Positions 1 through 64,000 of a DNA stretch of 64,000 nucleotides are shown in pieces. The stretch is taken from positions 212,919 through 276,918 of the forward strand of contig JBLYPW010000001.1 in assembly GCA_048538275.1 (NCBI GenBank). The letters run 5' to 3'. The notes under the pieces are model-generated. The model saw only the letters and a list, made by a program, of their open reading frames with translations. It searched no databases and was not told the origin of the DNA. The position numbers were made by a program, and so were the translations under genes. How positions within the stretch are numbered: position 1 is the first letter of the stretch; the number at the start of each line of letters is the position of its first letter. Source of the stretch: Candidatus Komeilibacteria bacterium (GTDB lineage Bacteria; Patescibacteriota; Patescibacteriia; UBA1558).

Positions 1-339
1 AGGTAGTTGGAGAAAATTAAGCTACCGAGCAGAAAAATTACCAATGCGCTAATTAAAAAAAATAGGCGTACAAATTTTTTCTTGTGCCGTGGTCGGTCTA
101 GATTTGCGACCTGATTGTCATCCCCCAGAAAATTTACGGGCTGTGATACTTTTGCTTTAGTTTTTTTGGTATTTGTTTGAGGGGCTGATGTCTGCGGGTT
201 GGCGCTGTTATAATAGTTTATTTTAACGCTTTCAGACTCGTGATCTTGAGTCTTGCGATTGATACTGTCTAGATTTGGCATTGATGATTTTTAGTAGCAA
301 GATATTTAAATTTTAGAATATTTATGCCTTTAAGTCAAT

Positions 340-368
340 TTGATTTTTCCTTTTTTATCTGTTATAAT
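340..368 (+). promoter_or_regulatory. sigma70-like promoter (TTGATT-N17-TATAAT) upstream of the tRNA-Val region
   Basis: TTGATT at 340-345, 17-nt spacer, TATAAT at 363-368, read directly from the sequence. Confidence 0.5.
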
Positions 369-492
369 CAGCATACTTTGTGCTCTTTTTGGGTTTTATT
401 AGCATATTGGCTTATAGGATATATAACTTAATTTTAGCCAAAGGCTGACCAACCTTTGGTTGGGATTAGAGCGTTCACCCCGTTAAATCTTG

Positions 493-590
493 GGCGTATA
501 GCTCCCCGCACCACTCACTGCGTTCGTTAGCGGGGCAGGCAGTTGGTAGATCCGCCAGTTGGCGGACTCTTAAGCAAACGGTCGCAGTAT
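493..590 (+). repeat. pseudo-tRNA 5' fragment (13 nt identical to the tRNA-Val 5' end) fused to a conserved 38-nt GC hairpin element, ~100 nt upstream of tRNA-Val
   Basis: gggcgtatagctc at 493-505 equals tRNA-Val positions 1-13. It is followed by ccccgcaccactcactgcgttcgttagcggggcaggcag, whose near-identical copy lies in the same arrangement upstream of tRNA-Lys (62063-62113, minus strand). A degenerate D-loop-like AGTTGGTAGA follows. Confidence 0.6.
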
Positions 591-607
591 TAATAAAATA
601 AAATCTT

Positions 608-684
608 GGGCGTATAGCTCAGTTGGTTAGAGCGCTACATTCACATTGTAGAAGTCTCAGGTTCAAATCCTGATACGCCCACCA
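608..684 (+). tRNA. tRNA-Val (anticodon CAC)
   Basis: Manual cloverleaf: acceptor gggcgta/tacgccc, D arm gctc-agttggtta-gagc, anticodon loop ttCACat, T arm tcagg-ttcaaat-cctga, encoded CCA. Confidence 0.85.
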
Positions 685-701
685 TTAATAGCCCAATTTA
701 A

Positions 702-727
702 CGGGGCAAGTTCACATTGTAGAAATC
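702..727 (+). repeat. second tRNA-Val-derived fragment: the 3' end of the 38-nt element (cggggcaag) fused to the tRNA-Val anticodon-arm sequence ttcacattgtagaa
   Basis: Direct sequence comparison with tRNA-Val 639-652 and with the element at 529-537. Confidence 0.5.
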
Positions 728-872
728 AGAGTTTGTTGTTTTCTCATGTTTACCACGTTTGTAGATACATTGTCATCGCTCTTATGATATGCAAAAATTT
801 GTTGGTTTAAAATGAGTTAGTCATTATTGCACCAAAACATATTTATTATTTTATAAACATATATATAATTCA

Positions 873-1526
873 ATGTCGGAAAATCTAAAATCAGAATCAG
901 AACAACAAGATAATAACAGTGTTGAAGAGGCTGAGGTTAAAGTTGAATCTTTTCAGTCTTTTGTTTTTGAAATGGTAAAGGTATTATTTATTTCTTTATT
1001 AATAATTGTTCCGATCCGGGCTTATGTAGTACAACCTTTTTATGTTGACGGCGCTTCCATGGAGCCAAATTTTTATGACGGGGAATATTTGATCGTGGAC
1101 GAAATAAGTTATCGTTTTCAAAATCCGCAAAGAGGAGATATTGTTGTTTTTCACCCGCCCAGCAATCCTAAAGTTTATTACATAAAAAGAATCATTGGCT
1201 TACCCGGTGAAGTAGTAGATATACAGAATGGTCAGATAAAGGTGTATGAGAAAGATTCTATAGAGCCATTATTTATGGATGAGTCAGAATATTTAACAGC
1301 CGAGTATGCCTTACGAGCGAGTGAAAAATATCATGTCTCATTAGAATATGACGAGTATTATTTATTAGGTGATAATCGGCCCAATAGTTTAGATTCTAGA
1401 CGTTTTGGCCCTATACCAAGAGATCATATTAAGGGCAAGGTGGTTTTACGAGCATTTCCTTTTGATCGTTTTGGTGGTATGACTAGGCCTGATTATAGCA
1501 ATGAAAATAATTTTAGCAATAATTAA
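873..1526 (+). CDS. lepB: signal peptidase I
   Basis: N-terminal TM segment; SPase I boxes GASMEPNF, GDIVVF, YIKRIIGLPGE, YYLLGDNRPNSLDSR. Confidence 0.9.
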   Translation: MSENLKSESEQQDNNSVEEAEVKVESFQSFVFEMVKVLFISLLIIVPIRAYVVQPFYVDGASMEPNFYDGEYLIVDEISYRFQNPQRGDIVVFHPPSNPKVYYIKRIIGLPGEVVDIQNGQIKVYEKDSIEPLFMDESEYLTAEYALRASEKYHVSLEYDEYYLLGDNRPNSLDSRRFGPIPRDHIKGKVVLRAFPFDRFGGMTRPDYSNENNFSNN

Positions 1527-1538
1527 TATCTATATTTT

Positions 1539-2846
1539 ATGGTAGCTAAAAAAGAAAAAAAAGCTTTTCAATTAGTCAGAGGAATGAAAGATATTTTGCC
1601 CGAAGATCAAAGATATTGGCAATATATTCGCAATACTTTAATGCAATTAGCGGCGGATTATAATTATCAGCGGATTGACACGCCAATTTTGGAATTTACT
1701 AAGTTGTTTAATCGTTCGGTTGGTAATTTTACTGACATAGTGGAAAAGGAAATGTATTCTTTCCAAGATCAGGGAAAAGAGCAGCTGAGCTTGCGACCGG
1801 AGTTAACGGCTGGCGTAGTGCGAGCTTATATAGAACACGGTATGATTAATTTACCCCAGCCGGTAAAGTTATTTTATATCGGTCCTTGTTTTCGTTATGA
1901 TCGGCCGCAGAGTGGTCGCCAACGTCAGTTTTGGCAATTTGGCTTTGAATCCATCGGTGAGGGCGGACCTATTGTTGACGCTCAGATTATCAATATGGGT
2001 TATAAGTTTTTTCGGCGCCTAAACCTAGACGTGACAGTGCAGATCAATAGCTTGGGTTGCATAGAGTGTCGCCCGACATATCATGAGGTGTTATTGGATT
2101 TTTTAAAAGGTAAAAAAAATCAGTTATGTGATGACTGCAAGCGTCGCGTGAATAAAAATCCATTACGTGTTTTGGACTGTAAAGAGGATACTTGTCAGGC
2201 GATAGTGGCTGATGCTCCTCAACAAGTTGATTATCTTTGTGATGAATGCCGGCAACATTTTGTAGCCACCCTAGAATATCTTGATGAATTGGAAGTGCCC
2301 TACAATTTAAATCCCAAGATAGTACGCGGTTTGGACTATTATACGAGGACTGCTTTTGAATTTACTGCCACCGATGATGATGAGAATAGGCAAAATGCTT
2401 TAGGTGGCGGTGGGCGTTATGATGGCTTGGTGGAAGAATTGGGCGGTCGGCCAACACCAGCAGTTGGCTTGGGGATTGGTATTGAACGTGTGGTGCGGGC
2501 TTTGCGTCATTATGATATCAAAGTCCCAGAACAAGAAGTCTATGATGTTTTTGTAGCTCAACTGGGCAAGGAAGCACGCAAGCAATGTTTGTCTCTTTAT
2601 GAAAAACTTTTAGACGCTGGCATTCGGGTAGTAGAAAATTTTGCCAAGGAAGGTTTGAAACCACAATTAGAACTAGCTAATAAACTGGGAGTAAAATATG
2701 CTTTATTGTTAGGGCAAAAAGAAATAGTAGATGGCACCATCTTAATTCGCGATATGGAAGGTGGTATCCAGGAAGTAGTTGATTATAATAAGGTAGTGCT
2801 TGAGTTAAAAAAGAGGCTAAAAGCCAAAGAAGTTGAAGAAGTATAA
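1539..2846 (+). CDS. hisS: histidyl-tRNA synthetase
   Basis: Class II aaRS motifs: GPCFRYDRPQ..RQFWQFGFE, GGGGRYDGL, and a C-terminal anticodon-binding domain. Confidence 0.9.
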   Translation: MVAKKEKKAFQLVRGMKDILPEDQRYWQYIRNTLMQLAADYNYQRIDTPILEFTKLFNRSVGNFTDIVEKEMYSFQDQGKEQLSLRPELTAGVVRAYIEHGMINLPQPVKLFYIGPCFRYDRPQSGRQRQFWQFGFESIGEGGPIVDAQIINMGYKFFRRLNLDVTVQINSLGCIECRPTYHEVLLDFLKGKKNQLCDDCKRRVNKNPLRVLDCKEDTCQAIVADAPQQVDYLCDECRQHFVATLEYLDELEVPYNLNPKIVRGLDYYTRTAFEFTATDDDENRQNALGGGGRYDGLVEELGGRPTPAVGLGIGIERVVRALRHYDIKVPEQEVYDVFVAQLGKEARKQCLSLYEKLLDAGIRVVENFAKEGLKPQLELANKLGVKYALLLGQKEIVDGTILIRDMEGGIQEVVDYNKVVLELKKRLKAKEVEEV

Positions 2847-2952
2847 TTTCTTTGACAAATCGTTTTTTTTGTGTTATTAAATATATAGGTCAAACAGATA
2901 TTTATTTATGTCTGTTACAAATTTATAAACTAAGTAAAGGGGGTGACTCTTC

Positions 2953-3198
2953 GTGTTAGAGGTTAAACGTAAGCCGGGTGAGACTTTTGAGAGTTTATTG
3001 CGGCGTTTTACTAAAAAAACCATTCAAAGCGGAAAAATATTGCAAGTTAAGAAAATCAAATATTTTCAGAAACCCAAAACTGAGAGAGCAAAAAAAGAAG
3101 CCGCTCTCAAGCGTCAAGAATCACGTAAGCAAAGAGATTATTTACGACGCGTCGGTAAACTGGATGAGTGGTTGGATAAACGACGTAAGCGCAGATAA
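2953..3198 (+). CDS. rpsU: 30S ribosomal protein S21 (GTG start)
   Basis: MLEVKRKPGETFESLLRRFTKK... is a typical S21 sequence; rpsU-yqeY adjacency is conserved. Confidence 0.85.
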   Translation: MLEVKRKPGETFESLLRRFTKKTIQSGKILQVKKIKYFQKPKTERAKKEAALKRQESRKQRDYLRRVGKLDEWLDKRRKRR

Positions 3199-3216
3199 AC
3201 ATTAGCTTTTTTTACG

Positions 3217-3660
3217 ATGTCATTAGTAGAACAAATATTGGCCGATCAAAAAGAGGCCATGAAAAACAGAGAACAGATTCGCTTATCTGTATTACGTATG
3301 TTATCAACTAGCGTAAAGAATAAAGCGATAGCAAAGCGTGATGATTTAACAGATGAAGAAGTTCAGGCAGTTATTCGCACTGAAGTGAAAAGAAGGCAAG
3401 AGGCTGCCACTGCTTGGCGGCAAGCCAAGCAGGAGGATAAGGCCGTTGCGGAAGAAAAAGAGGCGGAAATTTTGCAAGCTTATTTACCCGCTCAGTTAAG
3501 CGACGATGAATTGAAGTCATTAATTGAGCAAATAATTCAAGAAAATAACCTTAAAGGCGCTGCTCAGTTTGGTCAGGCAATGGGCAAGGTAATGTCAGTA
3601 GTTGCTGGCCGAGCCGATGGTAAGCGGGTGCAAACTTTTCTACGCGCAGCCTTGCAGTAG
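3217..3660 (+). CDS. yqeY: GatB/YqeY domain protein
   Basis: Full-length similarity to the YqeY family (..QFGQAMGKVM..AGRADGKRV..). Confidence 0.8.
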   Translation: MSLVEQILADQKEAMKNREQIRLSVLRMLSTSVKNKAIAKRDDLTDEEVQAVIRTEVKRRQEAATAWRQAKQEDKAVAEEKEAEILQAYLPAQLSDDELKSLIEQIIQENNLKGAAQFGQAMGKVMSVVAGRADGKRVQTFLRAALQ

Positions 3661-3687
3661 ATTTACCATAAATTTCATCACTCTCCC

Positions 3688-5634
3688 ATGCTAAAATTTT
3701 TTGACATGATGAAAAAAAAGAGAACCGCTGTTTTGTTATCTTTATTGATTGCAGCGGTTCTTTTTTTGTGGGCAATGGGTGTGCAGGCGGTCAATGATTT
3801 GGGCTTGAGTACGGCTCAGCAAATTGGTTTGGGCACGACTCCTTTGCCGGATATTGTAGTCAATGTCGTGCATGTGTTTTTGGGATTGCTGGGCTTGTTA
3901 GCGGTCATTTTTGTATTATATGGCGGCTTTGTTTGGATGACGGCCGGTGGCAACCCTGATAAAATAAGTCAAGCAAAAAAGATATTGATTAATACGGTCA
4001 TCGGCATAGTGATTATATTGTCTTCGTATGCTTTGACAGAATTTTTATTTAGACAATTTGGCTGGGTTACTGGATTACAAAATAATGTGGTGAATCAGTC
4101 ACGCGATAACTCTTATTATTATAGTGGTGGCTTGGCCGGCGGTATTATTCGGGCACATTATCCTCAACGTGGCGATGTTGATGTACCGCGCAATGTTGCT
4201 ATTGCCATTACTTTTAAAGAAGCTATTGATCCGACCACCATTATTGGCGACGACGGTAAGATAATTGTTGACAATGTCAGTATTAGCACCTTAGACGGCG
4301 CGGCTCTAACTGATATTAGCGTTAGCACGGTGGATAATTTAACTTTTATATTGCGACCGGATCAGTGGCTGGGCAATGATCAGGCGGCGGTTTGGTATCA
4401 AGTAGGTTTGCTTTCCGGCATTCAAAAAAGCAATGGCGACCCGGCTTTTGGTCCTTTAGGAAATTATAGTTGGCAATTTGCCACTAGCACTGAAGCAGAT
4501 ACGACACCTCCTCAAGTAACGAGTATTACGCCCAGCGCCGATAGTACTGAGCCGCGTAATGTAGCCGTGCAGATTAACTTTAATGAGCCGGTTGATCCTA
4601 CTAGTGCCAGCGGTGATAGTAATAATTTTTCTAATATTATACTTAGTGATATGTCTGATCAAATAGTATCAGGCACTTATACTATAACCAATCAGTACCG
4701 TACCGTAGAATTTTTAACTAATGATTTGTGTGGTCAAAATTCTTGTGGTGATGATGTCTATTGTTTGCCGGCAGACGAATTATTAAACGCTTTGATCAAA
4801 GCCGCCAGCGTGGGTGTCTTACCTTATGACGGCGTGGTGGACATGGCGGGTAATAGTTTAGATGGCAATGCTAATGGTCAAGCGGAAGGATCTTCTACTG
4901 ATGATTATGGCTGGAATTTTAATACCACCAATGACATTGATATTACGGCACCACAAGTTAAAGAAGTTACTCCAGATACTTCAGCCAATGGTATTAGTAC
5001 TCGTGCTAGAGTACGGGCTGATTTTAATAAGCCTATGCTGTTGAGCTCTATTAATGGTGACTCTATGCAAATAGATCAAGGAGTGAATTATTGGATCAAT
5101 AGTACGATTCAGGATAATACTACCATGAGTTATATTAATCACGATGAATTTATTACGCAGACTACTTATCATCCTCGTATTACCAATGCCTGTCGCGATA
5201 TTTACCAAAATTGTTTTAATCCGCCGCAGGGTCCCAATGAATGGCTGATTTCTCCGACGGGCGATTGGGCCTGGATAGATGGTACTACTAGTGGTGATAT
5301 TGCTAGCGATTCATTGGGTACTAGCTTGACCCTAAGCGCTGGTAATAGTAGTGGCGCTTGGGTATCAGCCGCTATGAGTGCTGATGCGCCAGTAGCTGTG
5401 ATGGCTGTTTTTGCTCAGGATTTGTTGGATAATGGTAGTCAGACGCAGATTTTTGTGCGTAGCGCCAATACCATTGCCAATCTAAATAATGCAACCTGGA
5501 TGGCAGTAGGTTATGACGGACAGCTCAATTTGCCTGCGGCGAATTATTGGCAACTCAAAGCAGAATTAAGTAGCGTGGCAGATGATAGCGTGCCTACAAT
5601 TTTTCAAATTAGCCTTAATATTGATAAATCTTAA
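3688..5634 (+). CDS. surface protein: signal peptide, then a T4SS-pilin-like (VirB2/TrbC-type) two-helix module, then three SbsA-type Ig-like (Big_5-like) domains
   Basis: Signal peptide. Hydrophobic hairpin ..HVFLGLLGLLAVIFVLYGGFVWMTAGGNPDKISQAKKILINTVIGIVIILSSYALTEF. Repeated PRNVA(I/V)xIxFxExIDP Ig-like units. Stop/start overlap (TAATG) with the next gene. Confidence 0.8.
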   Translation: MLKFFDMMKKKRTAVLLSLLIAAVLFLWAMGVQAVNDLGLSTAQQIGLGTTPLPDIVVNVVHVFLGLLGLLAVIFVLYGGFVWMTAGGNPDKISQAKKILINTVIGIVIILSSYALTEFLFRQFGWVTGLQNNVVNQSRDNSYYYSGGLAGGIIRAHYPQRGDVDVPRNVAIAITFKEAIDPTTIIGDDGKIIVDNVSISTLDGAALTDISVSTVDNLTFILRPDQWLGNDQAAVWYQVGLLSGIQKSNGDPAFGPLGNYSWQFATSTEADTTPPQVTSITPSADSTEPRNVAVQINFNEPVDPTSASGDSNNFSNIILSDMSDQIVSGTYTITNQYRTVEFLTNDLCGQNSCGDDVYCLPADELLNALIKAASVGVLPYDGVVDMAGNSLDGNANGQAEGSSTDDYGWNFNTTNDIDITAPQVKEVTPDTSANGISTRARVRADFNKPMLLSSINGDSMQIDQGVNYWINSTIQDNTTMSYINHDEFITQTTYHPRITNACRDIYQNCFNPPQGPNEWLISPTGDWAWIDGTTSGDIASDSLGTSLTLSAGNSSGAWVSAAMSADAPVAVMAVFAQDLLDNGSQTQIFVRSANTIANLNNATWMAVGYDGQLNLPAANYWQLKAELSSVADDSVPTIFQISLNIDKS

Positions 5635-8600
5635 TGCGCAAAGCATCGCATAAAAAAATATTTTTTGTTTTCTTGGCTTTGTTATTAATACCAATTATTA
5701 GTTTTGCGCAAGCTAATTTAGGTTTAGATACGGCTGGCAGCATTGGTTTGGGTACAACTGATTTACCGGTAATTATCGTTAATATTATAAGAATATTTTT
5801 GAGTTTATTGGGCTTGATTGCTGTTGGTGTTATTATTTGGGCTGGTTTGCAGTGGATGACAGCCGGTGGCAACCCAGAGCAGGTCGGACGGGCAAAAAAG
5901 TGGATGATTAATGGTTTGATCGGTCTGGTCATAATCATGGCCTCTTTTGGGATTGCTAGTTTTGTTATTAATAATTTAAAACAAGCTACTGGCTTGAGCG
6001 AAGCTACAGGTGATAATAATAGTTCGGGTGGTGGCGGTTTGCCTGGTGGTGGTTTTGTTTTGAGTAGTTGGCAACCAAGTAACAATAGTAGTGATTGGCC
6101 ACGTAATATTATAGTACGAGCTTATTTTAGCGGTGTCATTGATGCCACCACGCTTGATGAGAATGATATCACTTTTATTGACACCACTAGTAATAATAAT
6201 ATTCCTTTTGTTTTAGAGGCCAATGGTAGTCGTTTAGATATAGCGCCACAAAATAGTTGTGCTGTTGATGGCGTTGATTATTGTTTGCCAGCAGATCATG
6301 CTTATCAGGTAAGTATTGTAAATGGATCAATACGTTCTTTAGCTAACCATACTTTACAATGCGGACAAAATTGTCAGACGGTTTTTTCCGTTGGCAATAG
6401 TATTGATAATACTGCTCCCAATTTTGCGCTAGTGCAACCGGTGGCTGATAGTTTAGTAGCGCTTGATTCATTGGTACCGATTTTAGGTCAGCCAAATGAT
6501 AATAGTAGTGTTATTGCAGCGGTGACTTTTTTGGCTAATGATGATGTTGTTCAACCAGTTGGTAGCGATACGGATGGTGAGCCGTGGACAGTTGACTGGG
6601 TAGTGTCTGGCTATAATGCTGGTGAGATATTAAGTTTAAGTGCTACAGCGGAAGATTTGAGTGGCAATGTGGGTTATGCCCCTGATGTGCGGGTTATTGT
6701 GAGGCCGGAGCATTGTTTCAACGGCTATCAAGACGCTGATGAAACCGGTATTGATGTGGGAGGTAGTTGTGGCGCTGCTTTGGGAGAGTCATGCAATGTT
6801 AATAATAGTTGTGGCAATGGTGATCAATTTTGCGCGGAAGGGAGTTGTAGTGAAGTAACCTGTACTTGTGAAGCCAAGCCCATTGTCATGAGCATTACAC
6901 CCGCTGATGGTGCGGTAGGAAATTTAATTACTATTTATGGTAGTGGTTTTGGTCAAGATTTGGGTGTAGTGACTTTTTTGGGTAGTGCAGCTAGTGGCGA
7001 TGAACAGCTTGGTGATTTAAATGTTTGTTTACAAAGCTGGACCAATAATCAGGTTATAGTAGCAGTGCCAAATAATGCGGTTAGTGGGGGGATTAAATTA
7101 ACTACGGCCAGCGGACGTTTTGATACCACTTTGGATGAATTAGGATGGCAAGGAGAATTTGATGTAAATACCGTGGTGCGACCGGGTTTGTGTTCAGTTG
7201 ATCCAACGATTGGACCGGCCTTGTCACTGGCTAGTGTACAAGGTATTAATTTAGGTTCAAGTGCTGACAATCAAAACTTATTTGTAGGTGGTCAGTCGGC
7301 CAATATTGGTACTTGGCAAAATTCAGCAATTGATTTTATAGTTCCAAATCTACTGCCCAGTAGTCAGCCAGTGAGTATTTCTATACAAAATGACCAGCAA
7401 GAAAATAGTAATCCGGTGTATTTTGTGGTGCAGCCAGACATAGTGACACCACATTTATATAGTATTAATCCGGCTGGAGGGCCAGCGGGTCAGTATATTA
7501 CCTTGACGGGTACAAATTTTGGTACAAATCCGAGCGAAGTAAATGTCAAATTTGTGGCCGCTGATAATACTGCCACGGAAGCAGATATAGATTTTCCGGC
7601 AATGTGTGGAGAGCGACAAATTAGTAATACGGAAATGGTGGTAAAGGTGCCAGCGATCGCAGTGGGCGACTATGCCGTGGACGTTCGCCGTTTGGGTAAG
7701 GTGAGTGAGTCCATTGATTTTTCAGTTGTCAGTGGTCAGCCAGGGGCAGGATTGTGTGCTTTATTGCCAGATAATGGACCCAATGGCATTAGCGTGCAGG
7801 TAGTAGGTGATAATTTTTCTAATGATGGAAGTGTCAATTTTTATAATAATCAAACAGCCCAGACTAGCAATTGGCAAGCTAATAGCGTTGACACCGTTGT
7901 ACCGGCTGATGCAGTGAGTGGGCCGGTGAGCATGATGCTGGCAGGACAGGTTAGTAATAGCATAAATTTCTCGGTGGGCACTTGTAGTCCCGGACCGGGC
8001 GAGGAATTGTGTGCTGATGGCAGCTGTCGTCCGGTAGGAGAATGTTTAAATATACCGGCAGATGATGACTATACTTGGTCTTTTACCACGGGCGAGGCGT
8101 GGCCACCCTTCGTTGTTAGTGATTATTGGCCGGCTTGTAATAGTGCTTGTACAAATGCTGATGTAGCAGCGGTTTTTTCCAATCCATTGGATACAAATAC
8201 AATTATGAACAATGTTGAGATTTGGGATTGTGGTGAGGATGACATGTGTCTATCATCTGAGCAAATTGATTTGACCAATGGCAATGTTTGGGGCGGTAAT
8301 TATGATGCGAGTAACAATGTATTGCATTTTTTACCTTTGGGCATTAGCGCTAATCACAATTATCGCGTAGTTATGACCATGGGTAATGATGGTATAAAAA
8401 ATGCCGTAGGTGAAAATTTAACTAATCCTAATTTTGATAAAAATGGTGACGGAATAGATGATAGCTTTGCTTGGATTTTTAGTACTGGCGAGCAAGCATG
8501 TGTTCCAGCGCGCGCTGAGGTTTTGCCATCTCCTATTAAGTTTACTCGTTTAGAACAAAGTGAAACTGTCTACCCTTATCCTTATTCGGCGGCTGACAGT

Positions 8601-11600
8601 TGTAGCGCAACAGGACAACCTTTGTTGGCCAGTGATTATAGTTGGGCATGGAGTCTAAGCTCAGCGCTGCCAATAACTTTAGCAGTGGGAAGTAATTATG
8701 CCATTGTTCGCCCTCGGGCTGATGGCCAATCAAGGGTATTGGCAAGGATAAATGATTATGGTGTTATTGGTAGAAGCTTTGTTACCGTGGATATGGACAT
8801 TCCTGTTATTACCGCTATTAGTCCGGATAATGGTACGACAAATACTAATGTAAAAACTTTGGTTACCATTAGCGGTTATAATTTTGGCGAACATCAGGGT
8901 AGTAGTTATGTGGAAGTGGGCGGTACACGGGCGCAGTTGGCTGATTGTGGTATACCTTGGAGTGATACGCAAATTATTATAGAATTACCAGCCACTACGC
9001 AGAGTGGTGATCATATTAAAGTCATAAAAACTACTGGTGAGGATATTTCAGACCAGGCCTTTACGGTGAATAATATTATTAGACCGGCATTGTGTGGTAT
9101 TTCTCCCAATTATGGCACGGACGGTGATAGCGTGACTTTATCAGGCTATAATTTTGGCGATACCCAAGTTGATAGTATGGTAATGTTTGATCAGCTGGGA
9201 GTGGATACAATCAATAGTTGGTCTAATCAGTCCATTCGTACTATCGTACCGCCAGGTGCTAGTACGGGTCCGGTTTATGTTAATGTTCTTGGTAATAATT
9301 CTAATGCCATTAATTTTTCTTTGGAGCCATTTATAACCAAGCTTGATCCGAACAATGGCCCGGTCAATAGTTATGTTACTATTTATGGTGGAAATTTTGG
9401 TGATACTAGAGGTAATGGTCGGGTGATGATTGGTGGTCAATTAGCGAACTTAGCCCCTTGTGTTGATAATTGGAACAATACCACTATTATCGTTCAGGTA
9501 CCGGAAGGTCTTGATCTGGGCAAGTGGCCGGTACAAATATTTACAGCTAATAATATTCCCACCAATACGGTAGATTTTACAGTCAATGAAAATCCTTTGA
9601 ATCCACTATTGTGCCAGCTGGATCCAAATTGGGCGAGTAATAATGAAAGTATAAAATTGAAAGGTGATAATTTTGGTGACGCTCCCTATTTTGCCGGAGC
9701 AGAAAATGTAGACATGGCAGTGGGCGCTGATTATAGTAATATTATGGACCGTTCATGTATTTATAATAATGGTACTTATATTGGTTCTTGCAGTAATCTA
9801 TGGGTGGACTATCAGTTTAATTTTAATGCGGATGGTTATTATAATGCTTGGGCGGAGACCAGTAATAATGGTATAGATCTTACCGATCAAGGAATCTATC
9901 ATAATGTAGTTGTTTATCTTGACGGTCAATATATAGGTCAGTTCAGCAATGTAGCATCAAACCCAGATCACAATTTAGGTAGTGTGGGTTTGGGTTGGGT
10001 GAGCGCCGGTAATCATACGGTGAGATATTATTGGAATAATGATTGGTGTGGTGGTTGTGGTGATGGCATAGGCGATTCTAATATTCTATTTCATAAGGTT
10101 GGTATAGATGAGGGCGCTCCGATGAGCTATGCTTTATTTACTGATAATTATGCTGCTGAGACAAATAGCTGGCAAAACACAGAAATGAGCGCCAATATCA
10201 ATGAGTCGGTATTATCAGGTCCAGTTAGTTTGGTTAAAGAGGTGGTGACTGGTCGACAGTGCGCTGGTTTTCATATTGGCGGTTGGTGTCCGGGTGGAGT
10301 TTATGATGATATTACTACTACGACACAAAGTAATAGCTTGTCCTTTATCAAGGGCTGTGTGATTGGTACTACTTCTTCGCGAGTAGAAGGTTATATTCCC
10401 ACGGTGGCGGAAAATAGTGAGGCGGTGGGAACTTTAGCTACAGATGGTAGATTTTTATATGGTAAGAGTTGGGGTGGCTATGATAGGCACGATCGGTTGA
10501 TAACAAGAATTGGCAGTGGTTATCAGTATACTGTTCTTGGCAAAGTTTATAGTCATTTAGCTTATGTTGCGGACAGCTTAACTATGACTTATTATCCGGA
10601 TGGATATATATATAATGGTTATTCTACCAATGGGCATAATTTGCAACGGATCAATGCGGGAACTGGTTCCACTGATATGAGTTTAAATATTCCTGATGGT
10701 TTGCTGAATCGTAATACGGGGGAGGTTTATTCAGGAGTAAGAAGTGATTATTTAATTACTTCTGATGGTACATATATTTATAATTTAGCTTTTAGTACTC
10801 ATGCCTGCCCCCAAAATTATGGCAACCGTTGTTATGATGGATTCAAAGTTAGGGTTTTTGATCCAATGGATGATATGAGCTTGGTAAGAGAATGGACATC
10901 TGGTACAGATTCATTTTATACCGACGGTATTATCGCGGATGGTAAATATGTTTATGCCTTTGAATGGAGTGGCCAGCACAGAGTACGAAAAATGGATGCC
11001 ATCACCGGAGAGTTTGTGGCAGAATGGATATCCGAACAAGGCGGTCCAACTGGTGAGGGTAATGATATTATTTCCGGTCAATATGATTGGGTCAATGATA
11101 CAGTATGGATGGGTGATTTAGTTGATCATAGTCGCAATCCTGGCCCGGCTTATATTTATCAATATAATAGTTGTCATTTTGAAGACGGTGTGCTATTTCC
11201 AAGGTGCGGTGATGGTATATTGCAACAGAATGGCGAACCGGGTGATAGTTATGATTATACTTCTGCTCACAGTGGCAATATCAATTCTTATTATGAGCAA
11301 TGTGACGATGGTAATCTTATTAACGGGGATGGTTGTAGCTCGTGGTGTGCTCTTGAATCAGTGCCAGTCAGTAGTAATTTTATTATTACTGATCATGAGC
11401 CTGCAGTGGACGCTCCTGCCAATACCACCATCCGTTTGTTTTTCAGTGATAATGTTGCGACCGGTTCATTGGCCGATCGTGATATTACGATTACAGCCGG
11501 CGAAAATAATTTAAGTTGGAATGCATCAGTGAATAATAATGTCATTACTCTATTACCAACCCAAGTTTGTGGCGCCCCACATACAGACTTACGATGCTGG

Positions 11601-14600
11601 CCTACTAATCAGCGATTACAAGTCGTGGTAGCTGAGGGTAGTATTAAAAATATTCATAATCAGGGACTTAGTTGTAATAATGGTAAATGCGAATTTCATA
11701 TACAGACAACTGATCAAGTGGATGTGATAGCGCCACAAATCAGCTTGTTGACACCTACACAGGGTCAACAAGTACCGGTGGGCAGTTCAATAGCAGTGCA
11801 GGCTCAGGCTACCGATGATACTGACGTGGCTTATGTTGATTTTGCTATTGATGGTCAGTCGGTTGGTATTGTTAACCAAACGGGTATTTTTTCTGGTGAT
11901 CAATCTTATACTGTTTTGAATTATTTCCAGACTTTGCGGAGTGTTGATATTAACAATGACGGTTATGAAGATTTGCTAGCTTTTTCCAATAATGAGAGAG
12001 GATTTTCCGTGTTATTGAATAATGGTTGGGGAGGTTATATAGCTAAAGATTATAATGTGGGGGCTTATTATTATTCTTATGATTCAGGTTTTGGCATATG
12101 GGATGTAAATAATGATGGTTATTTAGACGTATTGCTTGGTAATAATAATTATGCCGGAAAGTTTTATATATTTTTGAATAATGGTGACGGTACTTTTGCC
12201 TCTCGTCAGACCTATGATTCGGCCGGACATTATCCGCGCGCCATAGCGACTGGCGATCTCAACGGCGATGGTTATAATGACATTGCAGTAGCGAATGATA
12301 GGGGGGATGGTAATAATATAGAATTAGTGATATTTGCCGGCGACGCTCAAGGTCATTGGTACTTGGTCAAGCAATTGAATATTGCTGATGATTATTCTGT
12401 TACCGGTTTAGCTATCAGCGATTATGATAATGACGGTAAAGATGATATCGCTGTATTGCAACGTTATCATAGTAGTAATAATTTACATATTTATTGGGGG
12501 CAAGAAAATTTAGCGAGCGATTGGCAAAAACTAGCTATGAATTCAGGTGGTTATTCTTATCAATTAGTTAGTAGTGATATAGATAATAACGGCAATGAAG
12601 ATTTGTTAATCTTGATGTACCATAGTGGGGATGATTATAGCTATTATATACAAGTGTTATATAATCAAGACAATAGAATATTTAGTCAGAGTAGTTTGCC
12701 TCAGAGTGACGGACATCACTACTATGTTACCAACTCTTTATTGATAAAAGACACAGATAATGATGATTATTCTGAGATATTTGCTAGAGAGGGTAATGTA
12801 ATAGTGCGTTGGGATAATAATGGCGGCGCAATTAGCGCACCAGCGGTATTGTCTAATGTACCTAGCTCAATATATACATTAACTGATACAAATAATGATA
12901 ATAGATTTGATATTATAAGCCGCAATAGTAACACGGATGCCATAGTGCTACTAAATAATGGTGACGGTACTTATGGTAGTAATAATATAGTTAGTTTTCC
13001 TTATGCTATGAAAAGTGTAGTGGCTAATGATTTGGATGGTGATGGCCTACCGGAGTTGATTATGCCGTATGTCAATAGTATTAGTAGGGGAGTAACAATT
13101 TATAGAACAGGCGCGGCTGGTTATCAAGAACAATCTAATTTTGATATCTTTTATGATCTGACGGCAAGAGCTACTGGTCGTTTATATGGCGCCTTACCTG
13201 ATAATAGTGGAAGTTATTATGGCTGGTGGGGCGGAGATTGGCATGCTGGCACGGGCGTTGGTAGCGGTCCGGTTTATGCCCAAGTGAGTGGTCAAAGTAC
13301 AGATTCAACCATAGTCAGTGGTAATTTAACACCCTCTCCTTATGATGGCGTCTATGCTGATTTTGATGTTGACTTGGGAGGTGGATTTAGCGTGCGTAGC
13401 ACTGGTTGGGTTTATGGTTATCCTAGTTTGTATCCTTATAGCGCAGCAGTTGGTAATTTTAATGGAGATGCTTATCAAGATATTATATTGCGTGATCGGA
13501 GTGGCTCTGGTAGCCATTATGATGCTCGTGTTTTAGCTGGTGGCTCAAATGGATGGCAAGAACAAGCGAATTATAATAACACTACTGGCGCATCTGGCTA
13601 TGATTGGCGTACGGCTACCAGAGGCATTTATCAACAGACCCAGGTAGTTGATATGAACAGTGATAATTCTGATGATTTTCTATTATTCAATGCAACAGGA
13701 GCGTTTAGTAGTTTTATTAATGATGGCACGGGTAAATTTACCGCAATCAATTATGAAGATTCTGATACTAATGATGCTTATCGTTTTGTGATGGGTGATT
13801 TAACTGGGGATAATATGCCTGATTTAGCTTATATTCAATACGAGTGGCAATCCAATAGTACAAACTTGTATATTGTAGAAAATAAAAATGGAAATTTAGA
13901 CTTTGCCCAACGCAGAGTTTTGACGTCACCTGATTATATAAATGGTTTGAGCATTGCCGATTTTAATAATGACGGCACAAATGATGTTATGGTGGTTTCG
14001 CAGTCAGCCGGTACGCTGTTTTATGACCGTAGTAGCGGCCAATGGCGGTCATATACTGCCGATATCAATGCTCCTAAATTGGCCAAAGCAGGCTTAGTGG
14101 ATAATGATGGTCTATTGGATATAGTAGTAGTAACAGATGGCGGCGGCGTACAAGTTTATTATAATCAAGGTGATTTTACCTTCACTAGCGGTGAATCTTT
14201 TACTTTGTTTAGTTATTACTATGGACCGGCTATCAATGATGACGCTTTGGCCATTGACGATTTTAATAATGATGGCCAGCAGGATATAGTTTTGAGCAGG
14301 TCATATGGCAGCGACTTGGCTTTTGTTTATCAAAAAGCCAACCCTGATTTATATAGTTATGCTTGGGATACTACCGGACTGATAGTAGGATCGCAACACA
14401 CAGTGCAGGCTACGGCTTATGATCTTGATAGCCATAGTACTAGTAGTCAATTAGTAACCGTAACTATTGGCTTGCAGGGAGATCATTGTACTGACGGTCT
14501 TATCAATTTTGACGAAAATGGTTTAGATTGCGGTGGCGCCGATTGTAGCGCCTGCCAGAATAATATTAGTGAGATTATTGTTAGTCCGCAAGAAGCTAAT

Positions 14601-17096
14601 GTAAATGTTGGTGAACAGATATTATTTAATGCCCAAGTCATAGATAATGATGGCAATCTTTTGTCAGATGCGATGGTTGATTGGACCAGCAATAGTTCTG
14701 ACAGTATTGGTATTAGTAGCGCGCTAGATGGTGGAATTTTAGTTAGTGGACAAATAGAAGGAGAGGCTATTATTACGGCCAGTTTAGGTGATATTAGCGA
14801 CGATGCCTTGGTTCACGTTGTTGTCCCTGTTAGTCCATGTGGTGATGGCATTGTTGATAGTAATATTGGTGAGCAATGCGATTTTGCGGCTGATGGTACG
14901 GTAATTATACCGGATAATTTAGCTTGTACCAGTTTTCCTGATTATGCTGCCGGTAGTTTGGGTTGTACGAGTCAATGCGAGTTGGACTTCAATCAGTGCG
15001 TGCCTGGCATACCCACATCAGGAGCTTGTGTAAATACAGAAATATCCGCTACGTTTGACAGTCCTATGCTTGCCTCTTCATTTACGCTTGATAAAGTACA
15101 TCTTTATAAACTATTAAGTAATGATGATTGGCAAGAAATACCTATCACTTTTAGTTTGGAAGACCGGCCAATTAGTGGCGAGCCAGAACAAACAATATTA
15201 TATATTCATCCCCTTGATGATCTAGATCCTTTTACCGTTTATAGAGCGGTAGTGTCTGGGGGTAGCGGTGGAGTTATGGATATGGGAGGAAGTATTTTAC
15301 CAAATGATTATGCGTGGCAATTTGATACTGGTGAAACTTTTTGCTTTATTGATCGCGTTGCTATTGAGCCAGATAGTTATGAATTTAATTCAGTGGATGA
15401 ACAAATTAACTTTATAGTGCATGCTTATGACAACGAAAATAATGTCATCAACGGTAATTATAATTGGCAGCTAGAAGGCAATAGCGAGTTAGTGAATATT
15501 GGCAATAATAATGGGCAAATTATTACTGTACAGCCAACTGGTATCGGCAATGGCGCTTTGAGTTTACGTGCCTTGGTTGATAGTGGAGCTCAGGGAAATG
15601 GTGAGGCAGTGGCGCCAATTGATATTTTTATGTGCGGTGCTCCTTGGCAATATAGTAATGACAGCTATAATTTTGCTGTTAAATATTGTCGTGGTGATGG
15701 GCCTAATATGATCTATAATAGTGGTTTTGAGCAAGATAATAACAATGATATTTATCCGGATGGTTGGGAAATGCCTATTGGCAATGCCCTGGTTAGTGAT
15801 TATACTGCTAGATTGGATGAGGACGGTAGCGGCAAGGTCTTTACTATCATTCAAAACAATACTGCTACGATTAGTCATGATCGCGTTTTGGTGCGTCAGT
15901 ATGTGCCGGTCAAGCCACAAACTACTTATAGCATCAATTTTAAAATTAAAGCCGAAAATATAAATAATAGACCGGTGGAAATATATGAGCTGGCGGATAG
16001 AAACGGTGCCAGGCTGGGTGATCAGCCACTTTCTTCTGGTAGCATTGGTAGCTATGATTGGGAGACTAATAGCTTAATAATTCTTACTAATGCCGATACC
16101 AATTATTTGGAAGTGGGCTTGGTATTGTATATGAGTCGTGATAATAATTTATCACAGATTTGGTTTGATGATATGCAATTGGAGCTTGGTAATCAAGCCA
16201 GTAGCTATCAGGCTAGTAATTTATTGCCGGATTTGGTAGTCAGTGAAGTAGGAAGTGGTTTTGATGATCCAAATTTACTAACGACTATATTATTGAGTCA
16301 ACAAGTTTATGGCAGTGATGACGCTATTGGCATGCGGGTCTATAGTAATTTTGATCATCTTGACCCTCTGAGCTGGTATCAAAACAATATAGTGACCCAA
16401 GGACAGCCCCAGTCCATTATAGTCGGAGGTTATAGCGCTTTGCAGGAAGGGCGCAGCACTTATGTTAATGCCGCAAATATAGCTGGCGCTGATGTATATA
16501 CCAATATTTATCTTTTATCTTATACTCAGGGAGCTGGTAATGATACGCAAAATATGTTCACGCAAATTTATAATAATTGGTCTTTTAATACTAATTTAAG
16601 TTCCGTGGCTTTGCGGCAAAGATTAGTGAACGATACTTTACGCTGGGAAGGTTTAAATATATTGGATAACTCACTGCGGGAGTATTATGATAAATATGGC
16701 TTTTATCCTAAATTATTGTCTGGCACTTATCAAGTAGGTAATAGTGTATCGGTTTGGGATTCTTGGCAATCAACATTAGCCACTGCTTTGGGTATAGTCG
16801 CACCGATTGACCCCATCAATAGTCATAGTATTTGTCCTGCCGGGTACGACTCTGTGACTTGTTGGAATCCTGAGCAGCAAGATTATGTTTGCCCGTTAGG
16901 TTCTCATATTTATCAGTATCATGCTTTATCTTCTGGACAACATTTTGAATTGAATAGCAATTTTGAGTATGGCGGGGTTATCTGGCGGGGGAGTTTTCAG
17001 TTGCCAGTTGACATGAGCGAGGAGTGCGACAATATCATTTGGAGTGATCAGGATATTGACAGTAATGAGGCACAAGATGGCATACGAGGCATATAA
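5634..17096 (+). CDS. giant (3820 aa) surface adhesin-like protein whose N-terminal module is a paralog of the 3688-5634 product
   Basis: The architecture, in order: signal peptide; pilin-like module (..WMTAGGNPEQVGRAKKWMINGLIGLVIIM..); Gly linker; Ig-like domains; EGF-like Cys clusters; about 8 IPT/TIG-like units (P..x.I.P..G..G..(I/V)T(I/L)xGxNFG); a propeller-like region; Cys-rich CGDGI..EQCDDGNLINGDGCSSWC repeats; about 15 FG-GAP/VCBS-like DxNxDGxxD repeats; two Big_2-like domains; a CBM-like C-terminal domain. It is a single uninterrupted ORF. Confidence 0.85.
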   Translation: MRKASHKKIFFVFLALLLIPIISFAQANLGLDTAGSIGLGTTDLPVIIVNIIRIFLSLLGLIAVGVIIWAGLQWMTAGGNPEQVGRAKKWMINGLIGLVIIMASFGIASFVINNLKQATGLSEATGDNNSSGGGGLPGGGFVLSSWQPSNNSSDWPRNIIVRAYFSGVIDATTLDENDITFIDTTSNNNIPFVLEANGSRLDIAPQNSCAVDGVDYCLPADHAYQVSIVNGSIRSLANHTLQCGQNCQTVFSVGNSIDNTAPNFALVQPVADSLVALDSLVPILGQPNDNSSVIAAVTFLANDDVVQPVGSDTDGEPWTVDWVVSGYNAGEILSLSATAEDLSGNVGYAPDVRVIVRPEHCFNGYQDADETGIDVGGSCGAALGESCNVNNSCGNGDQFCAEGSCSEVTCTCEAKPIVMSITPADGAVGNLITIYGSGFGQDLGVVTFLGSAASGDEQLGDLNVCLQSWTNNQVIVAVPNNAVSGGIKLTTASGRFDTTLDELGWQGEFDVNTVVRPGLCSVDPTIGPALSLASVQGINLGSSADNQNLFVGGQSANIGTWQNSAIDFIVPNLLPSSQPVSISIQNDQQENSNPVYFVVQPDIVTPHLYSINPAGGPAGQYITLTGTNFGTNPSEVNVKFVAADNTATEADIDFPAMCGERQISNTEMVVKVPAIAVGDYAVDVRRLGKVSESIDFSVVSGQPGAGLCALLPDNGPNGISVQVVGDNFSNDGSVNFYNNQTAQTSNWQANSVDTVVPADAVSGPVSMMLAGQVSNSINFSVGTCSPGPGEELCADGSCRPVGECLNIPADDDYTWSFTTGEAWPPFVVSDYWPACNSACTNADVAAVFSNPLDTNTIMNNVEIWDCGEDDMCLSSEQIDLTNGNVWGGNYDASNNVLHFLPLGISANHNYRVVMTMGNDGIKNAVGENLTNPNFDKNGDGIDDSFAWIFSTGEQACVPARAEVLPSPIKFTRLEQSETVYPYPYSAADSCSATGQPLLASDYSWAWSLSSALPITLAVGSNYAIVRPRADGQSRVLARINDYGVIGRSFVTVDMDIPVITAISPDNGTTNTNVKTLVTISGYNFGEHQGSSYVEVGGTRAQLADCGIPWSDTQIIIELPATTQSGDHIKVIKTTGEDISDQAFTVNNIIRPALCGISPNYGTDGDSVTLSGYNFGDTQVDSMVMFDQLGVDTINSWSNQSIRTIVPPGASTGPVYVNVLGNNSNAINFSLEPFITKLDPNNGPVNSYVTIYGGNFGDTRGNGRVMIGGQLANLAPCVDNWNNTTIIVQVPEGLDLGKWPVQIFTANNIPTNTVDFTVNENPLNPLLCQLDPNWASNNESIKLKGDNFGDAPYFAGAENVDMAVGADYSNIMDRSCIYNNGTYIGSCSNLWVDYQFNFNADGYYNAWAETSNNGIDLTDQGIYHNVVVYLDGQYIGQFSNVASNPDHNLGSVGLGWVSAGNHTVRYYWNNDWCGGCGDGIGDSNILFHKVGIDEGAPMSYALFTDNYAAETNSWQNTEMSANINESVLSGPVSLVKEVVTGRQCAGFHIGGWCPGGVYDDITTTTQSNSLSFIKGCVIGTTSSRVEGYIPTVAENSEAVGTLATDGRFLYGKSWGGYDRHDRLITRIGSGYQYTVLGKVYSHLAYVADSLTMTYYPDGYIYNGYSTNGHNLQRINAGTGSTDMSLNIPDGLLNRNTGEVYSGVRSDYLITSDGTYIYNLAFSTHACPQNYGNRCYDGFKVRVFDPMDDMSLVREWTSGTDSFYTDGIIADGKYVYAFEWSGQHRVRKMDAITGEFVAEWISEQGGPTGEGNDIISGQYDWVNDTVWMGDLVDHSRNPGPAYIYQYNSCHFEDGVLFPRCGDGILQQNGEPGDSYDYTSAHSGNINSYYEQCDDGNLINGDGCSSWCALESVPVSSNFIITDHEPAVDAPANTTIRLFFSDNVATGSLADRDITITAGENNLSWNASVNNNVITLLPTQVCGAPHTDLRCWPTNQRLQVVVAEGSIKNIHNQGLSCNNGKCEFHIQTTDQVDVIAPQISLLTPTQGQQVPVGSSIAVQAQATDDTDVAYVDFAIDGQSVGIVNQTGIFSGDQSYTVLNYFQTLRSVDINNDGYEDLLAFSNNERGFSVLLNNGWGGYIAKDYNVGAYYYSYDSGFGIWDVNNDGYLDVLLGNNNYAGKFYIFLNNGDGTFASRQTYDSAGHYPRAIATGDLNGDGYNDIAVANDRGDGNNIELVIFAGDAQGHWYLVKQLNIADDYSVTGLAISDYDNDGKDDIAVLQRYHSSNNLHIYWGQENLASDWQKLAMNSGGYSYQLVSSDIDNNGNEDLLILMYHSGDDYSYYIQVLYNQDNRIFSQSSLPQSDGHHYYVTNSLLIKDTDNDDYSEIFAREGNVIVRWDNNGGAISAPAVLSNVPSSIYTLTDTNNDNRFDIISRNSNTDAIVLLNNGDGTYGSNNIVSFPYAMKSVVANDLDGDGLPELIMPYVNSISRGVTIYRTGAAGYQEQSNFDIFYDLTARATGRLYGALPDNSGSYYGWWGGDWHAGTGVGSGPVYAQVSGQSTDSTIVSGNLTPSPYDGVYADFDVDLGGGFSVRSTGWVYGYPSLYPYSAAVGNFNGDAYQDIILRDRSGSGSHYDARVLAGGSNGWQEQANYNNTTGASGYDWRTATRGIYQQTQVVDMNSDNSDDFLLFNATGAFSSFINDGTGKFTAINYEDSDTNDAYRFVMGDLTGDNMPDLAYIQYEWQSNSTNLYIVENKNGNLDFAQRRVLTSPDYINGLSIADFNNDGTNDVMVVSQSAGTLFYDRSSGQWRSYTADINAPKLAKAGLVDNDGLLDIVVVTDGGGVQVYYNQGDFTFTSGESFTLFSYYYGPAINDDALAIDDFNNDGQQDIVLSRSYGSDLAFVYQKANPDLYSYAWDTTGLIVGSQHTVQATAYDLDSHSTSSQLVTVTIGLQGDHCTDGLINFDENGLDCGGADCSACQNNISEIIVSPQEANVNVGEQILFNAQVIDNDGNLLSDAMVDWTSNSSDSIGISSALDGGILVSGQIEGEAIITASLGDISDDALVHVVVPVSPCGDGIVDSNIGEQCDFAADGTVIIPDNLACTSFPDYAAGSLGCTSQCELDFNQCVPGIPTSGACVNTEISATFDSPMLASSFTLDKVHLYKLLSNDDWQEIPITFSLEDRPISGEPEQTILYIHPLDDLDPFTVYRAVVSGGSGGVMDMGGSILPNDYAWQFDTGETFCFIDRVAIEPDSYEFNSVDEQINFIVHAYDNENNVINGNYNWQLEGNSELVNIGNNNGQIITVQPTGIGNGALSLRALVDSGAQGNGEAVAPIDIFMCGAPWQYSNDSYNFAVKYCRGDGPNMIYNSGFEQDNNNDIYPDGWEMPIGNALVSDYTARLDEDGSGKVFTIIQNNTATISHDRVLVRQYVPVKPQTTYSINFKIKAENINNRPVEIYELADRNGARLGDQPLSSGSIGSYDWETNSLIILTNADTNYLEVGLVLYMSRDNNLSQIWFDDMQLELGNQASSYQASNLLPDLVVSEVGSGFDDPNLLTTILLSQQVYGSDDAIGMRVYSNFDHLDPLSWYQNNIVTQGQPQSIIVGGYSALQEGRSTYVNAANIAGADVYTNIYLLSYTQGAGNDTQNMFTQIYNNWSFNTNLSSVALRQRLVNDTLRWEGLNILDNSLREYYDKYGFYPKLLSGTYQVGNSVSVWDSWQSTLATALGIVAPIDPINSHSICPAGYDSVTCWNPEQQDYVCPLGSHIYQYHALSSGQHFELNSNFEYGGVIWRGSFQLPVDMSEECDNIIWSDQDIDSNEAQDGIRGI

Positions 17097-17168
17097 TTTA
17101 TAGGTAATAGTGATTTTATTAATACTCAAATTTAGGTTATAATATAATTATCTTTTTAATAAACCTCT

Positions 17169-19700
17169 ATGAATATTTTTTCTAATAAATTGTTTTTAAC
17201 ATCATTGGGCTTGCTTGTATTTATGCCTTTGATTGCTAATGCCGCTATTAGTAATAGTTGTCAGGAAGAATTATTACTTACCAATAATACTGACATCTCT
17301 TTATCTAATATTGAATATTCCGGGATGACACCGGCAAGTGGTTTTTATTTTTTGGACAAAGTCGGTGATTGGACAAAGCTTCATTTATTTTCTGTGACCA
17401 CCGATGCTAAGTTAAATACATTATTAGATCAGGCGGAGGAGAAAATAGGTGAGCTGGAGTTATTACAAAAGCAAAATAATTTAAAATCTCGCTATTTGGA
17501 TATATTAACCACCGCATATACTGACATCATGAGCCAAGTAGATAGTAAATTGGCAGAATTGCAAAATAAAAATGTTGATATGACGGCGGTGATGACACGC
17601 ATCACCCAGCTAAATATGCGTAATAAGGCAATTTTGAGCCGGGTTTTATCCGCTAGTACCAGTGAACAACAAAGTAAATTAAATTTGGCTTATCAGCAGA
17701 CAGCTGACAGTTTTTGTACATCAATAAATACTTGGCAAGAGAGAACCAGCCAATGCCATGATGACATTGTTGTCCAGCAAACTTTAAATTCTTCTTTTAA
17801 TAATATTTCTAACACTATCAGCCAAGCCGAGCAGGCGGTGAAAAATTTACAACCCACTATTGATATTATAAAAGATAGGACGCAAATATTAGATAAATTT
17901 ATTCAGTCAGTTGACGCCGGTTTTCTTGATTTGCAGCTTTTGTTGCAAGAAAAAAGTGATGATCGGGAGGCGCGCTTGCAAAAATTTATGCAATATGTTT
18001 CTGATTGGCTAAATAGTGAGCAGTATCAGCTATTGCATAAAGACATAGAACGCATGAATAATTTTGCTTTTTTAGTGGGTGGGTCGCAACAACAACAGAC
18101 CTTAATGCAAAATTGGCGAGAGCATGACATTAGTTTAACGAGGTTATTGTCAAGGCTAGATAGTTTGCGCAATATATCTATCAATGATGAGGCGGCTGTT
18201 ATCGGTAATAGCTTGTACGCTTTACAATTAAAAGCTTATGATGACGAATTATTAGCCTTAGCTGCTTATATTGCTGAGGATAAAATAGCAGTAGAAGAGC
18301 TAAATGCGGAGGTGCAATTTTGTGCTAAACAATTTTCTAGCATGAACGACGCTCGGGCGTATTTAGAAAAAGATAATCCCAGCAGAGCTTTATCTATTTT
18401 TGTAGAAATTAATAAATCTTTATTAAATAATAATAATAAAATATTAGTTGGTTGTGGCATGAGTGATATAGTGGGTAATGCGCAAAATATTTTACAAAAT
18501 AGTCAGATCTTAGCTGGCGCTGATAAATGTGGCAAGGATATGTATAATATGTATAAAGATGAATTAATTTCTTTGTTTAAGTATGATTTAGAACAAGCGA
18601 ATTTAGTCAATAGTTATGCCAGTAAGGTACAAATTTTACAGCAGCAATCTTTAGAGCAATTAGTCAAGCAAAAATCTATGATTGAAGAGGCTAAGAAAGC
18701 TTTAGCTCAGCCTAAGTTAGAGAACGACGAGGCTTTGTGGGCTTTTTTGGCAGAGCATCTCAAAGATATTAATAATAATTTATTAGATATCAGTAAGAGG
18801 TATCATAATTTATTTGATCAGTTGACTCAATTGTCAAATGATTGGCAATTGTGGCTGAAAAATTTCTATTCTATCAGAGACGTTTTGCCTGCCTTGCGAG
18901 AACAAATAGATCATAAACAAGTAGCTGTTGTACAACAAACATTGGATTTGAATATTTATCCTATTGTAGAAAAGCAGCTTAGTGGGGCAAGAATAACGCC
19001 TCTTACTGGGCAATTATCCTTGAATACAGCTCATCTGGCTTGGGCCAATAAGCACTGGCAGACAGAAGAAAGCAAGGCTTATGAGGATATTGTTTCAGCG
19101 ATTAAGCAGGCTGCTATAGCAATAGGTAAAAATACTTGCGCGCAAGGCATGGCCATCTACAATAGTTCTGTGCCGGGCATTTGTAGTAGTTTAGCCCAAT
19201 TAGATTGGATTAATAGTTGTCAGGTAATAAATAATATAGAGAAGCAAGTTACTCTGGCTTGTACTCCTGATGCTCAACTTTTATGTGGTAATGGTGTGGT
19301 GGATGATGGTGAGCAGTGTGATGATGGCAATGCTATTTCCGGAGATGGCTGTAATAAAGTATGCCAAAAGGAGCAGATTTTATATTGTGGTGATGGGATA
19401 ATCAGTCACCCCAATAGTTCTGGCATTGATGAACAATGTGAAAATCAGCCGGCTAATAAATTATCCGGAGATGGCTGTAGCACTAATTGTCAGAATGAAG
19501 CAGCACCAGTTTGTGGTGATGGTATTTTACAACGAATGATAGATCAAGCAACGACTAGTACTTTTGCCAGCGCTACCTCTGCATATTATGAGCAGTGTGA
19601 TGATGGTAATTTATTACCCGGTGATGGGTGTAACAATTTGTGCCAAATAGAAGCGGGTAGTGCGCAACGTAGTATTAATATATTACAAACTAAACCATAA
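17169..19700 (+). CDS. secreted coiled-coil protein with three C-terminal Cys-rich 'CGDG...EQCDDGN..GDGC..C' repeats
   Basis: Signal peptide, a long Q/L-rich helical region, and C-terminal repeats paralogous to those in the giant protein. Confidence 0.7.
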   Translation: MNIFSNKLFLTSLGLLVFMPLIANAAISNSCQEELLLTNNTDISLSNIEYSGMTPASGFYFLDKVGDWTKLHLFSVTTDAKLNTLLDQAEEKIGELELLQKQNNLKSRYLDILTTAYTDIMSQVDSKLAELQNKNVDMTAVMTRITQLNMRNKAILSRVLSASTSEQQSKLNLAYQQTADSFCTSINTWQERTSQCHDDIVVQQTLNSSFNNISNTISQAEQAVKNLQPTIDIIKDRTQILDKFIQSVDAGFLDLQLLLQEKSDDREARLQKFMQYVSDWLNSEQYQLLHKDIERMNNFAFLVGGSQQQQTLMQNWREHDISLTRLLSRLDSLRNISINDEAAVIGNSLYALQLKAYDDELLALAAYIAEDKIAVEELNAEVQFCAKQFSSMNDARAYLEKDNPSRALSIFVEINKSLLNNNNKILVGCGMSDIVGNAQNILQNSQILAGADKCGKDMYNMYKDELISLFKYDLEQANLVNSYASKVQILQQQSLEQLVKQKSMIEEAKKALAQPKLENDEALWAFLAEHLKDINNNLLDISKRYHNLFDQLTQLSNDWQLWLKNFYSIRDVLPALREQIDHKQVAVVQQTLDLNIYPIVEKQLSGARITPLTGQLSLNTAHLAWANKHWQTEESKAYEDIVSAIKQAAIAIGKNTCAQGMAIYNSSVPGICSSLAQLDWINSCQVINNIEKQVTLACTPDAQLLCGNGVVDDGEQCDDGNAISGDGCNKVCQKEQILYCGDGIISHPNSSGIDEQCENQPANKLSGDGCSTNCQNEAAPVCGDGILQRMIDQATTSTFASATSAYYEQCDDGNLLPGDGCNNLCQIEAGSAQRSINILQTKP

Positions 19701-19722
19701 TAAATATATAAATCATAAATTT

Positions 19723-20517
19723 ATGTTTGAAGATTTTGATGATAAAATAAAAGATAATAAACCGCCTACTTCACCGGAGATTCCTAGGCAACCAGATAGT
19801 ATCCCCGTGGCAAATAATCAATCAGCGGAAAAAGAGCCGGAAGATATTTTTGCCAATGTTGAAAAGGATCAAATGTCTAAACCAACGCAGCCACCCAGGC
19901 CAGCGCAAGCGCCAGGCCAGCCAAAAGATATTGGGCCAGCTAAGCCTTTACAAGCCATGCCAGCGGCGGATGGCGCCAGCCAGACTGGTCATAAACGTTG
20001 GTTATGGGCAGTCATAGGATTGGTGGTGATTGTGGCGATCGGTATTTGGTGGTGGAGCGCTTATAGCACGCCTGATAATTATAGTGATTTGGTCAATAAC
20101 CCCCTTGATAACCAGATGAATAACCAGATGAATAACCAGATTAATAATGCCCCTACAGATTTGGTGAATAATCAGCCGGTTGATATACCGACTGATAACC
20201 AGTTGGATAATAATTCTGGAGAGATTATAAATCAGCCAATAGATAATGTTGATCAGCCCAGCGCTAATCCAGATATCAATATTGATACAGATGGTGATGG
20301 TTTGACAGATAAGCAAGAGGCCACCATTGGTACCGATCCTAGTCAAGCAGATAGTGATGCGGATGGTTTGTTTGATAAGGAAGAGGTGGTAACTTATAAT
20401 ACCGATCCTTTGAACCCGGATACAGATGGTGATGGTTATGCGGATGGCTTGGAAGTGCAAAGTGGCTATAATCCAGCCGGTGAGGGTAAGTTATTAAATA
20501 TTCCTACCGATCAATAA
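19723..20517 (+). CDS. single-pass membrane protein with a Pro-rich N-terminus, N/Q tandem repeats and thrombospondin-type-3-like Ca-binding repeats
   Basis: TM segment WLWAVIGLVVIVAIGIWWW; NNQMNNQMNNQINN; DTDGDGLTDKQE..TDPSQADSDADGLFDKEE..TDPLNPDTDGDGYADGLE. Start chosen at the internal ATG at 19723; the ORF-track start at 19660 overlaps the previous gene. Confidence 0.65.
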   Translation: MFEDFDDKIKDNKPPTSPEIPRQPDSIPVANNQSAEKEPEDIFANVEKDQMSKPTQPPRPAQAPGQPKDIGPAKPLQAMPAADGASQTGHKRWLWAVIGLVVIVAIGIWWWSAYSTPDNYSDLVNNPLDNQMNNQMNNQINNAPTDLVNNQPVDIPTDNQLDNNSGEIINQPIDNVDQPSANPDINIDTDGDGLTDKQEATIGTDPSQADSDADGLFDKEEVVTYNTDPLNPDTDGDGYADGLEVQSGYNPAGEGKLLNIPTDQ

Positions 20518-20521
20518 TTTT

Positions 20522-22117
20522 ATGGCTCAATTAATAGATAATAAAGCAATTAATCAGGACGATTCTTCAGCCAGCGGCAATATTTATACTATGCCCGCTA
20601 AATTTACTAAGCCGACCAATTCTAAGAGTAGTCGCAAGATTTTTATTATAGCCGCTATTATAGTCGGTTTGGTGGTGATAGCCGGAGGGGCTTATTGGTT
20701 TATCAATGCTATGCAAGTGCCAACTGATAATATAGTAATAAACGATCAAAGGTTAAACAATAACATGCTATTAAATAATAGCGTTGCAGTTGATAATAAT
20801 ATTAATGAACAACAATCCCCGGTCAGTGATGACATTGAACAGGAAAGAGATGAGCAGCGCTTGCAAGATATTTTTTCTTTGCGCTCTGCCTTGGCGATAT
20901 ATTATGTCAGCGAGAAGGTATATCCAGATAAACTAGAAGATTTGATCCCAACTTATTTACAAGAATTACCCCAAGACCCGCTAGCTGATTCACAAAATTA
21001 CGTTTATATCGGTGCTGGGGATCAAACAAGTTATCAAATAAATTTTTCTTTAGAATCTGGTGGAAAGGTTGGTAATTTAAATTTACCTGCCGGTGATTAT
21101 GTCGCTCGAGCGGATATGATAGAGCCGTTGGTACCTGATGTATCAGAGGATGATAATGACAATGCTTCTGTGGATGATATGGAATTATTGGCCGGATTGG
21201 ATAGTGATAGAGATGCTTTGAGTGATATTGAGGAGAATATATATAAAACCGATGCGGCTTTGGTAGATACAGATGGCGATGGTTATTCTGATGCTAATGA
21301 ATTGGTCAAGCTTTTTGATCCTGCTTTGCCGGACGGTGCCTTATTGGTTGATTCTGCTAATGTATCAGAATATTTCAATAGCAATTACAATTATAGTATT
21401 TATTATCCTACCGTTTGGAACGAACGTGAGCTGACAGAGGATAAAGCAGAAGTTTTGTTTAGTTCAGCTACCACGGAAATGATTCAAGTAATAGTGCAGG
21501 ACAATCCCTTGGGTTTGTCGGCTCGTGATTGGTATATAAAGAATAATCCTGAGATTGACCCTAGTGGCTTACAGGATGTCGTTTTTGATAATATGGTTGG
21601 AGTACAAACAGAAGATGGTTTGCACACTTATTTAGCTTTGGGTAGCGATATTTATGTTTTAGTTTATAATTTAGGCACTACCAATCAGCTCAATTATTTA
21701 GCTACTTATCAAATGATGTTGGCCAGCTTCAAATTAGTAGAGCCAGCCTCTAATGATCCAGCGGTATTGCGTGATCAACAACGTCAGCAAGATGTTTCTA
21801 ATTGGCGCTTGGCTTTGCTTAGTTATCAAGTAGATAACTTATCCTTGCCTGATAGTATAGATGCTGATGTTGATACTTTTCAAATATTAGGTAATGGGTC
21901 AGATTGTGCGATGACTTGTTCTGCTGTGACCACTGCTACGGCTTGTGTAGATATGAGTGGTATTTTAGTGCCTAGTTATTTAGAGTCATTGCCTCAGGAC
22001 CCCAGCACCGGATCAATGGCTAATACTGGATATTATGTAAATTTATTGACAGACGGCACGGTGATTGTTGGTGCTTGCCAGCCTGAGACAATGGATATTA
22101 TTGAGGTGAGTAATTAG
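20522..22117 (+). CDS. membrane-anchored secreted protein with two GspG-like (type II secretion pseudopilin-fold) domains and a TSP3-like Ca-binding repeat
   Basis: N-terminal TM segment with no prepilin leader. Domain 1: ERDEQRLQDIFSLRSALAIYY..YPDKLEDLIPTYLQELPQDPLADSQNYVYIG..YQINFSLESG. Domain 2: RDQQRQQDVSNWRLALLSY..LVPSYLESLPQDPSTGSMANTGYYVNLLTDGTVIVGA. Between them: DTDGDGYSDANE. Confidence 0.7.
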   Translation: MAQLIDNKAINQDDSSASGNIYTMPAKFTKPTNSKSSRKIFIIAAIIVGLVVIAGGAYWFINAMQVPTDNIVINDQRLNNNMLLNNSVAVDNNINEQQSPVSDDIEQERDEQRLQDIFSLRSALAIYYVSEKVYPDKLEDLIPTYLQELPQDPLADSQNYVYIGAGDQTSYQINFSLESGGKVGNLNLPAGDYVARADMIEPLVPDVSEDDNDNASVDDMELLAGLDSDRDALSDIEENIYKTDAALVDTDGDGYSDANELVKLFDPALPDGALLVDSANVSEYFNSNYNYSIYYPTVWNERELTEDKAEVLFSSATTEMIQVIVQDNPLGLSARDWYIKNNPEIDPSGLQDVVFDNMVGVQTEDGLHTYLALGSDIYVLVYNLGTTNQLNYLATYQMMLASFKLVEPASNDPAVLRDQQRQQDVSNWRLALLSYQVDNLSLPDSIDADVDTFQILGNGSDCAMTCSAVTTATACVDMSGILVPSYLESLPQDPSTGSMANTGYYVNLLTDGTVIVGACQPETMDIIEVSN

Positions 22118-22118
22118 T

Positions 22119-22544
22119 ATGTCGTCACTGACTGTGTCATCTGTCGGTGGAGTTCAACTGTCTAGTAGCTATCGTCAGGTCCTAAGGAAGGCAATACAAG
22201 TTGCTGCTCGCCAATTGAAATTAACTTTTCCCCTAAATGTAGTGGTGGTGGATCCGTCTACTAGCCGTAAATTGAATAGTCGTTATCGGGGAGTAAAGAA
22301 AGCGACCGACGTGTTGTCTTTTTTTTATGAACCAAAGCCTCTGAGCGGTGAAATTATTATTTGTTATGATATAGCCAGGCGTCAGGCTAAAGAATTGGGA
22401 CATAGTATTACTACCGAGTTGGCGCAATTGGCTATTCACGCTTGTGCTCATATTGCCGGCTATGATCATGAACTGGACAAAGACAAAAAAATTATGAGCA
22501 AAATTGAAGATAAAATTTGGCATAAATATGAGCAAACGAATTAA
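22119..22544 (+). CDS. ybeY: rRNA maturation endoribonuclease YbeY
   Basis: HACAHIAGYDHE metal-binding motif. Confidence 0.85.
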   Translation: MSSLTVSSVGGVQLSSSYRQVLRKAIQVAARQLKLTFPLNVVVVDPSTSRKLNSRYRGVKKATDVLSFFYEPKPLSGEIIICYDIARRQAKELGHSITTELAQLAIHACAHIAGYDHELDKDKKIMSKIEDKIWHKYEQTN

Positions 22545-22887
22545 ACATTTTGGCAGAAGTTTACGCAGAGCGGGTAAGGGTTTGGCCTTGGTCTGGCGTA
22601 CAGAAAGTAATTTTCGTTGGGAGATTGTGATTGCTATGATTGTGATAGCGGCAATGTTATACTGGCAGGTAACTTTGAAGGAAGCCATTATTTTAATATT
22701 AATCATTACTTTAGTATTAATTTTAGAAATCATTAATTCTGTACTAGAGCGGGTAATGGACATCCTCAAGCCCAAAATATCAGCCTATGTGGCGGTATTG
22801 AAGGATATGATGGCGGCTACCGTTTTATTAGCCAGTATTTGTGCTATCATCATTGGCCTGTTTATTTTCTTACCTTATATATTCTAG
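22528..22887 (+). CDS. dgkA: diacylglycerol/undecaprenol kinase
   Basis: DgkA-family three-TM protein; conserved ybeY-dgkA adjacency. Start taken at MSKRIKHF, overlapping the ybeY end. Confidence 0.75.
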   Translation: MSKRIKHFGRSLRRAGKGLALVWRTESNFRWEIVIAMIVIAAMLYWQVTLKEAIILILIITLVLILEIINSVLERVMDILKPKISAYVAVLKDMMAATVLLASICAIIIGLFIFLPYIF

Positions 22888-22965
22888 AAAAAAGTTAAAA
22901 TATTTTTAGAATCAAAGTTGATAATAAAGAACAAATTAATTGTTCAAGAAAATTCGGGTGTTTAG

Positions 22966-22994
22966 TTGGCAGCAATGCTATATTTTGTTATAAT
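22966..22994 (+). promoter_or_regulatory. sigma70-like promoter (TTGGCA-N17-TATAAT) upstream of ftsA
   Basis: Read directly from the sequence. Confidence 0.5.
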
Positions 22995-23027
22995 TTTAAT
23001 AGTCAATTATAACTTTTTTCTTAATTT

Positions 23028-24272
23028 ATGGCGCATTCGGAAATTGTTACCGGTATAGACATAGGTACCAGTAAAGTGAGAATAGTAACCTTACAACATT
23101 TACCTGAAGGGGGAATGCAAGTTATTGGTGCTGCGGAGCATGACATGGAAGGCATGGCAAAGGGCTCTATCAAATCTATTGAAGAGGCTGTCTCCAGCAT
23201 ATCAGAGTGTTTGGAAAAAGCAGAAAGGATGATAGGCGCACCGATTGAGAATGCCATTATTGGTATTTCAGGTAGTCATATTATTACTCAGGAAAGTAAA
23301 GGGGTGGTTGCGGTAGCCAAAGCCAATGGTGAAATTCAAGAAGATGATGTTGATAGAGTGATAGAAGCCGCTCAAACAGTTGCGACGCCGCCCAACTATG
23401 AGATTTTACATATCATCCCGAAAGATTTTACTGTAGATAGCCAAACAAACATTAAAGATCCGGTTGGTTTGACCGGTATTCGTTTGGAGGTTAACGCTCA
23501 GATGATTTTGGGCCTGACCGCCCAAATTCGTAATTTAACTAAGTGTATTTATCGTACGGGAGTGGATATTGTAGATTTAGTTTTTTCTATTTTAGCAAAT
23601 AGTGAGAGTACATTAACCAAGAAGCAGAAAGAGCTGGGCGTGTGTTTATTGAATATTGGCGCGGCTACTACTTCATTGGTTGTGTTTGAGGAAGGTAATA
23701 TTTTGCACAGTAAAATTTTACCAATTGGTTCCAATCATATTACCAATGATTTGGCCATTGGCTTACGTACAGCAATTCCTACGGCTGAGATAGTAAAGTT
23801 GGAATATGGTCAGGCGATAGCCAAGGACGTGCCCAAAAGAGATGAAATAGATTTGTCAGATATTGCAGATACAGAAAAAGTCGGTTCTAATATTTCTTTG
23901 CGTCATGTCGCAGAAATTATCCAAGCCAGAGTGGAAGAAATTTTTGACATGGTAAATGGGGAATTGCGGGTAATTAAGAGGGACGGCATGTTGCCATCGG
24001 GTATAGTCATTACTGGCGGAGGATCAAAATTACCAGGCTTGATAGAGTTGGCTAAACAGCAGCTCAATTTACCAGCTTTTTTGGGCTATCCTTTGTCGGT
24101 GGACACTACTATTGATAAGATAAATGATCCAGAATATACCCAAGCTTTGGGCCTAGCTTTGTGGGGAACCAAACAAAGTAATAGTAAGACTGGTTTACGT
24201 TTGGGCAGTTTTTCTTCTGTAGAAAAAACAGTAGGTAGTATCAAGGATTGGTTCCAATCATTATTACCATAA
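23028..24272 (+). CDS. ftsA: cell division protein FtsA
   Basis: Actin-fold FtsA motifs (GIDIGTSKVRIV.., ..VITGGGSKLPGL). Confidence 0.9.
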   Translation: MAHSEIVTGIDIGTSKVRIVTLQHLPEGGMQVIGAAEHDMEGMAKGSIKSIEEAVSSISECLEKAERMIGAPIENAIIGISGSHIITQESKGVVAVAKANGEIQEDDVDRVIEAAQTVATPPNYEILHIIPKDFTVDSQTNIKDPVGLTGIRLEVNAQMILGLTAQIRNLTKCIYRTGVDIVDLVFSILANSESTLTKKQKELGVCLLNIGAATTSLVVFEEGNILHSKILPIGSNHITNDLAIGLRTAIPTAEIVKLEYGQAIAKDVPKRDEIDLSDIADTEKVGSNISLRHVAEIIQARVEEIFDMVNGELRVIKRDGMLPSGIVITGGGSKLPGLIELAKQQLNLPAFLGYPLSVDTTIDKINDPEYTQALGLALWGTKQSNSKTGLRLGSFSSVEKTVGSIKDWFQSLLP

Positions 24273-24398
24273 AAGTTGTAGTCTATAAGTTTTGATTGCA
24301 ATTTGGTGTATAAATTTTATTAGATAAAAACTTGAACAATAATATTAATAAAATTATTTATAGTATATTGTAACACCATTAGTATTAAATTTTAGTAT

Positions 24399-25586
24399 AT
24401 GGCTAAATCAACCAAGAGTAAATCAATGGAAATCAAGCCCGATATAGAGACTTTTGCCAAGATCAAAGTGGCGGGAGTGGGTGGTTCTGGCGGCGCTGCG
24501 GTCAATCGTATGGTTCGCGCCGGTATTCGGGGAGTAGAATTTGTTTCTGTTAATACAGATGCGCAGGCTTTAAATAGTACAGAGGCTCATAAAAAGATAC
24601 ATATTGGCAAAGAAACTACGCGTGGTTTGGGTGCGGGCATGGATCCAGAAGTCGGCATGCGCGCTGCCGAGGAAGATAAAGAGGATATTAAAAAAGTATT
24701 ACAGGACGCGGATATGGTTTTTATCACTTGTGGTTTGGGTGGTGGCACCGGTAGTGGCGCTGCGCCTATTGTGGCAGAGGTAGCTAAAGATTTGGGAGCT
24801 TTAACGGTAGCGGTAGTAACTAAGCCTTTTGCTTTTGAAGGCGCGCAACGACGCAATATAGCTGATCGCGCATTGGATAATTTGGTTGATAAGGTTGATA
24901 CTATTATCACCATCCCCAATGATCGCCTGCTTCAAGTTATAGATAAAAAAACTTCATTATTGGATGCCTTTGCCATTGTGGATGAGGTTTTGAAACAAGG
25001 TGTGCAGGGCATCTCAGAGCTTATTACCATCCCTGGCTTGGTTAATGTAGATTTCGCTGATGTTAAATCTATTATGAAAGACGCCGGTAGCGCTTTGATG
25101 GGTATTGGTCGGGCATCTGGTGAGAATCGGGCGACAGAAGCAGCTAAGCTAGCGATTGACAGTCCGCTGTTGGAAATGTCTATCAAGGGTGCTAAGGGCG
25201 TGCTCTTTACTATTGCGGGTGATACGACTATGACCATGCACGAAGTCAATGAAGCGGCTGAGGTAGTAACTTCGGCTTTGGATCCAAATGCGCGTGTTAT
25301 TTTTGGCGCGGTGTTAGATGAGAATATGGATGATGAGCTTAAAATTACAGTTATTGCTACCGGTTTCAATACCAACAAATCTATGGATGAAGTCGCGGGT
25401 ATGAAATCTTATACCCCTAATCCGGTTGTAGATAAAGTAGAACGCAAGACTCGCCAGTCAGATAGTGAGGATGAAGTATCTAGCAGACCGGAAATATTTA
25501 AAAAGAAAAAAGAAAATAAAGAAGTTGTGGAAGAAGAAGACAGCGAATTGGACATCCCCACTTTTATAAGAAAAAAAATGAACTAA
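24399..25586 (+). CDS. ftsZ: cell division GTPase FtsZ
   Basis: Tubulin signature GGGTGSG and GVGGSGGAAVNRM. Confidence 0.95.
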   Translation: MAKSTKSKSMEIKPDIETFAKIKVAGVGGSGGAAVNRMVRAGIRGVEFVSVNTDAQALNSTEAHKKIHIGKETTRGLGAGMDPEVGMRAAEEDKEDIKKVLQDADMVFITCGLGGGTGSGAAPIVAEVAKDLGALTVAVVTKPFAFEGAQRRNIADRALDNLVDKVDTIITIPNDRLLQVIDKKTSLLDAFAIVDEVLKQGVQGISELITIPGLVNVDFADVKSIMKDAGSALMGIGRASGENRATEAAKLAIDSPLLEMSIKGAKGVLFTIAGDTTMTMHEVNEAAEVVTSALDPNARVIFGAVLDENMDDELKITVIATGFNTNKSMDEVAGMKSYTPNPVVDKVERKTRQSDSEDEVSSRPEIFKKKKENKEVVEEEDSELDIPTFIRKKMN

Positions 25587-26045
25587 ATGCATTGCCCCGT
25601 CTGTTTATATAAAGATACCAAAGTTTTGGATTCGCGCATGGTGGCTGATGGTTTTGCTATTCGTAGACGTCGGGAGTGTATCCGTTGTAATTATCGTTTT
25701 TCTACGCAGGAGGAAATTGAATTGCTGAATTTGACTGTGATAAAAAGAGACGGTCGGCGAGAAGCTTATAGTCGAGAAAAAATGCAGAGTGGAGTAAAAA
25801 AATCATTGGAAAAGCGATCATTTACACAGGAGGCTTTTAGGAAATTACTCAATGGTATAGAACGCGATATTCAGAAAAAACGAAAGGATGAAATTACTAG
25901 TGGTGACATTGGTGAAATCGTAGCACGTCATTTGAAGAAATTTGATAAAGTTGCTTATATTCGTTTTGCTTCGGTATATTATTCTTTTGAGAATGTTGAT
26001 TCTTTTCAAGAAGTACTAAAAACATTAAAACGGAGAAGGAAATAA
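25587..26045 (+). CDS. nrdR: transcriptional repressor NrdR
   Basis: Zn-ribbon CPVC..CIRC plus an ATP-cone. Confidence 0.9.
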   Translation: MHCPVCLYKDTKVLDSRMVADGFAIRRRRECIRCNYRFSTQEEIELLNLTVIKRDGRREAYSREKMQSGVKKSLEKRSFTQEAFRKLLNGIERDIQKKRKDEITSGDIGEIVARHLKKFDKVAYIRFASVYYSFENVDSFQEVLKTLKRRRK

Positions 26046-26049
26046 TACT

Positions 26050-26523
26050 ATGAAACAATCATTAAGTATGCCCATTCGTATTGTTTTAGTCTTGGCAGTC
26101 GCCTTGATTGTTTGGATTGTGGGCGTGATGGTGGGACAAGAAAATACCGTTACCATTCTCAATCCGGATACTTCTTATACGGGTATGCATACTAATACTC
26201 AAGGTACTGTCAATATTATGATTGATTATAATAATGGTGATATTGCTACATACAATAATTTACCCTTAGCTACCAATCATAGTTTGTGGGCCGTAGTGAA
26301 GCGCTTGGCTGATCAAGAGCATATACCATTGAGTTATAATGATGATTTTGATACCGTTGGTCTGCAGTGGTGGCGTTTGGCCGGCCGTGGTAATGTTCAA
26401 GGGGGGATTCAGTGGCATGTTTGGGTAAATAATGTTTATCAGAATAAGTCTTGGGATAAAATTGAGCTTAAACCGGGTGACATAGTAAGTTTTAAGCATT
26501 TATATTATCAAGTCAATGACTAA
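26050..26523 (+). CDS. secreted DUF4430-like (transcobalamin-like fold) protein
   Basis: Signal/TM segment; C-terminal W.VWVNN......W..I.LKPGDIV.F pattern typical of DUF4430. Confidence 0.5.
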   Translation: MKQSLSMPIRIVLVLAVALIVWIVGVMVGQENTVTILNPDTSYTGMHTNTQGTVNIMIDYNNGDIATYNNLPLATNHSLWAVVKRLADQEHIPLSYNDDFDTVGLQWWRLAGRGNVQGGIQWHVWVNNVYQNKSWDKIELKPGDIVSFKHLYYQVND

Positions 26524-26845
26524 TTTTGCCGGAGCTTCTCCCGACGAACAAAATAAACGTCTCTTGGAGGAGAACTTAGCTATCAGTCAAGAGATACGTG
26601 CTGAAATTCAGCGCATTCGTCGTTATATTCTTTGGGGTAGAATTATGACAGCAGTACAATTTTTATTGATAATAGTGCCTATTATTTTGGGTATTATTTA
26701 TTTACCACCCCTTGTGCAACAGTTTATTGGTAGTTTTAGTAGTTTGGGTGGTGCTAATGGTAGCATACCTGGGCAAGTAACAGATCCTAGTACCTGGCAA
26801 GGATTATTAGAGCAATATAAAGGAGTGCTTGATCTCTATAAGTAA
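26516..26845 (+). CDS. small membrane protein, unknown function
   Basis: ORF with one strong TM helix; tightly packed with its neighbours. Confidence 0.4.
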   Translation: MTNFAGASPDEQNKRLLEENLAISQEIRAEIQRIRRYILWGRIMTAVQFLLIIVPIILGIIYLPPLVQQFIGSFSSLGGANGSIPGQVTDPSTWQGLLEQYKGVLDLYK

Positions 26846-26948
26846 TTATATATATAATAATATAACCATTGTTCAAAGCGGGGGTTAATTTGGACGTTTT
26901 TTAGTTTCATTGATGCTAAAATATTACTAATAATTAACCTGATATTAT

Positions 26949-28268
26949 ATGTTGAACTTAGCCAATAATACAAACAAGAAAAAATGGACACTAAATTCAA
27001 TGGTGATAACCTTGATTTTGAGTATTATTTTGGGGGGTGTGGCCGGTGGTATAGCTGGATTGATGACCGCGACCTTTTGGTCTAGTAATATGCAGTCATT
27101 GTTGGCTGATTGGGGCTGGTCGCAGCCTTCTATTGTTGCTTCGCGCACTAAGTCAGACACGCAAGCTGATGACCAATCAAAGCCCATAAATAATAATGCA
27201 GCTACCCCTACCAAATTAACTGTAGAGCAAATTGTAGCCCAGTCTTCCCCGGCAGTAGTTTCCATAGTGGGTAGCAAAGACATAGTGATCAATCAGAATA
27301 ATATGTTTCCCTTTGACAGTTGGTTTGATTTTGGATGGCCTTTTGTTGTGCCGCAGCAGCCTGATAATAATGAACAGCCGCCACAAACGCAAAGACAGCA
27401 GATTGGCGCTGGCAGTGGTTTTATTATCTCGGCGGATGGCTTGATTTTAACCAATCGCCATGTAGTGGAAGATGTGACGGCGGATTATACGGTGACTACT
27501 GCAGATGGCATTACTTATGAGGCGACTGTTTTGGGGCGTGATACTTTTAATGATTTGGCCATTATAAAAATAGACGGTAAAAATTTACCTGTTTTAAAGC
27601 TGGGTGATTCTGATAAAGTACAGATAGGTGAAACTGTCGTGGCTATTGGCAATGCCTTGGGTGAGTATAGTAATACGGTTACTACCGGCATAGTGTCTGG
27701 TCTAGGACGAGATGTGGTGGCTGGAAATGGTCAGTCATCGGAAAAATTGGCTGGCGTCATTCAAACTGATGCCGCCATTAATCCGGGAAATTCTGGCGGA
27801 CCATTGATAAATATGCACGGCGACGTGATTGGTATAAATACAGCTATGAATAGCCAGGGTCAGTTGATCGGCTTTGCCTTACCTATCAATACTGCTAAAC
27901 AAGTAGTGGATAGCGTGAAACAATATGGTCGTATTGTGAGGCCTTTCTTGGGCGTGCGTTATGTGATGATAAACGATCATATTGCTCAGCAAAATAGTTT
28001 AGAGATAAAATACGGCGCCTTGATTGCGCGGGGACAAAGTCAAGCGGAATTAGCAGTCATGCCTGGTAGTCCAGCTGATAAGGCTGGTTTGGTAGAGAAT
28101 GACATTATTTTAGAAATCAATGACGTGAAGTTGGATGAGAATAATACTTTAGCAGAACAGATTGCCAAATTTCAGCCACATGATATCATTACTTTAAAGG
28201 TATATCATCGGGGTGATTATAAGACAGTGAAGGTAGAGCTGGCTGAATATCAGAATAATAGTCAATAA
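26949..28268 (+). CDS. htrA: HtrA/DegP-family serine protease with a PDZ domain
   Basis: Catalytic triad context: ..ILTNRHVV.., ..DLAIIKI.., GNSGGPLIN; C-terminal PDZ. Confidence 0.9.
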   Translation: MLNLANNTNKKKWTLNSMVITLILSIILGGVAGGIAGLMTATFWSSNMQSLLADWGWSQPSIVASRTKSDTQADDQSKPINNNAATPTKLTVEQIVAQSSPAVVSIVGSKDIVINQNNMFPFDSWFDFGWPFVVPQQPDNNEQPPQTQRQQIGAGSGFIISADGLILTNRHVVEDVTADYTVTTADGITYEATVLGRDTFNDLAIIKIDGKNLPVLKLGDSDKVQIGETVVAIGNALGEYSNTVTTGIVSGLGRDVVAGNGQSSEKLAGVIQTDAAINPGNSGGPLINMHGDVIGINTAMNSQGQLIGFALPINTAKQVVDSVKQYGRIVRPFLGVRYVMINDHIAQQNSLEIKYGALIARGQSQAELAVMPGSPADKAGLVENDIILEINDVKLDENNTLAEQIAKFQPHDIITLKVYHRGDYKTVKVELAEYQNNSQ

Positions 28269-28280
28269 TAAAAAAGTGTA

Positions 28281-29387
28281 ATGTCAGAATTAAAGGACAA
28301 ATTTGCAAAGTTGGCTCAAGGCGTAAACAACCTGGGCCAACTTTTAGATATTGAAGCCAAAATTATTCAAGCCAAAAAATTACAAAAACAAAGCGAGTCG
28401 TCTAATTTTTGGCAAGACGCCAAGCGCGCTGCTCATATTAGTAAACAGTTGGCGGATTTGAACGCAGAAGTAAAGCAATGGCAAGATTTAAAAACTGGTG
28501 TGTACGAAGCGTTTGATTTGTCCGCTTTGGCTGATAATGATCAATCATTGAGTGATGAATTGGATGATAGATATGGTCGTTTGGAGAAAATATATCGCTC
28601 TCTACAGTGGTTGACATTGTTTTCCGGCAAGTATGATAGACATAGTGCGGTGATGAGTATTTATGCCGGTGCTGGCGGCGATGAAGCGCAAGATTGGGTA
28701 GCAATGTTATTGCGTATGTATTTGCGTTTTGCTGAACAACATGGTTGGCAGGCTAATATCGTGGCCGCTAGTCAAGGTAGTGAAGCTGGCTATAAAAATA
28801 TAGTAGTAGAAATTATCGGTAAATATGCTTATGGCAAATTACAAAGTGAATCAGGCGTGCATCGTTTAGTAAGATTGTCACCTTTTGACGCCGATCATGC
28901 GCGTCATACTTCATTTGCCATGGTGGATATTTTACCGGAGTTGGAAGCTGATGATAGTACGGTTGAGATTGACCCTAAAGATATTCGGATTGATACTTTT
29001 CGTGCTTCTGGCAAGGGTGGTCAAAAAGTCAATAAAACTGATTCGGCTGTGCGCGTAGTGCATGAGCCCACCGGGATTATAGTGGTTTGTCAAAATGAAC
29101 GCTCGCAGGCACAGAATAAAGAAACTGCTTTACGTATTTTGCGTAGTAAATTGCAAATATTAGAAGATGAAAAACAGGAAGAAGCCAAACGAGTTTTGCA
29201 GGGCGAATTAACAGAGGCGGCCTGGGGTAATCAAATTCGTTCTTATGTTCTTCATCCTTATAAAATGGTCAAAGATCATCGTACGGATTTAGTTAGTAAA
29301 GATCCGCAAGCTGTATTGGATGGTAATTTGGATGAATTTATTGACGCCTATTTAAAATATAAAGCCAAACCCAATGCCCAAACTTAA
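28281..29387 (+). CDS. prfB: peptide chain release factor 2 (single ORF, no programmed frameshift)
   Basis: SPF tripeptide motif and GGQ motif (ASGKGGQKVNKTDSAVR). Confidence 0.9.
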   Translation: MSELKDKFAKLAQGVNNLGQLLDIEAKIIQAKKLQKQSESSNFWQDAKRAAHISKQLADLNAEVKQWQDLKTGVYEAFDLSALADNDQSLSDELDDRYGRLEKIYRSLQWLTLFSGKYDRHSAVMSIYAGAGGDEAQDWVAMLLRMYLRFAEQHGWQANIVAASQGSEAGYKNIVVEIIGKYAYGKLQSESGVHRLVRLSPFDADHARHTSFAMVDILPELEADDSTVEIDPKDIRIDTFRASGKGGQKVNKTDSAVRVVHEPTGIIVVCQNERSQAQNKETALRILRSKLQILEDEKQEEAKRVLQGELTEAAWGNQIRSYVLHPYKMVKDHRTDLVSKDPQAVLDGNLDEFIDAYLKYKAKPNAQT

Positions 29388-29805
29388 ACATATAGCAAAA
29401 TATGGATTATTTACATTATTATGGATGAGTTTAATTTGGTATTTATCCGCCCAACCTAATTTAGTGATTGGACTGCCTGGTATCTGGGAGTTGTTTGCTC
29501 GTAAGCTAGCTCATATTGCCATCTATACTATATTGGCTTTATTACTGATGAAATTATTTAGTCATGCTTGGGTCGGACGTCGTCCCAGTAGAGTAGAGTT
29601 AGTGTTGCAAGTAAGCTTGGTTATTATTTTGGCGGTATTATTTGCAATCAGTGATGAATGGCATCAAAGTTTTATTGCTGGACGGCAGGGTAGTGGCATA
29701 GATATTATTATTGACAGCATCGGTGTGTTATTTGGCATTGTTTGGGGTTGGCGCTTGCAAGATACGCGTTTACGTCATAGCTGGAAAATTTTATTGACAA
29801 GGTAG
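29374..29805 (+). CDS. VanZ-like membrane protein
   Basis: ISDEWHQSFIAGRQGSGIDIIIDSIG matches the VanZ family signature. Confidence 0.6.
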   Translation: MPKLKHIAKYGLFTLLWMSLIWYLSAQPNLVIGLPGIWELFARKLAHIAIYTILALLLMKLFSHAWVGRRPSRVELVLQVSLVIILAVLFAISDEWHQSFIAGRQGSGIDIIIDSIGVLFGIVWGWRLQDTRLRHSWKILLTR

Positions 29806-29865
29806 AAGTTTTGCGATAAGTTTGAGAATAATGAAACAGGGTCCAAAAGAAGGGACTCTGTTTTT

Positions 29866-31371
29866 ATGTTTACTAGGCAAATATATATTATTATCTCGGT
29901 TAGCGCCTTTATGCTGGGTATTTATCTGGCGGGGCGTCAGAATATTATTCAGGTAGTGAATTTTAAGATTTTACTGGCCAGTTTTTTTATTATCTCCTTG
30001 GTTTTGTTACCTTGGCGTCGGATGCGTTGGTTTATTGTTATTTTTTTTATGTTGTTGCTGGGTATTTGGCGTTGGCAGATGGTACAGCCGGCCGGCGGTC
30101 TTGGGGATATCAGCAGTTATGGCCAAAAGTTTAGTAGTGACCGCCGGCCGGCTAGTGTTCACTGGCAGGGTCAGATAATAAAAGCTCCGGTTATTAAATC
30201 CGATGCCCAAAGTTTGGTAGTAGCGGCGCAGGTGATAGAAAGAGATGGCCAATATATAGCAGCACAGGGGCAGGTAGCGGTAAAAGCTTTTGTATTTCCC
30301 GAATATCATTATGGTGATTTATTGGATTTGGAGTGCGTTTTGTATCGTCCGGACAAAATTGAAGACTTTGCTTATGACGAATATTTAGCTAAACAAAATA
30401 TTTATACCGCTTGTTATTGGCCAAGAATAAAATTAATAGCGTCGGGGAGGGGATATAAAGTGCAGTCATGGCTGATTGGCGGACAGACAACATTACGAAA
30501 TTTAGTAAAGCAACATTTGGTTGAGCCAGAAGGCGGTTTAATTATGGCTTTGTTATTGGGGGATAAAAGTGATTTAGCTGATGACGTACGCAATGATTTT
30601 CAACGACTAGGTGCGGCTCATATTTTGGCGATTTCTGGCATGCACATCGGTATTATTAGTGGTTTATTGTGGCAATTATTGATTTGGTTGTCTTTACCGC
30701 GTCGCTGGCGAACGGTATTGGCAATTATTTTGATTAGCGCCTTTGTGATTTTAGTGGGCGCGCCACCCTCCGCTATTCGGGCAGCCATTTTATGGTCATT
30801 GATTTTACTGGCTCAATATTATGGTGCCGCGGCGCAAAGTTTGACTGCTTTGGCCATGGCTGCCCTGGCTATGCTGTGGTTTAATCCGCGTTGGCTCTTA
30901 TATGATTTGGGTTGGCAATTGTCATTTATGGCAGTATTGAGTCTATTATTATTCGCTCCCGCCGTAGGCAAGTATTTACGTCAGGAGCCTGGTGGCGAGG
31001 GGTGGCGCGCTTTATTGCAAGCTGGTATTGCCGCTCAAATTATTACCTTGCCCTGGGTAGCCTATAAATTAGGACAAGTATCTCTGTTAAGTTTATTAGC
31101 AAATATTGTGCTAGTACCTCTACTCCCACCCCTTTTGATTTTATCTTTATTATCTATTTTATTTAGTTGGTTGCCGATTGTGGGTCAATTATTGTGGTGG
31201 TTAACTTGGTTATTGAGTCATCAATTATTAGACGCGGCTAGTAATTTGAATAAGATACCATGGGGCGCGTGGCAGAATTTGCATATATCATTGCCCATAG
31301 TTTTGTTTTATTATTTATCGCTACTGACTGCGTATTGTTTTTTGAAAATAAAAAAAAGCCGAGTTGTTTAG
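29866..31371 (+). CDS. comEC: ComEC/Rec2 membrane channel protein (DUF4131 plus competence domain; no MBL domain in this ORF)
   Basis: ..LGDKSDLADDVRNDFQRLGAAHILAISGMHIGII.. competence-domain hallmark; polytopic membrane protein. Confidence 0.8.
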   Translation: MFTRQIYIIISVSAFMLGIYLAGRQNIIQVVNFKILLASFFIISLVLLPWRRMRWFIVIFFMLLLGIWRWQMVQPAGGLGDISSYGQKFSSDRRPASVHWQGQIIKAPVIKSDAQSLVVAAQVIERDGQYIAAQGQVAVKAFVFPEYHYGDLLDLECVLYRPDKIEDFAYDEYLAKQNIYTACYWPRIKLIASGRGYKVQSWLIGGQTTLRNLVKQHLVEPEGGLIMALLLGDKSDLADDVRNDFQRLGAAHILAISGMHIGIISGLLWQLLIWLSLPRRWRTVLAIILISAFVILVGAPPSAIRAAILWSLILLAQYYGAAAQSLTALAMAALAMLWFNPRWLLYDLGWQLSFMAVLSLLLFAPAVGKYLRQEPGGEGWRALLQAGIAAQIITLPWVAYKLGQVSLLSLLANIVLVPLLPPLLILSLLSILFSWLPIVGQLLWWLTWLLSHQLLDAASNLNKIPWGAWQNLHISLPIVLFYYLSLLTAYCFLKIKKSRVV

Positions 31372-31415
31372 TATTCATTATGAAGATAAACGACCCGGCT
31401 TAAATTGATGGGGAA

Positions 31416-31787
31416 TTATATTTTTATATACAGTTTGTTGTTGCCCAGTGGCAGCATATTGTGGAAGGGCGAAGTTTGTTTAGTTTTTTTTCTTCGCTGT
31501 ATACGTATTGTATACGAATTATTTTTCCATATCATGCTCACAGCTACATAGCCGTGTGGGTTGATAAGCGGATTAAGCTGTCGACAAATCGCTTGCGCTT
31601 GAACGCGCTGAAATTCATTGGGCTGGCTGATCGGCGTGAGGTAATAGACATCATCATTCACCTCTCGGTCAAAGCTGAATTGGCCAACCTTTTTGTCGCC
31701 CACTGAAATGATGGCAATTTTTGGGACAAAGCTATTCATTGGCATGGTTTGCTTATTCACTATGACCTCCTTGTACTTTTGTGGCAA
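31416..31787 (-). CDS. hypothetical protein (antisense cassette between the two ComEC-related genes)
   Basis: ORF only; it overlaps the upstream ORF by 35 nt in a different frame, so the two may be one frameshifted gene. Confidence 0.35.
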   Translation of the reverse strand: MPQKYKEVIVNKQTMPMNSFVPKIAIISVGDKKVGQFSFDREVNDDVYYLTPISQPNEFQRVQAQAICRQLNPLINPHGYVAVSMIWKNNSYTIRIQRRKKTKQTSPFHNMLPLGNNKLYIKI

Positions 31788-32130
31788 TGTCCAGTAAGTG
31801 TCGGTTTATATGGATGCCGACGCAATTCTTGACTTCAATGGTCACCCGCCATGCCAAATTTTCCGGTATTAGCAAATGCATATTGCAACCATCTTTCCCT
31901 TTGTGGAACTTGTTATTAAAGCGCCGACAAAAATCTTTCATGAGATTGAGGGAAGGTGGGTTGGTACCGGGCTCAATGTGAACATCACCAGGAAAATCCT
32001 TAGGAAAATAAACGGTAACGTGCTGCTCGGGGTTGAAAAGAACTAAATCCAATTGGCGCTTGTCATGACATTCCAGCACCATAATTGATGTTTTGTCTGC
32101 GCCTACTGTTGATCTGATGGTTTCTGTCAT
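31753..32130 (-). CDS. hypothetical protein (antisense cassette between the two ComEC-related genes)
   Basis: ORF only; no recognisable family. Confidence 0.35.
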   Translation of the reverse strand: MTETIRSTVGADKTSIMVLECHDKRQLDLVLFNPEQHVTVYFPKDFPGDVHIEPGTNPPSLNLMKDFCRRFNNKFHKGKDGCNMHLLIPENLAWRVTIEVKNCVGIHINRHLLDIATKVQGGHSE

Positions 32131-32190
32131 TCGTCCTCCTGTTTTGGTTGTTTAGCTTATCAAAAAACGTATTTTCTAATTTACAATTTT

Positions 32191-33075
32191 ATGAAATATT
32201 TGTCAATAGCGAGTAAAAAATGGCTTTATTATAGTCTGGTTTTGTTTGGTGCTATGTTATTTTTATGGCAGTATAGTATGCAAGCTCAGGCCAATGATGG
32301 CTTGGCTCGTTTTGTGTTTTTGGATGTGGGACAAGGGGATAGTATTTTAATTATCACTTCCGATAATAGAAGAATTTTGGTTGATGGCGGTCCTACTACG
32401 GATCTGGCTAATGATTTGGGTCCGTGGCTCAATCCTCTGGCGCCAAGCATAGATATGATGTTGCTTAGTCACGGACATGATGATCATGTCACAGGTTTTA
32501 TTGATATATTGAGACGCTATCCGGTGGGTCAGGTATTTTATTCTGGAGCAGTTGAGTTTTACGCGCCAGCTTATCGGGCTTGGTTGGGCATTTTAAAAGA
32601 TATTGGCATGAGACCAAAGATGCTTATGGCGGGTCAGGTACTTAATTTTACTAGCGAGGAGAATATAACTATTTTAGCACCACAGGTATCCTGGGACGGG
32701 CAAGAGGCGGATGATTTGAATGATACTTCGGTAGTGGTTAAATATTGTTATAAATTGGTTTGCTTGTTATTAACTGGAGATGCCACCGATGAAGTAGAGC
32801 AAGCTATCTTACATAGTGATCAAGATGTGAGGGCACAAATACTGAAGGTAGCGCATCATGGTAGTCGTTATTCTAGTAGTGTGGAGTGGTTAAGCGCGGT
32901 TAAACCGGCAGTAGCTATTATTCAAGCGGGACAAGACAATTCTTTTGGTCACCCACATACCGAGTTATTACAGCGTTTAGAGTCTCAAAAAATACCCCTA
33001 TTACGGACAGATCAGCAAGGCGAGATCGTCATCATTACTGATGGTGAGAAATGGTGGCAACAGTCGTCCCAGTAG
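32191..33075 (+). CDS. ComEC-related metallo-beta-lactamase-fold protein, encoded separately with its own N-terminal TM
   Basis: FLDVGQGDSILI..; HGHDDHVTG (HxHxDH); ..AHHGSRYS. Confidence 0.8.
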   Translation: MKYLSIASKKWLYYSLVLFGAMLFLWQYSMQAQANDGLARFVFLDVGQGDSILIITSDNRRILVDGGPTTDLANDLGPWLNPLAPSIDMMLLSHGHDDHVTGFIDILRRYPVGQVFYSGAVEFYAPAYRAWLGILKDIGMRPKMLMAGQVLNFTSEENITILAPQVSWDGQEADDLNDTSVVVKYCYKLVCLLLTGDATDEVEQAILHSDQDVRAQILKVAHHGSRYSSSVEWLSAVKPAVAIIQAGQDNSFGHPHTELLQRLESQKIPLLRTDQQGEIVIITDGEKWWQQSSQ

Positions 33076-33127
33076 CTTGCCAGCAGTGATATTTTTCGCT
33101 ATACTGAAAGCAATTGATTAGTTTTTT

Positions 33128-33511
33128 ATGACACCCAAAAACAAGCGGACAATTGTATTGGTGGAGGATGAAGAGATTCTCTCCAATATGTATAAAATGA
33201 AATTAATTAAATCAGGATATGAAGTGCAGACAGCTAATGATGGCAAGGCTGGCTTGGATTTGATAAAGAAAGTTCAGCCGGATGTTGTTTTGCTGGATAT
33301 TATCATGCCCAAATTGGATGGTTTTGCCGTGCTGGAGGCATTGCACCAAGAAGATATTACCAAGGACATCCCTATTATTCTCTTGACTAATTTGGGGCAA
33401 GAAGAAGATATTAAGCGGGGCAAAGAATTGGGAGCGGTCGGTTATTATGTTAAAGCTAATTTGACCCCGGGTGAGTTAGTGGATAAATTAAACAAGTTTA
33501 TTAAGAAATAA
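33128..33511 (+). CDS. stand-alone response-regulator receiver (CheY-like) protein
   Basis: VLVEDEE.., phospho-acceptor context VVLLDIIMPKLDG, K near the C-terminus. Confidence 0.85.
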   Translation: MTPKNKRTIVLVEDEEILSNMYKMKLIKSGYEVQTANDGKAGLDLIKKVQPDVVLLDIIMPKLDGFAVLEALHQEDITKDIPIILLTNLGQEEDIKRGKELGAVGYYVKANLTPGELVDKLNKFIKK

Positions 33512-33523
33512 TTTTTATAAATT

Positions 33524-33985
33524 ATGGAAAAATCATTGATTATATTAAAACCCGATTGCCTACAACGTAATTTATTGGGAGAAATTATTAAACGTTTTGA
33601 AAACAAGGGTTTGAAAATAGCAGCACTAAAAATGGGAAAAATTTCAGATGAACAGATTGATGAACATTATAGCCATCACAAAGATAAGCCATTCTTTGCC
33701 GGGCTTAAAGGTTTTATGCAATCCGGGCCAGTAGTATTTATGGTGGTAGAGGGGTATGAAGCGGTTAGTTCTGTTCGTACCATTGTAGGGCCAACAGTAG
33801 GTAGAAAAGCTGATGCCGGATCTGTTCGGGGTGATTTTTCTATGAGCCATTCTAATAATATTGTACACGCCTCTGATTCATTAGAAACTGCAGAGGTAGA
33901 GATTAAACGATTTTTCCAGGCAGATGAAGTTTTTGATTATTATAAAGATGATTGGAAATGGGTTTATGCTGATGATGAACAATAG
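33524..33985 (+). CDS. ndk: nucleoside diphosphate kinase
   Basis: NDK fold: ..LIILKPD.., GSVRGDF, NIVHASDS. Confidence 0.9.
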   Translation: MEKSLIILKPDCLQRNLLGEIIKRFENKGLKIAALKMGKISDEQIDEHYSHHKDKPFFAGLKGFMQSGPVVFMVVEGYEAVSSVRTIVGPTVGRKADAGSVRGDFSMSHSNNIVHASDSLETAEVEIKRFFQADEVFDYYKDDWKWVYADDEQ

Positions 33986-34007
33986 ATTATAATTTTTTCC
34001 ACATCAT

Positions 34008-34036
34008 GGTCGCTGGACATGTCAGCGACCTTTTGT
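34008..34036 (+). terminator. rho-independent terminator after ndk
   Basis: ggtcgctggacatgtcagcgacc hairpin followed by ttttgtt. Confidence 0.6.
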
Positions 34037-34258
34037 TATCCTAAAATAAAGATAAAAGTTATGTCCTATTTTTATTCCCAAATTATTAGCAAGATTGTTC
34101 GCAACTTTATGTTGTGGGTCTTGGTTTTGGGAAAAAATAGCGGCAGCTAACTTTTATTAGGAAAATATAGTAGAGAATATTAGTTAGCCCGCTGGCTAAT
34201 TTTTTTATTCTGCTACTTTGGTTAGTTCTTTTCAAATCAAACAGCATTGGGAGGTACC

Positions 34259-34534
34259 ATGCAGGACACACATAATGGTCCAGGTTATTTTTTAAGCGAT
34301 GCAGAATATCATCGTTTGGCTCTGCAGGCCATACAAGCTCAGCGGGATGAGCTGGTATGGAAGTATGGCGAGGATAAAATCCAAGCTGATCCGGTTTTAC
34401 GATTGCAGTATCAGGAATTTGAATCCTTGATTGAGCAACATGCGGACAGCGTAGCAACGCCAAGGGGTCAGAGCGGGTCGTCGGCGACTTTGTCATCAGA
34501 AATTGATAATCGTTTAGTTTTTGGGAGGTTTTAA
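34259..34534 (+). CDS. small hypothetical protein (first gene of a coupled two-gene operon)
   Basis: GGAGG RBS 5 nt upstream of the ATG; its stop abuts the ATG of the next ORF; local GC is higher than the flanks. Confidence 0.45.
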   Translation: MQDTHNGPGYFLSDAEYHRLALQAIQAQRDELVWKYGEDKIQADPVLRLQYQEFESLIEQHADSVATPRGQSGSSATLSSEIDNRLVFGRF

Positions 34535-34801
34535 ATGTCAGCGGAAACTGGTTTTGCCATTGTGACAGATAGTTCTGTTGCTAAACAGGAACAATCAACT
34601 AGTGTATTGCGGTTCATTATTTTATCTGAATTAAATAAAATAGAGCATGAATTACGCCAGTTGAAAGACTCAGGAGCAAGTAAGTGTTGTCCAGCCCGTA
34701 AAGAACTGATTCGTAACAAACGTCGTTTGGAAAGCCAGCTACGGCAACAAAAAATCCACGATGCTAATAAGAAATTCAGGCAGGAACCATATTTTGCCTA
34801 A
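34535..34801 (+). CDS. small coiled-coil protein (possibly DUF465/YdcH-like)
   Basis: ..IEHELRQLKDSGAS....KELIRNKRRLESQLRQQK.. pattern; translationally coupled to the upstream ORF. Confidence 0.4.
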   Translation: MSAETGFAIVTDSSVAKQEQSTSVLRFIILSELNKIEHELRQLKDSGASKCCPARKELIRNKRRLESQLRQQKIHDANKKFRQEPYFA

Positions 34802-34818
34802 TTTCAGCTTCAATATTA

Positions 34819-34848
34819 GCCATCTTGTAAAACAAGGTGGCTTTTTTG
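34819..34848 (+). terminator. rho-independent terminator
   Basis: gccatcttg-taaaa-caaggtggc hairpin followed by tttttt. Confidence 0.55.
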
Positions 34849-34877
34849 TTGACCCCAATTTTGTCATTTGTTATAAT
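34849..34877 (+). promoter_or_regulatory. consensus sigma70 promoter (TTGACC-N17-TATAAT)
   Basis: Read directly from the sequence. It drives a region with no conserved CDS. Confidence 0.55.
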
Positions 34878-34885
34878 ATAAATGT

Positions 34886-35140
34886 TCTAATCATGCCGAT
34901 AGATTGAATTTCTACAACCTTTATTTTTAGGGAGTTTGCGTGGATTCAGGTCGTGGTCTGAATTCTAGGACACCCAGCGGCAAAAGTTATGCGTCTTTTG
35001 AGCAAATCGGTTTATACCAATTTTCGTCAAGAGTGCTTAACTGCCCGGATGTTGCAGAAGGACTTCCAATGCGTATCGGTATGATTAGGACGATAAAGAA
35101 TCTCTGTTTATGGGCAGGGATTTTTTATTTGTCAGTAATT
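34886..35140 (+). ncRNA. candidate small RNA, or mRNA for a 74-aa GTG-initiated peptide with a C-terminal TM (34940-35164)
   Basis: A strong promoter directly upstream. An AGGGAG RBS sits 5 nt upstream of the GTG. Internal hairpin ggattcag..ctgaattc. There is no match to tmRNA, RNase P or SRP consensus motifs by eye. Confidence 0.25.
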
Positions 35141-35336
35141 GATTTTTTTGTTATACCGTGGTAATTTATATCTGTTAGAATTATTTTTTTGATGCGGTTT
35201 TATCAGTAAAATTCTACTTGAATAAACTTGATCCTAGAGGTATAAGTGTGTGAGGGAGAGGAACAAGCGCGGTGAGTAGAGTAGAGTAGCTATGACTGGT
35301 TTATAGCTATAAAATGACGAGCCGCGATGACGACGA

Positions 35337-35413
35337 CGGGGTGTAGCGCAGTTGGCTAGCGCGTACGCATGGGGTGCGTGAGGTCGCGGGTTCGAGTCCC
35401 GCCACCCCGACCA
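35337..35413 (+). tRNA. tRNA-Pro (anticodon GGG)
   Basis: Manual cloverleaf: acceptor cggggtg/caccccg, anticodon loop atGGGgt, T arm gcggg-ttcgagt-cccgc, encoded CCA. Confidence 0.8.
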
Positions 35414-35732
35414 GATTAAACTTTTTTCAAAATCAGAGGCGTTTTGTTGCTCGTTCGCCGCGTTTCCGTCCCGCCTGCGCGGGGCTTCGTTCGCATTTTT
35501 CTCTATATTAAGGTTAAAGCTTTGAAATTTTTGCAGATCAAATGAAGCTGTATTTAAATAAGAGGATAAGGCAGTTAATACCATTATTACTTATCTGCAG
35601 GCCAAGCAAATCAAGAGTCAAAACGAGTGATATGTTATAATACTTATATGAATGTTACAATGCTGTATTGGTAAATTTTTATCAAATTTATATTTGTATC
35701 ATTTGCATTGTTAAATTATTAATTACTAATAT

Positions 35733-36128
35733 ATGTCCAAAAAGAAAAATAAAGCTTGGATATGGTGGACCATTGCCATCATTATCGCGATTGGCATCAT
35801 TGTTTATGTGGTCAAGGCAAATCAACAACCGGGTGAGCTGGATGAGTTTGCTCAGTGTATTGATAGCAGTGGCGCTACTTTTTATGGCGCTTTCTGGTGC
35901 CCACATTGTCAGAATCAAAAAAAAGACTTTGGTAGCTCAGCTAAGTATCTGCCTTATATAGAATGTTCTACTCCGGACGGTAAGGGTCAAAAGCAAATTT
36001 GTGATGACGCTGGCATTACTGGGTATCCTACTTGGGAATTTGCCGATGGCAGTCGTCTTAATGGCGAGGTGGCTTTACAAACTCTAGCCGATAAAACCGG
36101 CTGCTCTTTACCAATTAATCAATTATAA
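35733..36128 (+). CDS. membrane-anchored thioredoxin-fold protein (WCPHC active site)
   Basis: N-terminal TM and a CxxC motif, WCPHCQ; adjacent to a DsbB-family gene. Confidence 0.75.
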   Translation: MSKKKNKAWIWWTIAIIIAIGIIVYVVKANQQPGELDEFAQCIDSSGATFYGAFWCPHCQNQKKDFGSSAKYLPYIECSTPDGKGQKQICDDAGITGYPTWEFADGSRLNGEVALQTLADKTGCSLPINQL

Positions 36129-36132
36129 TAAT

Positions 36133-36696
36133 ATGGGAAATTTTAGTCATTATTTTACTTTAGTTTTAGCTTGGGGTACGCTTTTGTTGGATATTGGTAT
36201 AGTAGTTTTATTATTGTGGTGGTTGCTTCAGTTTTTACGTAAGCGACAGCATAAGAATTTGTTGTGTGTTCATAGCTGGCAATGGCTCTCGGCGCATGCT
36301 GGAAAATTAGCTTGGGCATTGGCGGTGTTGGCGACAGCCGGTAGCTTGACCTATTCTGGCATTATTGGTTTTGAACCGTGTCGGCTGTGTTGGTGGCAAA
36401 GAATATTTATGTATCCGCAGGTTATTTTATTATGGTCTGCCTGGCGTGGAAAATTAGCCAATTTGCGATGGTATAGTTTATTGATGGTGGTGATCGGCGC
36501 TGCTATTGCTAAGTACCATTATATTATGCAGCTGGGGTGGGTGAATGCTGGCTCTTGCGATGCGCTTGGTTATTCATCCGCTTGTTCTCAGCGCTTTGTT
36601 TTAAATTTTGGTTATATCACCATACCCATGATGGCAGCTACGGTTTTTGCTGGTATTGCGATTTTGTTGTTAATTAATTGGTGGGAGAATAGATAA
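36133..36696 (+). CDS. disulfide bond formation protein B (DsbB/BdbC family)
   Basis: Four-TM topology, CRLCWWQRIFMYP motif and a second Cys pair (CDALGYSSAC). Confidence 0.75.
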   Translation: MGNFSHYFTLVLAWGTLLLDIGIVVLLLWWLLQFLRKRQHKNLLCVHSWQWLSAHAGKLAWALAVLATAGSLTYSGIIGFEPCRLCWWQRIFMYPQVILLWSAWRGKLANLRWYSLLMVVIGAAIAKYHYIMQLGWVNAGSCDALGYSSACSQRFVLNFGYITIPMMAATVFAGIAILLLINWWENR

Positions 36697-36699
36697 TGT

Positions 36700-37281
36700 A
36701 TGGCTTATCCGAGAAAAGACGCGCCTAGTGATTGGCCGATTGATCCGTTACTAGCCAAGCGTTGGAGCCAGGTTTTGTTCTCTGACAGGCTAATTACAGA
36801 GGAACATATTCATAGCTTATGGGAAGCTGTGCGTTGGACGCCGTCTTCTAGCAATGAACAGCCCTGGCGCATTATTTACGCTACTTGGGATCAGCCGGAA
36901 GCTTTTCAGCAATTAGCTAGTTTGCTAAATAGCGGCAATGCCTTTGCCAAAAAAGCTTATTTATTAGCAGTATTAGCAGGTGTTACTAAGTCGGCCTATA
37001 CAGATAAAAATAAATATGCTGAGCATGACACGGGTGCAGCAATGCAAAGTTTATTATTACAAGCAGCTGCCTTAGGTTTGGCAGCGCATCCCATGGCTGG
37101 TTTTGATCGCCAGCGGGCATTGGTTGCATTACCATGGGATGAAGAAGTGAAGGTTTTGACCATGGTGGCGATTGGTTATCCGGGCGATGAGAAAGAGGCG
37201 ACAGATGATTTATTGGTCAGGCACGGAAATTCACGTCAACGAAAGCAGCAATCTGAGTTTGTTAAATTATTAAAAAAATAA
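36700..37281 (+). CDS. nitroreductase-family protein
   Basis: ..WTPSSSNEQPWRII.. is a nitroreductase-fold signature. Confidence 0.7.
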   Translation: MAYPRKDAPSDWPIDPLLAKRWSQVLFSDRLITEEHIHSLWEAVRWTPSSSNEQPWRIIYATWDQPEAFQQLASLLNSGNAFAKKAYLLAVLAGVTKSAYTDKNKYAEHDTGAAMQSLLLQAAALGLAAHPMAGFDRQRALVALPWDEEVKVLTMVAIGYPGDEKEATDDLLVRHGNSRQRKQQSEFVKLLKK

Positions 37282-37910
37282 TGTCATTACAAAAGAGGAA
37301 TAATGTTTATAAGGTGGTCCGTCGTTCGGTGAACAGCTTGGCGACGGTTATTTTATTGTTTGCGATTTATTATGGTTGGCGGCGGCATTGGCCGGCGGCA
37401 ATTGGTTTTGGTATCTATGGCGTGGGCTTGTTTACGCCTCGTTATTTGTATCAGCGTAGTCATTGGTGGCAGAAAGTTTTTAATCAAGGGATGTTGACCA
37501 CTATGGAGCTTTTGCTTGGCACAGCATTGATTGTATCCAGCTTGGGTTATGTTTGGCTATTTAATGAAGCCAAGTGGTTTAATTTTGATAGTTATGCTCA
37601 TTTCATTATTGTGTTTATGCTAACATTATTATTAGCCATTATTTTAACTATTTGGCAGCATAAAAAAAACAAAGTTCGGGATAAAAAAACTTTGATTATG
37701 CAAACTATAATTTTAGTAATGGTCGGGATGTTTGCTTGGGAATTGTTTGAATTTATCGTATCAACTATTTTGCAAATTGATTTTTATGGACAAATAGGTC
37801 AGCCACTTGATACTTGGTATGATATTTTAGCTGGTATGGCTAGTTTGCCGATATCAGGCCTATTGATTTATAAATATCATGATATTTGGTTAAAACATTG
37901 GCTCGCCTAG
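37281..37910 (+). CDS. polytopic membrane protein, unknown function
   Basis: Multiple hydrophobic helices; ORF only. Confidence 0.4.
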   Translation: MSLQKRNNVYKVVRRSVNSLATVILLFAIYYGWRRHWPAAIGFGIYGVGLFTPRYLYQRSHWWQKVFNQGMLTTMELLLGTALIVSSLGYVWLFNEAKWFNFDSYAHFIIVFMLTLLLAIILTIWQHKKNKVRDKKTLIMQTIILVMVGMFAWELFEFIVSTILQIDFYGQIGQPLDTWYDILAGMASLPISGLLIYKYHDIWLKHWLA

Positions 37911-37951
37911 TAGGACGTGATTTTTTTTGATAAATATTATATAATAAAAGT

Positions 37952-38560
37952 ATGATAAACAAAGGAGCTAAATCAATCATATTTATTTTCGCGGCTTTGC
38001 TTTTGTTGACACCTTTGGCTAGCCAAGCTTTTAGTTGGCATTGGTGGTGGCAGGATGATAGCGAGCCTGTTGTATCGACTCCAGCTCAGCTGACCATGAT
38101 GCAAAAAAATCAAGTCCAGGTTAAGTATGATGCTTGGAATAATGCTTGGCAGAAAAAAGACATTTCTTTGCTATTGCAACAGCCAGAGAATTTACAATGG
38201 AGCGGAGAGGAATTGAATTATATTATTACACAGGCGATCGCGGATGATGAGAATATTCCGGTGCATGATGTACAGATTGCTTTGGCTGATAGGGAAGTGA
38301 CTATTACCGGCACTATACTCAAACCTTTAAGCGGAGATTTTGAATTGGTAGTGCGTCCAGTTTCTTTGGGCAGTGAGTTATATTTTTATGTAGCCAAAGT
38401 TCGTTTCAAAGGTTTTTATTTTCCTAAATTTATCGCCAGTCGTTTGCTGGATAGTTATCTTGAGCCGGTATTGCAATGGCTTTATACAGCGCCTAATTAT
38501 GACACGATAGATTTGCTTAGCAGCGATGATGGCTTGAGCTTATCTTACACTTATCAATAA
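37952..38560 (+). CDS. secreted hypothetical protein
   Basis: Signal peptide; ORF only. Confidence 0.4.
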   Translation: MINKGAKSIIFIFAALLLLTPLASQAFSWHWWWQDDSEPVVSTPAQLTMMQKNQVQVKYDAWNNAWQKKDISLLLQQPENLQWSGEELNYIITQAIADDENIPVHDVQIALADREVTITGTILKPLSGDFELVVRPVSLGSELYFYVAKVRFKGFYFPKFIASRLLDSYLEPVLQWLYTAPNYDTIDLLSSDDGLSLSYTYQ

Positions 38561-38572
38561 TTTTCAGTTTAT

Positions 38573-38606
38573 AAAACCCCGCCGTTAGCAAACGGCGGGG
38601 TTTTTG
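38573..38606. terminator. bidirectional rho-independent terminator between convergent genes
   Basis: aaaaccccgccgtt-agca-aacggcggggtttt. Confidence 0.75.
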
Positions 38607-38656
38607 TAAAGCATTGACTAACTCTAAAATCAGTAGTCTGCCTCAGGCTACTGATT

Positions 38657-38824
38657 TTATTTATTCATAGTCTTTATGCAACGAGTACAGACTTTTTTCC
38701 GTTGGCCATCAATTACTTTAGTTTGCAGGTTTATCTTTACCTGCCGTTTAGTCTTGATTTGAGAGTGGCTCTTGGTTTGTCCGGCAGTTGTACCGCGTCC
38801 GCAGACTGCGCAGTTTTTCGCCAT
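38657..38824 (-). CDS. rpmB: 50S ribosomal protein L28
   Basis: MAKNCAVCGRGTTAGQTKSHSQIKTKRQVKINLQ is an L28 signature. Confidence 0.85.
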   Translation of the reverse strand: MAKNCAVCGRGTTAGQTKSHSQIKTKRQVKINLQTKVIDGQRKKVCTRCIKTMNK

Positions 38825-38878
38825 ATTGCTAAGATTAATGTATAATAAAATCAAAGTGTCTCCAGTTTACTAGATTTA

Positions 38879-39532
38879 TTGTTTAGTGTCAAGGTTTATA
38901 TGATGATTATAATAAAAATTTTATCTATTTTGTACGCCATTATTGTACATGAAGTGGCACATGGCTATATTGCCTTGCGGCAGGGTGATCCCACCGCCAA
39001 GCTAGATGGTAGGTTAACTTTTAATCCCATACCGCATTTGGATATGTTTGGTTCTATTATTTTGCCAGGTTTATTGTTGCTTAGCGGCAGTCCATTGGTA
39101 ATTGGTTGGGCCAAGCCGGTTATGGTAAATCCTTTAAATTTTAAAAATCAACGTTGGGGCAATACTTTAGTGTCTTTAGCCGGCCCGGCCGCCAATTTAT
39201 TGAGTGCTATTATTTTTGGATTATTATTAAAAATTTTATTGGGTGGTGGTTATTTAGCAGCTAATAATTATTTAATCATCTTCTTATGGTATTTGATGAT
39301 GATTAATATTGTTTTAATGGTGTTTAATTTAATTCCTATACCGCCACTAGATGGTTCCAAGTTTTTATTTGATGTATTACCGCCGCGTTGGGATGCTTTT
39401 AAGCTATTTTTAATGCGCCAAGGCCCTATTATTTTATTAGGTATTTTGATTATAGACAGCTGGTTGGGATTGGGTTTATTCGCCGGTTTGATCAATTGGT
39501 TTATCAATATTTTCAATAGTTTCTTGTTTTAA
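38879..39532 (+). CDS. membrane metalloprotease, site-2 protease (M50) family
   Basis: HEVAHGY (HExxH) in the first TM segment, polytopic, ..PLDGSK.. motif. Confidence 0.65.
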   Translation: MFSVKVYMMIIIKILSILYAIIVHEVAHGYIALRQGDPTAKLDGRLTFNPIPHLDMFGSIILPGLLLLSGSPLVIGWAKPVMVNPLNFKNQRWGNTLVSLAGPAANLLSAIIFGLLLKILLGGGYLAANNYLIIFLWYLMMINIVLMVFNLIPIPPLDGSKFLFDVLPPRWDAFKLFLMRQGPIILLGILIIDSWLGLGLFAGLINWFINIFNSFLF

Positions 39533-39553
39533 AGTAGTTTTTTCTAAATAGGC

Positions 39554-39582
39554 TTGACGGTTATTGGGGCTTGTGCTATTAT
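39554..39582 (+). promoter_or_regulatory. sigma70-like promoter (TTGACG-N17-TATTAT) for the str operon, with a ~140-nt leader
   Basis: Read directly from the sequence. Confidence 0.5.
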
Positions 39583-39721
39583 TCCGTCATCCCTACTAAT
39601 TTGAATTATTAGACAATTTGGTGAATCGTGGCTGATAACTAACCCTGCTTGGGTATGGTTATCTTTTTTTGCCAGATTTTATCAGTACAATTTAAGCAAT
39701 TTAAATAATTGTTAGCATAAT

Positions 39722-40153
39722 ATGCCAACTATAAATCAACTGTTAAAAAATCCAAGAAAAAAGCAGAAAGAAAAGGCTAAGACACCGGCTTTGCGGTATA
39801 CTTTAAATACCTTAAAGCGTAAGCGAGATGAACACGCCCAAGGTGCTCCTTTTAAGCGGGGAGTATGTGTCAAAGTAACAACTACCACACCTAAAAAACC
39901 AAACTCTGCTTTGCGTAAGATTGCCAGGGTGAGATTATCCAATGGTATGGAAGTGACTGCTTATATTCCGGGTGAAGGTCATAATTTGCAAGAGCACTCT
40001 ATTGTTTTGTTGCGCGGCGGTCGTGTACGCGATTTGCCCGGCGTTCGTTATCATGTAGTGCGTGGCGTTTATGATACACAAGGCGTGGCCAATCGTAAGC
40101 AAAGTCGCTCTATGTATGGCGCTCGTAAAGAAAAAGAAGGCAAATCAGAATAG
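39722..40153 (+). CDS. rpsL: 30S ribosomal protein S12 (with an internal insertion)
   Basis: MPTINQL..., ..[12 protein letters not shown].., ..[15 protein letters not shown].. Confidence 0.95.
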
Positions 40154-40199
40154 ATAGCCATAATTACAGATTTATTCTTTTAACTAAATTAAGAAATAT

Positions 40200-40667
40200 A
40201 TGAGAGGTAAACCAGCCCCAAAACGAAAAATTCATCCTGATGCCAAATTTAACAATGTTTTACTTGGTAAATTGATTAATTATATTATGCGTGATGGCAA
40301 GAAAACCACTGCTCAGCACGTTGTCTATGATTGTTTTACTATAATTTCCAAGAAATCAAAGCAGGATGCTATGGCAGTGTTTGATGAAGCTATAAAAAAT
40401 ATCAGTCCCAGTGTGGAGGTCAAAGGTCGCCGTATTGGCGGTGCTAATTATCAGGTTCCAGTAGTGGTAACAGGTGATCGTAAATTACAACTGGCTTATC
40501 GCTGGTTGATTGAAGCGGCTCGTAATAAAAAAGGCAAAACCATGGCAGAGCGCTTAGCTGATGAATTAATGGCAGCGGCTATTAATGAAGGTGATGCTAT
40601 TAAGAAAAAACAAGACGTGCATCGTATGGCCGAGGCCAATAAGGCTTTTGCTCATTTTGCTCGCTAA
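40200..40667 (+). CDS. rpsG: 30S ribosomal protein S7
   Basis: S7-family sequence. Confidence 0.95.
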   Translation: MRGKPAPKRKIHPDAKFNNVLLGKLINYIMRDGKKTTAQHVVYDCFTIISKKSKQDAMAVFDEAIKNISPSVEVKGRRIGGANYQVPVVVTGDRKLQLAYRWLIEAARNKKGKTMAERLADELMAAAINEGDAIKKKQDVHRMAEANKAFAHFAR

Positions 40668-40701
40668 TTTATTATTCTCAATTCTTAATTTTTAAATTTT
40701 T

Positions 40702-42798
40702 ATGTCTAGAGATTATCCTTTAGAAAAAGTACGCAATATTGGTATTATTGCCCATATTGATGCCGGTAAGACCACTGTTACAGAGCGAATTTTGTTTTAT
40801 ACTGGTAAAAAACATAAAATCGGCGAGGTGCATGAAGGCGCCGCAGAAATGGATTGGATGGAGCAGGAACAGGAGCGTGGTATTACTATTACTTCAGCTG
40901 CAACCACTTGTTTTTGGGCTTCCCGTAATAAAGCTGACGACATCCACCGTATAAATATTATTGATACTCCGGGTCACGTTGACTTTACTGCTGAGGTAGA
41001 GCGCTCTTTGCGCGTATTGGATGGTGGTGTAGTTATTTTTGATGGCGTGGCTGGTGTAGAGCCGCAGTCTGAAACCGTTTGGCATCAGGCGGACAAATAT
41101 GAAGTGCCCCGTATCTGTTTTATCAATAAAATGGATCGTATGGGCGCTGATTTTTATTATGATATTAAAACTATTGCGGATCGTCTCACAAAAAAGGCTT
41201 ATCCAGCACAGTTGCCCATTGGTGCGGCTGAGACTTTTCAAGGTTTGATAGATTTATTGACTCGTAAAGCTTACATTTATAAAGATGATTTGGGTAAAGA
41301 AATTGAAGAAACTGAAGTGCCGGCTGATATGAAGGATAAAGTAGAAGAATACCGTAGTAAATTGGTAGAGGCTATTGTGGAAAATGATGAAAATCTTATG
41401 GAGCAATATTTGGGTGGTACAGAGCCTGATTTGGCAGACTTGCGCAAAGGTTTGCGTAAGGGCGTTATTGCCAATGAAATAGTACCCATTTTTGTCGGTA
41501 CAGCTCTAAAAAATAAGGGCGTCCAATTTTTATTGGATGCAGTGGTAGAGTATTTACCTTCGCCATTGGATGTACCTGCTATTAAAGGACATGCTTTGGA
41601 TAATGAAGAAGAAGCTATTGCTCGACACGCTTCTGATGAAGAGCCATTGTCGGTATTAGCTTTTAAAATCGCTACTGATCCATATGTCGGTAAATTATGT
41701 TTTGTTCGGGTTTATTCTGGAGTATTAAAGACTGGCACTTATGTTTATAACAGCACTAAGCGTGGCAAGGAAAGAGTTGGTCGTATTGTACGTATGCACG
41801 CTAATCATCGGGAAGAAGTAGATGAGATTTACGCTGGTGAGATCGCTGCGGTAGTCGGTTTGAAAAATACTACTACTGGCGATACCTTGTGTGACGAAAA
41901 TAATCCAGTTGTATTGGAGTCAATCACTTTCCCAGAACCGGTTATTTCTGTCGCCATTGAGCCGAAAACTAAGGCCGACCAGGAAAAGATGGGCACGGCT
42001 TTGGTTAAATTAGCAGAGGAAGACCCTACTTTCCAAGTTCATACTGATGAAGAAACTTTACAAACTATTATTGCTGGTATGGGTGAGCTGCACCTGGATA
42101 TTATTGTTGATCGTATGAAACGTGAATTTCAGGTGGAGGCTAATGTCGGCGCGCCACAGGTAGCTTATAAAGAAACGATAAGGGCAGAAGCTGAAGCAGA
42201 AGGGAAGTATATTCGTCAGTCTGGTGGTCGCGGTCAATATGGACATTGTTTGTTACGAGTTGAGCCTCAAGAAAGAGGAGCTGGCTTTATTTTTATGGAC
42301 GAACTGAAAGGCGGTGTTATACCAAAAGAATATGTCCCGGCTGTAGAAAAAGGTGTAAAAGAAGCATTAACCAATGGTATTTTAGCTGGTTATCCCTTGA
42401 TTGATATTAAAGTTACAGTTTTTGATGGTTCTTATCATGAGGTGGATTCTTCTGAAGCTGCTTTTAAAGTAGCTGGTTCTATGGCTTTGCAAGCCGCTTG
42501 TAAAAAAGGTGGTTTAGTATTGTTGGAGCCGGTTATGAAAGTTGAAGTTGTGACCCCTGAAGAATCTATGGGTGATGTGATTGGTGATTTAAATTCTAAG
42601 CGTGCTCAGATTAAGGAAATGAGTGATCGTGGCCAGATGAAGGTAGTAGATGCCGAAGTGCCGCTGGGCGAGATGTTTGGCTATGCCACTTCTTTACGCT
42701 CTCTGAGTAAGGGTCGGGCATCTTATAGTATGGAATTTTCTCATTATGGCGAAGTACCTAAAAACGTGGAAGAAAAGATTGTCGCTGATAATAAATAG
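40702..42798 (+). CDS. fusA: elongation factor G
   Basis: [17 protein letters not shown] and full-length EF-G domains. Confidence 0.95.
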
Positions 42799-42906
42799 TT
42801 TGCAATAGTTGTAATTAGCTTTTAATTGACTCAGCCTACGGGCTGAGTCAATTTATTTGACAAAAATATACCATGCTAATAAAATTCTATAACTAAATAA
42901 AAAAAT

Positions 42907-43317
42907 ATGTCTATTGATTGGGAGCGATTAGTAAAAATTATAAAAAAGACTAAGGAAAAACTAATTATTGCCACAAAGGATGATCTGTTGGTATTGTTAG
43001 ATTTAGATAGTTATGAAAAATTACTTACTCAAAAAACACCAGATTTTATAGCCTCGGCTCATCAAGATAATCAGAATGCATCGGTTGCACCGGTAAAATG
43101 GGAAAACGATGAAAGTGCGGCTGAACATAGTGAGAAAAACGAGTTGGTTGAGGAAAATAAGCAGAGCGATCATCAGGTTAAGTCTTTTACAAATAGCCAG
43201 TTTTCCGCGGTAGGAGATGTTATTGCTACACGGCGCTTGTCTCAGGATTCAGATATTAACAAGCTACCTGATGAGGAGGATGAATATTTTTTTGAAGAAT
43301 TAGATGAAGAATCATGA
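42907..43317 (+). CDS. hypothetical protein: Phd/YefM-like N-terminal region plus a long acidic tail, inserted between fusA and tuf
   Basis: ..KLIIATKDDLLVLLDLDSYEKLL.. resembles the Phd/YefM fold; C-terminal ..DEEDEYFFEELDEES. Confidence 0.4.
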   Translation: MSIDWERLVKIIKKTKEKLIIATKDDLLVLLDLDSYEKLLTQKTPDFIASAHQDNQNASVAPVKWENDESAAEHSEKNELVEENKQSDHQVKSFTNSQFSAVGDVIATRRLSQDSDINKLPDEEDEYFFEELDEES

Positions 43318-43325
43318 TTTTATCC

Positions 43326-43351
43326 ACATGATATCCTAGTAAGGATATTTT
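43326..43351 (+). terminator. rho-independent terminator
   Basis: atatcct-agta-aggatat followed by tttttt. Confidence 0.6.
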
Positions 43352-43449
43352 TTAGTTTTTTTATTATTATAAATATAAATAAAATTGCCTAATATTAGGT
43401 AAATATAGATTCAAGTTCATTTATACGATGCAAAAGAGCCCCATAACCC

Positions 43450-43478
43450 TTGCCAAAATAAAAAACTGGTGTTATAAT
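43450..43478 (+). promoter_or_regulatory. sigma70-like promoter (TTGCCA-N17-TATAAT) upstream of tuf
   Basis: Read directly from the sequence; a second TGn-extended -10 (tgtataat) lies near 43540. Confidence 0.5.
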
Positions 43479-43617
43479 CCTTACGCAATCAAGCTATTTT
43501 TTTTTACGAAAAAGCCAAGCATGGCGATTTCGTTTCGCTTGCTTGTATAATAAAATATTAATTAATCAATAATTAAGCGCAAATTGGGTAATATTTGCGC
43601 AGAGGAAACATTCACAT

Positions 43618-44808
43618 ATGGCTGAAAATTTTGATAGATCCAAGCCACACGTCAATGTTGGTACTATTGGTCACGTTGACCATGGTAAAACCACTTTAAC
43701 CGCTGCTATTTTAAAGGTATTAGCTGCGGCTGGTAAAATTGCTCAGAATAAGAGTGTTGACCAGATTGACTCAGCTCCCGAAGAAAAAGAGCGCGGCATT
43801 ACTATTGCTACTGCTCACGTTGAGTATCAGAGTGATAAACGTCACTATGCTCACATTGATTGTCCGGGTCACGCTGACTATATTAAGAATATGATTACGG
43901 GTGCAGCCCAGATGGACGGTGCTATTTTGGTAGTATCTGCCGCTGATGGTCCCATGCCTCAGACTCGCGAGCACATATTATTGGCTCGTAATGTTGGTGT
44001 GCCTTATATAGTTGTATTTTTGAACAAGGTAGACCAAGTAGACGATCCCGAGTTGATTGACTTAGTAGAAGAGGAAATTCGTGATCTTTTGAAGAAATAT
44101 GAATTCCCTGGTGATGAAGTGCCTATTATCCGTGGGTCAGCTTTGAAAGCTTTGGAGAGTCCAGATGGTGACGATGCCAAGCCGATTTTAGAGTTGATTG
44201 ACAGATTGGATGAATATATTCCTGAGCCAAAACGCGATGTTGATAAGCCTTTCTTGATGCCTATTGAGGATATCTTCTCTATTGAAGGTCGTGGTACTGT
44301 TGTAACTGGTAGAATTGAACGTGGCGTTGTTAAGGTCAACGAAGAAGTAGAAATTGTCGGTATCCGTGATACCCAAAAAACCGTGGTTACCGGTATTGAG
44401 ATGTTTAATAAATCCTTGGATGAAGGCAGGGCCGGTGATAATGCCGGTGTTCTAATTCGTGGATTGAAGAAAAATGACGTGGAAAGAGGTCAGGTTTTAG
44501 CTAAGCCCGGTTCTGTGACTCCCCATACTGAATTTGAGGCTGAGATTTATATCTTATCCAAAGAAGAGGGTGGTCGTCACACGCCATTTTTCAAAGGTTA
44601 TAAGCCTCAGTTCTACATTCGTACCACTGATGTGACTGGTGATGTTTATGAGTTGCCTGCTGGTACTGAAATGGTTATGCCTGGTGATACCGTTAAGGTA
44701 AAGGTAAAATTGATCACTCCGGTTGCTTTGGAAGAAAAACAACGTTTTGCTGTACGTGAAGGTGGTCATACTGTTGGCGCTGGAGTCGTTACTAGCATTA
44801 TCAACTAA
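43618..44808 (+). CDS. tuf: elongation factor Tu
   Basis: [21 protein letters not shown]. Confidence 0.97.
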
Positions 44809-44823
44809 GTTTTGTTTTATCAT

Positions 44824-44858
44824 CCGCAGTTAGCCCGCCTTTGGCGGGCTAACTGCGG
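44824..44858 (+). promoter_or_regulatory. strong GC hairpin without a U-tract between tuf and rpsJ (attenuator or processing site)
   Basis: ccgcagttagcccgcc-tttg-gcgggctaactgcgg. Confidence 0.4.
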
Positions 44859-44873
44859 ACTTTAGATAAATTT

Positions 44874-45215
44874 ATGCCCACAAAAAAAGTTACAAATGAA
44901 GAAGAGGTACAGTCAAGAATTCGCATTAAGTTGCGGGCTTATGACCACAAAGTAATTGACCAGTCAGCCAAGACTATCATAGATACGGCATTGCGCAGCG
45001 GCGCCAAAGTTATCGGGCCTATTCCTTTGCCGATAAATAAGCGTAAATATACGGTTTTAAAATCTACCTTTGTGCATAAGGATTCTCGTGATCAGTTTGA
45101 AACACGTACTCACAAGCGTTTAATTGATATCATAACGCCTAGCGCGCAGACGGTTGATTCTTTAATGAATTTAAGTTTGCCGGCCGGAGTTGACATTGAG
45201 ATAAAAATGACCTAA
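44874..45215 (+). CDS. rpsJ: 30S ribosomal protein S10
   Basis: ..[14 protein letters not shown].. is an S10 signature. Confidence 0.95.
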
Positions 45216-45443
45216 ACTTTGTTACTGATAATCCGCCAATCATTATAATGGGCGGCAGTGTCAGTTTATGAGTATAAAATTAGGTAAAAAAGGAAATTTA
45301 AGAATCAAATAAATAGCTCACAAATCCATAAAACGCTGATTAAACAATTTTGTTTAAGAGCGTATTGAGCACCGCGACTTACTGTTTGGGCATTTACTTG
45401 TTAAATACCTAAAAGCGAGTCACGGTTTTTGTTAAGAAAAAAT

Positions 45444-46226
45444 ATGAAAGCAATTATTGCTAAAAAAATAGGCATGACACAGCTTTTTGCTGATGACGGA
45501 GCGGTAATTCCAGTTACCATGGTTCAGGCTGATCCGGTTGTGGTGACACAGGTCAAAACCAAGGAACGAGACGGTTATGAAGCAGTGCAAATTGGTAGTG
45601 GCAGTCGTCGTAAGATGGCTAAATCATTATTAGGCCATTTACACGGTAAAAAAATGCGTTATGTTCGTGAATTTGCATTATCTCAGGATTTGAAAGTGGG
45701 TGATACTTGGGATGTTTCTATTTTTACAATTGGTGATAAAGTGAAAGTCACTGGCCAATCTAAGGGTAAGGGATTCCAAGGTGTAGTGAAACGTTGGGGT
45801 TTCCACGGTTCGCCGGCTAGCCATGGTCATAAAGATCAGTTGCGCATGCCTGGTTCTATTGGTGCGACAGGTCCAGCCAGAGTTTTTCCCGGTACTCGTA
45901 TGGGTGGTCATATGGGCGATGATAAGACTACTATTGCCGGTGTAGAAATAATGAAAGTTGATATTGATAACAATATTTTGTATATCAAAGGCGCCGTACC
46001 AGGAGCACGTAACGGATTAGTATTGGTATACGGTGATGGTGATTTTTCTCCACAGCAAGATGCTAAAGAAAGTGATGATATGAACCAAACTGAAGCTGTA
46101 GCCAGCCAAGCCAATAATGATGCATCAGCTGAGCAGGAAAAAGCTTCAGCAGCAAAAGATGCTGGAGAAATAAAAGCAGAAACAACCGTTGAAGAAGAGC
46201 CAGTAAAAGCAGCGGCTGCTAAATAA
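45444..46226 (+). CDS. rplC: 50S ribosomal protein L3 with a ~55-aa Ala/Glu/Lys-rich C-terminal extension
   Basis: MKAIIAKKIGMTQLF..; ..FQGVVKRWGF.G.. Confidence 0.9.
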   Translation: MKAIIAKKIGMTQLFADDGAVIPVTMVQADPVVVTQVKTKERDGYEAVQIGSGSRRKMAKSLLGHLHGKKMRYVREFALSQDLKVGDTWDVSIFTIGDKVKVTGQSKGKGFQGVVKRWGFHGSPASHGHKDQLRMPGSIGATGPARVFPGTRMGGHMGDDKTTIAGVEIMKVDIDNNILYIKGAVPGARNGLVLVYGDGDFSPQQDAKESDDMNQTEAVASQANNDASAEQEKASAAKDAGEIKAETTVEEEPVKAAAAK

Positions 46227-46235
46227 TTATTATAT

Positions 46236-46865
46236 ATGGAAACAAAGATTTACAATCAGGCAGGTGAAGTGGTCAAATCAGTCAAGCTGATAGGGGAGAT
46301 ATTTTCTGTACCTGCGAAACCGACGGTGTTGCAGGAAGTGGTACGTATTTTGAATGCTCAGAGACGTCCGATTTTGGCCCATACTAAAGGACGTAGCGAT
46401 GTTCAAGGTGGCGGTCGCAAACCCTGGCGACAGAAAGGTACTGGTCGCGCCCGTCATGGATCCATTCGTTCACCTTTATGGCGTGGAGGTGGTATCACTT
46501 TTGGTCCTACTAAAGAACGTAATTTTACCTTACGACTCAATGATAAGGTAAAAAAAATGGCTTTGCGCATGGTATTGAGCAATAAGGCGATTACAGGACA
46601 TTTATTATTATTAGATAAAATTGAGTTATCGGCTGCTAAGAGCAAAGAACTGTCTGCAATATTAGATAAAGTAATGCCAGAAAAAGATAAGAAGGTAGTG
46701 ATTGCTTTAGCTAGTAAGGATGATAAATTAGTTAGAGCAGCTAAAAATGTGGTTGGCGTCAGCACTTTGCCGGCCAGTAGTTTAAATGTTTTGGATTTAT
46801 TGCGTAGCCAATATTTATTGATGACAGAGGATGCTTTAGCTATAGTGACAAAATTGTATAAATAA
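46236..46865 (+). CDS. rplD: 50S ribosomal protein L4
   Basis: L4-family sequence (..GGGRKPWRQKGTGRAR.GS). Confidence 0.95.
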   Translation: METKIYNQAGEVVKSVKLIGEIFSVPAKPTVLQEVVRILNAQRRPILAHTKGRSDVQGGGRKPWRQKGTGRARHGSIRSPLWRGGGITFGPTKERNFTLRLNDKVKKMALRMVLSNKAITGHLLLLDKIELSAAKSKELSAILDKVMPEKDKKVVIALASKDDKLVRAAKNVVGVSTLPASSLNVLDLLRSQYLLMTEDALAIVTKLYK

Positions 46866-46869
46866 ACAT

Positions 46870-47346
46870 ATGAGTTTTTTAGATAAATTAAAAACTAAAA
46901 AAAATATAGAGGACAAGAAGCCAGTTAGTAAGCCGGCTCCTGCTCAGGATCAGAACGGCGAAGAGGCTACTGTAGCTGAGTTAAAGGCTGCGAAGGCTAA
47001 AGCAGCTGTAGAGGCGGGTAAGAGTGTTACTAAGAGTGCTCAGACAGCTAGTGGTGATACGGGTATGGCTTATAAATGGTTATTGCAGCCATTGATTACG
47101 GAAAAAGCTACTTTATTGGGGACGGAAAATAAATATGTGTTTATAGTCGCCGATGGTGCTAATAAAATTGAAATAAAAAAGGCCTTGAAAAAACTTTATG
47201 GCGTTGACGCTATCAAGATCAATATAGTAAATCGTCCAGGTAAGAAAGTACGTTATGGCAAGGTCACTGGTCGTACTAAGAAAGTTAAGAAGGCGATTGT
47301 TACTTTGGCCAAAGGTCAAAGTATAGAATTATACGAAGGTGTTTAA
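46870..47346 (+). CDS. rplW: 50S ribosomal protein L23 with a ~65-aa N-terminal low-complexity extension
   Basis: L23 core: ..LLQPLITEKA..NKYVF.V....K.EIK.A...L....V. Confidence 0.9.
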   Translation: MSFLDKLKTKKNIEDKKPVSKPAPAQDQNGEEATVAELKAAKAKAAVEAGKSVTKSAQTASGDTGMAYKWLLQPLITEKATLLGTENKYVFIVADGANKIEIKKALKKLYGVDAIKINIVNRPGKKVRYGKVTGRTKKVKKAIVTLAKGQSIELYEGV

Positions 47347-47370
47347 ATATAGCTTATTTTATAGATAAAA

Positions 47371-48216
47371 ATGGCAATTAAGATTTACAAACCAACTACT
47401 CCTGGTCGCCGACAGACATCGGTCTTGGTTAATAGTGATTTGAGTAAAATTAAGCCTTTGAAAAAATTACGTCAGGTGAAAAAGAAAAAAGGTGGTCGTA
47501 ACAATCAGGGTAAAATCACCGTGCGTCATCAAGGTGGTGGCCACAAACGGTTTGTTCGTATTATTGATTTTAAGCAAGATAAGTATGACATTCCGGCTAA
47601 AGTAGAACGTTTGGAATATGATCCTAATAGAAATACCAGCATAGCTTTGTTATTATATGCCGATGGCGAACGTCGTTATATATTAGCAGCTGATGGCATG
47701 TCGGTTGGTGATAAGATTTTGAGTTCTAAAGAAAAGTTTTACACTGGTCATGGCAATCGTTTTCCTTTAGAGTTGATTCCTAGCGGTCAATCAGTTTATA
47801 ATATTGAATTACAGGTGAGTAGGGGCGGAAAAATTGTACGTAGTGCCGGCGCCACAGCTACTTTATTGGTAATTGAAGGTAAATTTGCCCAGTTACGTTT
47901 GCCCTCGGGTGAAGTGCGTAAAGTACCGAAAGAATGTATGGCCAGTATTGGACAGGTAGCTAATCAGGAATTTCGTAATATTCGTTGGGGCAAGGCGGGT
48001 AGGATGCGACACAAAGGCATTCGCCCCACTGTTCGTGGTAAAGTTATGAATCCAGTAGATCATCCTCATGGTGGTGGTGAGGCGCGTAATCCGATTGGTT
48101 TGAAGCATCCCAAGACTCCATGGGGTAAGCCAGCCTTGGGTGTCAAGACACGCCGAGCAAATAAAGCATCCAGCAAGTTGATTGTGCAGAGACGAAAAAA
48201 GAAACGTAGAAAATAG
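47371..48216 (+). CDS. rplB: 50S ribosomal protein L2
   Basis: ..HPHGGGEARNPIG.. is an L2 signature. Confidence 0.97.
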   Translation: MAIKIYKPTTPGRRQTSVLVNSDLSKIKPLKKLRQVKKKKGGRNNQGKITVRHQGGGHKRFVRIIDFKQDKYDIPAKVERLEYDPNRNTSIALLLYADGERRYILAADGMSVGDKILSSKEKFYTGHGNRFPLELIPSGQSVYNIELQVSRGGKIVRSAGATATLLVIEGKFAQLRLPSGEVRKVPKECMASIGQVANQEFRNIRWGKAGRMRHKGIRPTVRGKVMNPVDHPHGGGEARNPIGLKHPKTPWGKPALGVKTRRANKASSKLIVQRRKKKRRK

Positions 48217-48243
48217 TTTAGTTATCTTATTAAATATTATTTT

Positions 48244-48525
48244 ATGTCAAGAAGTTTAAAAAAAGGACCATATGTAGACGCTAAATTACTCAAGAAATTG
48301 AGCAAAGTTAAGCCTGGTGATAAAACAATGATCAAAACCTGGGCACGTCATAGCACCATTACGCCAGAAATGGTTGGACACACTATTCATGTTCATAATG
48401 GTCGCCAACATCTGCCAGTATTTATAGTAGAAAATATGGTTGGTCATAAATTAGGAGAATTTGCCCCTACTCGCAAATTTATTTCTCACGGGGGTAAAAT
48501 GGCTAAAGAACAAGCCAAAGGTTAA
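48244..48525 (+). CDS. rpsS: 30S ribosomal protein S19
   Basis: [12 protein letters not shown].., ..[12 protein letters not shown].. Confidence 0.97.
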
Positions 48526-48534
48526 TAAAAATAT

Positions 48535-49086
48535 ATGGAGACAGTGAAAACAACAGTCAAATATTTACGATTATCACCCAGCAAGACGCGTTTGGTGATT
48601 GGACCTTTGCGGGGTTTGAAATTGAGTGTTGCTTTGGATAATTTAAAATTTCAAATAAAAAAGCCCAGTTTAGCAGTAGCTAAATTATTAGAAACCGCGA
48701 AAGCTAATGCGGTCCATAATCATAATTTAGGAGAAGATAGTTTGATTGTTAAAGAAATTGTAGCTGACGCTGGTCCAGTATTAAAGCGATGGATGCCAAA
48801 AGCGCATGGCCGTGCTGACATGATTCGTAAACCAATGACTCATATTACTGTGACTTTAGCCGGCAAGATAGTTAAGGGCGCTAAAAAAGATATTACCAAG
48901 AAAACAGAAGCTACAATTGAGCCAGGTCAAGAGGATAAGCAGGCTGTTCAATCGTTAGATAAGAATAGCCAAAAAGTAAATAAAGGACGCATTGGCAAAA
49001 CTAAGCATAATAATAAATCAAGGATTAGCAAGCAACAGCCGGCGCGAGCCAAACAAATTTTAAGTAAAACTAAAGGAGATAAGTAA
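48535..49086 (+). CDS. rplV: 50S ribosomal protein L22 with a ~70-aa C-terminal extension
   Basis: L22 core followed by a Lys/Gln-rich tail. Confidence 0.9.
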   Translation: METVKTTVKYLRLSPSKTRLVIGPLRGLKLSVALDNLKFQIKKPSLAVAKLLETAKANAVHNHNLGEDSLIVKEIVADAGPVLKRWMPKAHGRADMIRKPMTHITVTLAGKIVKGAKKDITKKTEATIEPGQEDKQAVQSLDKNSQKVNKGRIGKTKHNNKSRISKQQPARAKQILSKTKGDK

Positions 49087-49087
49087 T

Positions 49088-49747
49088 ATGGGTCAAAAAG
49101 TAAATCCAAAAGCATTACGACTCGGCATTACGCAAACCTGGACATCAAAGTGGTTTGCCCGCAAAGATTTTGCCGCGTTTCTGCAGCAGGATATTAAAAT
49201 TCGTAAATACTTGTTGAATAAATTACGCGAAAGCGGTATTGATAAAATTGAAATTTCCCGCAATGGTAAGGAATTGACCTTAGATATTACAGCTGCTAAA
49301 CCGGGTTTGATTATTGGTCGTGGCGGCATGGGTATAGAAGAAATCAAAAAGGATTTACAAGATAATGTGTTACCCAATAAAGCTATTGTCAAGATCAATA
49401 TCAAGGAAGTGAAAGATCCTAATTTGTCAGCCGCGGTTGTTTTACAAAATATGGCTTTTGATTTAGAAAAGCGTATCCCTTTTCGCCGTATTGGCAAACA
49501 GGCAATTGATAAAGTGATGCAAGCCGGCGCCGAGGGCGTCAAAATAGCTATGGCTGGGCGTTTGAATGGTGCGGAAATTGCTCGGACAGAAATGTTTACT
49601 GAGGGTAAAATCCCCTTACATACTTTACGGGCAGATATAGATTATAGCCGCGGCCATGCTCAGACAACTTATGGTAAGATAGGTCTTAAAGTCTGGATTT
49701 ATAAAGGAGAAATTTTTAATAAAGATAAAGAGAGCGAGGAGAAATAA
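49088..49747 (+). CDS. rpsC: 30S ribosomal protein S3
   Basis: MGQKVNP..LRLG.., KH and S3-C domains. Confidence 0.97.
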   Translation: MGQKVNPKALRLGITQTWTSKWFARKDFAAFLQQDIKIRKYLLNKLRESGIDKIEISRNGKELTLDITAAKPGLIIGRGGMGIEEIKKDLQDNVLPNKAIVKINIKEVKDPNLSAAVVLQNMAFDLEKRIPFRRIGKQAIDKVMQAGAEGVKIAMAGRLNGAEIARTEMFTEGKIPLHTLRADIDYSRGHAQTTYGKIGLKVWIYKGEIFNKDKESEEK

Positions 49748-49750
49748 TGT

Positions 49751-50167
49751 ATGTTAGCTCCTAAGAAAGTAAAACATAGAAAGTGGCATCGAGGCGATCA
49801 GATCAAGGGTCGTGCTACTCGTATGTATACAGTCGCTTTTGGCGAATACGGTTTGAAGTCTATTAGTAAGGGCTGGGTTACTTCCCGCCAAATTGAAGCA
49901 GCTCGTAGAGTCATGACCAGATATTTGCAACGTGGTGGTAAAGTATGGATTAGGATTTTTCCCGATAAATCTATTACCCAAAAAGGTAGTGAAGTACCGA
50001 TGGGCAGCGGTAAGGGAGCGGTGGATCATTATGTCGCCGTGGTTAAGCCCGGTACGGTAATGTTTGAAATTGGTGGTGTAAAAGCAGAAGACGCCTACCA
50101 GGCAATGAAATTAGCTAGTTACAAACTACCAGTTAAGACTAAGATTGTTACTCGTATCAATAAATAA
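49751..50167 (+). CDS. rplP: 50S ribosomal protein L16
   Basis: [13 protein letters not shown] is an L16 signature. Confidence 0.97.
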
Positions 50168-50168
50168 T

Positions 50169-50372
50169 ATGGAAAGTAAAGATTTAAGAAAAAAAAGTTT
50201 AAAAGAATTACAGCAATTATTAGCCACGACCAGAGAAAAAGTTCGTGAATTACGTTTTTCGGTTAGTAATAAGCAATTGAAGAATATTCGTGAAATTAGA
50301 ACCAAAAAGGTTGAGATTGCTCGTATTTTGACCATTATTAAGGAAAAGAATAATATAGTAAAGGAAAAATAA
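50169..50372 (+). CDS. rpmC: 50S ribosomal protein L29
   Basis: ..LRKKSLKELQQLL...REKVRELRF.. Confidence 0.9.
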   Translation: MESKDLRKKSLKELQQLLATTREKVRELRFSVSNKQLKNIREIRTKKVEIARILTIIKEKNNIVKEK

Positions 50373-50373
50373 T

Positions 50374-50634
50374 ATGGCAGCAGATAATCAAAATATAAAA
50401 ATTATACGGCGTGGACAAGGACAGATAATGTCCACCAAGATGCAGGAAACAGCTATTGTGACTGTGGTCACTCACAAGGTACACGCAAAGTATAAAAAAA
50501 ATTATAAGGTAACAAAAAAAATGGCTTGCCATAATCCGAAAAATAAGTATAAAGTGGGTGATGTCATTATTTTTGAGGAGTGCCGCCCATTGTCCAAGAC
50601 TAAGCGGTGGCGTATTATCAAGAAGGTAAAGTAA
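50374..50634 (+). CDS. rpsQ: 30S ribosomal protein S17
   Basis: ..[17 protein letters not shown].., ..[19 protein letters not shown].. Confidence 0.9.
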
Positions 50635-50635
50635 T

Positions 50636-51007
50636 ATGATTCAAGCAGAGTCAAAATTAAAAGTAGCGGATAATTCAGGCGCCAAGCTGTTGAAGGTTAT
50701 TCAAGTCCAGAAAGGTTTTAAGCGTCGTTATGCTCGAGTCGCTGATTTGGTGACCGCTACGGTAAAAATCGCACAACCACATTCTTTGGTGAAGAAAGGA
50801 GATGTAGTGGTAGCTGTTATTGTTCGTCAGCGAAAAGAGATTCGTCGTGCAGATGGTACATATGTTCGTTGGGATGAAAACGCAGCTGTTATTATAGACA
50901 AAAAAACCAAGGATCCTAAAGGTAGTCGTGTGTTTGGTCCGGTAGCCAGAGAATTAAAAGCGGCCGGTTTTAATAAAATTGTATCTTTGGCCCCAGAGGT
51001 CTTATAA
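50636..51007 (+). CDS. rplN: 50S ribosomal protein L14
   Basis: [17 protein letters not shown] is an L14 signature. Confidence 0.97.
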
Positions 51008-51018
51008 GGAAAATATTT

Positions 51019-51327
51019 ATGTATATCAAAAAAGGAGATAATGTGCAGATAATTGCCGGCAAGGACAAAGGTAAGCATGGTAAGGTTTTGAAGGTGATGC
51101 CTGAGCAAGACAAAGTTGTGGTGGAAGGACTAAATATTCGTATTCGTCATAGCAGACCGCGTCGGGAAGGTGAAAAGGGGCAAAAATTAGAATTCCCTGC
51201 ACCAATTCACGTTTCCAATGTGATGTTATTGGAATCACGTACTGGCAAACCCACCCGCATTGGGTATAAAAAATTGGAAGATGGTAAAAAAATAAGAACT
51301 TCTAAACGTACGGGAGAGGAAATATAA
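51019..51327 (+). CDS. rplX: 50S ribosomal protein L24
   Basis: ..KKGDNVQIIAGKDKGKHGKVLKV.. (KOW domain). Confidence 0.95.
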   Translation: MYIKKGDNVQIIAGKDKGKHGKVLKVMPEQDKVVVEGLNIRIRHSRPRREGEKGQKLEFPAPIHVSNVMLLESRTGKPTRIGYKKLEDGKKIRTSKRTGEEI

Positions 51328-51331
51328 ATAT

Positions 51332-51886
51332 ATGGAGTTATTGCAAGAAAAATATAAAAAGACAGTGAGTGAGCAGATGGCTGCTAAGTTTAAGCTTACT
51401 AATAAGATGGCTATCCCCAGGTTGCTAAAAGTAACTGTTAATGTTGGTGTAGGTAAAGGCTTGAAAGATCCTAAATTCAATGAATTGGTAGAAAACACTC
51501 TGCAACGGATTACCGGTCAAAAACCGCAAACCACTAGAGCGCGCAAGTCAATTGCTGCTTTTAAGATTCGTGATGGTGCGGTAGTGGGATATAAAGTGAC
51601 CTTACGAGGAAAACGCATGTACGATTTTTTGAACAAAATAGTACATATTGCTTTACCTAGAGTACGAGATTTTCATGGTTTAGATCCCAATAAAAATTTG
51701 GATGAACAGGGTAATTTAACTATAGGTTTTAGAGAACACAATGTATTTCCGGAGATCAAGTCTGATGAAGTGGAGCGTTTACATGGTATGGAAGTATCGG
51801 TGACTGTTAATGCTGGCAGTCGGGAATCAGGTTTGGCATTATTCCGTTTGTTAGGCTTTCCATTTAAATCAAATGATAAAAAATAA
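51332..51886 (+). CDS. rplE: 50S ribosomal protein L5
   Basis: L5-family sequence. Confidence 0.95.
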
Positions 51887-51900
51887 TTTTTAGAATTACC

Positions 51901-52086
51901 ATGGCTATTAAATCAGAAATTGCCAAAGCAAATAAAAAACCAAAATACTCCACACGAAAAACTCATCGTTGTTGGCGCTGTGGTCGACGTCGCGCCTATA
52001 TTAGAGATTTTAAATTGTGCCGCATCTGTTTTCGTGAGTTAGCCACCAAAGGAGAAATTCCCGGTGTCCGTAAATCAAGTTGGTAA
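51901..52086 (+). CDS. rpsZ: 30S ribosomal protein S14 type Z (zinc-binding)
   Basis: 61 aa with CWRCGRR...CRIC. Confidence 0.95.
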
Positions 52087-52123
52087 TATATTTTTAAAGG
52101 TTAAAATTTAAGAAATTATAAAT

Positions 52124-52519
52124 ATGACAGTAACTGATCCCATTGCAGACATGCTAACTCGTTTACGTAACGGGTTGGCGGTGAAAAAGGAAGAGGTAGT
52201 TGTACCTTGGTCCAAGCTTAAATATGGCATTTTGCAAATTTTAGTAAAAGAAGGATACTTGGACGATGTGCAAGTGAGTGAGCGCAATGGTTTTAAGGTG
52301 TTATTGGTAAATTTAAAATACGATAAACGCCAACCCGTTATCAAGCACATAAAACGTTTATCTAGGCCTAGTCGTCGTTGGTATGTGAAGGGTAATAATA
52401 TACCTTATATTTTGAATGGGTTGGGTATGGCAATTTTGTCTACCTCCAAGGGTTTGAAGACAGATTTGCAAGCTCGCCGAGCCAAGATTGGCGGAGAATT
52501 AATTTGTGAAATTTGGTAA
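52124..52519 (+). CDS. rpsH: 30S ribosomal protein S8
   Basis: MTVTDPIADMLTRLRN is an S8 signature. Confidence 0.97.
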   Translation: MTVTDPIADMLTRLRNGLAVKKEEVVVPWSKLKYGILQILVKEGYLDDVQVSERNGFKVLLVNLKYDKRQPVIKHIKRLSRPSRRWYVKGNNIPYILNGLGMAILSTSKGLKTDLQARRAKIGGELICEIW

Positions 52520-52520
52520 T

Positions 52521-53069
52521 ATGTCTAGAGTAGGAAAACAACCAATTATTATACCAGAGAAAGTTAGTATCAAGATTGATGGTAATCAAGTTATGGTTAA
52601 GGGTCCCAAAGGGGAGCTAAGTATGTTAGTGGCGCCTCATGTTACGATTACTTTATCTGATAAAGAGGCAGTTGTGCATATAGAAAATGAGGATAATAAG
52701 AAGCAGCGCGCTTTATGGGGCACGACTCGTAGCAATCTACAAAATTTAGTTAGTGGTGTGAGTGAGGGATTTAGTAAACAGCTGGAGATTAATGGCGTTG
52801 GTTATAAAGCGGCAGTACAAGGTAAAAAATTAGTGCTCAATGTAGGTTATTCTCATCCGGTGGAATATGATGCTCCCGCGGGCATAGAATTTGCTGTAGA
52901 AAAGAACATTATTAGTATTTCCGGTATTGATAAGCAATTATTAGGCAAAGTAGCCGCTGAAATTAGGGCGGTGCGCAAACCTGAACCATATAAAGGTAAA
53001 GGTATTAAATATATTGATGAGGTCATCAGGCGTAAAGCCGGTAAGATGGCTAAAGGAGCGGAAAAATAA
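52521..53069 (+). CDS. rplF: 50S ribosomal protein L6
   Basis: MSRVGKQPI.IP..V is an L6 signature; start taken at 52521 rather than the ORF-track 52506. Confidence 0.93.
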   Translation: MSRVGKQPIIIPEKVSIKIDGNQVMVKGPKGELSMLVAPHVTITLSDKEAVVHIENEDNKKQRALWGTTRSNLQNLVSGVSEGFSKQLEINGVGYKAAVQGKKLVLNVGYSHPVEYDAPAGIEFAVEKNIISISGIDKQLLGKVAAEIRAVRKPEPYKGKGIKYIDEVIRRKAGKMAKGAEK

Positions 53070-53425
53070 TGGCTAAAACTAAATTTAAAAAATTAGTAAA
53101 TAAGACTAGACGACAGCAACGAGTGCGTAGTAAATTACAAGGCACGGCCCAGCGACCGCGTTTGAGCATTCATCGCAGTTTGCGCTATATGAGCGCGCAA
53201 GCCATTGATGATACGCAAAACAAGACTTTGGTTGGCTTATATGAGAGTAATCTAAAATTGTCTGGTGATAAAATAAAGCGCGCGCAAGCCTTTGCTGAAA
53301 AATTGGCTGAGGTCTTGGCGAGTAAAGGTATAAAAAAGATCATTTTTGATAAAGGTCCCTATCAATATCATGGCCGAGTAAAGGCGGTAGCTGACGGTTT
53401 GCGCTCAGCGGGTATTGAGTTTTAA
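53069..53425 (+). CDS. rplR: 50S ribosomal protein L18
   Basis: L18-family sequence (..RPRLSIHRSLRYM.AQ.IDD..). Confidence 0.95.
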   Translation: MAKTKFKKLVNKTRRQQRVRSKLQGTAQRPRLSIHRSLRYMSAQAIDDTQNKTLVGLYESNLKLSGDKIKRAQAFAEKLAEVLASKGIKKIIFDKGPYQYHGRVKAVADGLRSAGIEF

Positions 53426-53444
53426 TAGAAGCTAATTTGTAATT

Positions 53445-53999
53445 ATGGCAAATAAGAACGTAAAAAGAGGAAATAAAAGAAATCGTCGTGAACGTGATGA
53501 GTTTGATCAGCGTATTATTGATTTAGCTCGCGTTACACGTGTGATGGCTGGTGGTAAGCGTTTGCGCTTCAGGGCCTGTGTAGTGGTGGGCGATCATAAA
53601 GGTAAGCTAGGTTATGGCGTGGCCAAAGGAGCGGATGTGACTTTAGCCGTTACTAAGGCTGTTAATCACGCTAAGAAGCATTTATTAAATATAGATATTT
53701 CTACTGGCAGTATTCCTCATCAGGTCATGCAAAAATATAAAGCGGCTCAAGTAATGTTACGCCCAGCACCAGTGGGTACTGGTATCGTAGCTGGCGGTGC
53801 AGTGCGCTCAGTATTAGAATTATCTGGCATAAAAAATATTTCGGCTAAGATTTTTGGCTCCAATAATAAAGTAAACAATGTGAAGGCGACTTTTATTGCT
53901 TTAGAAAATTTGATTTATAGGGAAAAACAGGAACAGCCAGCTTCACAAGCTGATATCCCTGAAAAAGATAATAAAGTGTCGGATAAGCAAACTAAATAA
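53445..53999 (+). CDS. rpsE: 30S ribosomal protein S5 with a C-terminal extension
   Basis: ..VTRVMAGGKRLRFRA.VVVGD.KG.LGYG.AK. Confidence 0.95.
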   Translation: MANKNVKRGNKRNRRERDEFDQRIIDLARVTRVMAGGKRLRFRACVVVGDHKGKLGYGVAKGADVTLAVTKAVNHAKKHLLNIDISTGSIPHQVMQKYKAAQVMLRPAPVGTGIVAGGAVRSVLELSGIKNISAKIFGSNNKVNNVKATFIALENLIYREKQEQPASQADIPEKDNKVSDKQTK

Positions 54000-54007
54000 G
54001 AAAATTT

Positions 54008-54544
54008 ATGGCTACAGATTTATTAGGTTTAAATAATTTGCCCAAGAATCCCGGGACCAAGAAGAATAAAATTCGTCGTGGACGTGGTAATGCCTCTGGA
54101 GGTAATTATTCTGGTAGGGGTATGAAAGGGCAACGGGCTCGTTCTGGTGGTAGAGTTGGTTTGAAAGCGAGGAGTTTTCGTAATTATTTATTACGCATTC
54201 CTAAACATCGTGGTTTTAAAAGTGGTCGCCCAGCTAATATTCCAGTTAATTTAGCTGATTTAGAGAAATATTATCAGGAGAATGAAGTGGTATCATTACG
54301 GAGTCTTGTGAAAAAAGGTTTAGTGCCTGCCAGTAGTCAAAATATCAAAATATTAGGCAATGGTAAAATTAATAAGCCTTTGCAAATCAAGTTAAATAAC
54401 TTATCAGCTAGCGCAAAAGATGCTATTATAAAGGCAGGAGGCAAGATTTTAGAACAAGTTCAGTCAGCGGATGCTAAAACCAAGTCTATTGGTAAGAAAA
54501 AAGTAGAGGATAAGTCAAATAAAAACGCCAAAGACAAATCCTAA
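54008..54544 (+). CDS. rplO: 50S ribosomal protein L15 with a C-terminal extension (no L30 gene between rpsE and rplO)
   Basis: ..RRGRGNASGGNYSGRGMKGQ.ARSG.. is an L15 signature. Confidence 0.93.
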   Translation: MATDLLGLNNLPKNPGTKKNKIRRGRGNASGGNYSGRGMKGQRARSGGRVGLKARSFRNYLLRIPKHRGFKSGRPANIPVNLADLEKYYQENEVVSLRSLVKKGLVPASSQNIKILGNGKINKPLQIKLNNLSASAKDAIIKAGGKILEQVQSADAKTKSIGKKKVEDKSNKNAKDKS

Positions 54545-54548
54545 AATT

Positions 54549-55826
54549 ATGTGGAATAAGATAGTACAAATTTGGAAAACCAAGGATATCCGTAAAGATA
54601 TCCTGTTTGTCTTTGCTATGTTAGTAGTTTTTCGTATCGCTGCTCATATTCCTATACCGGGTATTGACAGCACCGGTTTAAAAGATTTGTTGAGTTCTAA
54701 TCAGATTCTTGGTTTATTAAATATTTTTTCTGGCGGTGGGCTGGAGAATTTTTCTGTGGTAATGATTGGCATCGCTCCATATATCACCGCTTCCATTATT
54801 TTGCAGTTGTTGACCATGATCGTGCCCGCTTTAGAACGTTTATCAAAGGAAGGCGAACAGGGTAGAAATAAAATCAATAAATATACTCGGTGGTTGACAG
54901 TGCCACTGGCTGCCTTACAAGCTTATGGTTTTATTACTATTTTACAGCGCCAAGCGCAAATTGATATTTTGGGAAATTTAACTACTCCCCAATTATTACA
55001 AGCCATTTTAACAATCGTAGCCGGCACGGTATTTTTAATGTGGATCGGAGAGCTGATTTCCGAACGCCGGGTCGGTAATGGCATATCTTTATTGATTTTT
55101 GCTGGCATTGTAGCTAATTTGCCATCTTCTTTGCAAAAAACTTTAGCAGTATTTGATCCTTCACAGCTATTTAATATGCTTCTTTTTATAGTTATTGCTG
55201 TCATTACTATTGTGGTGATTGTTATTATTACTGAGGGACAACGCAATGTTCCGGTAAATTATGCTCGGCAGATACGTGGACATAGAGTTTATGGTGGATC
55301 TTCCACTCATTTGCCATTGCGTGTGAATATGGCAGGTGTTATTCCCATTATTTTTGCTATTTCTATAGTATTATTTCCACCCATGATTGCTCAGTTTTTT
55401 GTGAATGCTCATACGACTTGGATTGCAAGTGGGGCTAGCTTTATTATTAATTTATTCCAAAACCAACTATTTTATGGTATTTTCTATTTTGTATTAGTGG
55501 TAGCTTTTACTTATTTTTACACTTTTATTGTTTTCCACCCCCAGCAATTAGCTGAAAATTTGCAAAAACAAGGAGCTTTTGTACCTGGCATTCGTCCTGG
55601 TCGTCATACAGAAATTTATATTCGTAATATTGTAAGTAGAATAATTTTAGCCGGAGCATTATTTTTAGGTGTTGTGGCCATTTTACCAATTATTGTTCAG
55701 CCTATAACTGGTATCAATACCATGGTGATCGGCGGCACTAGTTTGCTTATCGTGGTTGCGGTAGTCATAGAATCAATGAAACAAATAGATTCTCAGTTGG
55801 TCATGCGTGATTACGAAGGTTTTTAA
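54549..55826 (+). CDS. secY: preprotein translocase subunit SecY
   Basis: Ten-TM SecY-family protein at the conserved position after rplO. Confidence 0.95.
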   Translation: MWNKIVQIWKTKDIRKDILFVFAMLVVFRIAAHIPIPGIDSTGLKDLLSSNQILGLLNIFSGGGLENFSVVMIGIAPYITASIILQLLTMIVPALERLSKEGEQGRNKINKYTRWLTVPLAALQAYGFITILQRQAQIDILGNLTTPQLLQAILTIVAGTVFLMWIGELISERRVGNGISLLIFAGIVANLPSSLQKTLAVFDPSQLFNMLLFIVIAVITIVVIVIITEGQRNVPVNYARQIRGHRVYGGSSTHLPLRVNMAGVIPIIFAISIVLFPPMIAQFFVNAHTTWIASGASFIINLFQNQLFYGIFYFVLVVAFTYFYTFIVFHPQQLAENLQKQGAFVPGIRPGRHTEIYIRNIVSRIILAGALFLGVVAILPIIVQPITGINTMVIGGTSLLIVVAVVIESMKQIDSQLVMRDYEGF

Positions 55827-55855
55827 TAATTATTGATTTATTTTGTTTTATTGGT

Positions 55856-55880
55856 AATCCGTGCTAGGCACGGATTTTTG
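55856..55880 (+). terminator. rho-independent terminator after secY
   Basis: atccgtgc-tag-gcacggat followed by ttttg. Confidence 0.6.
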
Positions 55881-55990
55881 ATGAAAAATTTCGCTAATAT
55901 TAGGTTTTTTTATATTTATATCCTTAATAACAAATTAGTGTCAATTAGTAATTTCTGTTAAAATAGTAATATTCATTGATATTATAAATT

Positions 55991-56623
55991 ATGAAAAAAA
56001 TTATTATCATGGGGCCGCCTGGCTCAGGCAAGGGTACTCAAGCTGAAAAATTAGCACAATATTTTAATATCCTACATATTTCAACGGGAGAAATTTTTCG
56101 TGATGCTTTGCAAGCTGGCACTGCATTAGGTAAACGTATTGATAAGGTCATGCGGTCGGGGCAGTTGGTAGATGACAACACGACCAATCAAATAGTAGCT
56201 GAAAGGTTAGAGCAAGGTGATGTCCAGCAAGGCTATGTTTTAGATGGTTATCCTCGCAATATTAATCAGGCTGTGGCTTTGGCCAGATATGGTCAAATAG
56301 ATTTAGCTATTGATTTGCGGGTGCGTGATACCGTGGTAATGAAGCGCTTGGCATCCCGCAGACATTGTGAAAAATGTGGTCGCAAGTATAATTTATTGAT
56401 AGATAAACCTCAGCAGGAAAATATTTGTGATGATTGCGGGGGCAATCTTATTTTACGGGTGGATTCACAGCCAGAAGTCATTGCTGAGCGTTTGGTTGTA
56501 TATCATGTCAACAATGATCCCTTAGTTAAATATTACGAACAGCAGGGTTTGCTTTTAATTATTGATGGCGAGCCGGATATTGATACGGTGTGGCAGAATA
56601 TTAAAAAATCTATAAATTTATGA
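55991..56623 (+). CDS. adk: adenylate kinase (Zn-finger lid)
   Basis: GPPGSGKGTQ P-loop; CEKCGR..CDDCGG lid; TGA stop overlapping the ATG of map (ATGA). Confidence 0.95.
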   Translation: MKKIIIMGPPGSGKGTQAEKLAQYFNILHISTGEIFRDALQAGTALGKRIDKVMRSGQLVDDNTTNQIVAERLEQGDVQQGYVLDGYPRNINQAVALARYGQIDLAIDLRVRDTVVMKRLASRRHCEKCGRKYNLLIDKPQQENICDDCGGNLILRVDSQPEVIAERLVVYHVNNDPLVKYYEQQGLLLIIDGEPDIDTVWQNIKKSINL

Positions 56624-57378
56624 GTTTATTAAAAACTAGTCAAGAAATAAAGGAGTTGAGAATTATTGGTCGTGAATTAGGTATGATTCTCAAACAAGTG
56701 GCAAATTCTGTTAAACCTGGCATTACGACCGCTGCTCTCAATGAAATGGCGGAAGAGCTTATTGAACAAGCTGGTGGCAGGCCTTGTTTTAAGGGCTATG
56801 GCGAACCTTATTCATTTCCGGCCGGCTTATGCGTTTCTTTAAATGAGGAAATCGTGCATGGCATTCCGGGCGATCGTCAAGTTCAAGAAGGGGATTTGGT
56901 TAGCTTGGATATAGGCATGGAAAGAAATGGTTTATATACTGATATGGCTACCACGGTAGCTGTCGGGCAGGTCGGTCAGGTAGAGCGTGAGTTAATGGCA
57001 GTAACAGCCCATGCTTTACAGCTTGGCATTGCTCAGTGTCGGGCGGGTAATACTTTGGGTGATATAGGTCATGCTATTCAGTCTTATGTAGAAAAACATG
57101 GTTTTGGCGTGGTGCGTGATCTAGTAGGGCACGGTGTTGGTCATGCTGTCCACGAAGCACCAGCTGTGCCTAATTATGGTCAAGCTGGCAAGGGGCAAGT
57201 ATTGCAGGTTGGCATGGTTTTAGCTTTGGAGCCCATGGTAACCGTTGGTAGTTATGAGATTGCGTATGGTGATGATGACTGGACTATAAAAACTGCCGAT
57301 GATAGTTTGTCGGCACACTATGAGCACACTATAGCGATTACTGAAAAAGGACCTATTATCATCACTGCTTATGATTAG
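56620..57378 (+). CDS. map: methionine aminopeptidase type I
   Basis: MetAP pita-bread fold motifs (..HGIPGDR.., ..DIGHAIQ.., ..GHGVGH..). Confidence 0.95.
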   Translation: MSLLKTSQEIKELRIIGRELGMILKQVANSVKPGITTAALNEMAEELIEQAGGRPCFKGYGEPYSFPAGLCVSLNEEIVHGIPGDRQVQEGDLVSLDIGMERNGLYTDMATTVAVGQVGQVERELMAVTAHALQLGIAQCRAGNTLGDIGHAIQSYVEKHGFGVVRDLVGHGVGHAVHEAPAVPNYGQAGKGQVLQVGMVLALEPMVTVGSYEIAYGDDDWTIKTADDSLSAHYEHTIAITEKGPIIITAYD

Positions 57379-57763
57379 AATTTTGGGTATAGATTATGGT
57401 AGCGCTAAGATCGGTTTGGCTATAGCCGATAGTGAGACAACTTTGGCAATGCCGTTTGATATTATCTATAAAAATAGTATAGGAGAGCAGCTGGCGGTTT
57501 TACGTGATATCATCAAACGTGAAAAGATTGATGAGTTGGTAGTAGGATGGCCGCTCAGTTTGGATAATAAAGTTACAGCGCAGACCAAGAAAGTAGAAGA
57601 TTTTTTGAAAGAATTAGCCGTTCTAAATTTGCCTATTCATCGTCAGGATGAAAGATTGTCCACCCAAGCAGCCAGTCGCACTACGAGTAAACAAGATGAT
57701 GATGCGATAGCTGCTATGTATATTTTACAAGCCTATTTGGATGGAAAAAACAATGATTCCTAG
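57371..57763 (+). CDS. ruvX: Holliday-junction resolvase-like protein YqgF/RuvX
   Basis: ILGIDYGSAKIGLAIAD.. is a YqgF signature. Confidence 0.85.
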   Translation: MIRILGIDYGSAKIGLAIADSETTLAMPFDIIYKNSIGEQLAVLRDIIKREKIDELVVGWPLSLDNKVTAQTKKVEDFLKELAVLNLPIHRQDERLSTQAASRTTSKQDDDAIAAMYILQAYLDGKNNDS

Positions 57764-58838
57764 TTGGCTATTTTATATCACACCATTATTACTAAGCTGT
57801 TTATTAGCTTGGTTTTTTACTAAACTGGTACGTTTAATAGCTTTGCATAGAGAAATTGTAGATAAGCCCGCTCCTCGTAAAGTGCATGATAAGCCCGTGC
57901 CATTATTGGGCGGACTGGCGGTTGGCGGAGCTATCTTAATAGCTATGATCGTATTGTGGCCTTGGCTACATGATGGTGTGATAGTGAGCAAATATTTATA
58001 TGGCATTATTATTGGTTTGTGCTTGTTGTTGTTGGGTGGCTATTTGGATGATGTTTATAATTTGCGCCCCTGGCAACAAATAATATTTCCGTTGCTAGCT
58101 TCTATCATTGTGGTGTTATCTGGTATTGGTATAGATTATGTTACCAACCCGTTGGGGCCTGGCTATTGGCATTTTGATCAGTACAAAATTCTTTTATTAT
58201 GGTATCATGGCTTGCCTTATTATTTTACACCATTGGCAGATATTTTTACTTTATTATGGTTGATGGGGATGGTCTATGTGACCAAATTATTGGATGGCTT
58301 GGATGGCCTAGCGAGCGGTATTGGTGTGATTGGCAGTTTGGTAATATTTATAGTTTCATTGACTTGGGATGTTGCTTACTCAGCTACATCGGTATTGGCT
58401 TTATTAACCGCTGGGGCCTTATTAGGATTTTTATGGTGGAATTGGCATCCGGCTAAGATTTTTCTGGGTGAAGGAGGAAGTACTTTGGTTGGCTTTATGC
58501 TGGGCATTTTAGCGATTATTAGTGGTGGAAAAATTGCTACTGCACTATTGATTATGGGTATTCCTATTTTAGATGTTGCTTGGGTAATCATGCGTAGATT
58601 GCTAGTAGAACGTCATTCTATTGCGCAGGCTGATCGTCAACACTTGCATCATCGTTTATTATCAGTTGGCTTATCTCACCGTGGCGCTGTTATATTTCTT
58701 TTTATAATTACTGCTGGGTTTGGACTGATGTCTATTTGGCAAAATACTAAGGGTAAAATTATAACCTTGTTATTTTTAGTGGTTTTTATGGTGTTTTTGG
58801 CTTATAGCTTGGTGCGTAGGCAAGAACGATTGAAATAG
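57741..58838 (+). CDS. polyprenyl-phosphate sugar-1-phosphate transferase of the MraY/WecA (GT4) family
   Basis: About 10 TM helices, ..LLDGLDGLASG.. motif, DD..D motif. The exact start is uncertain; it overlaps the ruvX end. Confidence 0.7.
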   Translation: MEKTMIPSWLFYITPLLLSCLLAWFFTKLVRLIALHREIVDKPAPRKVHDKPVPLLGGLAVGGAILIAMIVLWPWLHDGVIVSKYLYGIIIGLCLLLLGGYLDDVYNLRPWQQIIFPLLASIIVVLSGIGIDYVTNPLGPGYWHFDQYKILLLWYHGLPYYFTPLADIFTLLWLMGMVYVTKLLDGLDGLASGIGVIGSLVIFIVSLTWDVAYSATSVLALLTAGALLGFLWWNWHPAKIFLGEGGSTLVGFMLGILAIISGGKIATALLIMGIPILDVAWVIMRRLLVERHSIAQADRQHLHHRLLSVGLSHRGAVIFLFIITAGFGLMSIWQNTKGKIITLLFLVVFMVFLAYSLVRRQERLK

Positions 58839-58848
58839 AGCAGGAGGC

Positions 58849-58877
58849 TTGACAGATCGGGAGATTTACTTTATACT
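58849..58877 (+). promoter_or_regulatory. consensus sigma70 promoter (TTGACA-N17-TATACT) upstream of rplU
   Basis: Read directly from the sequence. Confidence 0.55.
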
Positions 58878-58922
58878 GCTGATACTTATCATGTATTTAA
58901 TAAGATAAATTTATTTATCAAT

Positions 58923-59231
58923 ATGAAATTTGCAGTAGTGAAAACCGGTGGTAAACAGTATTTTGTTCAGGCCGGAGATAAAATAAGAGTAGAAAAATTA
59001 GTTGGAGAGCCGACTAGTAAAGTGACTTTAGAAGCTATGTTGGTTAGTGACGATAAAGGTAATGGTTTAGATATTGGCACTCCTATATTAACCAATCAGG
59101 TGGAGGCAAAAGTTTTGCGTCAAGGCAAGTCTAAAAAGGTTAAGGTTGTTAAATATAAGAATAAAACTCGTTATAAAAGAACCATTGGTCATCGTCAGCA
59201 CTTTACTGAGTTGGAAATAGTCAAGTTATAA
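58923..59231 (+). CDS. rplU: 50S ribosomal protein L21
   Basis: MKFAVVKTGGKQYFV..GD is an L21 signature. Confidence 0.95.
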   Translation: MKFAVVKTGGKQYFVQAGDKIRVEKLVGEPTSKVTLEAMLVSDDKGNGLDIGTPILTNQVEAKVLRQGKSKKVKVVKYKNKTRYKRTIGHRQHFTELEIVKL

Positions 59232-59245
59232 ATTTATTCAGCTAA

Positions 59246-59278
59246 AAAGCCCCCTGCTTGTGGCAAGGGGCTTTTTTT
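59246..59278. terminator. bidirectional rho-independent terminator (rplU on the + strand, recR on the - strand)
   Basis: gcccct-gcttgtggca-aggggc followed by ttttttt. Confidence 0.75.
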
Positions 59279-59298
59279 AATTATCTAAAAAAATAAAT

Positions 59299-59898
59299 TT
59301 ATAACTTTCTTCTATCTTTGAGAGCGTAAGATAGTGTAATATCATCGGCGTATTCTATTTCGCTGCCACTAGGTAGTCCTTTGGCTAATCTAGTAACATT
59401 GACTGGTAGGTCTTTTAGCAATTTTGCTAAATATAGGGTAGTGGCTTCGCCGGCCATGTCATAGTTGAAAGCTAGGATTATTTCTTGCGGTTTATTTTTT
59501 TTGATCCTTTCTAGCAGTTCGGGGATGCGAAGTTTGTCTGGTGTAATTCCGTCAGGTGGATTTATTTCTCCTTGTAGGACATGATAAAGCCCTTGATAGA
59601 CATTGCTCTTTTCTAAAGCTTGGAGATCTAGAATATCGGCCACTACGCAAATAGTTTTTTTATCTCTATGTTCATCACGACATATACTACAGGGTGTGGT
59701 GTCGGCAAAGTTGAAGCAAAGAGGGCAGATGGAGATTTCTGCTTTGGCTGCCAATAGACTATCAGCAAATTCCTTAAGATCTTCTTTTGGTCTAGAGAGT
59801 AGGAAAAAAGCCAGTTTTTCACTGGTTTTAGGGCCAATGCCCGGTAATTTATCAAATTGTCTGATTAGTCGCGCAACGGCGGCAGGAAGATGTTTCAT
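59299..59898 (-). CDS. recR: recombination protein RecR
   Basis: HhH, C4 zinc finger (CPLC..CSIC), Toprim. Confidence 0.93.
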   Translation of the reverse strand: MKHLPAAVARLIRQFDKLPGIGPKTSEKLAFFLLSRPKEDLKEFADSLLAAKAEISICPLCFNFADTTPCSICRDEHRDKKTICVVADILDLQALEKSNVYQGLYHVLQGEINPPDGITPDKLRIPELLERIKKNKPQEIILAFNYDMAGEATTLYLAKLLKDLPVNVTRLAKGLPSGSEIEYADDITLSYALKDRRKL

Positions 59899-59902
59899 AG
59901 GA

Positions 59903-60172
59903 TTATAACAATCCGCTCATTTTGTTAGCCATCATTTTTTGTACTTGTTGGCTAGTATTAGACCAAGCTTCTTTAATGGCTTGCGTGGTGGCTTCTTTAT
60001 CGCTGTCCCAGCCTTCTTTGAGTTGTAGATCAATAATTTCTTGTTGCCCGTTGATAGTTAAGACCACTAGCTTGTTTTCACTACTGATGCGTTCTTGAGC
60101 GAGGGCGCCTTGCAGGCTTTGAGCTTTTTGTTTTAAATCTTTTAAATCACCTAGTTTGTTTAATAATGACAT
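59903..60172 (-). CDS. ybaB: nucleoid-associated protein YbaB/EbfC
   Basis: YbaB-family sequence; conserved ybaB-recR adjacency. Confidence 0.85.
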   Translation of the reverse strand: MSLLNKLGDLKDLKQKAQSLQGALAQERISSENKLVVLTINGQQEIIDLQLKEGWDSDKEATTQAIKEAWSNTSQQVQKMMANKMSGLL

Positions 60173-60272
60173 GGAATAAATTGAGAATTAAAAATTAAAA
60201 TCTATAATTGTTGAAGTTGTATGAATGGATGAGCGTTTATAATTTGTTCTAAATCGTATGAGCTAAAGAAAA

Positions 60273-61658
60273 TTAGAATTCTGGCGGGGCTTGAATATCT
60301 TGTTTGGCCATATTGCGGAAAGTTACAGGATCGGCGTCAAAGAATAAATTAACCTGGCCAATGGGTCCATTACGATGTTTGGCAATATGAATTTCTGCTT
60401 TATGTCTTTCTTCCGGCATGATGTCTTCTTCACGATAGTTACGATCTGCAGCCTTACGATAAAGGAACATAACAATGTCAGCATCCTGTTCAATAGAGCC
60501 GGATTCGCGCAGGTGTGCTAGTTTAGGGATAGCCGGTTTAGATTGTTCAACGGCACGAGATAACTGAGATAGGCCGATAACAGGAATATCCAGCTCGCGA
60601 GCAATAGCCTTGAGAGAACGGGTGATTTCTGCCACTTCCTGTACACGATTGTCGCCGTGTGTACTGCGACCTTCCATTAGCTGCAGATAGTCCACGACAA
60701 TTAAATCTAATCCTTGCTCCAACTTTAATCGGCGGGCTTTGGTACGAATTTCCATGATATTAGCTGTGGCACTATCATCTATAAAAATTTTAGCTTCTGA
60801 TAAAACGCCCATAGCTTGACCGATGCGAGGAAAATCATCAGCATTTTCATTATCAGACAAGCGACCATTTCGCATTTTCCACAAAGAAACATTAGCTTGA
60901 GCACAAAGGAGGCGATCAACCAGCTGGTCTTTACTCATTTCTAAGGAAAAAATGCCTACGGATTTTTTTCCTTCTATTGCTACATTGCGAGCAATGTCTA
61001 GAGCGAGAGTCGTTTTACCAACACTGGGTCGTGCCGCTACAATAATCAGGTCAGATTTTTGTAAGCCGGCTAATAATTTATCCAAATCTTCAAAACCAGT
61101 GGGAATACCACGAATTTTGCCTGACTCACGATGTAATTCGTCAATACGATCAAAAGCTTCGTGCAGAATGTCTTTAATAGGTACAAATTCTTCTTTTAAG
61201 TAGCGTTGGGATATGCCAAACAATTTTTGTTCAGATTGATCAAGTAAGCTGTCCAATTCTTCTGTTTCATTATAGGCTAAAGAAGCAATGTCGCTGGAGG
61301 CTTTAATTAATCGACGCAAGGTAGCTTTCTTTTGTACTATTTGAGCATAGGCTACTACATTACTGGCAGTCGGCACATTATTTGCTAATTCCGCTAAATA
61401 GCTTTTACCGCCAATATTGTCCAATGCTTTTTTTTCTGATAAACGGTTAGCCAGGGACAATAAGTCTATTGGCTCATGCTTTTCGTATAATTCTAACATA
61501 GCGTCAAAGATAATCCGATGAGCATCTTTATAAAAGTCATCTGGTACAGTAATGTTTACGACTTTGGTAATAGCCTCTTTGTCAATCAATAAAGAACCTA
61601 GTACGGATTGTTCCGCTTCTAAGTTCTGGGGTTGTAATTTTGTTATATTGTCCGTCAT
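60273..61658 (-). CDS. dnaB: replicative DNA helicase DnaB
   Basis: N-terminal DnaB domain; Walker A GARPSVGKTT; RecA-like C-terminal domain. Confidence 0.95.
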   Translation of the reverse strand: MTDNITKLQPQNLEAEQSVLGSLLIDKEAITKVVNITVPDDFYKDAHRIIFDAMLELYEKHEPIDLLSLANRLSEKKALDNIGGKSYLAELANNVPTASNVVAYAQIVQKKATLRRLIKASSDIASLAYNETEELDSLLDQSEQKLFGISQRYLKEEFVPIKDILHEAFDRIDELHRESGKIRGIPTGFEDLDKLLAGLQKSDLIIVAARPSVGKTTLALDIARNVAIEGKKSVGIFSLEMSKDQLVDRLLCAQANVSLWKMRNGRLSDNENADDFPRIGQAMGVLSEAKIFIDDSATANIMEIRTKARRLKLEQGLDLIVVDYLQLMEGRSTHGDNRVQEVAEITRSLKAIARELDIPVIGLSQLSRAVEQSKPAIPKLAHLRESGSIEQDADIVMFLYRKAADRNYREEDIMPEERHKAEIHIAKHRNGPIGQVNLFFDADPVTFRNMAKQDIQAPPEF

Positions 61659-61796
61659 ATGGTAAAAATAGTTGATTGAACGATGTTATGGGGCCTTAAA
61701 TTGCTTCTCTATTTTAAGTAAAAAGTCAGGATAAAGCAAGGGTTTATTATGCAGACATTTTCCACCTATTAATAACAATTTTTTGTTAATAAAAAA

Positions 61797-61836
61797 ACAG
61801 TCTTTTACTTAGACCCAAAGGGTTAAGCGAAAGACT
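61797..61836 (-). terminator. rho-independent terminator downstream of tRNA-Lys (minus strand)
   Basis: cagtcttt...aaagactg stem; on the minus strand it is followed by a T7 run. Confidence 0.55.
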
Positions 61837-61907
61837 GAAAACAAGAATTCGCTTGAACGGCGAAGTGGTTGCGCCTTATGCGCAAGTACATAATTGTGAG
61901 TAAGAAG

Positions 61908-61984
61908 TGGTACGCGCAGAGGGATTCGAACCCCCGACCATCTGCTTAAAAGGCAGCTGCTCTACCAGGCTGAGCTATGCGCGC
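61908..61984 (-). tRNA. tRNA-Lys (anticodon UUU)
   Basis: Reverse complement folds as acceptor GCGCGCA/TGCGCGT (G1-U72), D arm GCTC-AGCCTGGTA-GAGC, anticodon loop cuUUUaa, T arm GGGGG-TTCGAAT-CCCTC, encoded CCA. Confidence 0.8.
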
Positions 61985-62113
61985 CCGTGGAAATAAAATA
62001 TACCTTAGATTATATTAAGAACTTTTAAATAGCCACATAGCCAATGAGCGAAGCCTGGAAGGCTGCTTGCCCCGCAAACGAACACAAGTGAGTGATGCGG
62101 GGAGCTATGCGCG
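61985..62113 (-). repeat. second copy of the pseudo-tRNA-5' plus 38-nt GC hairpin element, upstream (minus strand) of tRNA-Lys
   Basis: The reverse complement of 62063-62113 is cgcgcatagctc + ccccgcatcactcacttgtgttcgtttgcggggcaagcag. The first 12 nt equal the tRNA-Lys 5' end. The 38-nt core has about 5 mismatches to the copy at 506-543. Confidence 0.6.
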
Positions 62114-62260
62114 TTCACGATAAAACGATGGTATTATAGGGGAATGGTAATTTATTGTCAATATCGTTGTTGATAGTATCGTAAAATTGTTTAGATTTTG
62201 TTATAATTATATAGCTTGATCGTATATTTTAAAGGAGAGTTAATTATTAAAGTAAATATT

Positions 62261-63016
62261 ATGGAAAATAAAGCATGGAGTTGGAATCAGCCTAAAGTAT
62301 GGCTAGTTTTTGTTATCGTGCTCGGTTTTATAGCCTTGGGAGTATTATCTTTATTGCGTGAGCGGTTAGTATATCATGATATGAATCAAATGTCGGTCTC
62401 GGCTGATGGCGAGGTGTTCGCTAAGCCGGATATTGCTCAAATAGTAGTGGGCGTGCGTACCGATACGCAACGCACGGCAGCGGCAGCAGTACAGCAAAAT
62501 ACAGAGCAGATGAATAAAGTGCATGAGGTTTTAGGCGATCTTGGCATAGATGATAAAGATATTCAAACGACTCAGTACCAGTTAAATCCTGTTTATCATT
62601 ATCCTACTAATGGCCAGCGCACTTTGGCTGGTTATGATTTATATCAACAGGCGACTGTGAAAATTCGTGATTTGGATAATATTGGTGAGGTGATAGAGCA
62701 GACTACCTCGGCCGGTGCCAATCAAGTGGGTAGTATTAATTTTACCATTGACGATCAAGAAAGTTTACAAGCAAAGGCCCGTGCCAATGCAATTAGCAAG
62801 GCGCAGACTAAAGCAGAAGAGTTGGAAAAAATGACCGGTATCAAATTGGGTAAGTTGGTAAACATTTATGAGAGTAATAACAATCAACCGGTACCAACTT
62901 ATGCTTATGGCATGGGTGGCGCCTCGGCCGATGCCATGGCCAAGTCCGCTCCAGAAATAGCTAGCGGTGAATTAAAGGTGACTACTAATATTACCTTGGT
63001 TTATAAAGTAGAATGA
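62261..63016 (+). CDS. SIMPL/DUF541-family secreted protein
   Basis: N-terminal TM segment, then a SIMPL-domain pattern (..KPDIAQIVVGV.T.., ..G.ELKVTTNITLVYKVE); TGA stop. Confidence 0.75.
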   Translation: MENKAWSWNQPKVWLVFVIVLGFIALGVLSLLRERLVYHDMNQMSVSADGEVFAKPDIAQIVVGVRTDTQRTAAAAVQQNTEQMNKVHEVLGDLGIDDKDIQTTQYQLNPVYHYPTNGQRTLAGYDLYQQATVKIRDLDNIGEVIEQTTSAGANQVGSINFTIDDQESLQAKARANAISKAQTKAEELEKMTGIKLGKLVNIYESNNNQPVPTYAYGMGGASADAMAKSAPEIASGELKVTTNITLVYKVE

Positions 63017-63136
63017 TTTTGACAATAGTTGGCTATTGTGTTAAGATATTAACAGTATGAGATATTCACAGCTACAGTTGAATAATAATAACAATAATAC
63101 CGGCAGCTAATGCAGGTCAGGTTTGATTTTAGTGAC

Positions 63137-63161
63137 AAACCGGCCTGCGAGGGCCGGTTTT
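63137..63161 (+). terminator. rho-independent terminator
   Basis: aaaccggcc-tgcgag-ggccggtttt. Confidence 0.6.
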
Positions 63162-63284
63162 AATGTAATATGTTTTTTTACAACTGTGTATTATTTAATC
63201 AACAAATGTTAGAGTTTAGATAGGCCCGAGCAGCTTGCGCCGCGTCCGTCTCGGGAGGAAGAGTCGGTTTTCATTTGTGCATAT

Positions 63285-63360
63285 TCTGGAGTAGTTCAAT
63301 TGGTAGAACGCTGCGCTGTTAACGCAGAGGTTGGGGGTTCAAGTCCCTCCTCCAGAGCCA
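63285..63360 (+). tRNA. tRNA-Asn (anticodon GUU)
   Basis: Manual cloverleaf: acceptor tctggag/ctccaga, anticodon loop ctGTTaa, T arm ggggg-ttcaagt-ccctc, encoded CCA. Confidence 0.85.
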
Positions 63361-63398
63361 CATCTGTAGAGACAATTCATGAATTGTCTCTACAGATG
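63361..63398 (+). repeat. perfect 18-bp inverted repeat (hairpin) immediately 3' of tRNA-Asn
   Basis: catctgtagagacaattc-at-gaattgtctctacagatg. Confidence 0.8.
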
Positions 63399-63534
63399 TG
63401 GCTTATTATTTATCCCAAGTACAAGTTTATTTTTTTATTATAATTTTAAAGTTAAGCTATAATAAATAGAGATGCTTAGTTAATGGGTAAAAGTCTATTG
63501 TGTGGTTTTTTAGCTACTATGATATAATTCCTCC

Positions 63535-63708
63535 ATGGATAAATTAAAATATATATTAAAAATATTTTTATTTATATGTCTATTATCATTTGGCATTTTT
63601 ATGATTATATATGGAGAACATGACGATAGTCCAGGAGGACAAATGCTTGGTTTAATAATATTTGTAATAGGCGTGCTATTAATAATAAGAAATAGAAAAA
63701 AGGTATAA
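63535..63708 (+). CDS. small (57 aa) two-TM membrane protein in a very AT-rich region
   Basis: MDKLKYILKIFLFICLLSFGIFMIIYGEHDDSPGGQMLGLIIFVIGVLLIIRNRKKV; below the ORF-track size cutoff. Confidence 0.3.
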   Translation: MDKLKYILKIFLFICLLSFGIFMIIYGEHDDSPGGQMLGLIIFVIGVLLIIRNRKKV

Positions 63709-63797
63709 TTTAAAGATATATTGCCTGTATATTGAAATATATGACAATAATTTATTAAAATGTTAAAATAGTACAGCTAAGCAGTAATTAAAAAAAT

Positions 63798-64000
63798 AAT
63801 GGACAATATAGAAAAAAACGAGTCTATGCCAGAGGAATCATCTGACACTAAAGATATTGACATTGCAGTGGACGAAGTTTTAGGAAAAACAAAAAAATCA
63901 AAACTAAAATGGGCCCTGCTGGGCATTATTGCCGTGATAGTTGTCGCGGCTTTGGGTATCATTGTGATTGTCAGTAATGTGATGAAAAATCAAGAGGTAT
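63798..64000 (+). CDS. hypothetical membrane protein, truncated by the window end
   Basis: ATG at 63798; open to the end of the window; TM segment KWALLGIIAVIVVAALGIIVIV. Confidence 0.35.

Follow-up and report, generated by a model that had tools for sequence, protein, structure and literature searches.

A single 11.5-kb gene of an ultrasmall bacterium (CPR/Patescibacteria) encodes a cell-surface protein of 3820 residues, hereafter the giant, which belongs to a widespread yet undescribed family of such proteins and is probably held in the membrane by a hairpin resembling a conjugation pilin. The gene takes up 17.9% of the window, i.e., the whole stretch of 64,000 nt analyzed, as compared with the 18% given in an earlier note made from the sequence alone. 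Pfam matches and intact orthologues bear out the central statement of that note, namely one very large gene whose product is a mosaic of extracellular domains for binding and spacing. On balance, we favor the view that the giant is a membrane-anchored, calcium-dependent adhesion fiber with exchangeable binding modules. The features of the locus are as follows (nucleotide positions in the window, strand, residues of the giant).

3688-5634, plus strand: partner gene, 648 aa, with a VirB2-like head and three Big_5 domains; its stop codon overlaps the start codon of the giant (TAATG)
5634-17096, plus strand: giant ORF, 3820 aa and a single terminal stop, ATG start
5634-5711, plus strand: signal peptide, aa 1-26, ending ...SFAQA (hydropathy segment aa 4-33; predicted cleavage site)
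5712-5993, plus strand: VirB2-like T4SS_pilin head, hydrophobic helices aa 37-78 and 89-117 (PF18895, hydropathy, family conservation)
6057-6623, plus strand: Big_5 (aa 142-240) and Big_7 (aa 262-330) (Pfam scan)
6708-6875, plus strand: Cys-rich knot, aa 359-414, eight Cys (read from the sequence; no Pfam match)
6876-7979, plus strand: four IPT/TIG domains, aa 415-782 (Pfam, four stretches, E 6e-26)
8112-8795, plus strand: Big_5-like domain (aa 827-932, 20.1 bits, just below the cut-off; Pfam) and Ig-like module (aa 956-1054; by reading)
8796-9668, plus strand: TIG 5-7 and the opening strands of TIG 8, aa 1055-1345 (three stretches, E 1e-28; motif scan)
9669-10133, plus strand: jelly-roll-like insert, aa 1346-1500, motif YYWNNDWCGGC (homologues P0006 and P0016; no Pfam match)
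10425-11180, plus strand: five-bladed β-propeller, aa 1598-1849, of a family without Pfam entry
11199-11360, plus strand: Myxococcus-type Cys-rich acidic repeat, aa 1856-1909 (TIGR02232, 42.6 bits against a cut-off of 20.8; DUF4215)
11361-11879, plus strand: Big_5-like domain (aa about 1924-1977, 22.8 bits, just below the cut-off) and Big_7 (aa 2034-2082) (Pfam)
11919-14333, plus strand: FG-GAP array, aa 2096-2900, with 14 calcium-type motifs (FG-GAP_3 137 bits, FG-GAP 79 bits)
14571-14807, plus strand: Big_1/Big_2-type Ig-like domain, aa 2980-3058, below threshold (Big_2 E 0.017, Big_1 E 0.0015)
14826-15638, plus strand: DUF4215-like Cys cluster (aa 3065-3125), Big_5 (aa 3121-3232), and Ig-like module (aa 3236-3335)
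15705-16193, plus strand: lectin/CBM-like β-sandwich, aa 3358-3520, below threshold (CBM_4_9; conserved in P0133, P0134, and P0135)
16296-17033, plus strand: domX, aa 3555-3800, a terminal domain of two subdomains without Pfam entry
17169-22117, plus strand: three surface-protein genes, coding for a DUF5667 and Cys-rich-repeat protein (843 aa), a TSP3-repeat membrane protein (285 aa), and a single-TM protein with two pilin-like modules (531 aa)

The reading frame of the giant is uninterrupted, exactly as first reported: no stop codon falls inside it, and a stop-free run of 3820 codons has a chance probability of about 1e-121 at the base composition of the window. Its GC content (0.405) matches that of the neighboring genes (0.402), which argues that the gene is native. 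A scan for RNA genes and tRNAs found none inside it. Antisense and out-of-frame ORFs of 80-156 aa lie within the gene, where they overlie the conserved coding frame. Given that domain types are repeated along the protein and that a related contig (L001) is broken into many short genes, one could suspect an assembly artefact, in which several genes were fused across internal repeats into one ORF; the earlier note had itself named such a chimera as what would refute it. However, the internal repeats have diverged at the DNA level, with a maximum length of 59 nt and a maximum identity of 87%, and the modules follow the same order in three relatives from independent assemblies (P0135, P0134, and P0133). 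In seven other complete loci, with conserved synteny, this place is taken by an unbroken ORF (2685-3944 aa), and the breaks in L001 are frame changes within otherwise collinear homology. The artefact is effectively refuted, its probability being close to nil, and the giant is a real single gene.

A search with the first 420 residues retrieved 201 cluster representatives at E ≤ 1e-30. Among the best 150 of these 201, 94 are at least 2500 aa long, and nearly all align at their own N terminus. We defined the family by a VirB2-like head, Big_5, Big_7, and a TIG array in the N-terminal part, domX later in the chain and, upstream, a head-bearing gene of 590-1000 aa, such as precedes the giant in all nine loci fetched; the protein studied here displays every one of these traits. 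The head, TIG, and domX are found in 90-94 of the 94 large relatives. Only the 2-3 closest relatives have the FG-GAP, propeller, jelly-roll, Big_2, and CBM modules, and the variable middle of the L001 and P0135 orthologues carries Laminin_G_3 and no FG-GAP match. The gene is conserved across relatives and is therefore under selection, in keeping with the strong selection that had been proposed for it.

The family thus defined spans at least 201 sequence clusters, and its nearest members all come from Patescibacteria metagenomes, the best-scoring homologue with an organism name belonging to Candidatus Komeilibacteria. No database record holds an identical protein, and the whole giant has no relative in the PDB at 1e-3. 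A profile of aa 795-1560 aligned with P0006 found, among genome contigs, a single distant Patescibacteria MAG. A first metagenome scan returned no relatives; a second one returned only relatives of 27-30% identity, plus short head-only matches at 48-55%, so that these scans yielded no close relative. TIG, FG-GAP, Big_5, and Big_7 have many bacterial members in Pfam. To call the domains of the giant "eukaryote-like" is therefore misleading, since their families have many members in bacteria too, the relatives are Patescibacteria, and the composition is native.

The giant is by far the largest protein of its locus and is always paired with the head-bearing protein encoded upstream, a conserved partner gene that the earlier note had overlooked. 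The intact orthologue P0135 (3242 aa) stands, in two independent assemblies, in the order S26 peptidase-HisRS-S21-YqeY-[head protein]-[giant]-DUF5667/DUF4215-TSP3-541 aa-YbeY. Further loci carry the same pair, which sits in a conserved housekeeping neighborhood where the flanks were examined. In L004 the giant is followed by the same downstream genes as in the window, and in L001, L006, and L007 by TSP3 genes.

The N-terminal 120 residues have the architecture typical of VirB2-type pilins, with a signal peptide ahead of two hydrophobic helices that a short basic loop separates; the three hydrophobic segments (aa 4-33, 37-78, and 89-117) are the only ones in the giant. The T4SS_pilin profile (PF18895, cut-off 26.6 bits) matches aa 43-111 (E 7e-11), scoring 42.4 bits when the entire protein is scanned and 48.7 bits with the isolated head, and it matches 37 of 37 sampled family heads. 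TrbC (PF04956) aligns over positions 9-97 of its 98-position profile with 20.1 bits, below its cut-off of 27.9; weak TrbC/VirB2 matches are seen in 22 of the 37 heads (best 2.9e-5). NF045849, a Mycoplasma ICE pilin-like conjugal transfer protein, is also matched weakly. The loop joining the two helices is WMTAGGNPEQVGRAKK, the basic loop between them being GGNPEQVGRAKK, and the head closes with a conserved ATG motif followed by a Gly-rich linker. Its mean column identity of 47% is far above that of the ectodomain, with invariant Gly residues, the motifs WMTAGG, AKK, and ATG, and, at the end of the signal peptide, an "AQ" pair that is kept across the family (column conservation A27/32, Q28/35). 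The hairpin thus described probably holds the giant in the membrane. The VirB2-like head is the most informative feature of the protein, escaped the first reading, and would explain retention at the surface. Its conservation exceeds what a passive anchor would call for, which suggests a specific interaction, be it with a T4SS or in oligomerization, that an anchor model leaves unexplained.

One way to account for this conservation is that the head is a true pilin module: the Patescibacteria T4SS would extract the giant and its partner from the membrane as minor or tip subunits of a VirB2-like filament of small pilins, with the ectodomain displayed at a distance. Strong conservation is what is expected of a module fitting a machine or a polymer, and the T4SS_pilin match in every sampled head, the weaker TrbC/VirB2 and Mycoplasma resemblances, and the constant pairing of two head-bearing genes all agree with it. 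VirB2-like arrays are widespread in the CPR, one Saccharibacterium being unable to do without them (PMC12102498, PMC10633639), and CPR VirB2-type pilins often adjoin virB4 (PMC12102498). However, T4SS families (virB4, virB6, virB3) were absent both from the scanned ORFs of the 64-kb window and from the genes called in L001, L004, L006, and L007, and PDB searches with the head, by single sequence or by profile, gave no relative, solved pilins included. Characterized VirB2-type pilins measure about 100-130 aa; the giant is about 30 times longer, its head being aa 1-120 of 3820 rather than a small stand-alone pilin, with an extension of roughly 3700 aa past the second helix. The TrbC score lies under the Pfam threshold, and PF18895 owes its "pilin" label to prediction. 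We consider such a pilus-borne adhesin rather unlikely. The family, in which a conjugation-pilin-like hairpin is joined to a giant modular ectodomain, raises the question of the role of a VirB2-like module in cells that, with a T4SS of the monoderm type, ought to manage without a pilin.

Behind the head, the SbsA-type Ig units that had been read in the sequence are confirmed by Big_5, with 71 bits for the whole protein; when the segments are scanned alone, aa 142-240 and 3121-3232 pass the cut-off and aa 827-932 and 1924-1977 fall below it. Big_7 is likewise above the Pfam threshold. TIG reaches 147 bits in 6-7 stretches, and the motif xGxNF recurs in seven copies; with an eighth copy that, by reading, is split by an insert, these agree with the estimate of about eight IPT/TIG repeats. 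The Ig-like module at aa 956-1054 is kept in 48 of the 94 large relatives. The Big_2 domains announced in the earlier note fare less well: the profile scores 15.5 bits against a cut-off of 22.8, Big_1 and DUF7382 are equally weak on the same stretch, and aa 2980-3058 is best regarded, from its sequence, as an Ig-like domain of uncertain family. Similarly, the Cys clusters had been called EGF-like, and no EGF family matches the giant at E ≤ 1 in the Pfam scans. Among the five clusters, one (aa 1881-1909) matches TIGR02232/DUF4215, and a second (aa 3065-3125), without a profile match of its own, resembles this repeat by reading. The giant contains 66 Cys, an even number, so every one of them could be paired in a disulfide bond.

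The integrin-alpha-like FG-GAP array stands as proposed, with profile matches above threshold and 14 DxNxDGxxD-type calcium-loop motifs (aa 2105-2876), a multiple of seven, spaced by about 52 aa; an insert of roughly 100 aa separates repeats 8 and 9. The array probably forms two seven-bladed propellers. Its loops show a weak similarity (E 0.0065) to the calcium-binding blades of integrin alpha-IIb. Unlike the integrin alpha propeller, the giant is bacterial, has no beta-subunit partner, and bears two probable propellers in tandem in a far larger protein. The relation to integrins is one of domain family only, with no evidence of eukaryotic origin.

Besides the head, three modules of the giant were missed in the earlier note: the jelly-roll-like insert, the five-bladed propeller, and domX, which is the true C-terminal domain. 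The insert appears to adopt a jelly-roll fold and to lie inside TIG 8; its AF2 model, built with two homologues only, is of low confidence. The nearest folds of the five-bladed propeller are extracellular ligand-binding propellers, those of olfactomedin and of a phage receptor-binding protein. The propeller or domX could conceivably be catalytic, making the giant a surface-tethered enzyme or predatory factor that acts on polymers or proteins of the host envelope; a preprint links cell-wall degradation to giant genes of other ultrasmall bacteria (bioRxiv 10.1101/2023.11.21.568195). We hold this to be very improbable: identity to the compared enzymes is 6-13%, no enzyme family is matched by sequence, the non-enzymatic propellers match equally well, and the propeller occurs in few family members only.

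A C-terminal carbohydrate-binding module had also been claimed. The CBM_4_9 match (aa 3358-3450) scores 14.4 bits against a cut-off of 25.9, and the 250-aa domX lies beyond it. Like the five-bladed propeller, domX represents a domain family without Pfam entry. It is also found at the N terminus of hundreds of small secreted Patescibacteria proteins, whose other end carries variable domains of the cadherin, He_PIG, LamG, or Cys-rich kind. A bolder proposal gives active roles to both ends of the giant: the medium-sized partner and the giant would be handled by the Patescibacteria T4SS, or would self-assemble through their heads into a short fiber, and domX would dock the small domX proteins. We judge this to be decidedly unlikely. 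If true, it would amount to a modular, exchangeable "adhesome" with a logic like that of the cohesin-dockerin cellulosome, letting CPR cells vary their host specificity combinatorially.

In the adhesion fiber that we favor, the giant would be exported by the Sec pathway and its signal peptide cleaved, the VirB2/T4SS_pilin-like two-helix hairpin would stay in the cytoplasmic membrane with its short basic loop (RAKK) facing the cytoplasm, and the remaining roughly 3700 residues, which have no further hydrophobic segments, would be extracellular. The ectodomain may form a long stalk built from Ig-like (Big_5, Big_7) and TIG domains, with Cys knots lending it stiffness and domX at its end. Ligand-binding modules would be borne on this stalk: the five-bladed propeller, the jelly-roll-like insert, the two probable FG-GAP propellers, and the lectin-like sandwich. 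The most likely outcome would be calcium-dependent attachment, the target being either a host cell or glycans or proteins of a surface. Specificity would depend on the exchangeable modules in the middle, whereas the head, the stalk base, and domX would serve as an invariant chassis. The giant probably acts with the translationally coupled upstream paralogue that bears the same head. Adhesion, as the earlier note had proposed, is still the most plausible role; the suggestion that a host cell is the target draws on domain content. The same domain families also occur in enzymes, S-layers, and scaffolds.

The housekeeping neighborhood with its conserved gene order and the near-universality of the locus in the clade suit a structural envelope component equally well. 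The giant and its partner would then form or scaffold an S-layer or outer coat, as a housekeeping constituent of the wall. Big_5 is the Ig domain of SbsA-type S-layer proteins, further surface proteins that bind calcium or are rich in Cys are encoded downstream, and domX, common to hundreds of small secreted proteins, could be a docking or wall-binding module. However, the giant has no SLH or other known wall-binding domain, its middle third is swapped among close relatives, as one would expect of specificity determinants rather than of lattice proteins, and an abundant lattice built from 400-kDa monomers would be expensive to make. An envelope role is, in our estimate, unlikely.

Giant membrane proteins with integrin-type domains have been proposed as host-attachment factors of CPR bacteria (PMC8080830, PMC4736985); since this theme has already been noted for CPR genomes, the individual gene comes as no surprise. 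The ten longest proteins of Vampirococcus lugosii measure 1392-4163 aa (PMC8080830), and Peribacteria encode large Cys-rich FG-GAP proteins (PMC4736985). As with the present giant, these are very large, Cys-rich proteins of small genomes, predicted to be extracellular or membrane-bound, with integrin/FG-GAP-type adhesion domains and a proposed part in host recognition. The comparison was made by description only, and these descriptions, in contrast to ours, include no VirB2-like head, two-gene module, or domX. An Ig-like stalk that presents binding modules is shared with SiiE, the LapA-type RTX adhesins, and LPXTG Ig-repeat adhesins such as a 7651-aa protein of Mobiluncus mulieris (PMC6272769, PMC10619420); as in these adhesins, calcium is probably bound, and the gene is the largest in its part of the genome. 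The giant differs from them in that it would be anchored N-terminally, via the pilin-like hairpin: Pfam and NCBIfam reveal no RTX/T1SS signal or LPXTG motif, no T1SS genes adjoin it, and its C terminus (...SNEAQDGIRGI) has no hydrophobic segment. We found no description of such anchoring of a giant adhesin in the literature searched. Adhesins and T4SS pilins are both essential for the epibiotic growth of Saccharibacteria (PMC10633639). The giant and its family offer concrete host-attachment candidates for Parcubacteria-type lineages without a cultured member. A large part of bacterial diversity belongs to the Patescibacteria, whose cultivated members live attached to other microbes; to our knowledge, the contact molecules are known only for a few Saccharibacteria.

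The open reading frame placed by the earlier note at 5634..17096 (+) is confirmed, with an ATG start, 3820 codons and a single terminal stop. Since the stop probability is 0.070 per codon at the base composition of the window, the chance of a stop-free run of this length is ~1e-121. The GC content of the gene (0.405, versus 0.402 for its neighbours) indicates that it is native. Tandem Repeats Finder detected no repeat within the frame, and the longest direct repeats measure 25–59 nt at 63–87% identity, so that the repeated domains are too diverged in DNA to mislead an assembler. An assembly chimera is ruled out by these short, diverged repeats and by intact orthologues in independent assemblies. 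The close relative P0135 (3242 aa), recovered on an NCBI contig of 212 kb and, from another run, in a Logan assembly, is collinear with the giant protein over aa 1–1350 (45% identity) and aa 3069–3816 (38–39%). With P0134 (4605 aa) the giant is collinear along its entire length, and with P0133 (3866 aa, partial, NCBI MCR4280292.1, Candidatus Komeilibacteria) until the P0133 contig stops. An ORF of 590–1000 aa followed by a giant was found in 9/9 fetched loci, where seven giants are complete (2685–3944 aa) and two run off contigs. In the syntenic locus L001 (1–17678; JGI sample 3300045909), the giant and its upstream partner are split among more than 12 short predicted genes; each break is a change of frame within otherwise collinear homology, and the breaks thus represent sequencing or assembly errors or a decaying copy.

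Domains of the giant protein, from N to C terminus (window 5634..17096, + strand)
aa 1–26: signal peptide
aa 27–120: VirB2-like T4SS_pilin head (PF18895, 42–49 bits; cut-off 26.6)
after the head: Big_5 and Big_7
after this first Big_5/Big_7: 8-Cys knot
after the 8-Cys knot: four TIG domains
after these TIG domains: small Cys knot
after the small Cys knot: Big_5-like domain and a further Ig-like module
after these modules: TIG domains 5–7
after the five-bladed propeller (window 10425–11180): Myxococcus-type Cys-rich repeat (TIGR02232, 42.6 bits; cut-off 20.8)
between this repeat and the FG-GAP array: Big_5-like domain and Big_7
FG-GAP array: 14 repeats with DxNxDGxxD-type loops, ~52-aa spacing and a ~100-aa insert following repeat 8
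after the array: Ig-like domain (Big_1/Big_2 match below threshold only)
after this domain: second Cys cluster (DUF4215-like by reading, without a profile match of its own)
after this cluster: Big_5
after the last Big_5: Ig-like module
before domX: β-sandwich (CBM_4_9 match below threshold only)
aa 3555–3800: domX, the last domain

The architecture proposed in the earlier note was largely right. Its description of the domains as eukaryote-like is not supported, nor is that of the Cys clusters as EGF-like, one repeat matching TIGR02232 instead. Where Big_2 domains and a C-terminal carbohydrate-binding module had been announced, an Ig-like domain and a β-sandwich are indeed present, with sub-threshold profile matches only, and the true terminal domain is domX, which that note lacked; it also overlooked the probable membrane anchor and the partner gene. 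The 14 FG-GAP repeats would most naturally form two seven-bladed propellers, and the nearest solved sequence is that of the calcium-binding blades of integrin alpha-IIb, a weak match (E 0.0065). An eighth TIG domain appears to be split by a putative jelly-roll insert of 155 aa (motif YYWNNDWCGGC), which has no Pfam match and is modelled with low confidence. The protein carries 66 Cys, an even number consistent with every Cys being disulfide-paired in an extracellular protein.

Across the entire protein, hydrophobic segments occur only at aa 4–33, 37–78 and 89–117. The two head helices are joined by the loop WMTAGGNPEQVGRAKK, and the second leads into a conserved 'ATG' and then a linker rich in Gly. 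In the alignment of family heads (A5, window 5712–5993), a near-invariant 'A-T-(G)' with this linker directly follows the second helix in 34 of the 37 members. Because VirB2/TrbC pilins that have been characterised undergo C-terminal processing, this motif could be a candidate cleavage site that would free the ectodomain. The conserved gene for an S26 peptidase that lies four genes upstream could perhaps have a bearing on it. With 47% mean column identity over 37 diverse members, the head is conserved far above the remainder of the protein; Gly71 and Gly97 are invariant, 22 of the 37 heads weakly match TrbC/VirB2, and neither sequence nor profile searches detect a solved pilin.

We somewhat favour a membrane-rooted adhesion fibre as the most likely reading, all functional steps of which we infer: the head hairpin would remain membrane-embedded, its basic loop on the inner side, the ectodomain would form an outward Ig/TIG stalk bearing calcium-binding propellers and lectin-like modules, and the variable modules would determine what gets bound. 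This reading agrees with the role suggested for other giant membrane proteins of CPR bacteria (PMC8080830, PMC4736985) and with adhesins being essential in Saccharibacteria (PMC10633639). In the main rival, the head would act as a functional pilin module, with the giant displayed on a T4SS-type filament (for context, PMC12102498); this is favoured by the conservation of the head but is unlikely given the size of the protein and the lack of nearby T4SS genes, none of which was found in the window or among the flanking genes listed for related loci. The adhesion suggested in the earlier note is reasonable, and a giant adhesin-like protein in a CPR genome fits a known theme. Two features stand out: the conserved two-gene module, in which a VirB2-like head is fused to a giant ectodomain, and the presence of two Pfam-less domains; a limited literature search returned no description of either, which is not proof of absence.

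With aa 1–420 as the query, HMMER run over all 1.84 billion cluster representatives recovered 201 proteins at E<=1e-30. The best 150 (median 3048 aa, maximum 6060) nearly all match at their own N terminus, and 94 of them reach at least 2500 aa.

Modules among the 94 large (>=2500 aa) relatives of the best 150
head: 94/94
TIG: 90/94
domX: 93/94
jelly-roll insert: 2/94
five-bladed propeller: 2/94
FG-GAP array: 2/94
Big_2-like domain: 2/94
CBM-like sandwich: 3/94

The rare modules are almost restricted to the three closest relatives. The position of domX in most members is around aa 2000–2350, with ~900 aa more behind it; it is terminal in the giant, P0134 and P0135. In P0135 and L001 the variable middle contains Laminin_G_3 modules, and no FG-GAP match was found in either. 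The census, the placement of domX and the variable middle modules thus define a family whose chassis is constant and whose middle can be exchanged. A structural envelope or S-layer protein would fit the conserved housekeeping position of the gene but fits module swapping less well, and we consider it improbable. The five-bladed propeller (window 10425–11180) belongs to a Pfam-less family also found in P0008 and P0010, whose N termini resemble archaeal-type pilin signals, and in Latescibacterota proteins and elsewhere; duplicated or circularly permuted arrangements are seen in some cases (P0011, P0015, P0017). That the propeller of the giant acts as an enzyme is very unlikely.

No Pfam match was found for domX, a domain of ~250 aa with two subdomains, in the giant or in 44 homologues scanned singly. 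From aligned lengths and the secondary structure of the model, two groups are tentatively assigned to the first and the second subdomain. A profile search gave 296 or more clusters; where a source is named, it is nearly always from Patescibacteria (Falkowbacteria, Parcubacteria, Gracilibacteria), with a few records labelled Elusimicrobiales, Planctomycetes or plain 'bacterium'. In 120/120 best hits, domX is N-terminal, directly behind a signal peptide, in proteins of 256–809 aa with varying C-terminal parts (He_PIG, cadherin-like, DUF4215, MopE-like, LamG). In locus L002 (4977–12349), three adjacent genes encode products of 1000, 279 and 1162 aa that all open with a signal peptide and domX, then diverge (He_PIG/cadherin-like; nothing; Gly_rich_2/GP38-like), forming an array of secreted proteins that have the terminal domain of the giant in common.

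The window covers a housekeeping region, its genes lying nearly all on the (+) strand; among the ORFs scanned are signal peptidase, HisRS, YqeY, YbeY, FtsA, FtsZ, NrdR, RF-1, ComEC, Ndk, DnaB and RecR.

Genes around the giant
2953..3198: 81-aa ORF, matching the S21 gene of related loci in position
3688..5634 (+): partner gene, 648 aa, directly upstream of the giant, same VirB2-like head and three Big_5
within 17169–20517: first downstream gene, 843 aa, DUF5667 and three Myxococcus-type Cys-rich repeats, predicted surface protein
within 17169–20517: second downstream gene, 285 aa, TSP3 calcium-repeat membrane protein, predicted surface protein
20522–22117: third downstream gene, 531 aa, single TM helix, two pilin/pseudopilin-like modules and a TSP3-like stretch

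The partner and the giant share 32% identity over 285 aa, first Big_5 included, and the TAA of the former overlaps the ATG of the latter (TAATG). The P0135 locus (L004) has the same gene order as the window and the same overlap of the preceding stop with the giant's start: S26 peptidase, HisRS, a gene for 82 aa in the S21 position (L001 and L006 have it annotated as Ribosomal_S21), YqeY, a head-bearing protein and the giant, then a DUF5667/DUF4215 protein, a TSP3 protein, a 541-aa protein at the position of the 531-aa one, and YbeY. The 531-aa protein carries the motif YY...YP...LPQDP...Y.Y in two modules; it has no class III pilin signal and matches only T2SSG and TSP3 in Pfam, both below threshold. 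The called GTG start of the TSP3 gene overlaps the end of the preceding gene by 41 nt, and a 12-nt tandem repeat (20108–20147) encodes NNQM repeats in its product. At 59299–61984, after 59 kb almost purely (+), genes switch to the (-) strand (RecR, DnaB, tRNA-Lys), and GC skew falls to 0.04 at 60–62 kb, versus 0.12–0.27 elsewhere in the window.

What the first reader, a model, noticed from the sequence alone, without database searches (positions are those of the whole stretch)
20522..22117. A protein with two GspG-like pseudopilin globular domains but no prepilin (class III) leader
Both halves match the T2SS/T4P major-pseudopilin C-domain pattern R..R..D...L..AL..Y......YP..L..L.P.YL..LP.DP......Y.Y. 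The first half ends with YQINFSLESG. The N-terminus, however, is a normal N-in single TM segment, not a G|F(T)LxE prepilin peptidase site. A tandem-pseudopilin, non-processed protein is unusual. It might cap or nucleate a pilus-like fibre built from the neighbouring proteins.
Basis: partly seen in the sequence, partly recalled or inferred. Interest (0 to 1): 0.7.

Follow-up and report, generated by a model that had tools for sequence, protein, structure and literature searches.

The report
Membrane-anchored protein with leaderless pilin domains
A membrane-anchored surface protein of a Patescibacteria (Komeilibacteria) bacterium carries two copies of the globular head of a type IV pilin but lacks the part needed for processing and pilus assembly; such leaderless pilin heads turn out to be common, so the protein is real but not exceptional.

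Summary
ORF 20522-22117 (+) encodes a 531-aa protein with two homologous pilin head-group domains: D1 (aa 103-202) and D2 (aa 410-531). There is no class III (prepilin) leader.

The predicted layout is:
- a cytoplasmic tail with a conserved IYTMPxKF motif
- one N-in TM anchor
- a ~40-residue disordered stalk
- D1
- an acidic, TSP3-type Ca-binding linker
- a PsbP/Mog1-fold domain
- D2, which holds all four cysteines

D1 and D2 align to the α1-C helix plus sheet of genuine leader-bearing Patescibacteria prepilins. This is the part that remains when the polymerisation helix α1-N is removed.

The architecture is not rare. The D1 profile hits 6086 protein clusters. Of the 149 best, 143 lack a leader and 81 carry 2-6 copies. 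Some copies are fused to a Ser/Thr kinase, to multi-TM proteins or to lipoprotein signals.

The neighbours are not type IV pilins, and the 64-kb window holds no pilus machinery or prepilin. The one strictly conserved partner is the TM-TSP3 gene immediately upstream.

Most likely this is a non-polymerising, membrane-anchored surface scaffold, not a pilus cap or nucleator. Its function is untested.

The parts
20522..22117 (+). Whole ORF, 531 aa plus stop. A bitopic envelope protein of a Komeilibacteria bacterium.
   Evidence: ORF list and translation. 100% identical to NCBI MAG protein ACKKL5_01130, with 15 further homologues at 37-51% identity to the window protein.
20582..20605 (+). Conserved cytoplasmic motif IYTMPAKF (aa 21-28).
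   Evidence: M24 and P25 are invariant and Y22 and T23 nearly invariant in A1. An I(Y/H)(T/V)MP motif is kept in distant relatives that lack pilin domains.
20636..20710 (+). Single TM anchor (aa 39-63), N-in.
   Evidence: Hydrophobic helix 39-63 in the AF2 model. Basic KSSRK lies on the N-side. No G|FTLxE site.
20711..20827 (+). N/Q-rich disordered stalk (aa 64-102) separating the TM from D1.
   Evidence: pLDDT below 50 for aa 64-101. Length and sequence vary, with indels, in A1.
20828..21127 (+). Pilin head-group domain D1 (aa 103-202).
   Evidence: Pfam T2SSG E 0.006, sub-threshold. The full-length family profile hits GspG/EpsG structures over this region, E 0.002. hhalign against leader-bearing prepilins: prob 99.6%, E 2e-23. 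The AF2 model shows a long helix 103-131 followed by β-strands.
21128..21331 (+). Acidic linker with two TSP3/EF-hand-like Ca-binding motifs (DSDRDALSDIEE at aa 227, DTDGDGYSDANE at aa 249).
   Evidence: Pfam TSP3_bac is sub-threshold here, and 15 of 16 family members match it. Profile hits to lanmodulin and an EF-hand protein, E 0.006. Motif positions.
21353..21727 (+). PsbP/Mog1-fold α/β domain (aa ~278-402), the conserved core of the wider family.
   Evidence: Foldseek against PDB: BT_1490, CyanoP, PsbP and Mog1p, E 1e-5 to 5e-3. Pfam PsbP is sub-threshold. The domain is present in all relatives, with or without pilin domains.
21749..22114 (+). Pilin head-group domain D2 (aa 410-531) with four Cys (462, 466, 475, 519).
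19723..20517 (+). Upstream partner gene: cytoplasmic tail, TM, then three TSP3 repeats (264 aa from the ATG). Its stop lies 4 nt before this ORF.
   Evidence: Pfam TSP3_bac 1.4e-19. Shares the TSP3 region with the target. A homologue lies immediately upstream of the family gene in all 9 further loci with upstream sequence and in the Komeilibacteria loci L001-L004.
17169..19700 (+). Secreted 843-aa protein: DUF5667, coiled coil, and Cys-rich DUF4215/myxo repeats. A cluster member in Komeilibacteria.
   Evidence: Pfam and NCBIfam. Syntenic in L001-L004 and L007.
5634..17096 (+). Giant 3820-aa surface protein with an N-terminal T4SS_pilin (VirB2-like) domain plus TIG, FG-GAP and Ig-like domains.
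   Evidence: Pfam. Equivalent giant proteins lie upstream in L001, L003, L005, L008 and L018.
3688..5634 (+). 648-aa protein with an N-terminal T4SS_pilin domain plus Big_5 Ig-like domains.
   Evidence: Pfam.

Best explanation
The gene encodes a non-polymerising, membrane-anchored extracytoplasmic scaffold or adaptor protein of a Patescibacteria cell envelope.

**Shown:**
- The domain order is: short cytoplasmic tail with a conserved IYTMPxKF motif, N-in TM anchor, disordered stalk, pilin head-group D1, TSP3-type linker, PsbP/Mog1-fold domain, pilin head-group D2.
- D1 and D2 are homologous to the α1-C helix plus β-sheet of genuine Patescibacteria type IV pilins. They lack the leader and the α1-N helix.
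- The family core (motif, TM, TSP3, PsbP-like domain) exists without pilin domains. D1, and then D2, were added in sub-lineages.
- The gene is always paired with an upstream TM-TSP3 paralogue.
- It usually sits behind large surface-protein genes.

**Inferred:**
- Without a leader and α1-N, the protein cannot be cleaved by PilD or inserted into a pilus core. It stays tethered by its own TM helix.
- The pilin heads serve as soluble protein-binding or spacer modules. This is how the same domain seems to be used in the many other leaderless proteins, including kinase, multi-TM and lipoprotein fusions.
- The TSP3 motifs bind Ca2+.
- D2 is stabilised by two disulfides, C462-C475 and C466-C519.
- Together with its TM-TSP3 partner, the protein organises or tethers surface structures such as the neighbouring giant adhesins.
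For: - **Domain identities:**
- **D1 and D2 begin at the α1-N/α1-C boundary:** D1 aligns to prepilin aa 40-153 and D2 to aa 42-126 of a 154-aa prepilin whose mature F1 is residue 14.
- **No leader, and TM uncoupled from D1:** ~40 disordered, indel-rich residues lie between them.
- **Leaderless copies are the rule among the closest relatives:** 143 of 149 lack a leader. Proteins carry 1-6 copies, mostly behind a TM or a lipobox. Fusions include Pkinase, GPDPase_memb and multi-TM proteins.
- **Graded architectures, with and without D1 and D2:**
- **Invariant pairing with the TM-TSP3 gene:**
- **Large surface proteins upstream in most lineages:**
- **Paired loss of C466 and C519:**. A DsbB homologue lies in the window.
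- **No pilus or secretion machinery or prepilin in 64 kb:**
Against: - No experiment or interaction prediction exists for any family member, so 'scaffold' is an inference from architecture and synteny.
- Linkage to giant adhesins is not universal. L014 has an amidase gene (Pfam Amidase family) upstream. Synteny with ybeY, dgkA, ftsA and ftsZ is equally conserved, so part of the gene order may be phylogenetic inertia.
- Only 64 kb of the genome was visible. Pilus genes elsewhere could still be functionally linked.
Confidence: 0.55

Rival explanations
1. Pilus-associated docking factor. The leaderless pilin heads bind genuine type IV pilins or the pilus shaft or base through head-to-head contacts. 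The membrane-anchored protein would then tether, regulate or chaperone T4P or pilin pools without being a filament subunit.
For: D1 and D2 are closest to genuine Patescibacteria prepilins. T4P are widespread and important in this phylum (abstract of PMC11623550). In one distant relative's locus a prepilin peptidase gene lies ~7 kb downstream (L008).
Against: No pilin or pilus-machinery gene lies in the window or next to the family gene in any of the loci examined. The family functions without pilin domains in many lineages. The same domain is fused to a kinase and to multi-TM proteins, which argues for a general module and not a pilus-specific one.
Confidence: 0.15
2. First reader's idea. The protein is a non-processed tandem pseudopilin that caps or nucleates a pilus-like fibre made of the neighbouring proteins.
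For: Two pilin-fold domains are present. The neighbours carry a domain that Pfam calls 'T4SS_pilin', and the cluster is conserved.
Against: Every known way in which a pilin enters a type IV filament uses the leader-processed α1-N helix, and that helix is absent here. T4SS_pilin (VirB2-like) is a different family from type IV pilins. No assembly ATPase, platform protein or peptidase is in the window. The architecture is common in unrelated contexts.
Confidence: 0.05
3. Transmembrane sensor or divisome-linked bitopic protein. The extracellular domains bind a ligand or envelope component. The conserved cytoplasmic IYTMPxKF motif passes this on to a cytoplasmic partner, possibly the FtsA/FtsZ machinery encoded just downstream. 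This would make it a positional analogue of FtsQ/DivIB.
For: The cytoplasmic motif is the most widely conserved short element of the family. The same pilin-like domain forms the extracellular part of a Ser/Thr kinase (P0121). ftsA lies downstream of the gene in many loci, with no gene called between them in L014. No ftsQ-like gene lies between dgkA and ftsA here.
Against: The fold searches gave PsbP/Mog1 and pilin matches, not FtsQ/POTRA. ybeY and dgkA intervene in most loci, and in L015, L018 and L008 the downstream genes are secDF or clpP. A 38-aa tail has no recognisable signalling domain.
Confidence: 0.1

Closest known systems
GspG/EpsG/PulG, major pseudopilin of the type II secretion system (Pfam T2SSG, PF08334)
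   Different: No class III leader. No α1-N helix contiguous with the domain. Two copies inside a 531-aa multi-domain protein with its own TM anchor. No gsp operon. The Pfam score is below the gathering threshold (17.0 against 21).
Type IV pilins of Patescibacteria (130-190 aa; PF07963 N_methyl leader followed by '...AR(D/E)KARDAKR..D..QI..ALELYY...')
   Same: These are the closest sequence relatives of D1 and D2. The whole head-group aligns, down to the C-terminal '...SY.L.F.LE.G...AG.H.A.P.GI'.
   Different: The pilins have KGFTLIELL leaders and the hydrophobic α1-N. Here that segment is replaced by a stalk (D1) or by the preceding PsbP-like domain (D2).
Modular type IV pilins such as Streptococcus sanguinis PilB, Clostridioides difficile PilJ (dual pilin fold) and ETEC CofB
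   Different: By established knowledge, those proteins keep the prepilin leader and α1-N and are incorporated into pili. This protein has neither.
N-terminally truncated soluble pilins used for crystallography (for example ΔN PilA or EpsG constructs)
   Same: D1 and D2 correspond to the same boundaries, starting near mature residue ~27. Such constructs are soluble, folded and non-polymerising (established knowledge).
   Different: Here the truncation is natural and embedded in a larger polypeptide.
PsbP/CyanoP/Mog1 superfamily α/β domains
   Same: The middle domain matches CyanoP 2xb3, PsbP and Mog1p by Foldseek, E 6e-5 to 5e-3. There is a weak Pfam PsbP hit.
   Different: No photosystem context. 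Sequence similarity is sub-threshold. Here the domain is extracytoplasmic in a non-photosynthetic bacterium.
Bacterial TSP3-repeat surface proteins (Pfam TSP3_bac; for example Myxococcus CglD and MtsD)
   Same: DxDxDGxxDxxE calcium-type motifs in an extracellular linker. Weak NCBIfam hits to CglD and MtsD over this stretch.
   Different: Only two motifs are present. There is no homology outside the repeats.

Membership tests
T2SS major pseudopilin GspG / type IV (pseudo)pilin proper | Class III signal peptide: short basic leader ending in Gly, then F/M-T-L-x-E, cleaved and N-methylated by the prepilin peptidase | tested here: not met
   No such motif in the protein, in its 15 homologues, or anywhere in the six-frame translation of the window. 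The genuine prepilins recovered as relatives do show it.
T2SS major pseudopilin GspG / type IV (pseudo)pilin proper | Hydrophobic α1-N helix continuous with α1-C (the polymerisation helix) | tested here: not met
   D1 and D2 align from prepilin residue ~40 onward only. The protein's TM helix is ~40 disordered, indel-rich residues away from D1, and D2 follows a globular domain.
T2SS major pseudopilin GspG / type IV (pseudo)pilin proper | Globular head: α1-C packed on an antiparallel β-sheet (pilin fold) | tested here: met
T2SS major pseudopilin GspG / type IV (pseudo)pilin proper | Pfam T2SSG (PF08334) above the gathering score | tested here: not met
   17.0 bits against a cut-off of 21 for D1, and no hit for D2. 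Only 4 of 16 family members match, even at E<=1. More distant leaderless relatives do pass, for example P0031 at 61 bits.
T2SS major pseudopilin GspG / type IV (pseudo)pilin proper | Encoded with assembly machinery (GspD/E/F or PilB/C/D/M-Q) | tested here: not met
   None found among the tested ORFs of the 64-kb window or in the syntenic loci. The rest of the genome is not visible.
T2SS major pseudopilin GspG / type IV (pseudo)pilin proper | Incorporation into a filament | not testable with these tools
   Needs pilus purification, proteomics or imaging.
Leaderless T2SSG-like (pilin head-group) domain proteins, an uncurated class seen here | One or more pilin head-group domains located behind a non-class-III signal, anchor or other domains | tested here: met
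   This protein has two copies, at aa 103-202 and 410-531, behind a type II anchor. 143 of the 149 best representatives share this property.
Patescibacteria 'I(Y/H)TMP motif - TM - TSP3 - PsbP-like' family (uncharacterised) | Cytoplasmic motif, single TM, TSP3 motifs, C-terminal or central PsbP/Mog1-like domain, and a TM-TSP3 paralogue encoded immediately upstream | tested here: met
   All elements are present. The partner gene is at 19723-20517, and the pairing is conserved in every locus with upstream sequence.
PsbP family (PF01789) | Pfam score above the gathering score | tested here: not met
   15.4 bits against 23.5. The similarity is at fold level only.
TSP3_bac repeat (PF18884) | Pfam score above the gathering score; DxDxDGxxDxxE motif | tested here: inconclusive
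   16.3 bits against 25 for this protein. 15 of 16 homologues match weakly. Two motif copies are present. Ca binding was not tested.

The most novel reading that the evidence does not exclude
Leaderless pilin head-groups may be a large, undescribed class of extracytoplasmic binding or sensor modules. They would derive from type IV pilins by loss of the polymerisation helix. They are deployed on bitopic scaffolds, Ser/Thr kinases, multi-TM proteins and lipoproteins. In this protein pair they would couple the cell membrane, through a conserved cytoplasmic IYTMPxKF tail, to pili or giant adhesins that mediate host attachment in Patescibacteria.
Probability: 0.15. Interest if true: 0.65.

Novelty: new variant of a known kind. 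Interest (0 to 1): 0.4.

Why it matters
Type IV pilins are normally thought of only as filament subunits. This protein, and the thousands of relatives found with its domain profile, show the pilin head-group reused as a stand-alone extracellular module, without the helix that makes it a pilin.

For annotation, a 'GspG/T2SSG' hit in Patescibacteria and elsewhere must not be read as evidence of a pilus or a T2SS unless a leader is present.

For biology, the protein belongs to a conserved gene pair that often sits next to giant surface adhesins in ultrasmall, host-dependent bacteria. Its binding partners could therefore bear on how these cells organise their attachment surface. None of this has been tested.

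Tried and rejected
- **Foldseek of the full-length model against PDB.** The PsbP-like domain dominated, so it said nothing about the pilin domains.
- **afdb50 fold library.** Not available.
- **Word-indexed searches with D1 or mixed leaderless-domain profiles.** They returned almost only leader-bearing prepilins. They did not give the taxonomy of the leaderless relatives I wanted, which therefore stays largely unknown. P0031 looks Gram-negative-like and P0121 lies next to FHIPEP.
- **The search for related loci with the D1 alignment.** Failed because no stretch was conserved enough.
- **Alternative start at Met24, which would make an ordinary signal peptide.** Rejected. Residues 1-23 are conserved at protein level with in-frame indels, and the motif spans the Met.
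- **The TM helix as a degenerate class III signal.** Rejected. There is no Gly at -1 and no Glu at +5, there is a 38-aa N-tail, and a 40-aa spacer lies before D1.
- **FtsQ/DivIB homology.** No fold or profile support.
- **Literature searches for leaderless or pseudopilin-like domains and for T2SSG architectures.** No description of this architecture was found.
Full report
**Observation**

The ORF at 20522..22117 (+) is real and encodes 531 aa. It is identical to a hypothetical protein of a Candidatus Komeilibacteria MAG, in the Patescibacteria/CPR. It has 15 further homologues at 37-51% identity to the window protein, all from Komeilibacteria or unnamed Patescibacteria.

A regex for its core finds only these two sites in the six-frame translation of the window.

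The two halves are homologous:
- hhalign of the family sub-alignments gives prob 97.5%, E 9e-12.
- The middle domain as control gives prob <=1.4%.
- A D1-only HMM detects D2 as a second domain in every two-domain member.

**Are they pilin domains?**

Evidence for D1 (aa 103-202):
- It hits Pfam T2SSG below threshold: 17.0 bits against 21, E 0.006.
- The full-length family profile hits four different GspG/EpsG structures through this region, E 0.002-0.006.
- The exhaustive profile search and the word-indexed searches recover genuine leader-bearing Patescibacteria prepilins, of the form 'KKGFTLIELLVVIAIIGILS...AREKARDAKRxxDxxxIxxALxLYY'.

Profile-profile comparison with nine such prepilins:

| Query | Probability | E-value | Aligned prepilin residues |
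|---|---|---|---|
| D1 | 99.6% | 2e-23 | 40-153 of 154 |
| D2 | 95% | 4e-8 | 42-126 |
| Middle domain (control) | 0.3% | not significant | none |

The D1 value is partly circular, because those prepilins were found with the D1 profile. The D2 value is not.

The alignments start at about mature-pilin residue 27. This is the boundary between the hydrophobic α1-N and the amphipathic α1-C.

Structural evidence for D2:
- The D2-only AlphaFold model (pLDDT 68, pTM 0.63) has a 27-residue N-terminal helix followed by β-strands.
- Foldseek on the same model was negative.
- The D2 profile alone finds no PDB sequence.

I therefore regard D1 as firmly a pilin head-group, and D2 as very probably one.

**No leader**

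Neither this protein nor any homologue has a G|F/M-T-L-x-E site. The single TM helix (aa 39-63) follows a 38-aa tail and a basic KSSRK, so it is N-in. About 40 residues of low confidence, variable in length and sequence, separate it from the D1 helix. D2 follows a globular domain.

**Full architecture**

| Residues | Element |
|---|---|
| 1-38 | Cytoplasmic tail with the conserved IYTMPAKF motif (aa 21-28) |
| 39-63 | TM anchor |
| 64-102 | Disordered stalk |
| 103-202 | D1 |
| 203-270 | Acidic linker |
| ~278-402 | PsbP/Mog1-fold domain |
| 410-531 | D2 |

- The acidic linker holds two DxDxDGxxDxxE-type motifs at aa 227 and 249. Support is weak: sub-threshold TSP3_bac and weak lanmodulin/EF-hand matches.
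- The PsbP/Mog1 assignment comes from Foldseek matches to BT_1490, CyanoP, PsbP and Mog1p, E 1e-5 to 5e-3.
- All four cysteines lie in D2. C462 and C475 are invariant. C466 and C519 are replaced together in two homologues. This points to two disulfides.
- A DsbB homologue is encoded at 36133-36696.

**How unusual is it?**

It is not unusual. The D1 profile, scored against 1.84 billion cluster representatives, hits 6086 at E<=1e-3 and 319 at E<=1e-10.

Among the 149 best besides the query's own cluster:
- Only 6 have a prepilin motif.
- 81 have 2-6 copies of the domain.
- In 128 the first copy starts beyond residue 45.

Short members have an ordinary TM or a lipobox, then a low-complexity stalk, then the domain.

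Fusion partners include:
- a Ser/Thr kinase with four extracellular copies (P0121)
- a GPDPase_memb membrane domain (P0033)
- multi-TM (about seven predicted segments) proteins (P0061, P0122, P0148)
- TSP3 repeats, present in 46 of the 149

Many of these pass Pfam's T2SSG gathering score; P0031 reaches 61 bits with six copies. UniRef already labels one homologue of the target 'Type II secretion system protein GspG C-terminal domain-containing protein'. I found no paper that discusses such leaderless pilin domains.

**Family history and context**

The wider family has a core of I(Y/H)(T/V)MP motif, TM, TSP3 and PsbP-like domain. The architectures are graded:

| Architecture | Size or members |
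|---|---|
| Core only, no pilin domain | 343-384 aa |
| Core plus D1 | ~413-490 aa, at least 20 representative clusters |
| Core plus D1 and D2 | Komeilibacteria, plus two further representative clusters (P0032, P0039) |
| Pilin-like domain only in the D2 position | one case |

The pilin heads are therefore accretions, not the core.

Conserved context:
- In every locus with upstream sequence, a TM-TSP3 paralogue lies immediately upstream. Here it is 19723-20517, with its stop 4 nt before the target's ATG.
- Further upstream, most lineages have very large surface proteins. Here these are a 3820-aa and a 648-aa protein with N-terminal VirB2-like T4SS_pilin domains plus TIG, FG-GAP and Ig domains, and an 843-aa DUF5667/Cys-rich protein.
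- One lineage has only an amidase gene (Pfam Amidase family) upstream (L014).
- Downstream genes are housekeeping: ybeY, dgkA, ftsA, ftsZ, or secDF.
- The tested ORFs of the 64-kb window contain no PilB/C/D/M, no Gsp or VirB4 component and no prepilin. ComEC is present.

**Mechanism**

- Shown: domain identities, absence of a leader and α1-N, optional nature of the pilin heads, and the conserved gene pair.
- From established knowledge of type IV filaments: prepilin peptidase needs the class III site, and assembly uses α1-N.
- Inferred: the protein cannot be a filament subunit, cap or nucleator in any known manner.

My best explanation (confidence ~0.55) is a non-polymerising, membrane-tethered extracytoplasmic scaffold. 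It would work with its TM-TSP3 partner, using pilin heads and the PsbP-like domain as binding modules. It may organise the neighbouring giant adhesins.

Rivals:
- a pilus-docking factor (0.15)
- a sensor or divisome-linked bitopic protein acting through the conserved cytoplasmic motif (0.10)

The rest is unknown.

**Verdict**

- Novelty: a new variant of a known kind. A known fold and domain appears in an uncharacterised, leaderless, tandem, membrane-anchored architecture that automated annotation already partly flags.
- Interest: 0.4. The single protein is ordinary within its class. The size and diversity of the leaderless pilin-head class is the more interesting by-product.

Noticed in passing
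window 3688-5634 and 5634-17096 (+): Two consecutive proteins (648 aa and 3820 aa) start with a VirB2-like T4SS_pilin domain (PF18895). They continue with Big_5, TIG, FG-GAP and Big_7 adhesin-type domains. The stop of the first overlaps the start of the second. No VirB4 or other T4SS gene was found among the tested ORFs of the window.
   Followed up: partly
window 19660-20517 (+): The ORF list starts this gene at a GTG (19660) that overlaps the upstream gene by 41 nt. The conserved N-terminus 'MFEDFDDK...' begins at the ATG at 19723, which is the more likely start. The product (TM plus three TSP3 repeats) is the invariant upstream partner of the target family.
   Followed up: partly
window 20582-20605 (aa 21-28 of the target): A cytoplasmic motif I(Y/H)(T/V)MPxxF lies just before the TM anchor. 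It is conserved across the whole wider family in several Patescibacteria lineages. Its partner and function are unknown.
   Followed up: partly
P0121 (L050 5001-7301), P0031 (L051 5001-7268), P0033, P0061, P0122, P0148: Leaderless pilin head-group domains occur as 4 extracellular copies on a Ser/Thr kinase, as 6 tandem copies in a protein from a probably Gram-negative contig with prophage genes, and at the C-termini of multi-TM membrane proteins.
   Followed up: partly
P0110, P0126: Short pilin-like proteins in which the hydrophobic N-terminal helix directly precedes the RDxxR helix, as in a pilin, but without the Gly-Phe...Glu5 processing site. They may be degenerate or transitional pilins.
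   Followed up: no
window 36133-36696 (+): A DsbB homologue in a reduced genome. It fits with disulfide-bonded surface proteins such as D2 of the target and the Cys-rich DUF4215 repeats at 17169-19700.
   Followed up: no
window 29866-31371 (+): A ComEC (Competence plus DUF4131) DNA-uptake channel gene, with no com or pil pilin genes nearby in the window.
   Followed up: no
window 1-64000: Almost all genes lie on the + strand, and GC skew is positive in every 2-kb bin, so cumulative skew rises monotonically. The only sizeable minus-strand genes tested are recR (59299-59898) and dnaB (60273-61658), where the skew drops to 0.04.
   Followed up: no
window 23028-25586 (+): ftsA and ftsZ follow dgkA directly, with no ftsQ/divIB-like gene upstream. 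The target family sits a few genes upstream of ftsA in many Patescibacteria loci, and in L014 no gene is called between them.
   Followed up: partly

Follow-up and report, generated by a model that had tools for sequence, protein, structure and literature searches.

A probable tandem pair of Komeilibacteria-restricted small-protein genes located antisense within an apparently ancestral split of comEC

In canonical ComEC/Rec2 (TIGR00361) all three domains are carried by one polypeptide, and ComEC-like proteins without a metallo-beta-lactamase (MBL) domain, e.g. NF045979, are already recognised. The window, by which we refer to the whole stretch of 64,000 nucleotides that was analysed, stems from a 487-kb contig of a Candidatus Komeilibacteria (Patescibacteria/CPR) MAG and has two polypeptides in place of the one. 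The two corresponding genes jointly cover the TIGR00361 model (positions 83-409 by the upstream and 415-663 by the downstream gene product), each half staying below the equivalog cut-off of that model (91 and 132 bits versus 190). As in ComEC/Rec2, HxHxDH and HHGS motifs are present in the MBL gene of the window, and a transmembrane (TM) helix is located ahead of the MBL domain. A further difference is that the two genes are kept apart by an antisense unit instead of being coupled. Between 20 and 45 kb of the window the plus strand carries nearly every gene, and the order around the locus is prfB - vanZ - comEC-N - gap - MBL gene - receiver-domain gene - ndk. The features of the locus are:

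29866-31371, plus strand: comEC-N, channel part of the split ComEC, 501 aa (Pfam, TIGR00361)
31348-31401, minus strand: predicted intrinsic terminator of the antisense unit (RNA fold, sequence)
31416-31760, minus strand: ORF B, 114 aa from the GTG at 31760 (Shine-Dalgarno sequence, Logan gene call, family HMM)
31753-32130, minus strand: ORF A, 125 aa (BLASTP to syntenic ORFs, family HMM)
32178-32206, minus strand: predicted promoter of the antisense unit, TTGACA-17-TAAATT (promoter scan, 10/12 matches)
32191-33075, plus strand: comEC-C, free-standing MBL nuclease-type subunit, 294 aa (Pfam Lactamase_B, TIGR00361, motifs)

The 501-aa product of comEC-N matches PF13567 (DUF4131; 7e-11) and PF03772 (Competence; 1e-55), and no MBL domain was found in it by Pfam. 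The product of comEC-C matches PF00753 (Lactamase_B), contains the motifs SHGHDDH (HGHDDH) and AHHGS and has its own N-terminal hydrophobic helix, which we read as a TM anchor. The gap between the two genes comprises 819 bp, and two minus-strand ORFs are located inside it. A first-pass annotation of this DNA had described a comEC ORF with the DUF4131 and competence parts but without an MBL domain, a separate MBL gene with an N-terminal TM segment, HGHDDH and AHHGS about 820 bp further on, and two opposite-strand ORFs of 125 and 123 aa without recognisable family in between; all of this was borne out by our analysis, for the two ORFs by searches of Pfam, NCBIfam, PADLOC and PHROGs.

To place the split in a wider context, 92 loci were compared, i.e. 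the window, 11 loci fetched by exact protein and 80 loci from metagenomes. Fusion of comEC-N to the MBL part occurs in none of them. The MBL gene abuts or overlaps comEC-N in 18 of the 92 loci (gaps of -82 to +28 nt) and is separated from it by 335-4581 bp in 12; no MBL gene is present within at least 1.5 kb downstream of comEC-N in 46, and in 16 the contig ends too early to judge its position. Similarly, the roughly 20 closest relatives of ComEC-N among 5.8 billion proteins are 444-523 aa in length, the closest relatives as a whole measuring 430-530 aa, and none of them has an MBL domain. As far as can be read from these sequences, the comparison shows that the split into a channel gene and a gene for a TM-anchored MBL protein is an ancestral trait and the general rule in this part of the Patescibacteria, as the first-pass annotation had considered in proposing an ancient split. 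The spacers between the two genes are diverse and comprise a sense methyltransferase gene (L031), an IS200-like Y1 transposase gene (L045), an antisense fructose-1,6-bisphosphatase (FBPase) gene (L089), a multi-gene block (L017) and other orphan ORFs (L028 and L043); the comEC-N/MBL junction is, by its contents, a place where unrelated genes accumulate.

Because the split is ancestral and general and is found without a spacer in many lineages, we conclude that it was not caused by the cassette of ORF A and ORF B. The earlier proposal that the cassette is a remnant of the element that caused the split is therefore abandoned: the split predates the cassette, and neither terminal repeats nor similarity to transposases were found. 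The other proposal, that something was inserted between the halves, holds in so far as the cassette is extra DNA at a junction where, in 18 other loci, the halves abut or overlap; the cassette is, however, itself old and lineage-specific. In the relatives comEC is naturally split with unrelated spacer content, and the antisense gene recurs as a conserved single ORF, which is essentially what the first-pass annotation had named as speaking against its own scenario. The apparently interrupted comEC is the normal state in this group, and comEC of these Patescibacteria is a two-gene system of a channel and a TM-anchored MBL subunit. No description of the CPR comEC split or of the small-protein family addressed below was found in the literature consulted. 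We also observed IS200/IS605-type Y1 transposase genes directly 3' of comEC-N in L003 (6509-7129) and L004 (4680-5258) and, as a faint match, directly 3' of the MBL gene in L091 (3470-4021).

ORF A is preceded by the Shine-Dalgarno (SD) sequence AGGAGG at 32135-32140, 4 nt ahead of its ATG. An identical SD sequence is located at 31766-31771 inside the 3' end of ORF A, 5 nt ahead of the GTG at 31760, and the realistic ORF B is therefore likely to be the 114-aa version starting there; the alternatives are 123 aa (31416-31787, from the most upstream TTG) and an NCBI call of 107 aa. With the GTG, the start of ORF B and the stop of ORF A have 8 nt in common (GTGAATAA), which has the appearance of a standard coupled junction. 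The overlap of 35 nt in different frames that had been reported before is obtained from the most upstream TTG, and it is an artefact because this first TTG was taken as the ORF B start. The GTG is also where the gene caller begins ORF B on L092, a Logan contig from an independent assembly of a sequencing run, which is identical to window positions 31366-35414 (4049 nt) apart from one mismatch at 35237. The predicted products differ in pI (7.1 for ORF A and 10 for ORF B), and both ORFs appear to be more than chance open frames. L092 ends at 31366, exactly within the hairpin and the A8 tract next to the stop codon of comEC-N; either strain variation at this boundary or faulty assembly of the hairpin could account for the break. 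Farther downstream in the window, in the stretch at 34000-35420, ndk and tRNA-Pro(GGG) (35337-35413) flank small ORFs of the plus strand (34247-34534 and 34535-34801); the gene calls of 91 and 88 aa on L092 in this stretch have no match in Pfam, and it is another stretch of lineage-specific small genes.

Single ORFs related to ORF A are present in four further Komeilibacteria loci (coordinates are those of the respective locus):

L002, 6458-6772, antisense, between comEC-N and MBL gene: family member of 104 aa
L007, 6001-6315, antisense, between comEC-N and MBL gene: family member of 104 aa, from a close relative of L002
L088, 1718-2035, antisense, between comEC-N and MBL gene: family member of 105 aa
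L001, 4576-4917, antisense, between vanZ and comEC-N: family member of 113 aa

All five Komeilibacteria loci that were examined thus have the small gene at the comEC genes or next to them, with one copy in each of the relatives and two tandem ORFs in the window. In L001 the comEC halves overlap by 14 nt and the small gene is located upstream of comEC-N. BLASTP relates the products of the relatives to each other (L088-L002, 1e-29; L088-L001, 2e-10; L002-L001, 3e-8) and to ORF A (5e-6 with L088, 3e-5 with L002), and in a six-frame control distant genome pairs matched significantly in the annotated frame only. Nine positions are invariant in the five-genome alignment A5 (P47, D49, P54, N72, H76, H85, W94, T97 and N102). 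The family HMM built from the five sequences matches these five genes, ORF A included, and has a significant match to nothing else among the 2850 ORFs of all loci, and the family is therefore absent from the 80 other patescibacterial comEC neighbourhoods. By these criteria ORF A is a member of an undescribed small-protein family known only from Komeilibacteria.

The expression signals of the family are equally uniform. All five genes have TTGAC[AT]-17-TA[AG]ATT 47-55 nt upstream and an AGGAG[GA] SD sequence 4-5 nt ahead of the start, and all are arranged head-to-head with a comEC cistron at a distance of 60-85 bp. The -35 hexamer overlaps the MBL ATG itself in L002, L007 and L088 (ATGTCAA / TTGACAT) and sits within codons 4-6 of the MBL gene in the window. 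Between the -10 element and the SD sequence, the 5'-UTR of the small gene contains a block, GTACATTCAAC in L002 (6773-6846) and L007 (5927-6000) and GAACATTCAAC in L001 (4918-5000); this block may be an operator or an RNA element, and the window has no evident counterpart. ComEC-N of the window has diverged far from that of the other three (34-39% identity; those three mutually share 51-76%), and since the small gene is present in all of them despite this divergence, we infer that it is an old resident of the locus which was duplicated in the lineage of the window. The position between the comEC halves seems to be the more parsimonious ancestral state. As the whole neighbourhood (ftsZ...prfB-vanZ-comEC-RR-ndk) is entirely syntenic, the linkage to comEC is not separable from inherited gene order.

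Several lines of comparison suggest that ORF B is probably a highly diverged tandem duplicate, i.e. a paralogue, of ORF A, a relationship that we consider moderately supported. Among the 2850 ORFs, ORF B is the best match of the family HMM outside the members themselves, with E = 0.19; as a single comparison the same match has E = 6.7e-5 and runs collinearly through HMM positions 20-87. When ORF B was shuffled 20000 times, its score was reached in 11 cases (p about 6e-4). Profile alignment by hhalign gives E = 0.12 against the family, and BLASTP E = 1.6 against ORF A. The AF2 model of ORF B has the order beta-beta-beta-alpha-beta-beta, as has that of ORF A, both being single-sequence models with pLDDT values of 64 and 44, respectively.

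Neither family and structure searches nor the gene context led to a biochemical assignment. ORF A, ORF B and the family members have nothing significant in Pfam, NCBIfam, PHROGs (E >= 0.055) or PADLOC, and NCBI annotates the small protein as a hypothetical protein. When 5.8 billion proteins were queried with ORF A and ORF B by word index, the two recovered nothing but themselves. ORF A was also compared exhaustively with 1.84 billion representatives by phmmer, which retrieved the query and three artefacts, no true homologue. One of the three, P0123 (1278 aa), matches residues 2-48 of ORF A through its multihaem-cytochrome repeat 'CHDKHSLELVLFN', which is present eight times: the ORF A segment 'SIMVLECHDKRQLDLVLFNPEQH' resembles the repeat unit 'SIGCIVCHDKHSLELVLFNGSEY', and the eight repeats lead to E = 5.7e-18. 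This match was judged a repeat-inflated chance similarity because ORF A has no CxxCH haem motif. The other two are satellite-like repeat translations, and all three were rejected as cumulative short-repeat scores. A match to TIGR04339/PF23509 'MSMEG_3727' was also rejected, as it reaches 15 bits over 28 residues versus a cut-off of 75 and concerns the near-identical L002/L007 pair only. No similarity of either product to a known toxin, antitoxin or defence family (Pfam, NCBIfam, PADLOC) or of the cassette products to transposases or integrases (Pfam, NCBIfam, PHROGs) was detected, and no DNA-binding or known regulator domain was found in the family. Scanning GTDB genomes with the family pattern matched L007 alone, and nothing was found by the same scan of viral contigs, by tblastn against phage genomes or by an Rfam scan of the cassette. 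No terminal repeats or target-site duplication bound the cassette, where short low-identity chance repeats were all that was seen. At the structural level, the profile search against PDB sequences gave 0 matches at E <= 10, and Foldseek with the AF2 models gave nothing at E <= 0.001 in PDB and BFVD (TM <= 0.45), matches with a kinase N-lobe-like topology being judged non-specific. With low confidence, the products are modelled as cytoplasmic alpha/beta proteins with a predicted beta-beta-beta-alpha-beta-beta core.

The small protein evolves considerably faster than its neighbours. Between L088 and L002 it is 42% identical, compared to 76% for ComEC-N and 72% for the MBL protein. In the closely related pair L002 and L007, the copies of the small gene differ at 14 sites, distributed 5/6/3 over the codon positions (dN/dS about 1.05), whereas in the same low-divergence segment the C-terminal part of comEC-N has 15/2/34 (dN/dS 0.14) and the 5' part of the MBL gene has a dN/dS of 0.07. 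A ratio of about 1 next to 0.07-0.14 in the flanking genes thus indicates that constraint at the protein level is weak over short times. Along the syntenic stretch shared by L002 (450-8800) and L007 the nucleotide identity swings between 56 and 98%, and a block of 93-98% comprises the 3' two-thirds of comEC-N, the small gene and the 5' end of the MBL gene, a mosaic which suggests recombination between lineages. In the window, the per-codon log-likelihood is -0.02 for ORF A and -0.12 for ORF B compared to 0.26-0.63 for host genes, and GC3 is 0.45-0.48 versus 0.33. Rate and codon features are those of an orphan protein that is under weak constraint or diversifies rapidly. Codon usage and the weak short-term constraint count against our reading of the cassette, as does the restriction of the family to five genomes.

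With regard to expression, transcription of the antisense unit would start at the promoter at 32178-32206 and proceed leftwards. ORF A would be translated from AGGAGG-4 nt-ATG and ORF B, which has no promoter of its own and is apparently co-transcribed with ORF A, would be translated by coupling through the GTGAATAA overlap. The antisense RNA would then end at a hairpin (31356-31401) which is followed by U8 on the minus strand and overlaps the comEC-N stop codon (31369-31371). The terminator fold amounts to -17.5 kcal/mol (z = -5.1), and none of 200 shuffles was as stable; read on the plus strand, the same hairpin has a poor U-tract only. The signals argue for a self-contained, well-expressed bicistronic minus-strand unit coding for two soluble proteins. 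No sigma-70-like promoter or SD sequence of the MBL gene was recognisable on the plus strand at 32131-32190 by promoter scan and inspection of this stretch. The comEC subunits are translationally coupled in relatives, and the one effect of the cassette on comEC that we infer is that it breaks this coupling of the halves: the unit may uncouple the expression of the two subunits and oppose read-through into the MBL-RR-ndk genes, because it runs head-on to read-through from comEC-N to the MBL gene and places a hairpin at the end of comEC-N.

Several other explanations of the cassette have to be considered. The first-pass annotation had suggested that the two ORFs might be one gene with a frameshift, be it a sequencing error or a pseudogene, based on the 35-nt overlap in different frames that the most upstream TTG yields. 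We regard this as barely credible: the independent assembly L092 has the same sequence and shows no difference across the junction, ORF B has its own start and SD sequence with the spacing seen in all family genes (AGGAGG-5 nt-GTG), and the 8-nt overlap is that of an ordinary coupled junction. Moreover, the homologues stand alone with 104-113 aa and align to ORF A only, and an ORF colinear with A plus B was not found among the relatives. An origin of the cassette from a mobile element, of which it would be a remnant, or from foreign DNA that entered recently and thereby split comEC, is highly improbable given that comEC is split in all lineages sampled, in 18 loci without any spacer, and that the small gene is common to deeply diverged Komeilibacteria at the same locus. 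The atypical GC3 and codon usage of both ORFs would agree with such an origin, as would the repeated acquisition of genes at the comEC-N/MBL junction and the IS200-like transposase genes beside comEC-N or the MBL gene elsewhere (L003, L045 and, faintly, L091); however, neither inverted nor direct terminal repeats bound the cassette, and similarity to transposase, phage or defence proteins was detected neither in the family databases nor in viral contigs and phage genomes. It is likewise very unlikely that the ORFs are untranslated, i.e. chance open frames in a non-coding spacer or an antisense RNA locus. The main evidence in this direction comes from the near-zero codon-usage scores of ORF A and ORF B and from L002 and L007, in which dN/dS is about 1 and the differences are spread evenly over the codon positions at a total divergence equal to that of the constrained comEC, but the frame is open in five genomes at 23-42% amino acid identity with similarity that is significant in that frame only. 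In addition, a strong SD sequence at the correct spacing precedes every copy, the invariant residues are kept, and the cassette has no match in Rfam.

The alternative that deserves more weight, although we still consider it unlikely, is that the small proteins genuinely work together with the split ComEC, acting as cytoplasmic regulator, chaperone or inhibitor of the MBL subunit, or that the gene provides a divergent factor or antisense RNA which sets the channel:nuclease ratio. It draws on the head-to-head position 60-85 bp from the comEC cistron in all five Komeilibacteria loci, on the -35 hexamer, which adjoins the region around the start codon of the divergent comEC cistron or overlaps with it, and on the MBL gene of the window being without a recognisable promoter of its own. 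Even in L001, where the copy lies on the other side of comEC-N, the gene still faces the comEC start with its promoter intact; this relocation is, however, a single event. The adjacency may also have been inherited together with the syntenic neighbourhood, the family is missing from the 80 other comEC loci of Patescibacteria, which manage with the same split, the small protein evolves far faster than ComEC-N or the MBL protein, and a DNA-binding or known regulator domain was not found. A direct role at ComEC, be it in regulation or in inhibiting or chaperoning the free MBL protein, is suggested by the persistent head-to-head arrangement only and is rated as rather improbable. Doubtful to a similar or slightly greater extent is the more specific proposal that the split ComEC of Komeilibacteria has the family as a component of its own, kept head-to-head with a comEC cistron because its product or antisense transcription controls the MBL subunit, and that the tandem pair in the window, neutral and basic, has become sub-functionalised; such control would be exerted by cytoplasmic inhibition or chaperoning or by setting the ratio of channel to nuclease.

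Taken together, the cassette probably holds, in two tandem copies, a gene for a small, soluble and fast-evolving protein of about 105-125 aa, restricted to Komeilibacteria and residing in an anciently split comEC. The small proteins themselves are most likely, by a cautious estimate, taxon-restricted passengers that take no direct part in DNA uptake. What the cassette contributes is a single small-protein family that had not been described, is confined to one taxon and shows very clean expression signals. Should the family interact with the MBL subunit, it would offer a handle on the assembly or regulation of split ComEC in organisms that are thought to depend on DNA uptake.

Among described systems, comER of Bacillus subtilis is transcribed opposite to the comE operon, as the cassette is with respect to comEC; it codes for a ProC-like reductase and is located upstream of comEA, not inside a split comEC. 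To our knowledge, comER has no demonstrated role in competence, and we know of no sequence relationship to the ORFs of the window. Type II toxin-antitoxin systems resemble the cassette in that two small ORFs are co-transcribed with overlapping stop and start and form an opposite-strand island. In contrast to the two different partners of such systems, the products of the window are probably paralogues of each other, the relatives carry a single copy, and there is no similarity to toxin-antitoxin or defence models. The closest likeness in general character is to the orphan small-protein genes of Patescibacteria/CPR, which are similarly short, soluble, fast-evolving and without a domain match, and which likewise belong to one candidate phylum-level group. 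Compared to other orphan small genes, the Komeilibacteria family is set apart by unusually canonical and conserved expression signals and by its persistent head-to-head arrangement with a comEC cistron in every carrier genome.

Follow-up and report, generated by a model that had tools for sequence, protein, structure and literature searches.

According to the literature, 6S RNA occurs in nearly all bacteria (PMC8998176, PMC8414754), and 6S-1 RNAs shortened to 78-82 nt remain functional in vitro (PMC8876501). Ms1 of Actinobacteria, an RNA of ~300 nt, binds the RNA polymerase core and not the holoenzyme (PMC9130861). A search of the full-text literature for 6S RNA paired with the candidate phyla radiation or Patescibacteria retrieved no paper describing such an RNA there, and no report of an RNA of similar kind in these groups was found. 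The window analyzed here, i.e., the whole stretch of 64,000 nt from Candidatus Komeilibacteria, harbors a stand-alone RNA gene downstream of ndk, which is the long variant of an ndk-linked RNA family. With a probability of roughly 0.7, judged from sequence and predicted structure, this family most likely represents a miniaturized and divergent 6S RNA, equivalent to ssrS. The family is missed by the Rfam 6S model at threshold and is not recognized in current RNA databases. The features of the locus, in window coordinates, are as follows.

33524-33985, plus strand: ndk, nucleoside diphosphate kinase (Pfam NDK, 3e-51), the syntenic anchor of the RNA family
34008-34036, plus strand: intrinsic terminator of ndk (hairpin 34008-34030; 9-bp stem with 6 GC pairs, T run)
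34037-34848, plus strand: lineage-specific insert in the ndk-RNA spacer, holding ORF1, ORF2 and their terminator
34259-34534, plus strand: ORF1, 91 aa (GGGAGG ribosome-binding site at 34249-34254; codon score 0.330 bits/codon)
34535-34801, plus strand: ORF2, 88 aa (GGGAGG at 34523-34528; codon score 0.246 bits/codon)
34818-34848, plus strand: intrinsic terminator of the ORF1-ORF2 operon (hairpin 34818-34842; 11-bp stem followed by TTTTTTG)
34849-34877, plus strand: sigma-70-type promoter serving the RNA gene (TTGACC, 17 nt, TG-n-TATAAT; 11 of 12 positions matched, with the TG in addition)
34884-35091, plus strand: 6S-like RNA body, 208 nt (5' end deduced from the promoter; fold z-score -5.3)
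34884-34901 (5' strand) and 35074-35091 (3' strand), plus strand: closing stem P1, 18 bp
34902-34913, plus strand: 5' strand of the bubble-proximal ("downstream") helix, in which GAUUGAA..UCU pairs with GGA..UUCCAAU at 35060-35071
34914-34929, plus strand: 5' strand of the central bubble, ACAACCUUUAUUUUUA, unpaired in the consensus
34930-34975, plus strand: terminal arm, formed by P2 (GGGAGUUU/AGGACACCC with an A.A mismatch) and the enclosed hairpin P3 (34942-34965)
34977-35046, plus strand: P4, a 70-nt irregular hairpin within the 3' bubble strand, long form only
35047-35059, plus strand: rest of the 3' strand of the central bubble, variable and unpaired in the conservative consensus
35092-35134, plus strand: intrinsic terminator of the RNA gene (17-bp hairpin and U run)
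34940-35164, plus strand: 74-aa GTG ORF, spurious, a frame that is open by chance over the RNA gene and terminator
35337-35413, plus strand: tRNA-Pro(GGG)

A sequence-only reading of this segment had listed the ndk terminator, a further terminator after a pair of small ORFs, a consensus promoter with no conserved protein gene behind it and tRNA-Pro preceded by repeats, and all these elements were found in place, the repeat being (GAGTA)x3 at 35274-35288. The promoter, which also carries the extended -10 element, is the best promoter site in a 3-kb region where promoter-like sites as a whole occur at chance level (10 vs 9.7 expected). For the segment behind it, either a non-coding RNA or a small peptide had been considered, and the former was borne out: positions 34884-35091, together with the terminator up to ~35134, constitute a stand-alone structured non-coding RNA gene with its own promoter, covarying helices and terminator. 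The gene is single-copy in the window. The consensus-constrained fold of the window RNA has an energy of -67.0 kcal/mol as against -69.9 kcal/mol for the minimum-energy fold, and RNAalifold adds a weakly supported CA-CC/GG-UG helix at 35047-35059.

Eighty related loci were fetched via ndk, and the long and short forms of the RNA were located in at least 42 of these 80 Patescibacteria species-representative ndk loci, always on the plus strand and 3' of ndk. The short form is ~125 nt in length (120-130 nt) and lies on the same strand as ndk, downstream of it in many genomes. Alignment of 14 long-form homologs showed 89.1% of cells paired as compared to 74.5% in shuffled alignments, none of 500 being as high, and 32 pairs changed on both sides, with slid controls at 29-54%. 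Covariation extends over the closing stem and three helices. In all 14 homologs, the two strands of P1 form a duplex of -19.5 to -27 kcal/mol despite their differing sequences; P3 covaries at 9 of 10 pairs, and all 21 pairs of P4 change on both sides. The bubble-proximal helix is mostly invariant in the long form, with one G-C/A-U exchange. In the short form, P4 is either missing or reduced to 5-7 bp. The short-form alignment (34 sequences) was 91.4% paired vs 68.9% in shuffles, with a covariation score of 0.588 vs 0.191, and P2 was composed of three invariant G-C pairs and four covarying pairs, 97% paired. The rod state of the short form consists of a closing rod of ~23 bp, a bubble of 17-18 nt on the 5' side and 13-14 nt on the 3' side, and an arm of ~17 bp. 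A promoter was present upstream of 45 of 50 family members as against 49 of 300 random positions, and a crude scan detected a terminator after 36 of the 50.

Covariance models were built for the long form (R1) and the short form (R2), and the two were found to cross-match, R1 scoring short forms at 25-33 bits and R2 scoring long forms at 28-40 bits. A pattern scan of metagenomes gave 13 matches, comprising 10 further homologs and three chance matches in coding DNA. A similar scan of viral contigs gave a single match, also in coding DNA and attributable to chance. The presence of the segment at the tRNA-Pro locus of related genomes had been suggested as a check; tRNA-Pro(GGG) lies downstream of the RNA gene in 5 of the 14 long-form loci.

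The assignment to 6S RNA most likely holds on the basis of the architecture and a weak sequence signature. A 6S-type layout, i.e., a closing/downstream helix, a central bubble and a terminal stem, was observed in the short form with support from covariation, and the long form adds P4 to it. In narrow scans of ~150 nt, RF00013 (6S/SsrS) was the only or the best Rfam family for two short-form members from different clades. The first of these (L034) scored 20.7 bits (E = 0.012) over the full model (1-187), spanning exactly the RNA, and the second (L042) scored 18.6 bits (E = 0.035), both against a gathering score of 46.4. In these two alignments, the helices and bubbles are collinear with those of RF00013: the short-form bubble-proximal helix aligns with the 6S downstream helix, the counterpart of 34914-34929 with the 5' central bubble and the terminal arm with the terminal stem. 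GGGA and ACCCAC-U do not vary across 21 sequences of the short form, and the invariant GGGA... and ...ACCCAC-CU of the family coincide with the letters written in upper case in the 6S consensus, GGGagccc...gggcaCCCACCUgg. The window copy carries GGGAG...ACACCCAG, with one difference from this signature.

An Rfam scan had been proposed for the segment; no family reached threshold for the window RNA, and sub-threshold 6S matches were obtained in the two short-form members. At the gathering score, the whole window yielded four tRNAs only, and in E-value mode nothing relevant was obtained in 1.75 kb of the window, in 21 kb of long-form loci or in 58 kb of short-form loci. The window RNA gave no 6S match at E of up to 10, even in a 256-nt scan. 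As the scores of 18.6-20.7 bits amount to less than half of the gathering score and the window RNA has no match, the RNA falls outside RF00013 in its curated form and is best called 6S-like, probably a divergent homolog. In the reverse direction, R2 searched with filters off against the E. coli ssrS locus found nothing on the gene, and E. coli 6S is without the GGG/CCCACC signature.

Other known RNAs were also considered. SRP RNA, RNase P RNA, tmRNA, 5S rRNA and Y RNA, as well as cobalamin and ZTP riboswitches, the T-box and self-cleaving ribozymes, did not fit with respect to their conserved motifs, and gave no Rfam match. The short-form GAUCAAA is complementary to the 5' end of 16S rRNA (UUUGAUC), and the U3-like idea suggested by this was dropped because the long form is without such complementarity.

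By analogy with 6S RNA, an open promoter would be mimicked by three elements, namely the closing rod made up of P1 and the bubble-proximal helix, the open center and the P2-P3 arm, and the sigma-70-type RNA polymerase holoenzyme would thereby be sequestered. The polymerase would then copy the 5' bubble strand and continue into the 5' strand of the proximal helix, giving a short product RNA (pRNA), the start site of which is expected within 34914-34929. Synthesis of the pRNA would unzip the proximal helix, and the freed 3' strand could form an alternative hairpin, leading to release of the enzyme. In most short-form sequences, two alternative partners are available to the 3' strand of the proximal helix, namely the 5' strand of that helix and the 3' bubble strand; the mean energy of the 5'/3' duplex was -7.1 kcal/mol in native as against -4.5 kcal/mol in non-native combinations, and that of the mid/3' duplex was -7.8 vs -6.2 kcal/mol. 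Such dual pairing appears to match the known release rearrangement of 6S RNA, the complementarity of the freed 3' strand to the 3' bubble strand being possibly equivalent to the E. coli-type release hairpin. In the long form, an invariant GGGAGUU/AACUUCC complementarity could serve like the "central bubble collapse helix" of B. subtilis. When long-form sequences were refolded with the 5' strand blocked, this pairing was formed in 4 of 14, three of which already contained it in the free fold.

Among the alternatives, the most probable, yet rather unlikely, is that the family constitutes a new class of structured RNA with a housekeeping or regulatory role, 6S-like in shape only, for example an RNA subunit or sponge of a Patescibacterial protein, or a scaffold presenting a conserved single strand for base pairing. 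It draws on the facts that every Rfam score lies below threshold, that no reciprocal match to E. coli ssrS was obtained and that the literature searched holds no 6S RNA from these bacteria. The conserved core, moreover, is the junction together with P2, the lengths of the arms varying from 5 to 35 bp. When the short form is folded at minimum energy, the 3' bubble strand forms a hairpin of its own in about half of the sequences, giving a three-way junction and not an open bubble. Many such folds leave a single strand that is long and conserved, the segment reading GRUCAAAU in short-form and UCUACAAYC in long-form sequences. Against this, the invariant nucleotides of the family coincide with the most conserved positions of 6S RNA, in the same order and structural context and in two clades, and the dual pairing of the 3' strand appears to fit the 6S release mechanism. 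A comparison of the neighborhoods of the homolog loci also revealed no partner protein gene consistently linked to the RNA family.

Upstream of the RNA gene, two adjacent small ORFs of 91 and 88 aa with strong ribosome-binding sites were confirmed as the sequence-only reading had placed them. The stop codon of ORF1 adjoins the start of ORF2 (TAAATG), and each start lies 4-6 nt 3' of its GGGAGG. The codon score of ORF1 is within the range of true genes, and the codon usage of both ORFs is gene-like and similar to that of the host; ORF1 is probably a real gene. The GC content of the pair, described as visibly above the neighborhood, is so only with respect to the AT-rich intergenic flanks (0.33-0.38); its peak in ORF1 (0.457) is ordinary for genes of the window (0.40-0.49), and the claim was to that extent overstated. 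ORF1 and ORF2 are lineage-specific ORFans, unrelated to the RNA gene, in the variable ndk-RNA spacer. This spacer is merely 75-208 nt long in the closest relatives (L002, L001 and L088), and in L001 and L002 the RNA homologs follow directly 3' of ndk without the two ORFs.

A toxin-antitoxin or similar addiction/defense cassette, gained as a mobile island, would account for two small coupled genes with strong ribosome-binding sites and their own terminator that are missing from the closest relatives, and residues 46-86 of ORF1 weakly match TIGR02574 "addiction module component" of NCBIfam (E = 0.014, 15.3 bits), below the cut-off of 31.9 bits. This explanation is nevertheless improbable. Searches among 5.8e9 proteins returned for ORF1 the self match only, as did the protein collection search for ORF2, and a HMMER search of ORF1 against 1.84e9 representatives gave nothing beyond self and a marginal partial match. 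No Pfam, PHROG or PADLOC family was detected for either ORF, and blastn and tblastn showed no match in 94 loci or elsewhere in the window. The AlphaFold2 models contain helices 14-43 and 45-66 in ORF1 (pLDDT 72) and helices 14-45 and 53-82 in ORF2 (pLDDT 81), predicted folds that correspond to generic two-helix hairpins, and Foldseek gave no match at E < 1 for ORF1 and none at E < 0.7 for ORF2. The host-like codon usage also speaks against acquisition of such a cassette. The suggestion of a toxin-antitoxin-like or regulatory cassette found no support.

The term island applies in a weak sense only, namely to a lineage-specific insert between ndk and the RNA gene. No integrase, tRNA-derived direct repeat, tRNA fragment or att-like repeat was found, the flanking repeats were not significant, and neither half of tRNA-Pro is repeated anywhere in the window with up to three mismatches. 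The insert is positioned upstream of the RNA gene and does not adjoin tRNA-Pro. Nothing supports a tRNA-targeted genomic island. The GC-rich stretch past tRNA-Pro showed no significant fold (z = 0.67).

The RNA could also be read as a cis-acting leader, i.e., a riboswitch-like attenuator of read-through into tRNA-Pro or other downstream genes, as a terminator lies directly 3' of the structured domain, alternative pairings are present and tRNA-Pro(GGG) is the next gene in some of the long-form loci. This is very improbable. The genes 3' of the RNA vary by lineage without a consistent functional class, including tRNA-Pro, a secreted protein, a thioredoxin/DsbB pair, an ABC transporter and a beta-CASP nuclease, and the downstream units of the window appear to possess promoters of their own at 35218-35246 and 35634-35642, judging by inspection of the sequence itself. 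A closing stem of 12-20 bp with an energy of about -20 kcal/mol and a separate terminator are typical of a stable RNA gene and not of an aptamer P1.

The 74-aa GTG frame is indeed open, but it is not a conserved gene. Its alignment with 13 homologs revealed stop codons in 12, and no start codon at the GTG position in 8, the stop-free homolog included. At 0.010 bits/codon, its codon score lies among those of wrong frames (maximum 0.033), no family match was obtained in Pfam, NCBIfam, PHROG or PADLOC, and no antisense partner was found. The AGGGAG taken for its ribosome-binding site forms the 5' side of P2, a covarying helix, and the C-terminus taken for a transmembrane helix is the translation of the terminator hairpin and U run. 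The segment is not conserved in relatives as the coding sequence of a larger gene either, a situation that had been named as pointing to a frameshifted pseudogene. The likeness to type I toxin-antitoxin loci, which comprises a strong promoter ahead of a short ORF with a hydrophobic C-terminus, is superficial and seen in one sequence only; the ORF here differs in being unconserved, placed within covarying helices and composed of wrong-frame codons. That the promoter drives a type-I-toxin-like membrane peptide can therefore be dismissed as extremely improbable.

If the assignment of the family to 6S RNA is true, ultra-small, host-dependent bacteria would retain a global brake on RNA polymerase, and the minimal 6S architecture, until now shown to work only in laboratory truncations, would have natural examples. 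It can be proposed, tentatively, that the family comprises a natural "mini-6S" of ~125 nt without the long arm mimicking the -35 region, along with a Komeilibacteria-type variant bearing a 70-nt covarying insert in the bubble strand, or else that it is a phylum-wide ribonucleoprotein RNA converging on the 6S shape. To our knowledge, there is no described precedent for a 70-nt insertion in the sigma-contacting bubble strand; such an insert in a strand that normally contacts sigma might change polymerase recognition or recruit a second factor. Linkage to ndk together with the models R1 and R2 provides a simple annotation route across Patescibacteria and would help to avoid the calling of false small ORFs or "toxins" at these loci. 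The ndk-RNA spacer, in turn, may be regarded as a hot spot for the build-up of lineage-specific ORFan genes.

In comparison with the known systems, the family resembles 6S RNA (RF00013; E. coli 6S and B. subtilis 6S-1) in that a small RNA is encoded on its own between a strong sigma-70-type promoter and a terminator, and in the succession of a closing/downstream helix, a large central bubble and a terminal stem. The bubble is likewise flanked by G-C pairs, with GGG... / ...CCCAC-CU on the side of the terminal stem, and re-pairing of the downstream helix's 3' strand with the 3' bubble strand, as in E. coli-type 6S, may be possible. It differs from 6S RNA in scoring well below the gathering score and in size, the short form of ~120-130 nt having much shorter closing and terminal arms than the ~160-200 nt RNAs described, and the long form of the window, with its 70-nt hairpin in the 3' bubble strand, has no Rfam match. 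The genomic organization also deviates, as the family is syntenic with ndk, whereas the neighbors of E. coli ssrS are zapA and fau. The engineered minimal 6S-1 RNAs of 78-82 nt share the architecture of the natural short form; however, they are laboratory truncations with ~10-fold lower affinity (PMC8876501), while the family described here would be natural and conserved. Ms1 of Actinobacteria (PMC9130861), which differs in its size and in the form of polymerase bound, is a precedent for a 6S-shaped RNA that is specific to one phylum, is missed by the 6S covariance model and was detected via synteny.

Both ndk similarity and the annotation of the source place the window in a Candidatus Komeilibacteria genome of the Patescibacteria. 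The interval from ndk to tRNA-Pro was found to contain all the features that the sequence-only reading had listed, at the following window positions:

33524–33985, ndk
34008–34030, ndk terminator
34259–34534, ORF1 (91 aa), GGGAGG upstream
34535–34801, ORF2 (88 aa), GGGAGG upstream
34818–34842, terminator after ORF2
34849–34877, promoter TTGACC-17-TATAAT with a TG extension
34940–35164, GTG-initiated ORF (74 aa)
35274–35288, (GAGTA)x3 repeat in the leader of tRNA-Pro, read from the sequence
35337–35413, tRNA-Pro(GGG)

The segment behind the promoter is almost certainly a structured RNA gene. The region 34884–35200 folded far better than its shuffled versions (z = −5.3), with an 18-bp stem pairing 34884–34901 with 35074–35091 and a terminator hairpin downstream of it. 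The two closest representatives of the Komeilibacteria have the element directly after ndk and lack ORF1 and ORF2. Ten further copies were recovered from metagenomes with a search pattern that combined three conserved motifs and also gave three chance matches in coding DNA, and nhmmer added one further long-form copy. The closing 5'/3' duplex was strong in all 14 copies (−19.5 to −27 kcal/mol) while their sequences differed. In the core alignment of the 14 copies, 89.1% of cells were paired as compared with 74.5% in shuffles, none of 500 shuffles being as high; both-sided change was observed at 32 pairs, and pairing fell to 29–54% in slid controls. The consensus structure, when forced on the window sequence, lay only 3 kcal/mol above the minimum free energy. 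These observations uphold the non-coding RNA reading offered earlier from the sequence. The competing view of a 74-aa peptide with an AGGGAG ribosome-binding site and a C-terminal transmembrane helix was rejected, since the aligned frame carries stops in 12 of 13 homologs, 8 of the 13 (the sole stop-free one among them) lack a start codon where the window copy has its GTG, and the codon score of 0.010 bits/codon belongs to the wrong-frame range (maximum 0.033; true-gene minimum 0.182); the supposed binding site is the 5' strand of P2, the helix of the terminal arm, and the hydrophobic tail is the translated terminator with its U run.

A long-form covariance model (R1) matched three more long or intermediate copies and gave ∼20 weak matches in diverse Patescibacteria, nearly all on the ndk strand and just downstream of ndk. 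The weak matches represent a short form of about 120–130 nt, organized as promoter, closing stem, GAUUA-UCUAG-AUCAAAU, GGGAKYY-[hairpin]-RRMACCC-A-CCURG-loop-CYRGG, closing stem, and usually a terminator. At E < 0.01, the corresponding short-form model (R2) detected 36 of 80 species-representative ndk loci, and the union of both models covered 42 of the 80, always on the plus strand downstream of ndk. R2 also matched the long forms with 28–40 bits, which links the two forms. The alignment of 34 short-form sequences showed 91.4% paired cells (68.9% in shuffles); in P2, three G-C pairs were invariant and four pairs covaried. A sigma-70-like promoter was present at the right distance in 45 of 50 family members as against 49 of 300 random positions, and a crude scan placed a terminator after 36 of the 50. 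The members include Komeilibacteria, Kerfeldbacteria, Vogelbacteria, Terrybacteria, Azambacteria, Niyogibacteria, and many 'Paceibacterota' genomes.

ORF1 and ORF2 stand back to back, the stop of the first abutting the start of the second (TAAATG). They are probably real genes, as judged from codon usage in the true-gene range (0.330 and 0.246 bits/codon, respectively) with all other frames negative. The raised GC content attributed to this region proved slight, its peak of 0.457 being normal for window genes, and it looks raised beside the AT-rich spacers. No homologs of either ORF were found in 5.8e9 proteins, in 94 fetched loci or in the rest of the window, nor of ORF1 alone in a HMMER search of 1.84e9 representatives; Pfam, PHROG and PADLOC gave no match, and a single marginal NCBIfam match for the small ORFs fell below the cut-off. 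Both are predicted to fold as two-helix hairpins without structural neighbours. No support was obtained for the proposed toxin–antitoxin-like cassette. The ndk–RNA spacer measures only 75–208 nt in the nearest relatives and varies across lineages between 75 nt and more than 2 kb, with varying cargo (window 34037–34848; L086 3027–4048; L084 574–2197; L092 1393–3541; L065 6460–8250): two ORFans, a 107-aa ORF, a 432-aa protein with an N-terminal HTH (weak HTH_29/32/28 matches), an M20/M42 peptidase, or no long ORF. The spacer appears to be an insertion hot spot, and the ORF1–ORF2 pair is a lineage-specific insertion. A tRNA-targeted island was rejected, as the window contains no att-like repeats or tRNA fragments. 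A 15-nt inverted repeat (34745–34759 and 34837–34851, 93% complementary) links the ORF2 3' end with the 3' half of the ORF2 terminator; it may form in place of the terminator hairpin or be due to chance.

Several observations concern the neighbouring DNA. In the related locus L002, an intact tRNA-Pro(GGG) (1651–1727) lies between its own 5' and 3' fragments (1518–1531, 1918–1936), each adjoining unrelated GC-rich DNA, which look like scars of insertions at tRNA-Pro; no such fragments occur in the window. The window tRNA-Pro leader contains a promoter-like TTGAAT-17-TATAAG (35218–35246, read from the sequence). Just after the tRNA, the GC-rich stretch 35440–35495 (window GC 0.52) did not fold significantly (z = 0.67) and matched nothing in related loci. 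A second extended −10 element, TGTTATAAT (35634–35642), in a context nearly identical to that of the RNA gene promoter, precedes a membrane-anchored thioredoxin-like and DsbB-like gene pair (35733–36696), which also follows the RNA gene in L086 (4363–5317; by N-terminal sequence similarity). A secreted protein of ∼200 aa, whose signal peptide is followed by an FSW..WW motif and which matches no Pfam family, is conserved and syntenic downstream of the RNA (window 37952–38560; L001 6895–7485; L002 2068–2673; L088 174–779, minus strand; L092 3845–4435). In several Paceibacteria-type loci, the short form is followed, in some after a small membrane protein, by a 460–480-aa protein (L045 3716–5116; L038 6726–8123; L042 1291–2700; L053 6752–8137; others) resembling the L045 beta-CASP/RMMBL RNA nuclease, an assignment made by Pfam comparison for L045 only. 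This linkage may be synteny only, as the nuclease has its own promoter.

As regards identity, the Rfam covariance scan suggested from the sequence yielded no family at threshold, with broad E-value scans empty; the window RNA itself gave no 6S match, and R2 did not find E. coli ssrS. In narrow scans of two short-form members from different clades, RF00013 (6S/SsrS) was the only or best family, below threshold: L034 scored 20.7 bits (E = 0.012), model positions 1–187 spanning the RNA exactly, and L042 scored 18.6 bits (E = 0.035), under half of the gathering score. In both alignments, helices and bubble strands are collinear with 6S, and the invariant nucleotides of the family fall on upper-case consensus positions (GGGagccc ... 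gggcaCCCACCUgg). In the short form, a rod of ∼23 bp and an arm of ∼17 bp enclose an open region of 17–18 nt on the 5' side and 13–14 nt on the 3' side. Within the bubble-proximal helix, the 3' strand is complementary not only to its 5' partner but also to the 3' bubble strand. Such an architecture and such a release rearrangement are described for 6S RNA. Minimum-energy folding closed roughly half of the short-form sequences into three-way junctions. When the 5' strand of the long form was blocked in silico as a mimic of product RNA (pRNA), the GGGAGUU/AACUUCC helix formed in 4 of 14 sequences, 3 of which already had it in the free fold. On the strength of architecture, dual pairing, RF00013 matches and consensus nucleotides, the family is read as a miniaturised, divergent 6S RNA, with a probability of about 0.65–0.7 for a 6S-type function; by analogy, it would bind RNA polymerase and support pRNA synthesis. 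The window copy is read as a long variant whose 3' bubble strand bears a covarying 70-nt hairpin, P4 (34977–35046).

6S RNA itself is well known. In the searchable literature, no description was found of the ndk-syntenic Patescibacterial 6S-like form, which escapes the Rfam model, shrinks to ∼125 nt and in one lineage has a large insertion in the bubble. As for size, truncated 6S-1 RNAs of 78–82 nt still completed the cycle in vitro (PMC8876501).
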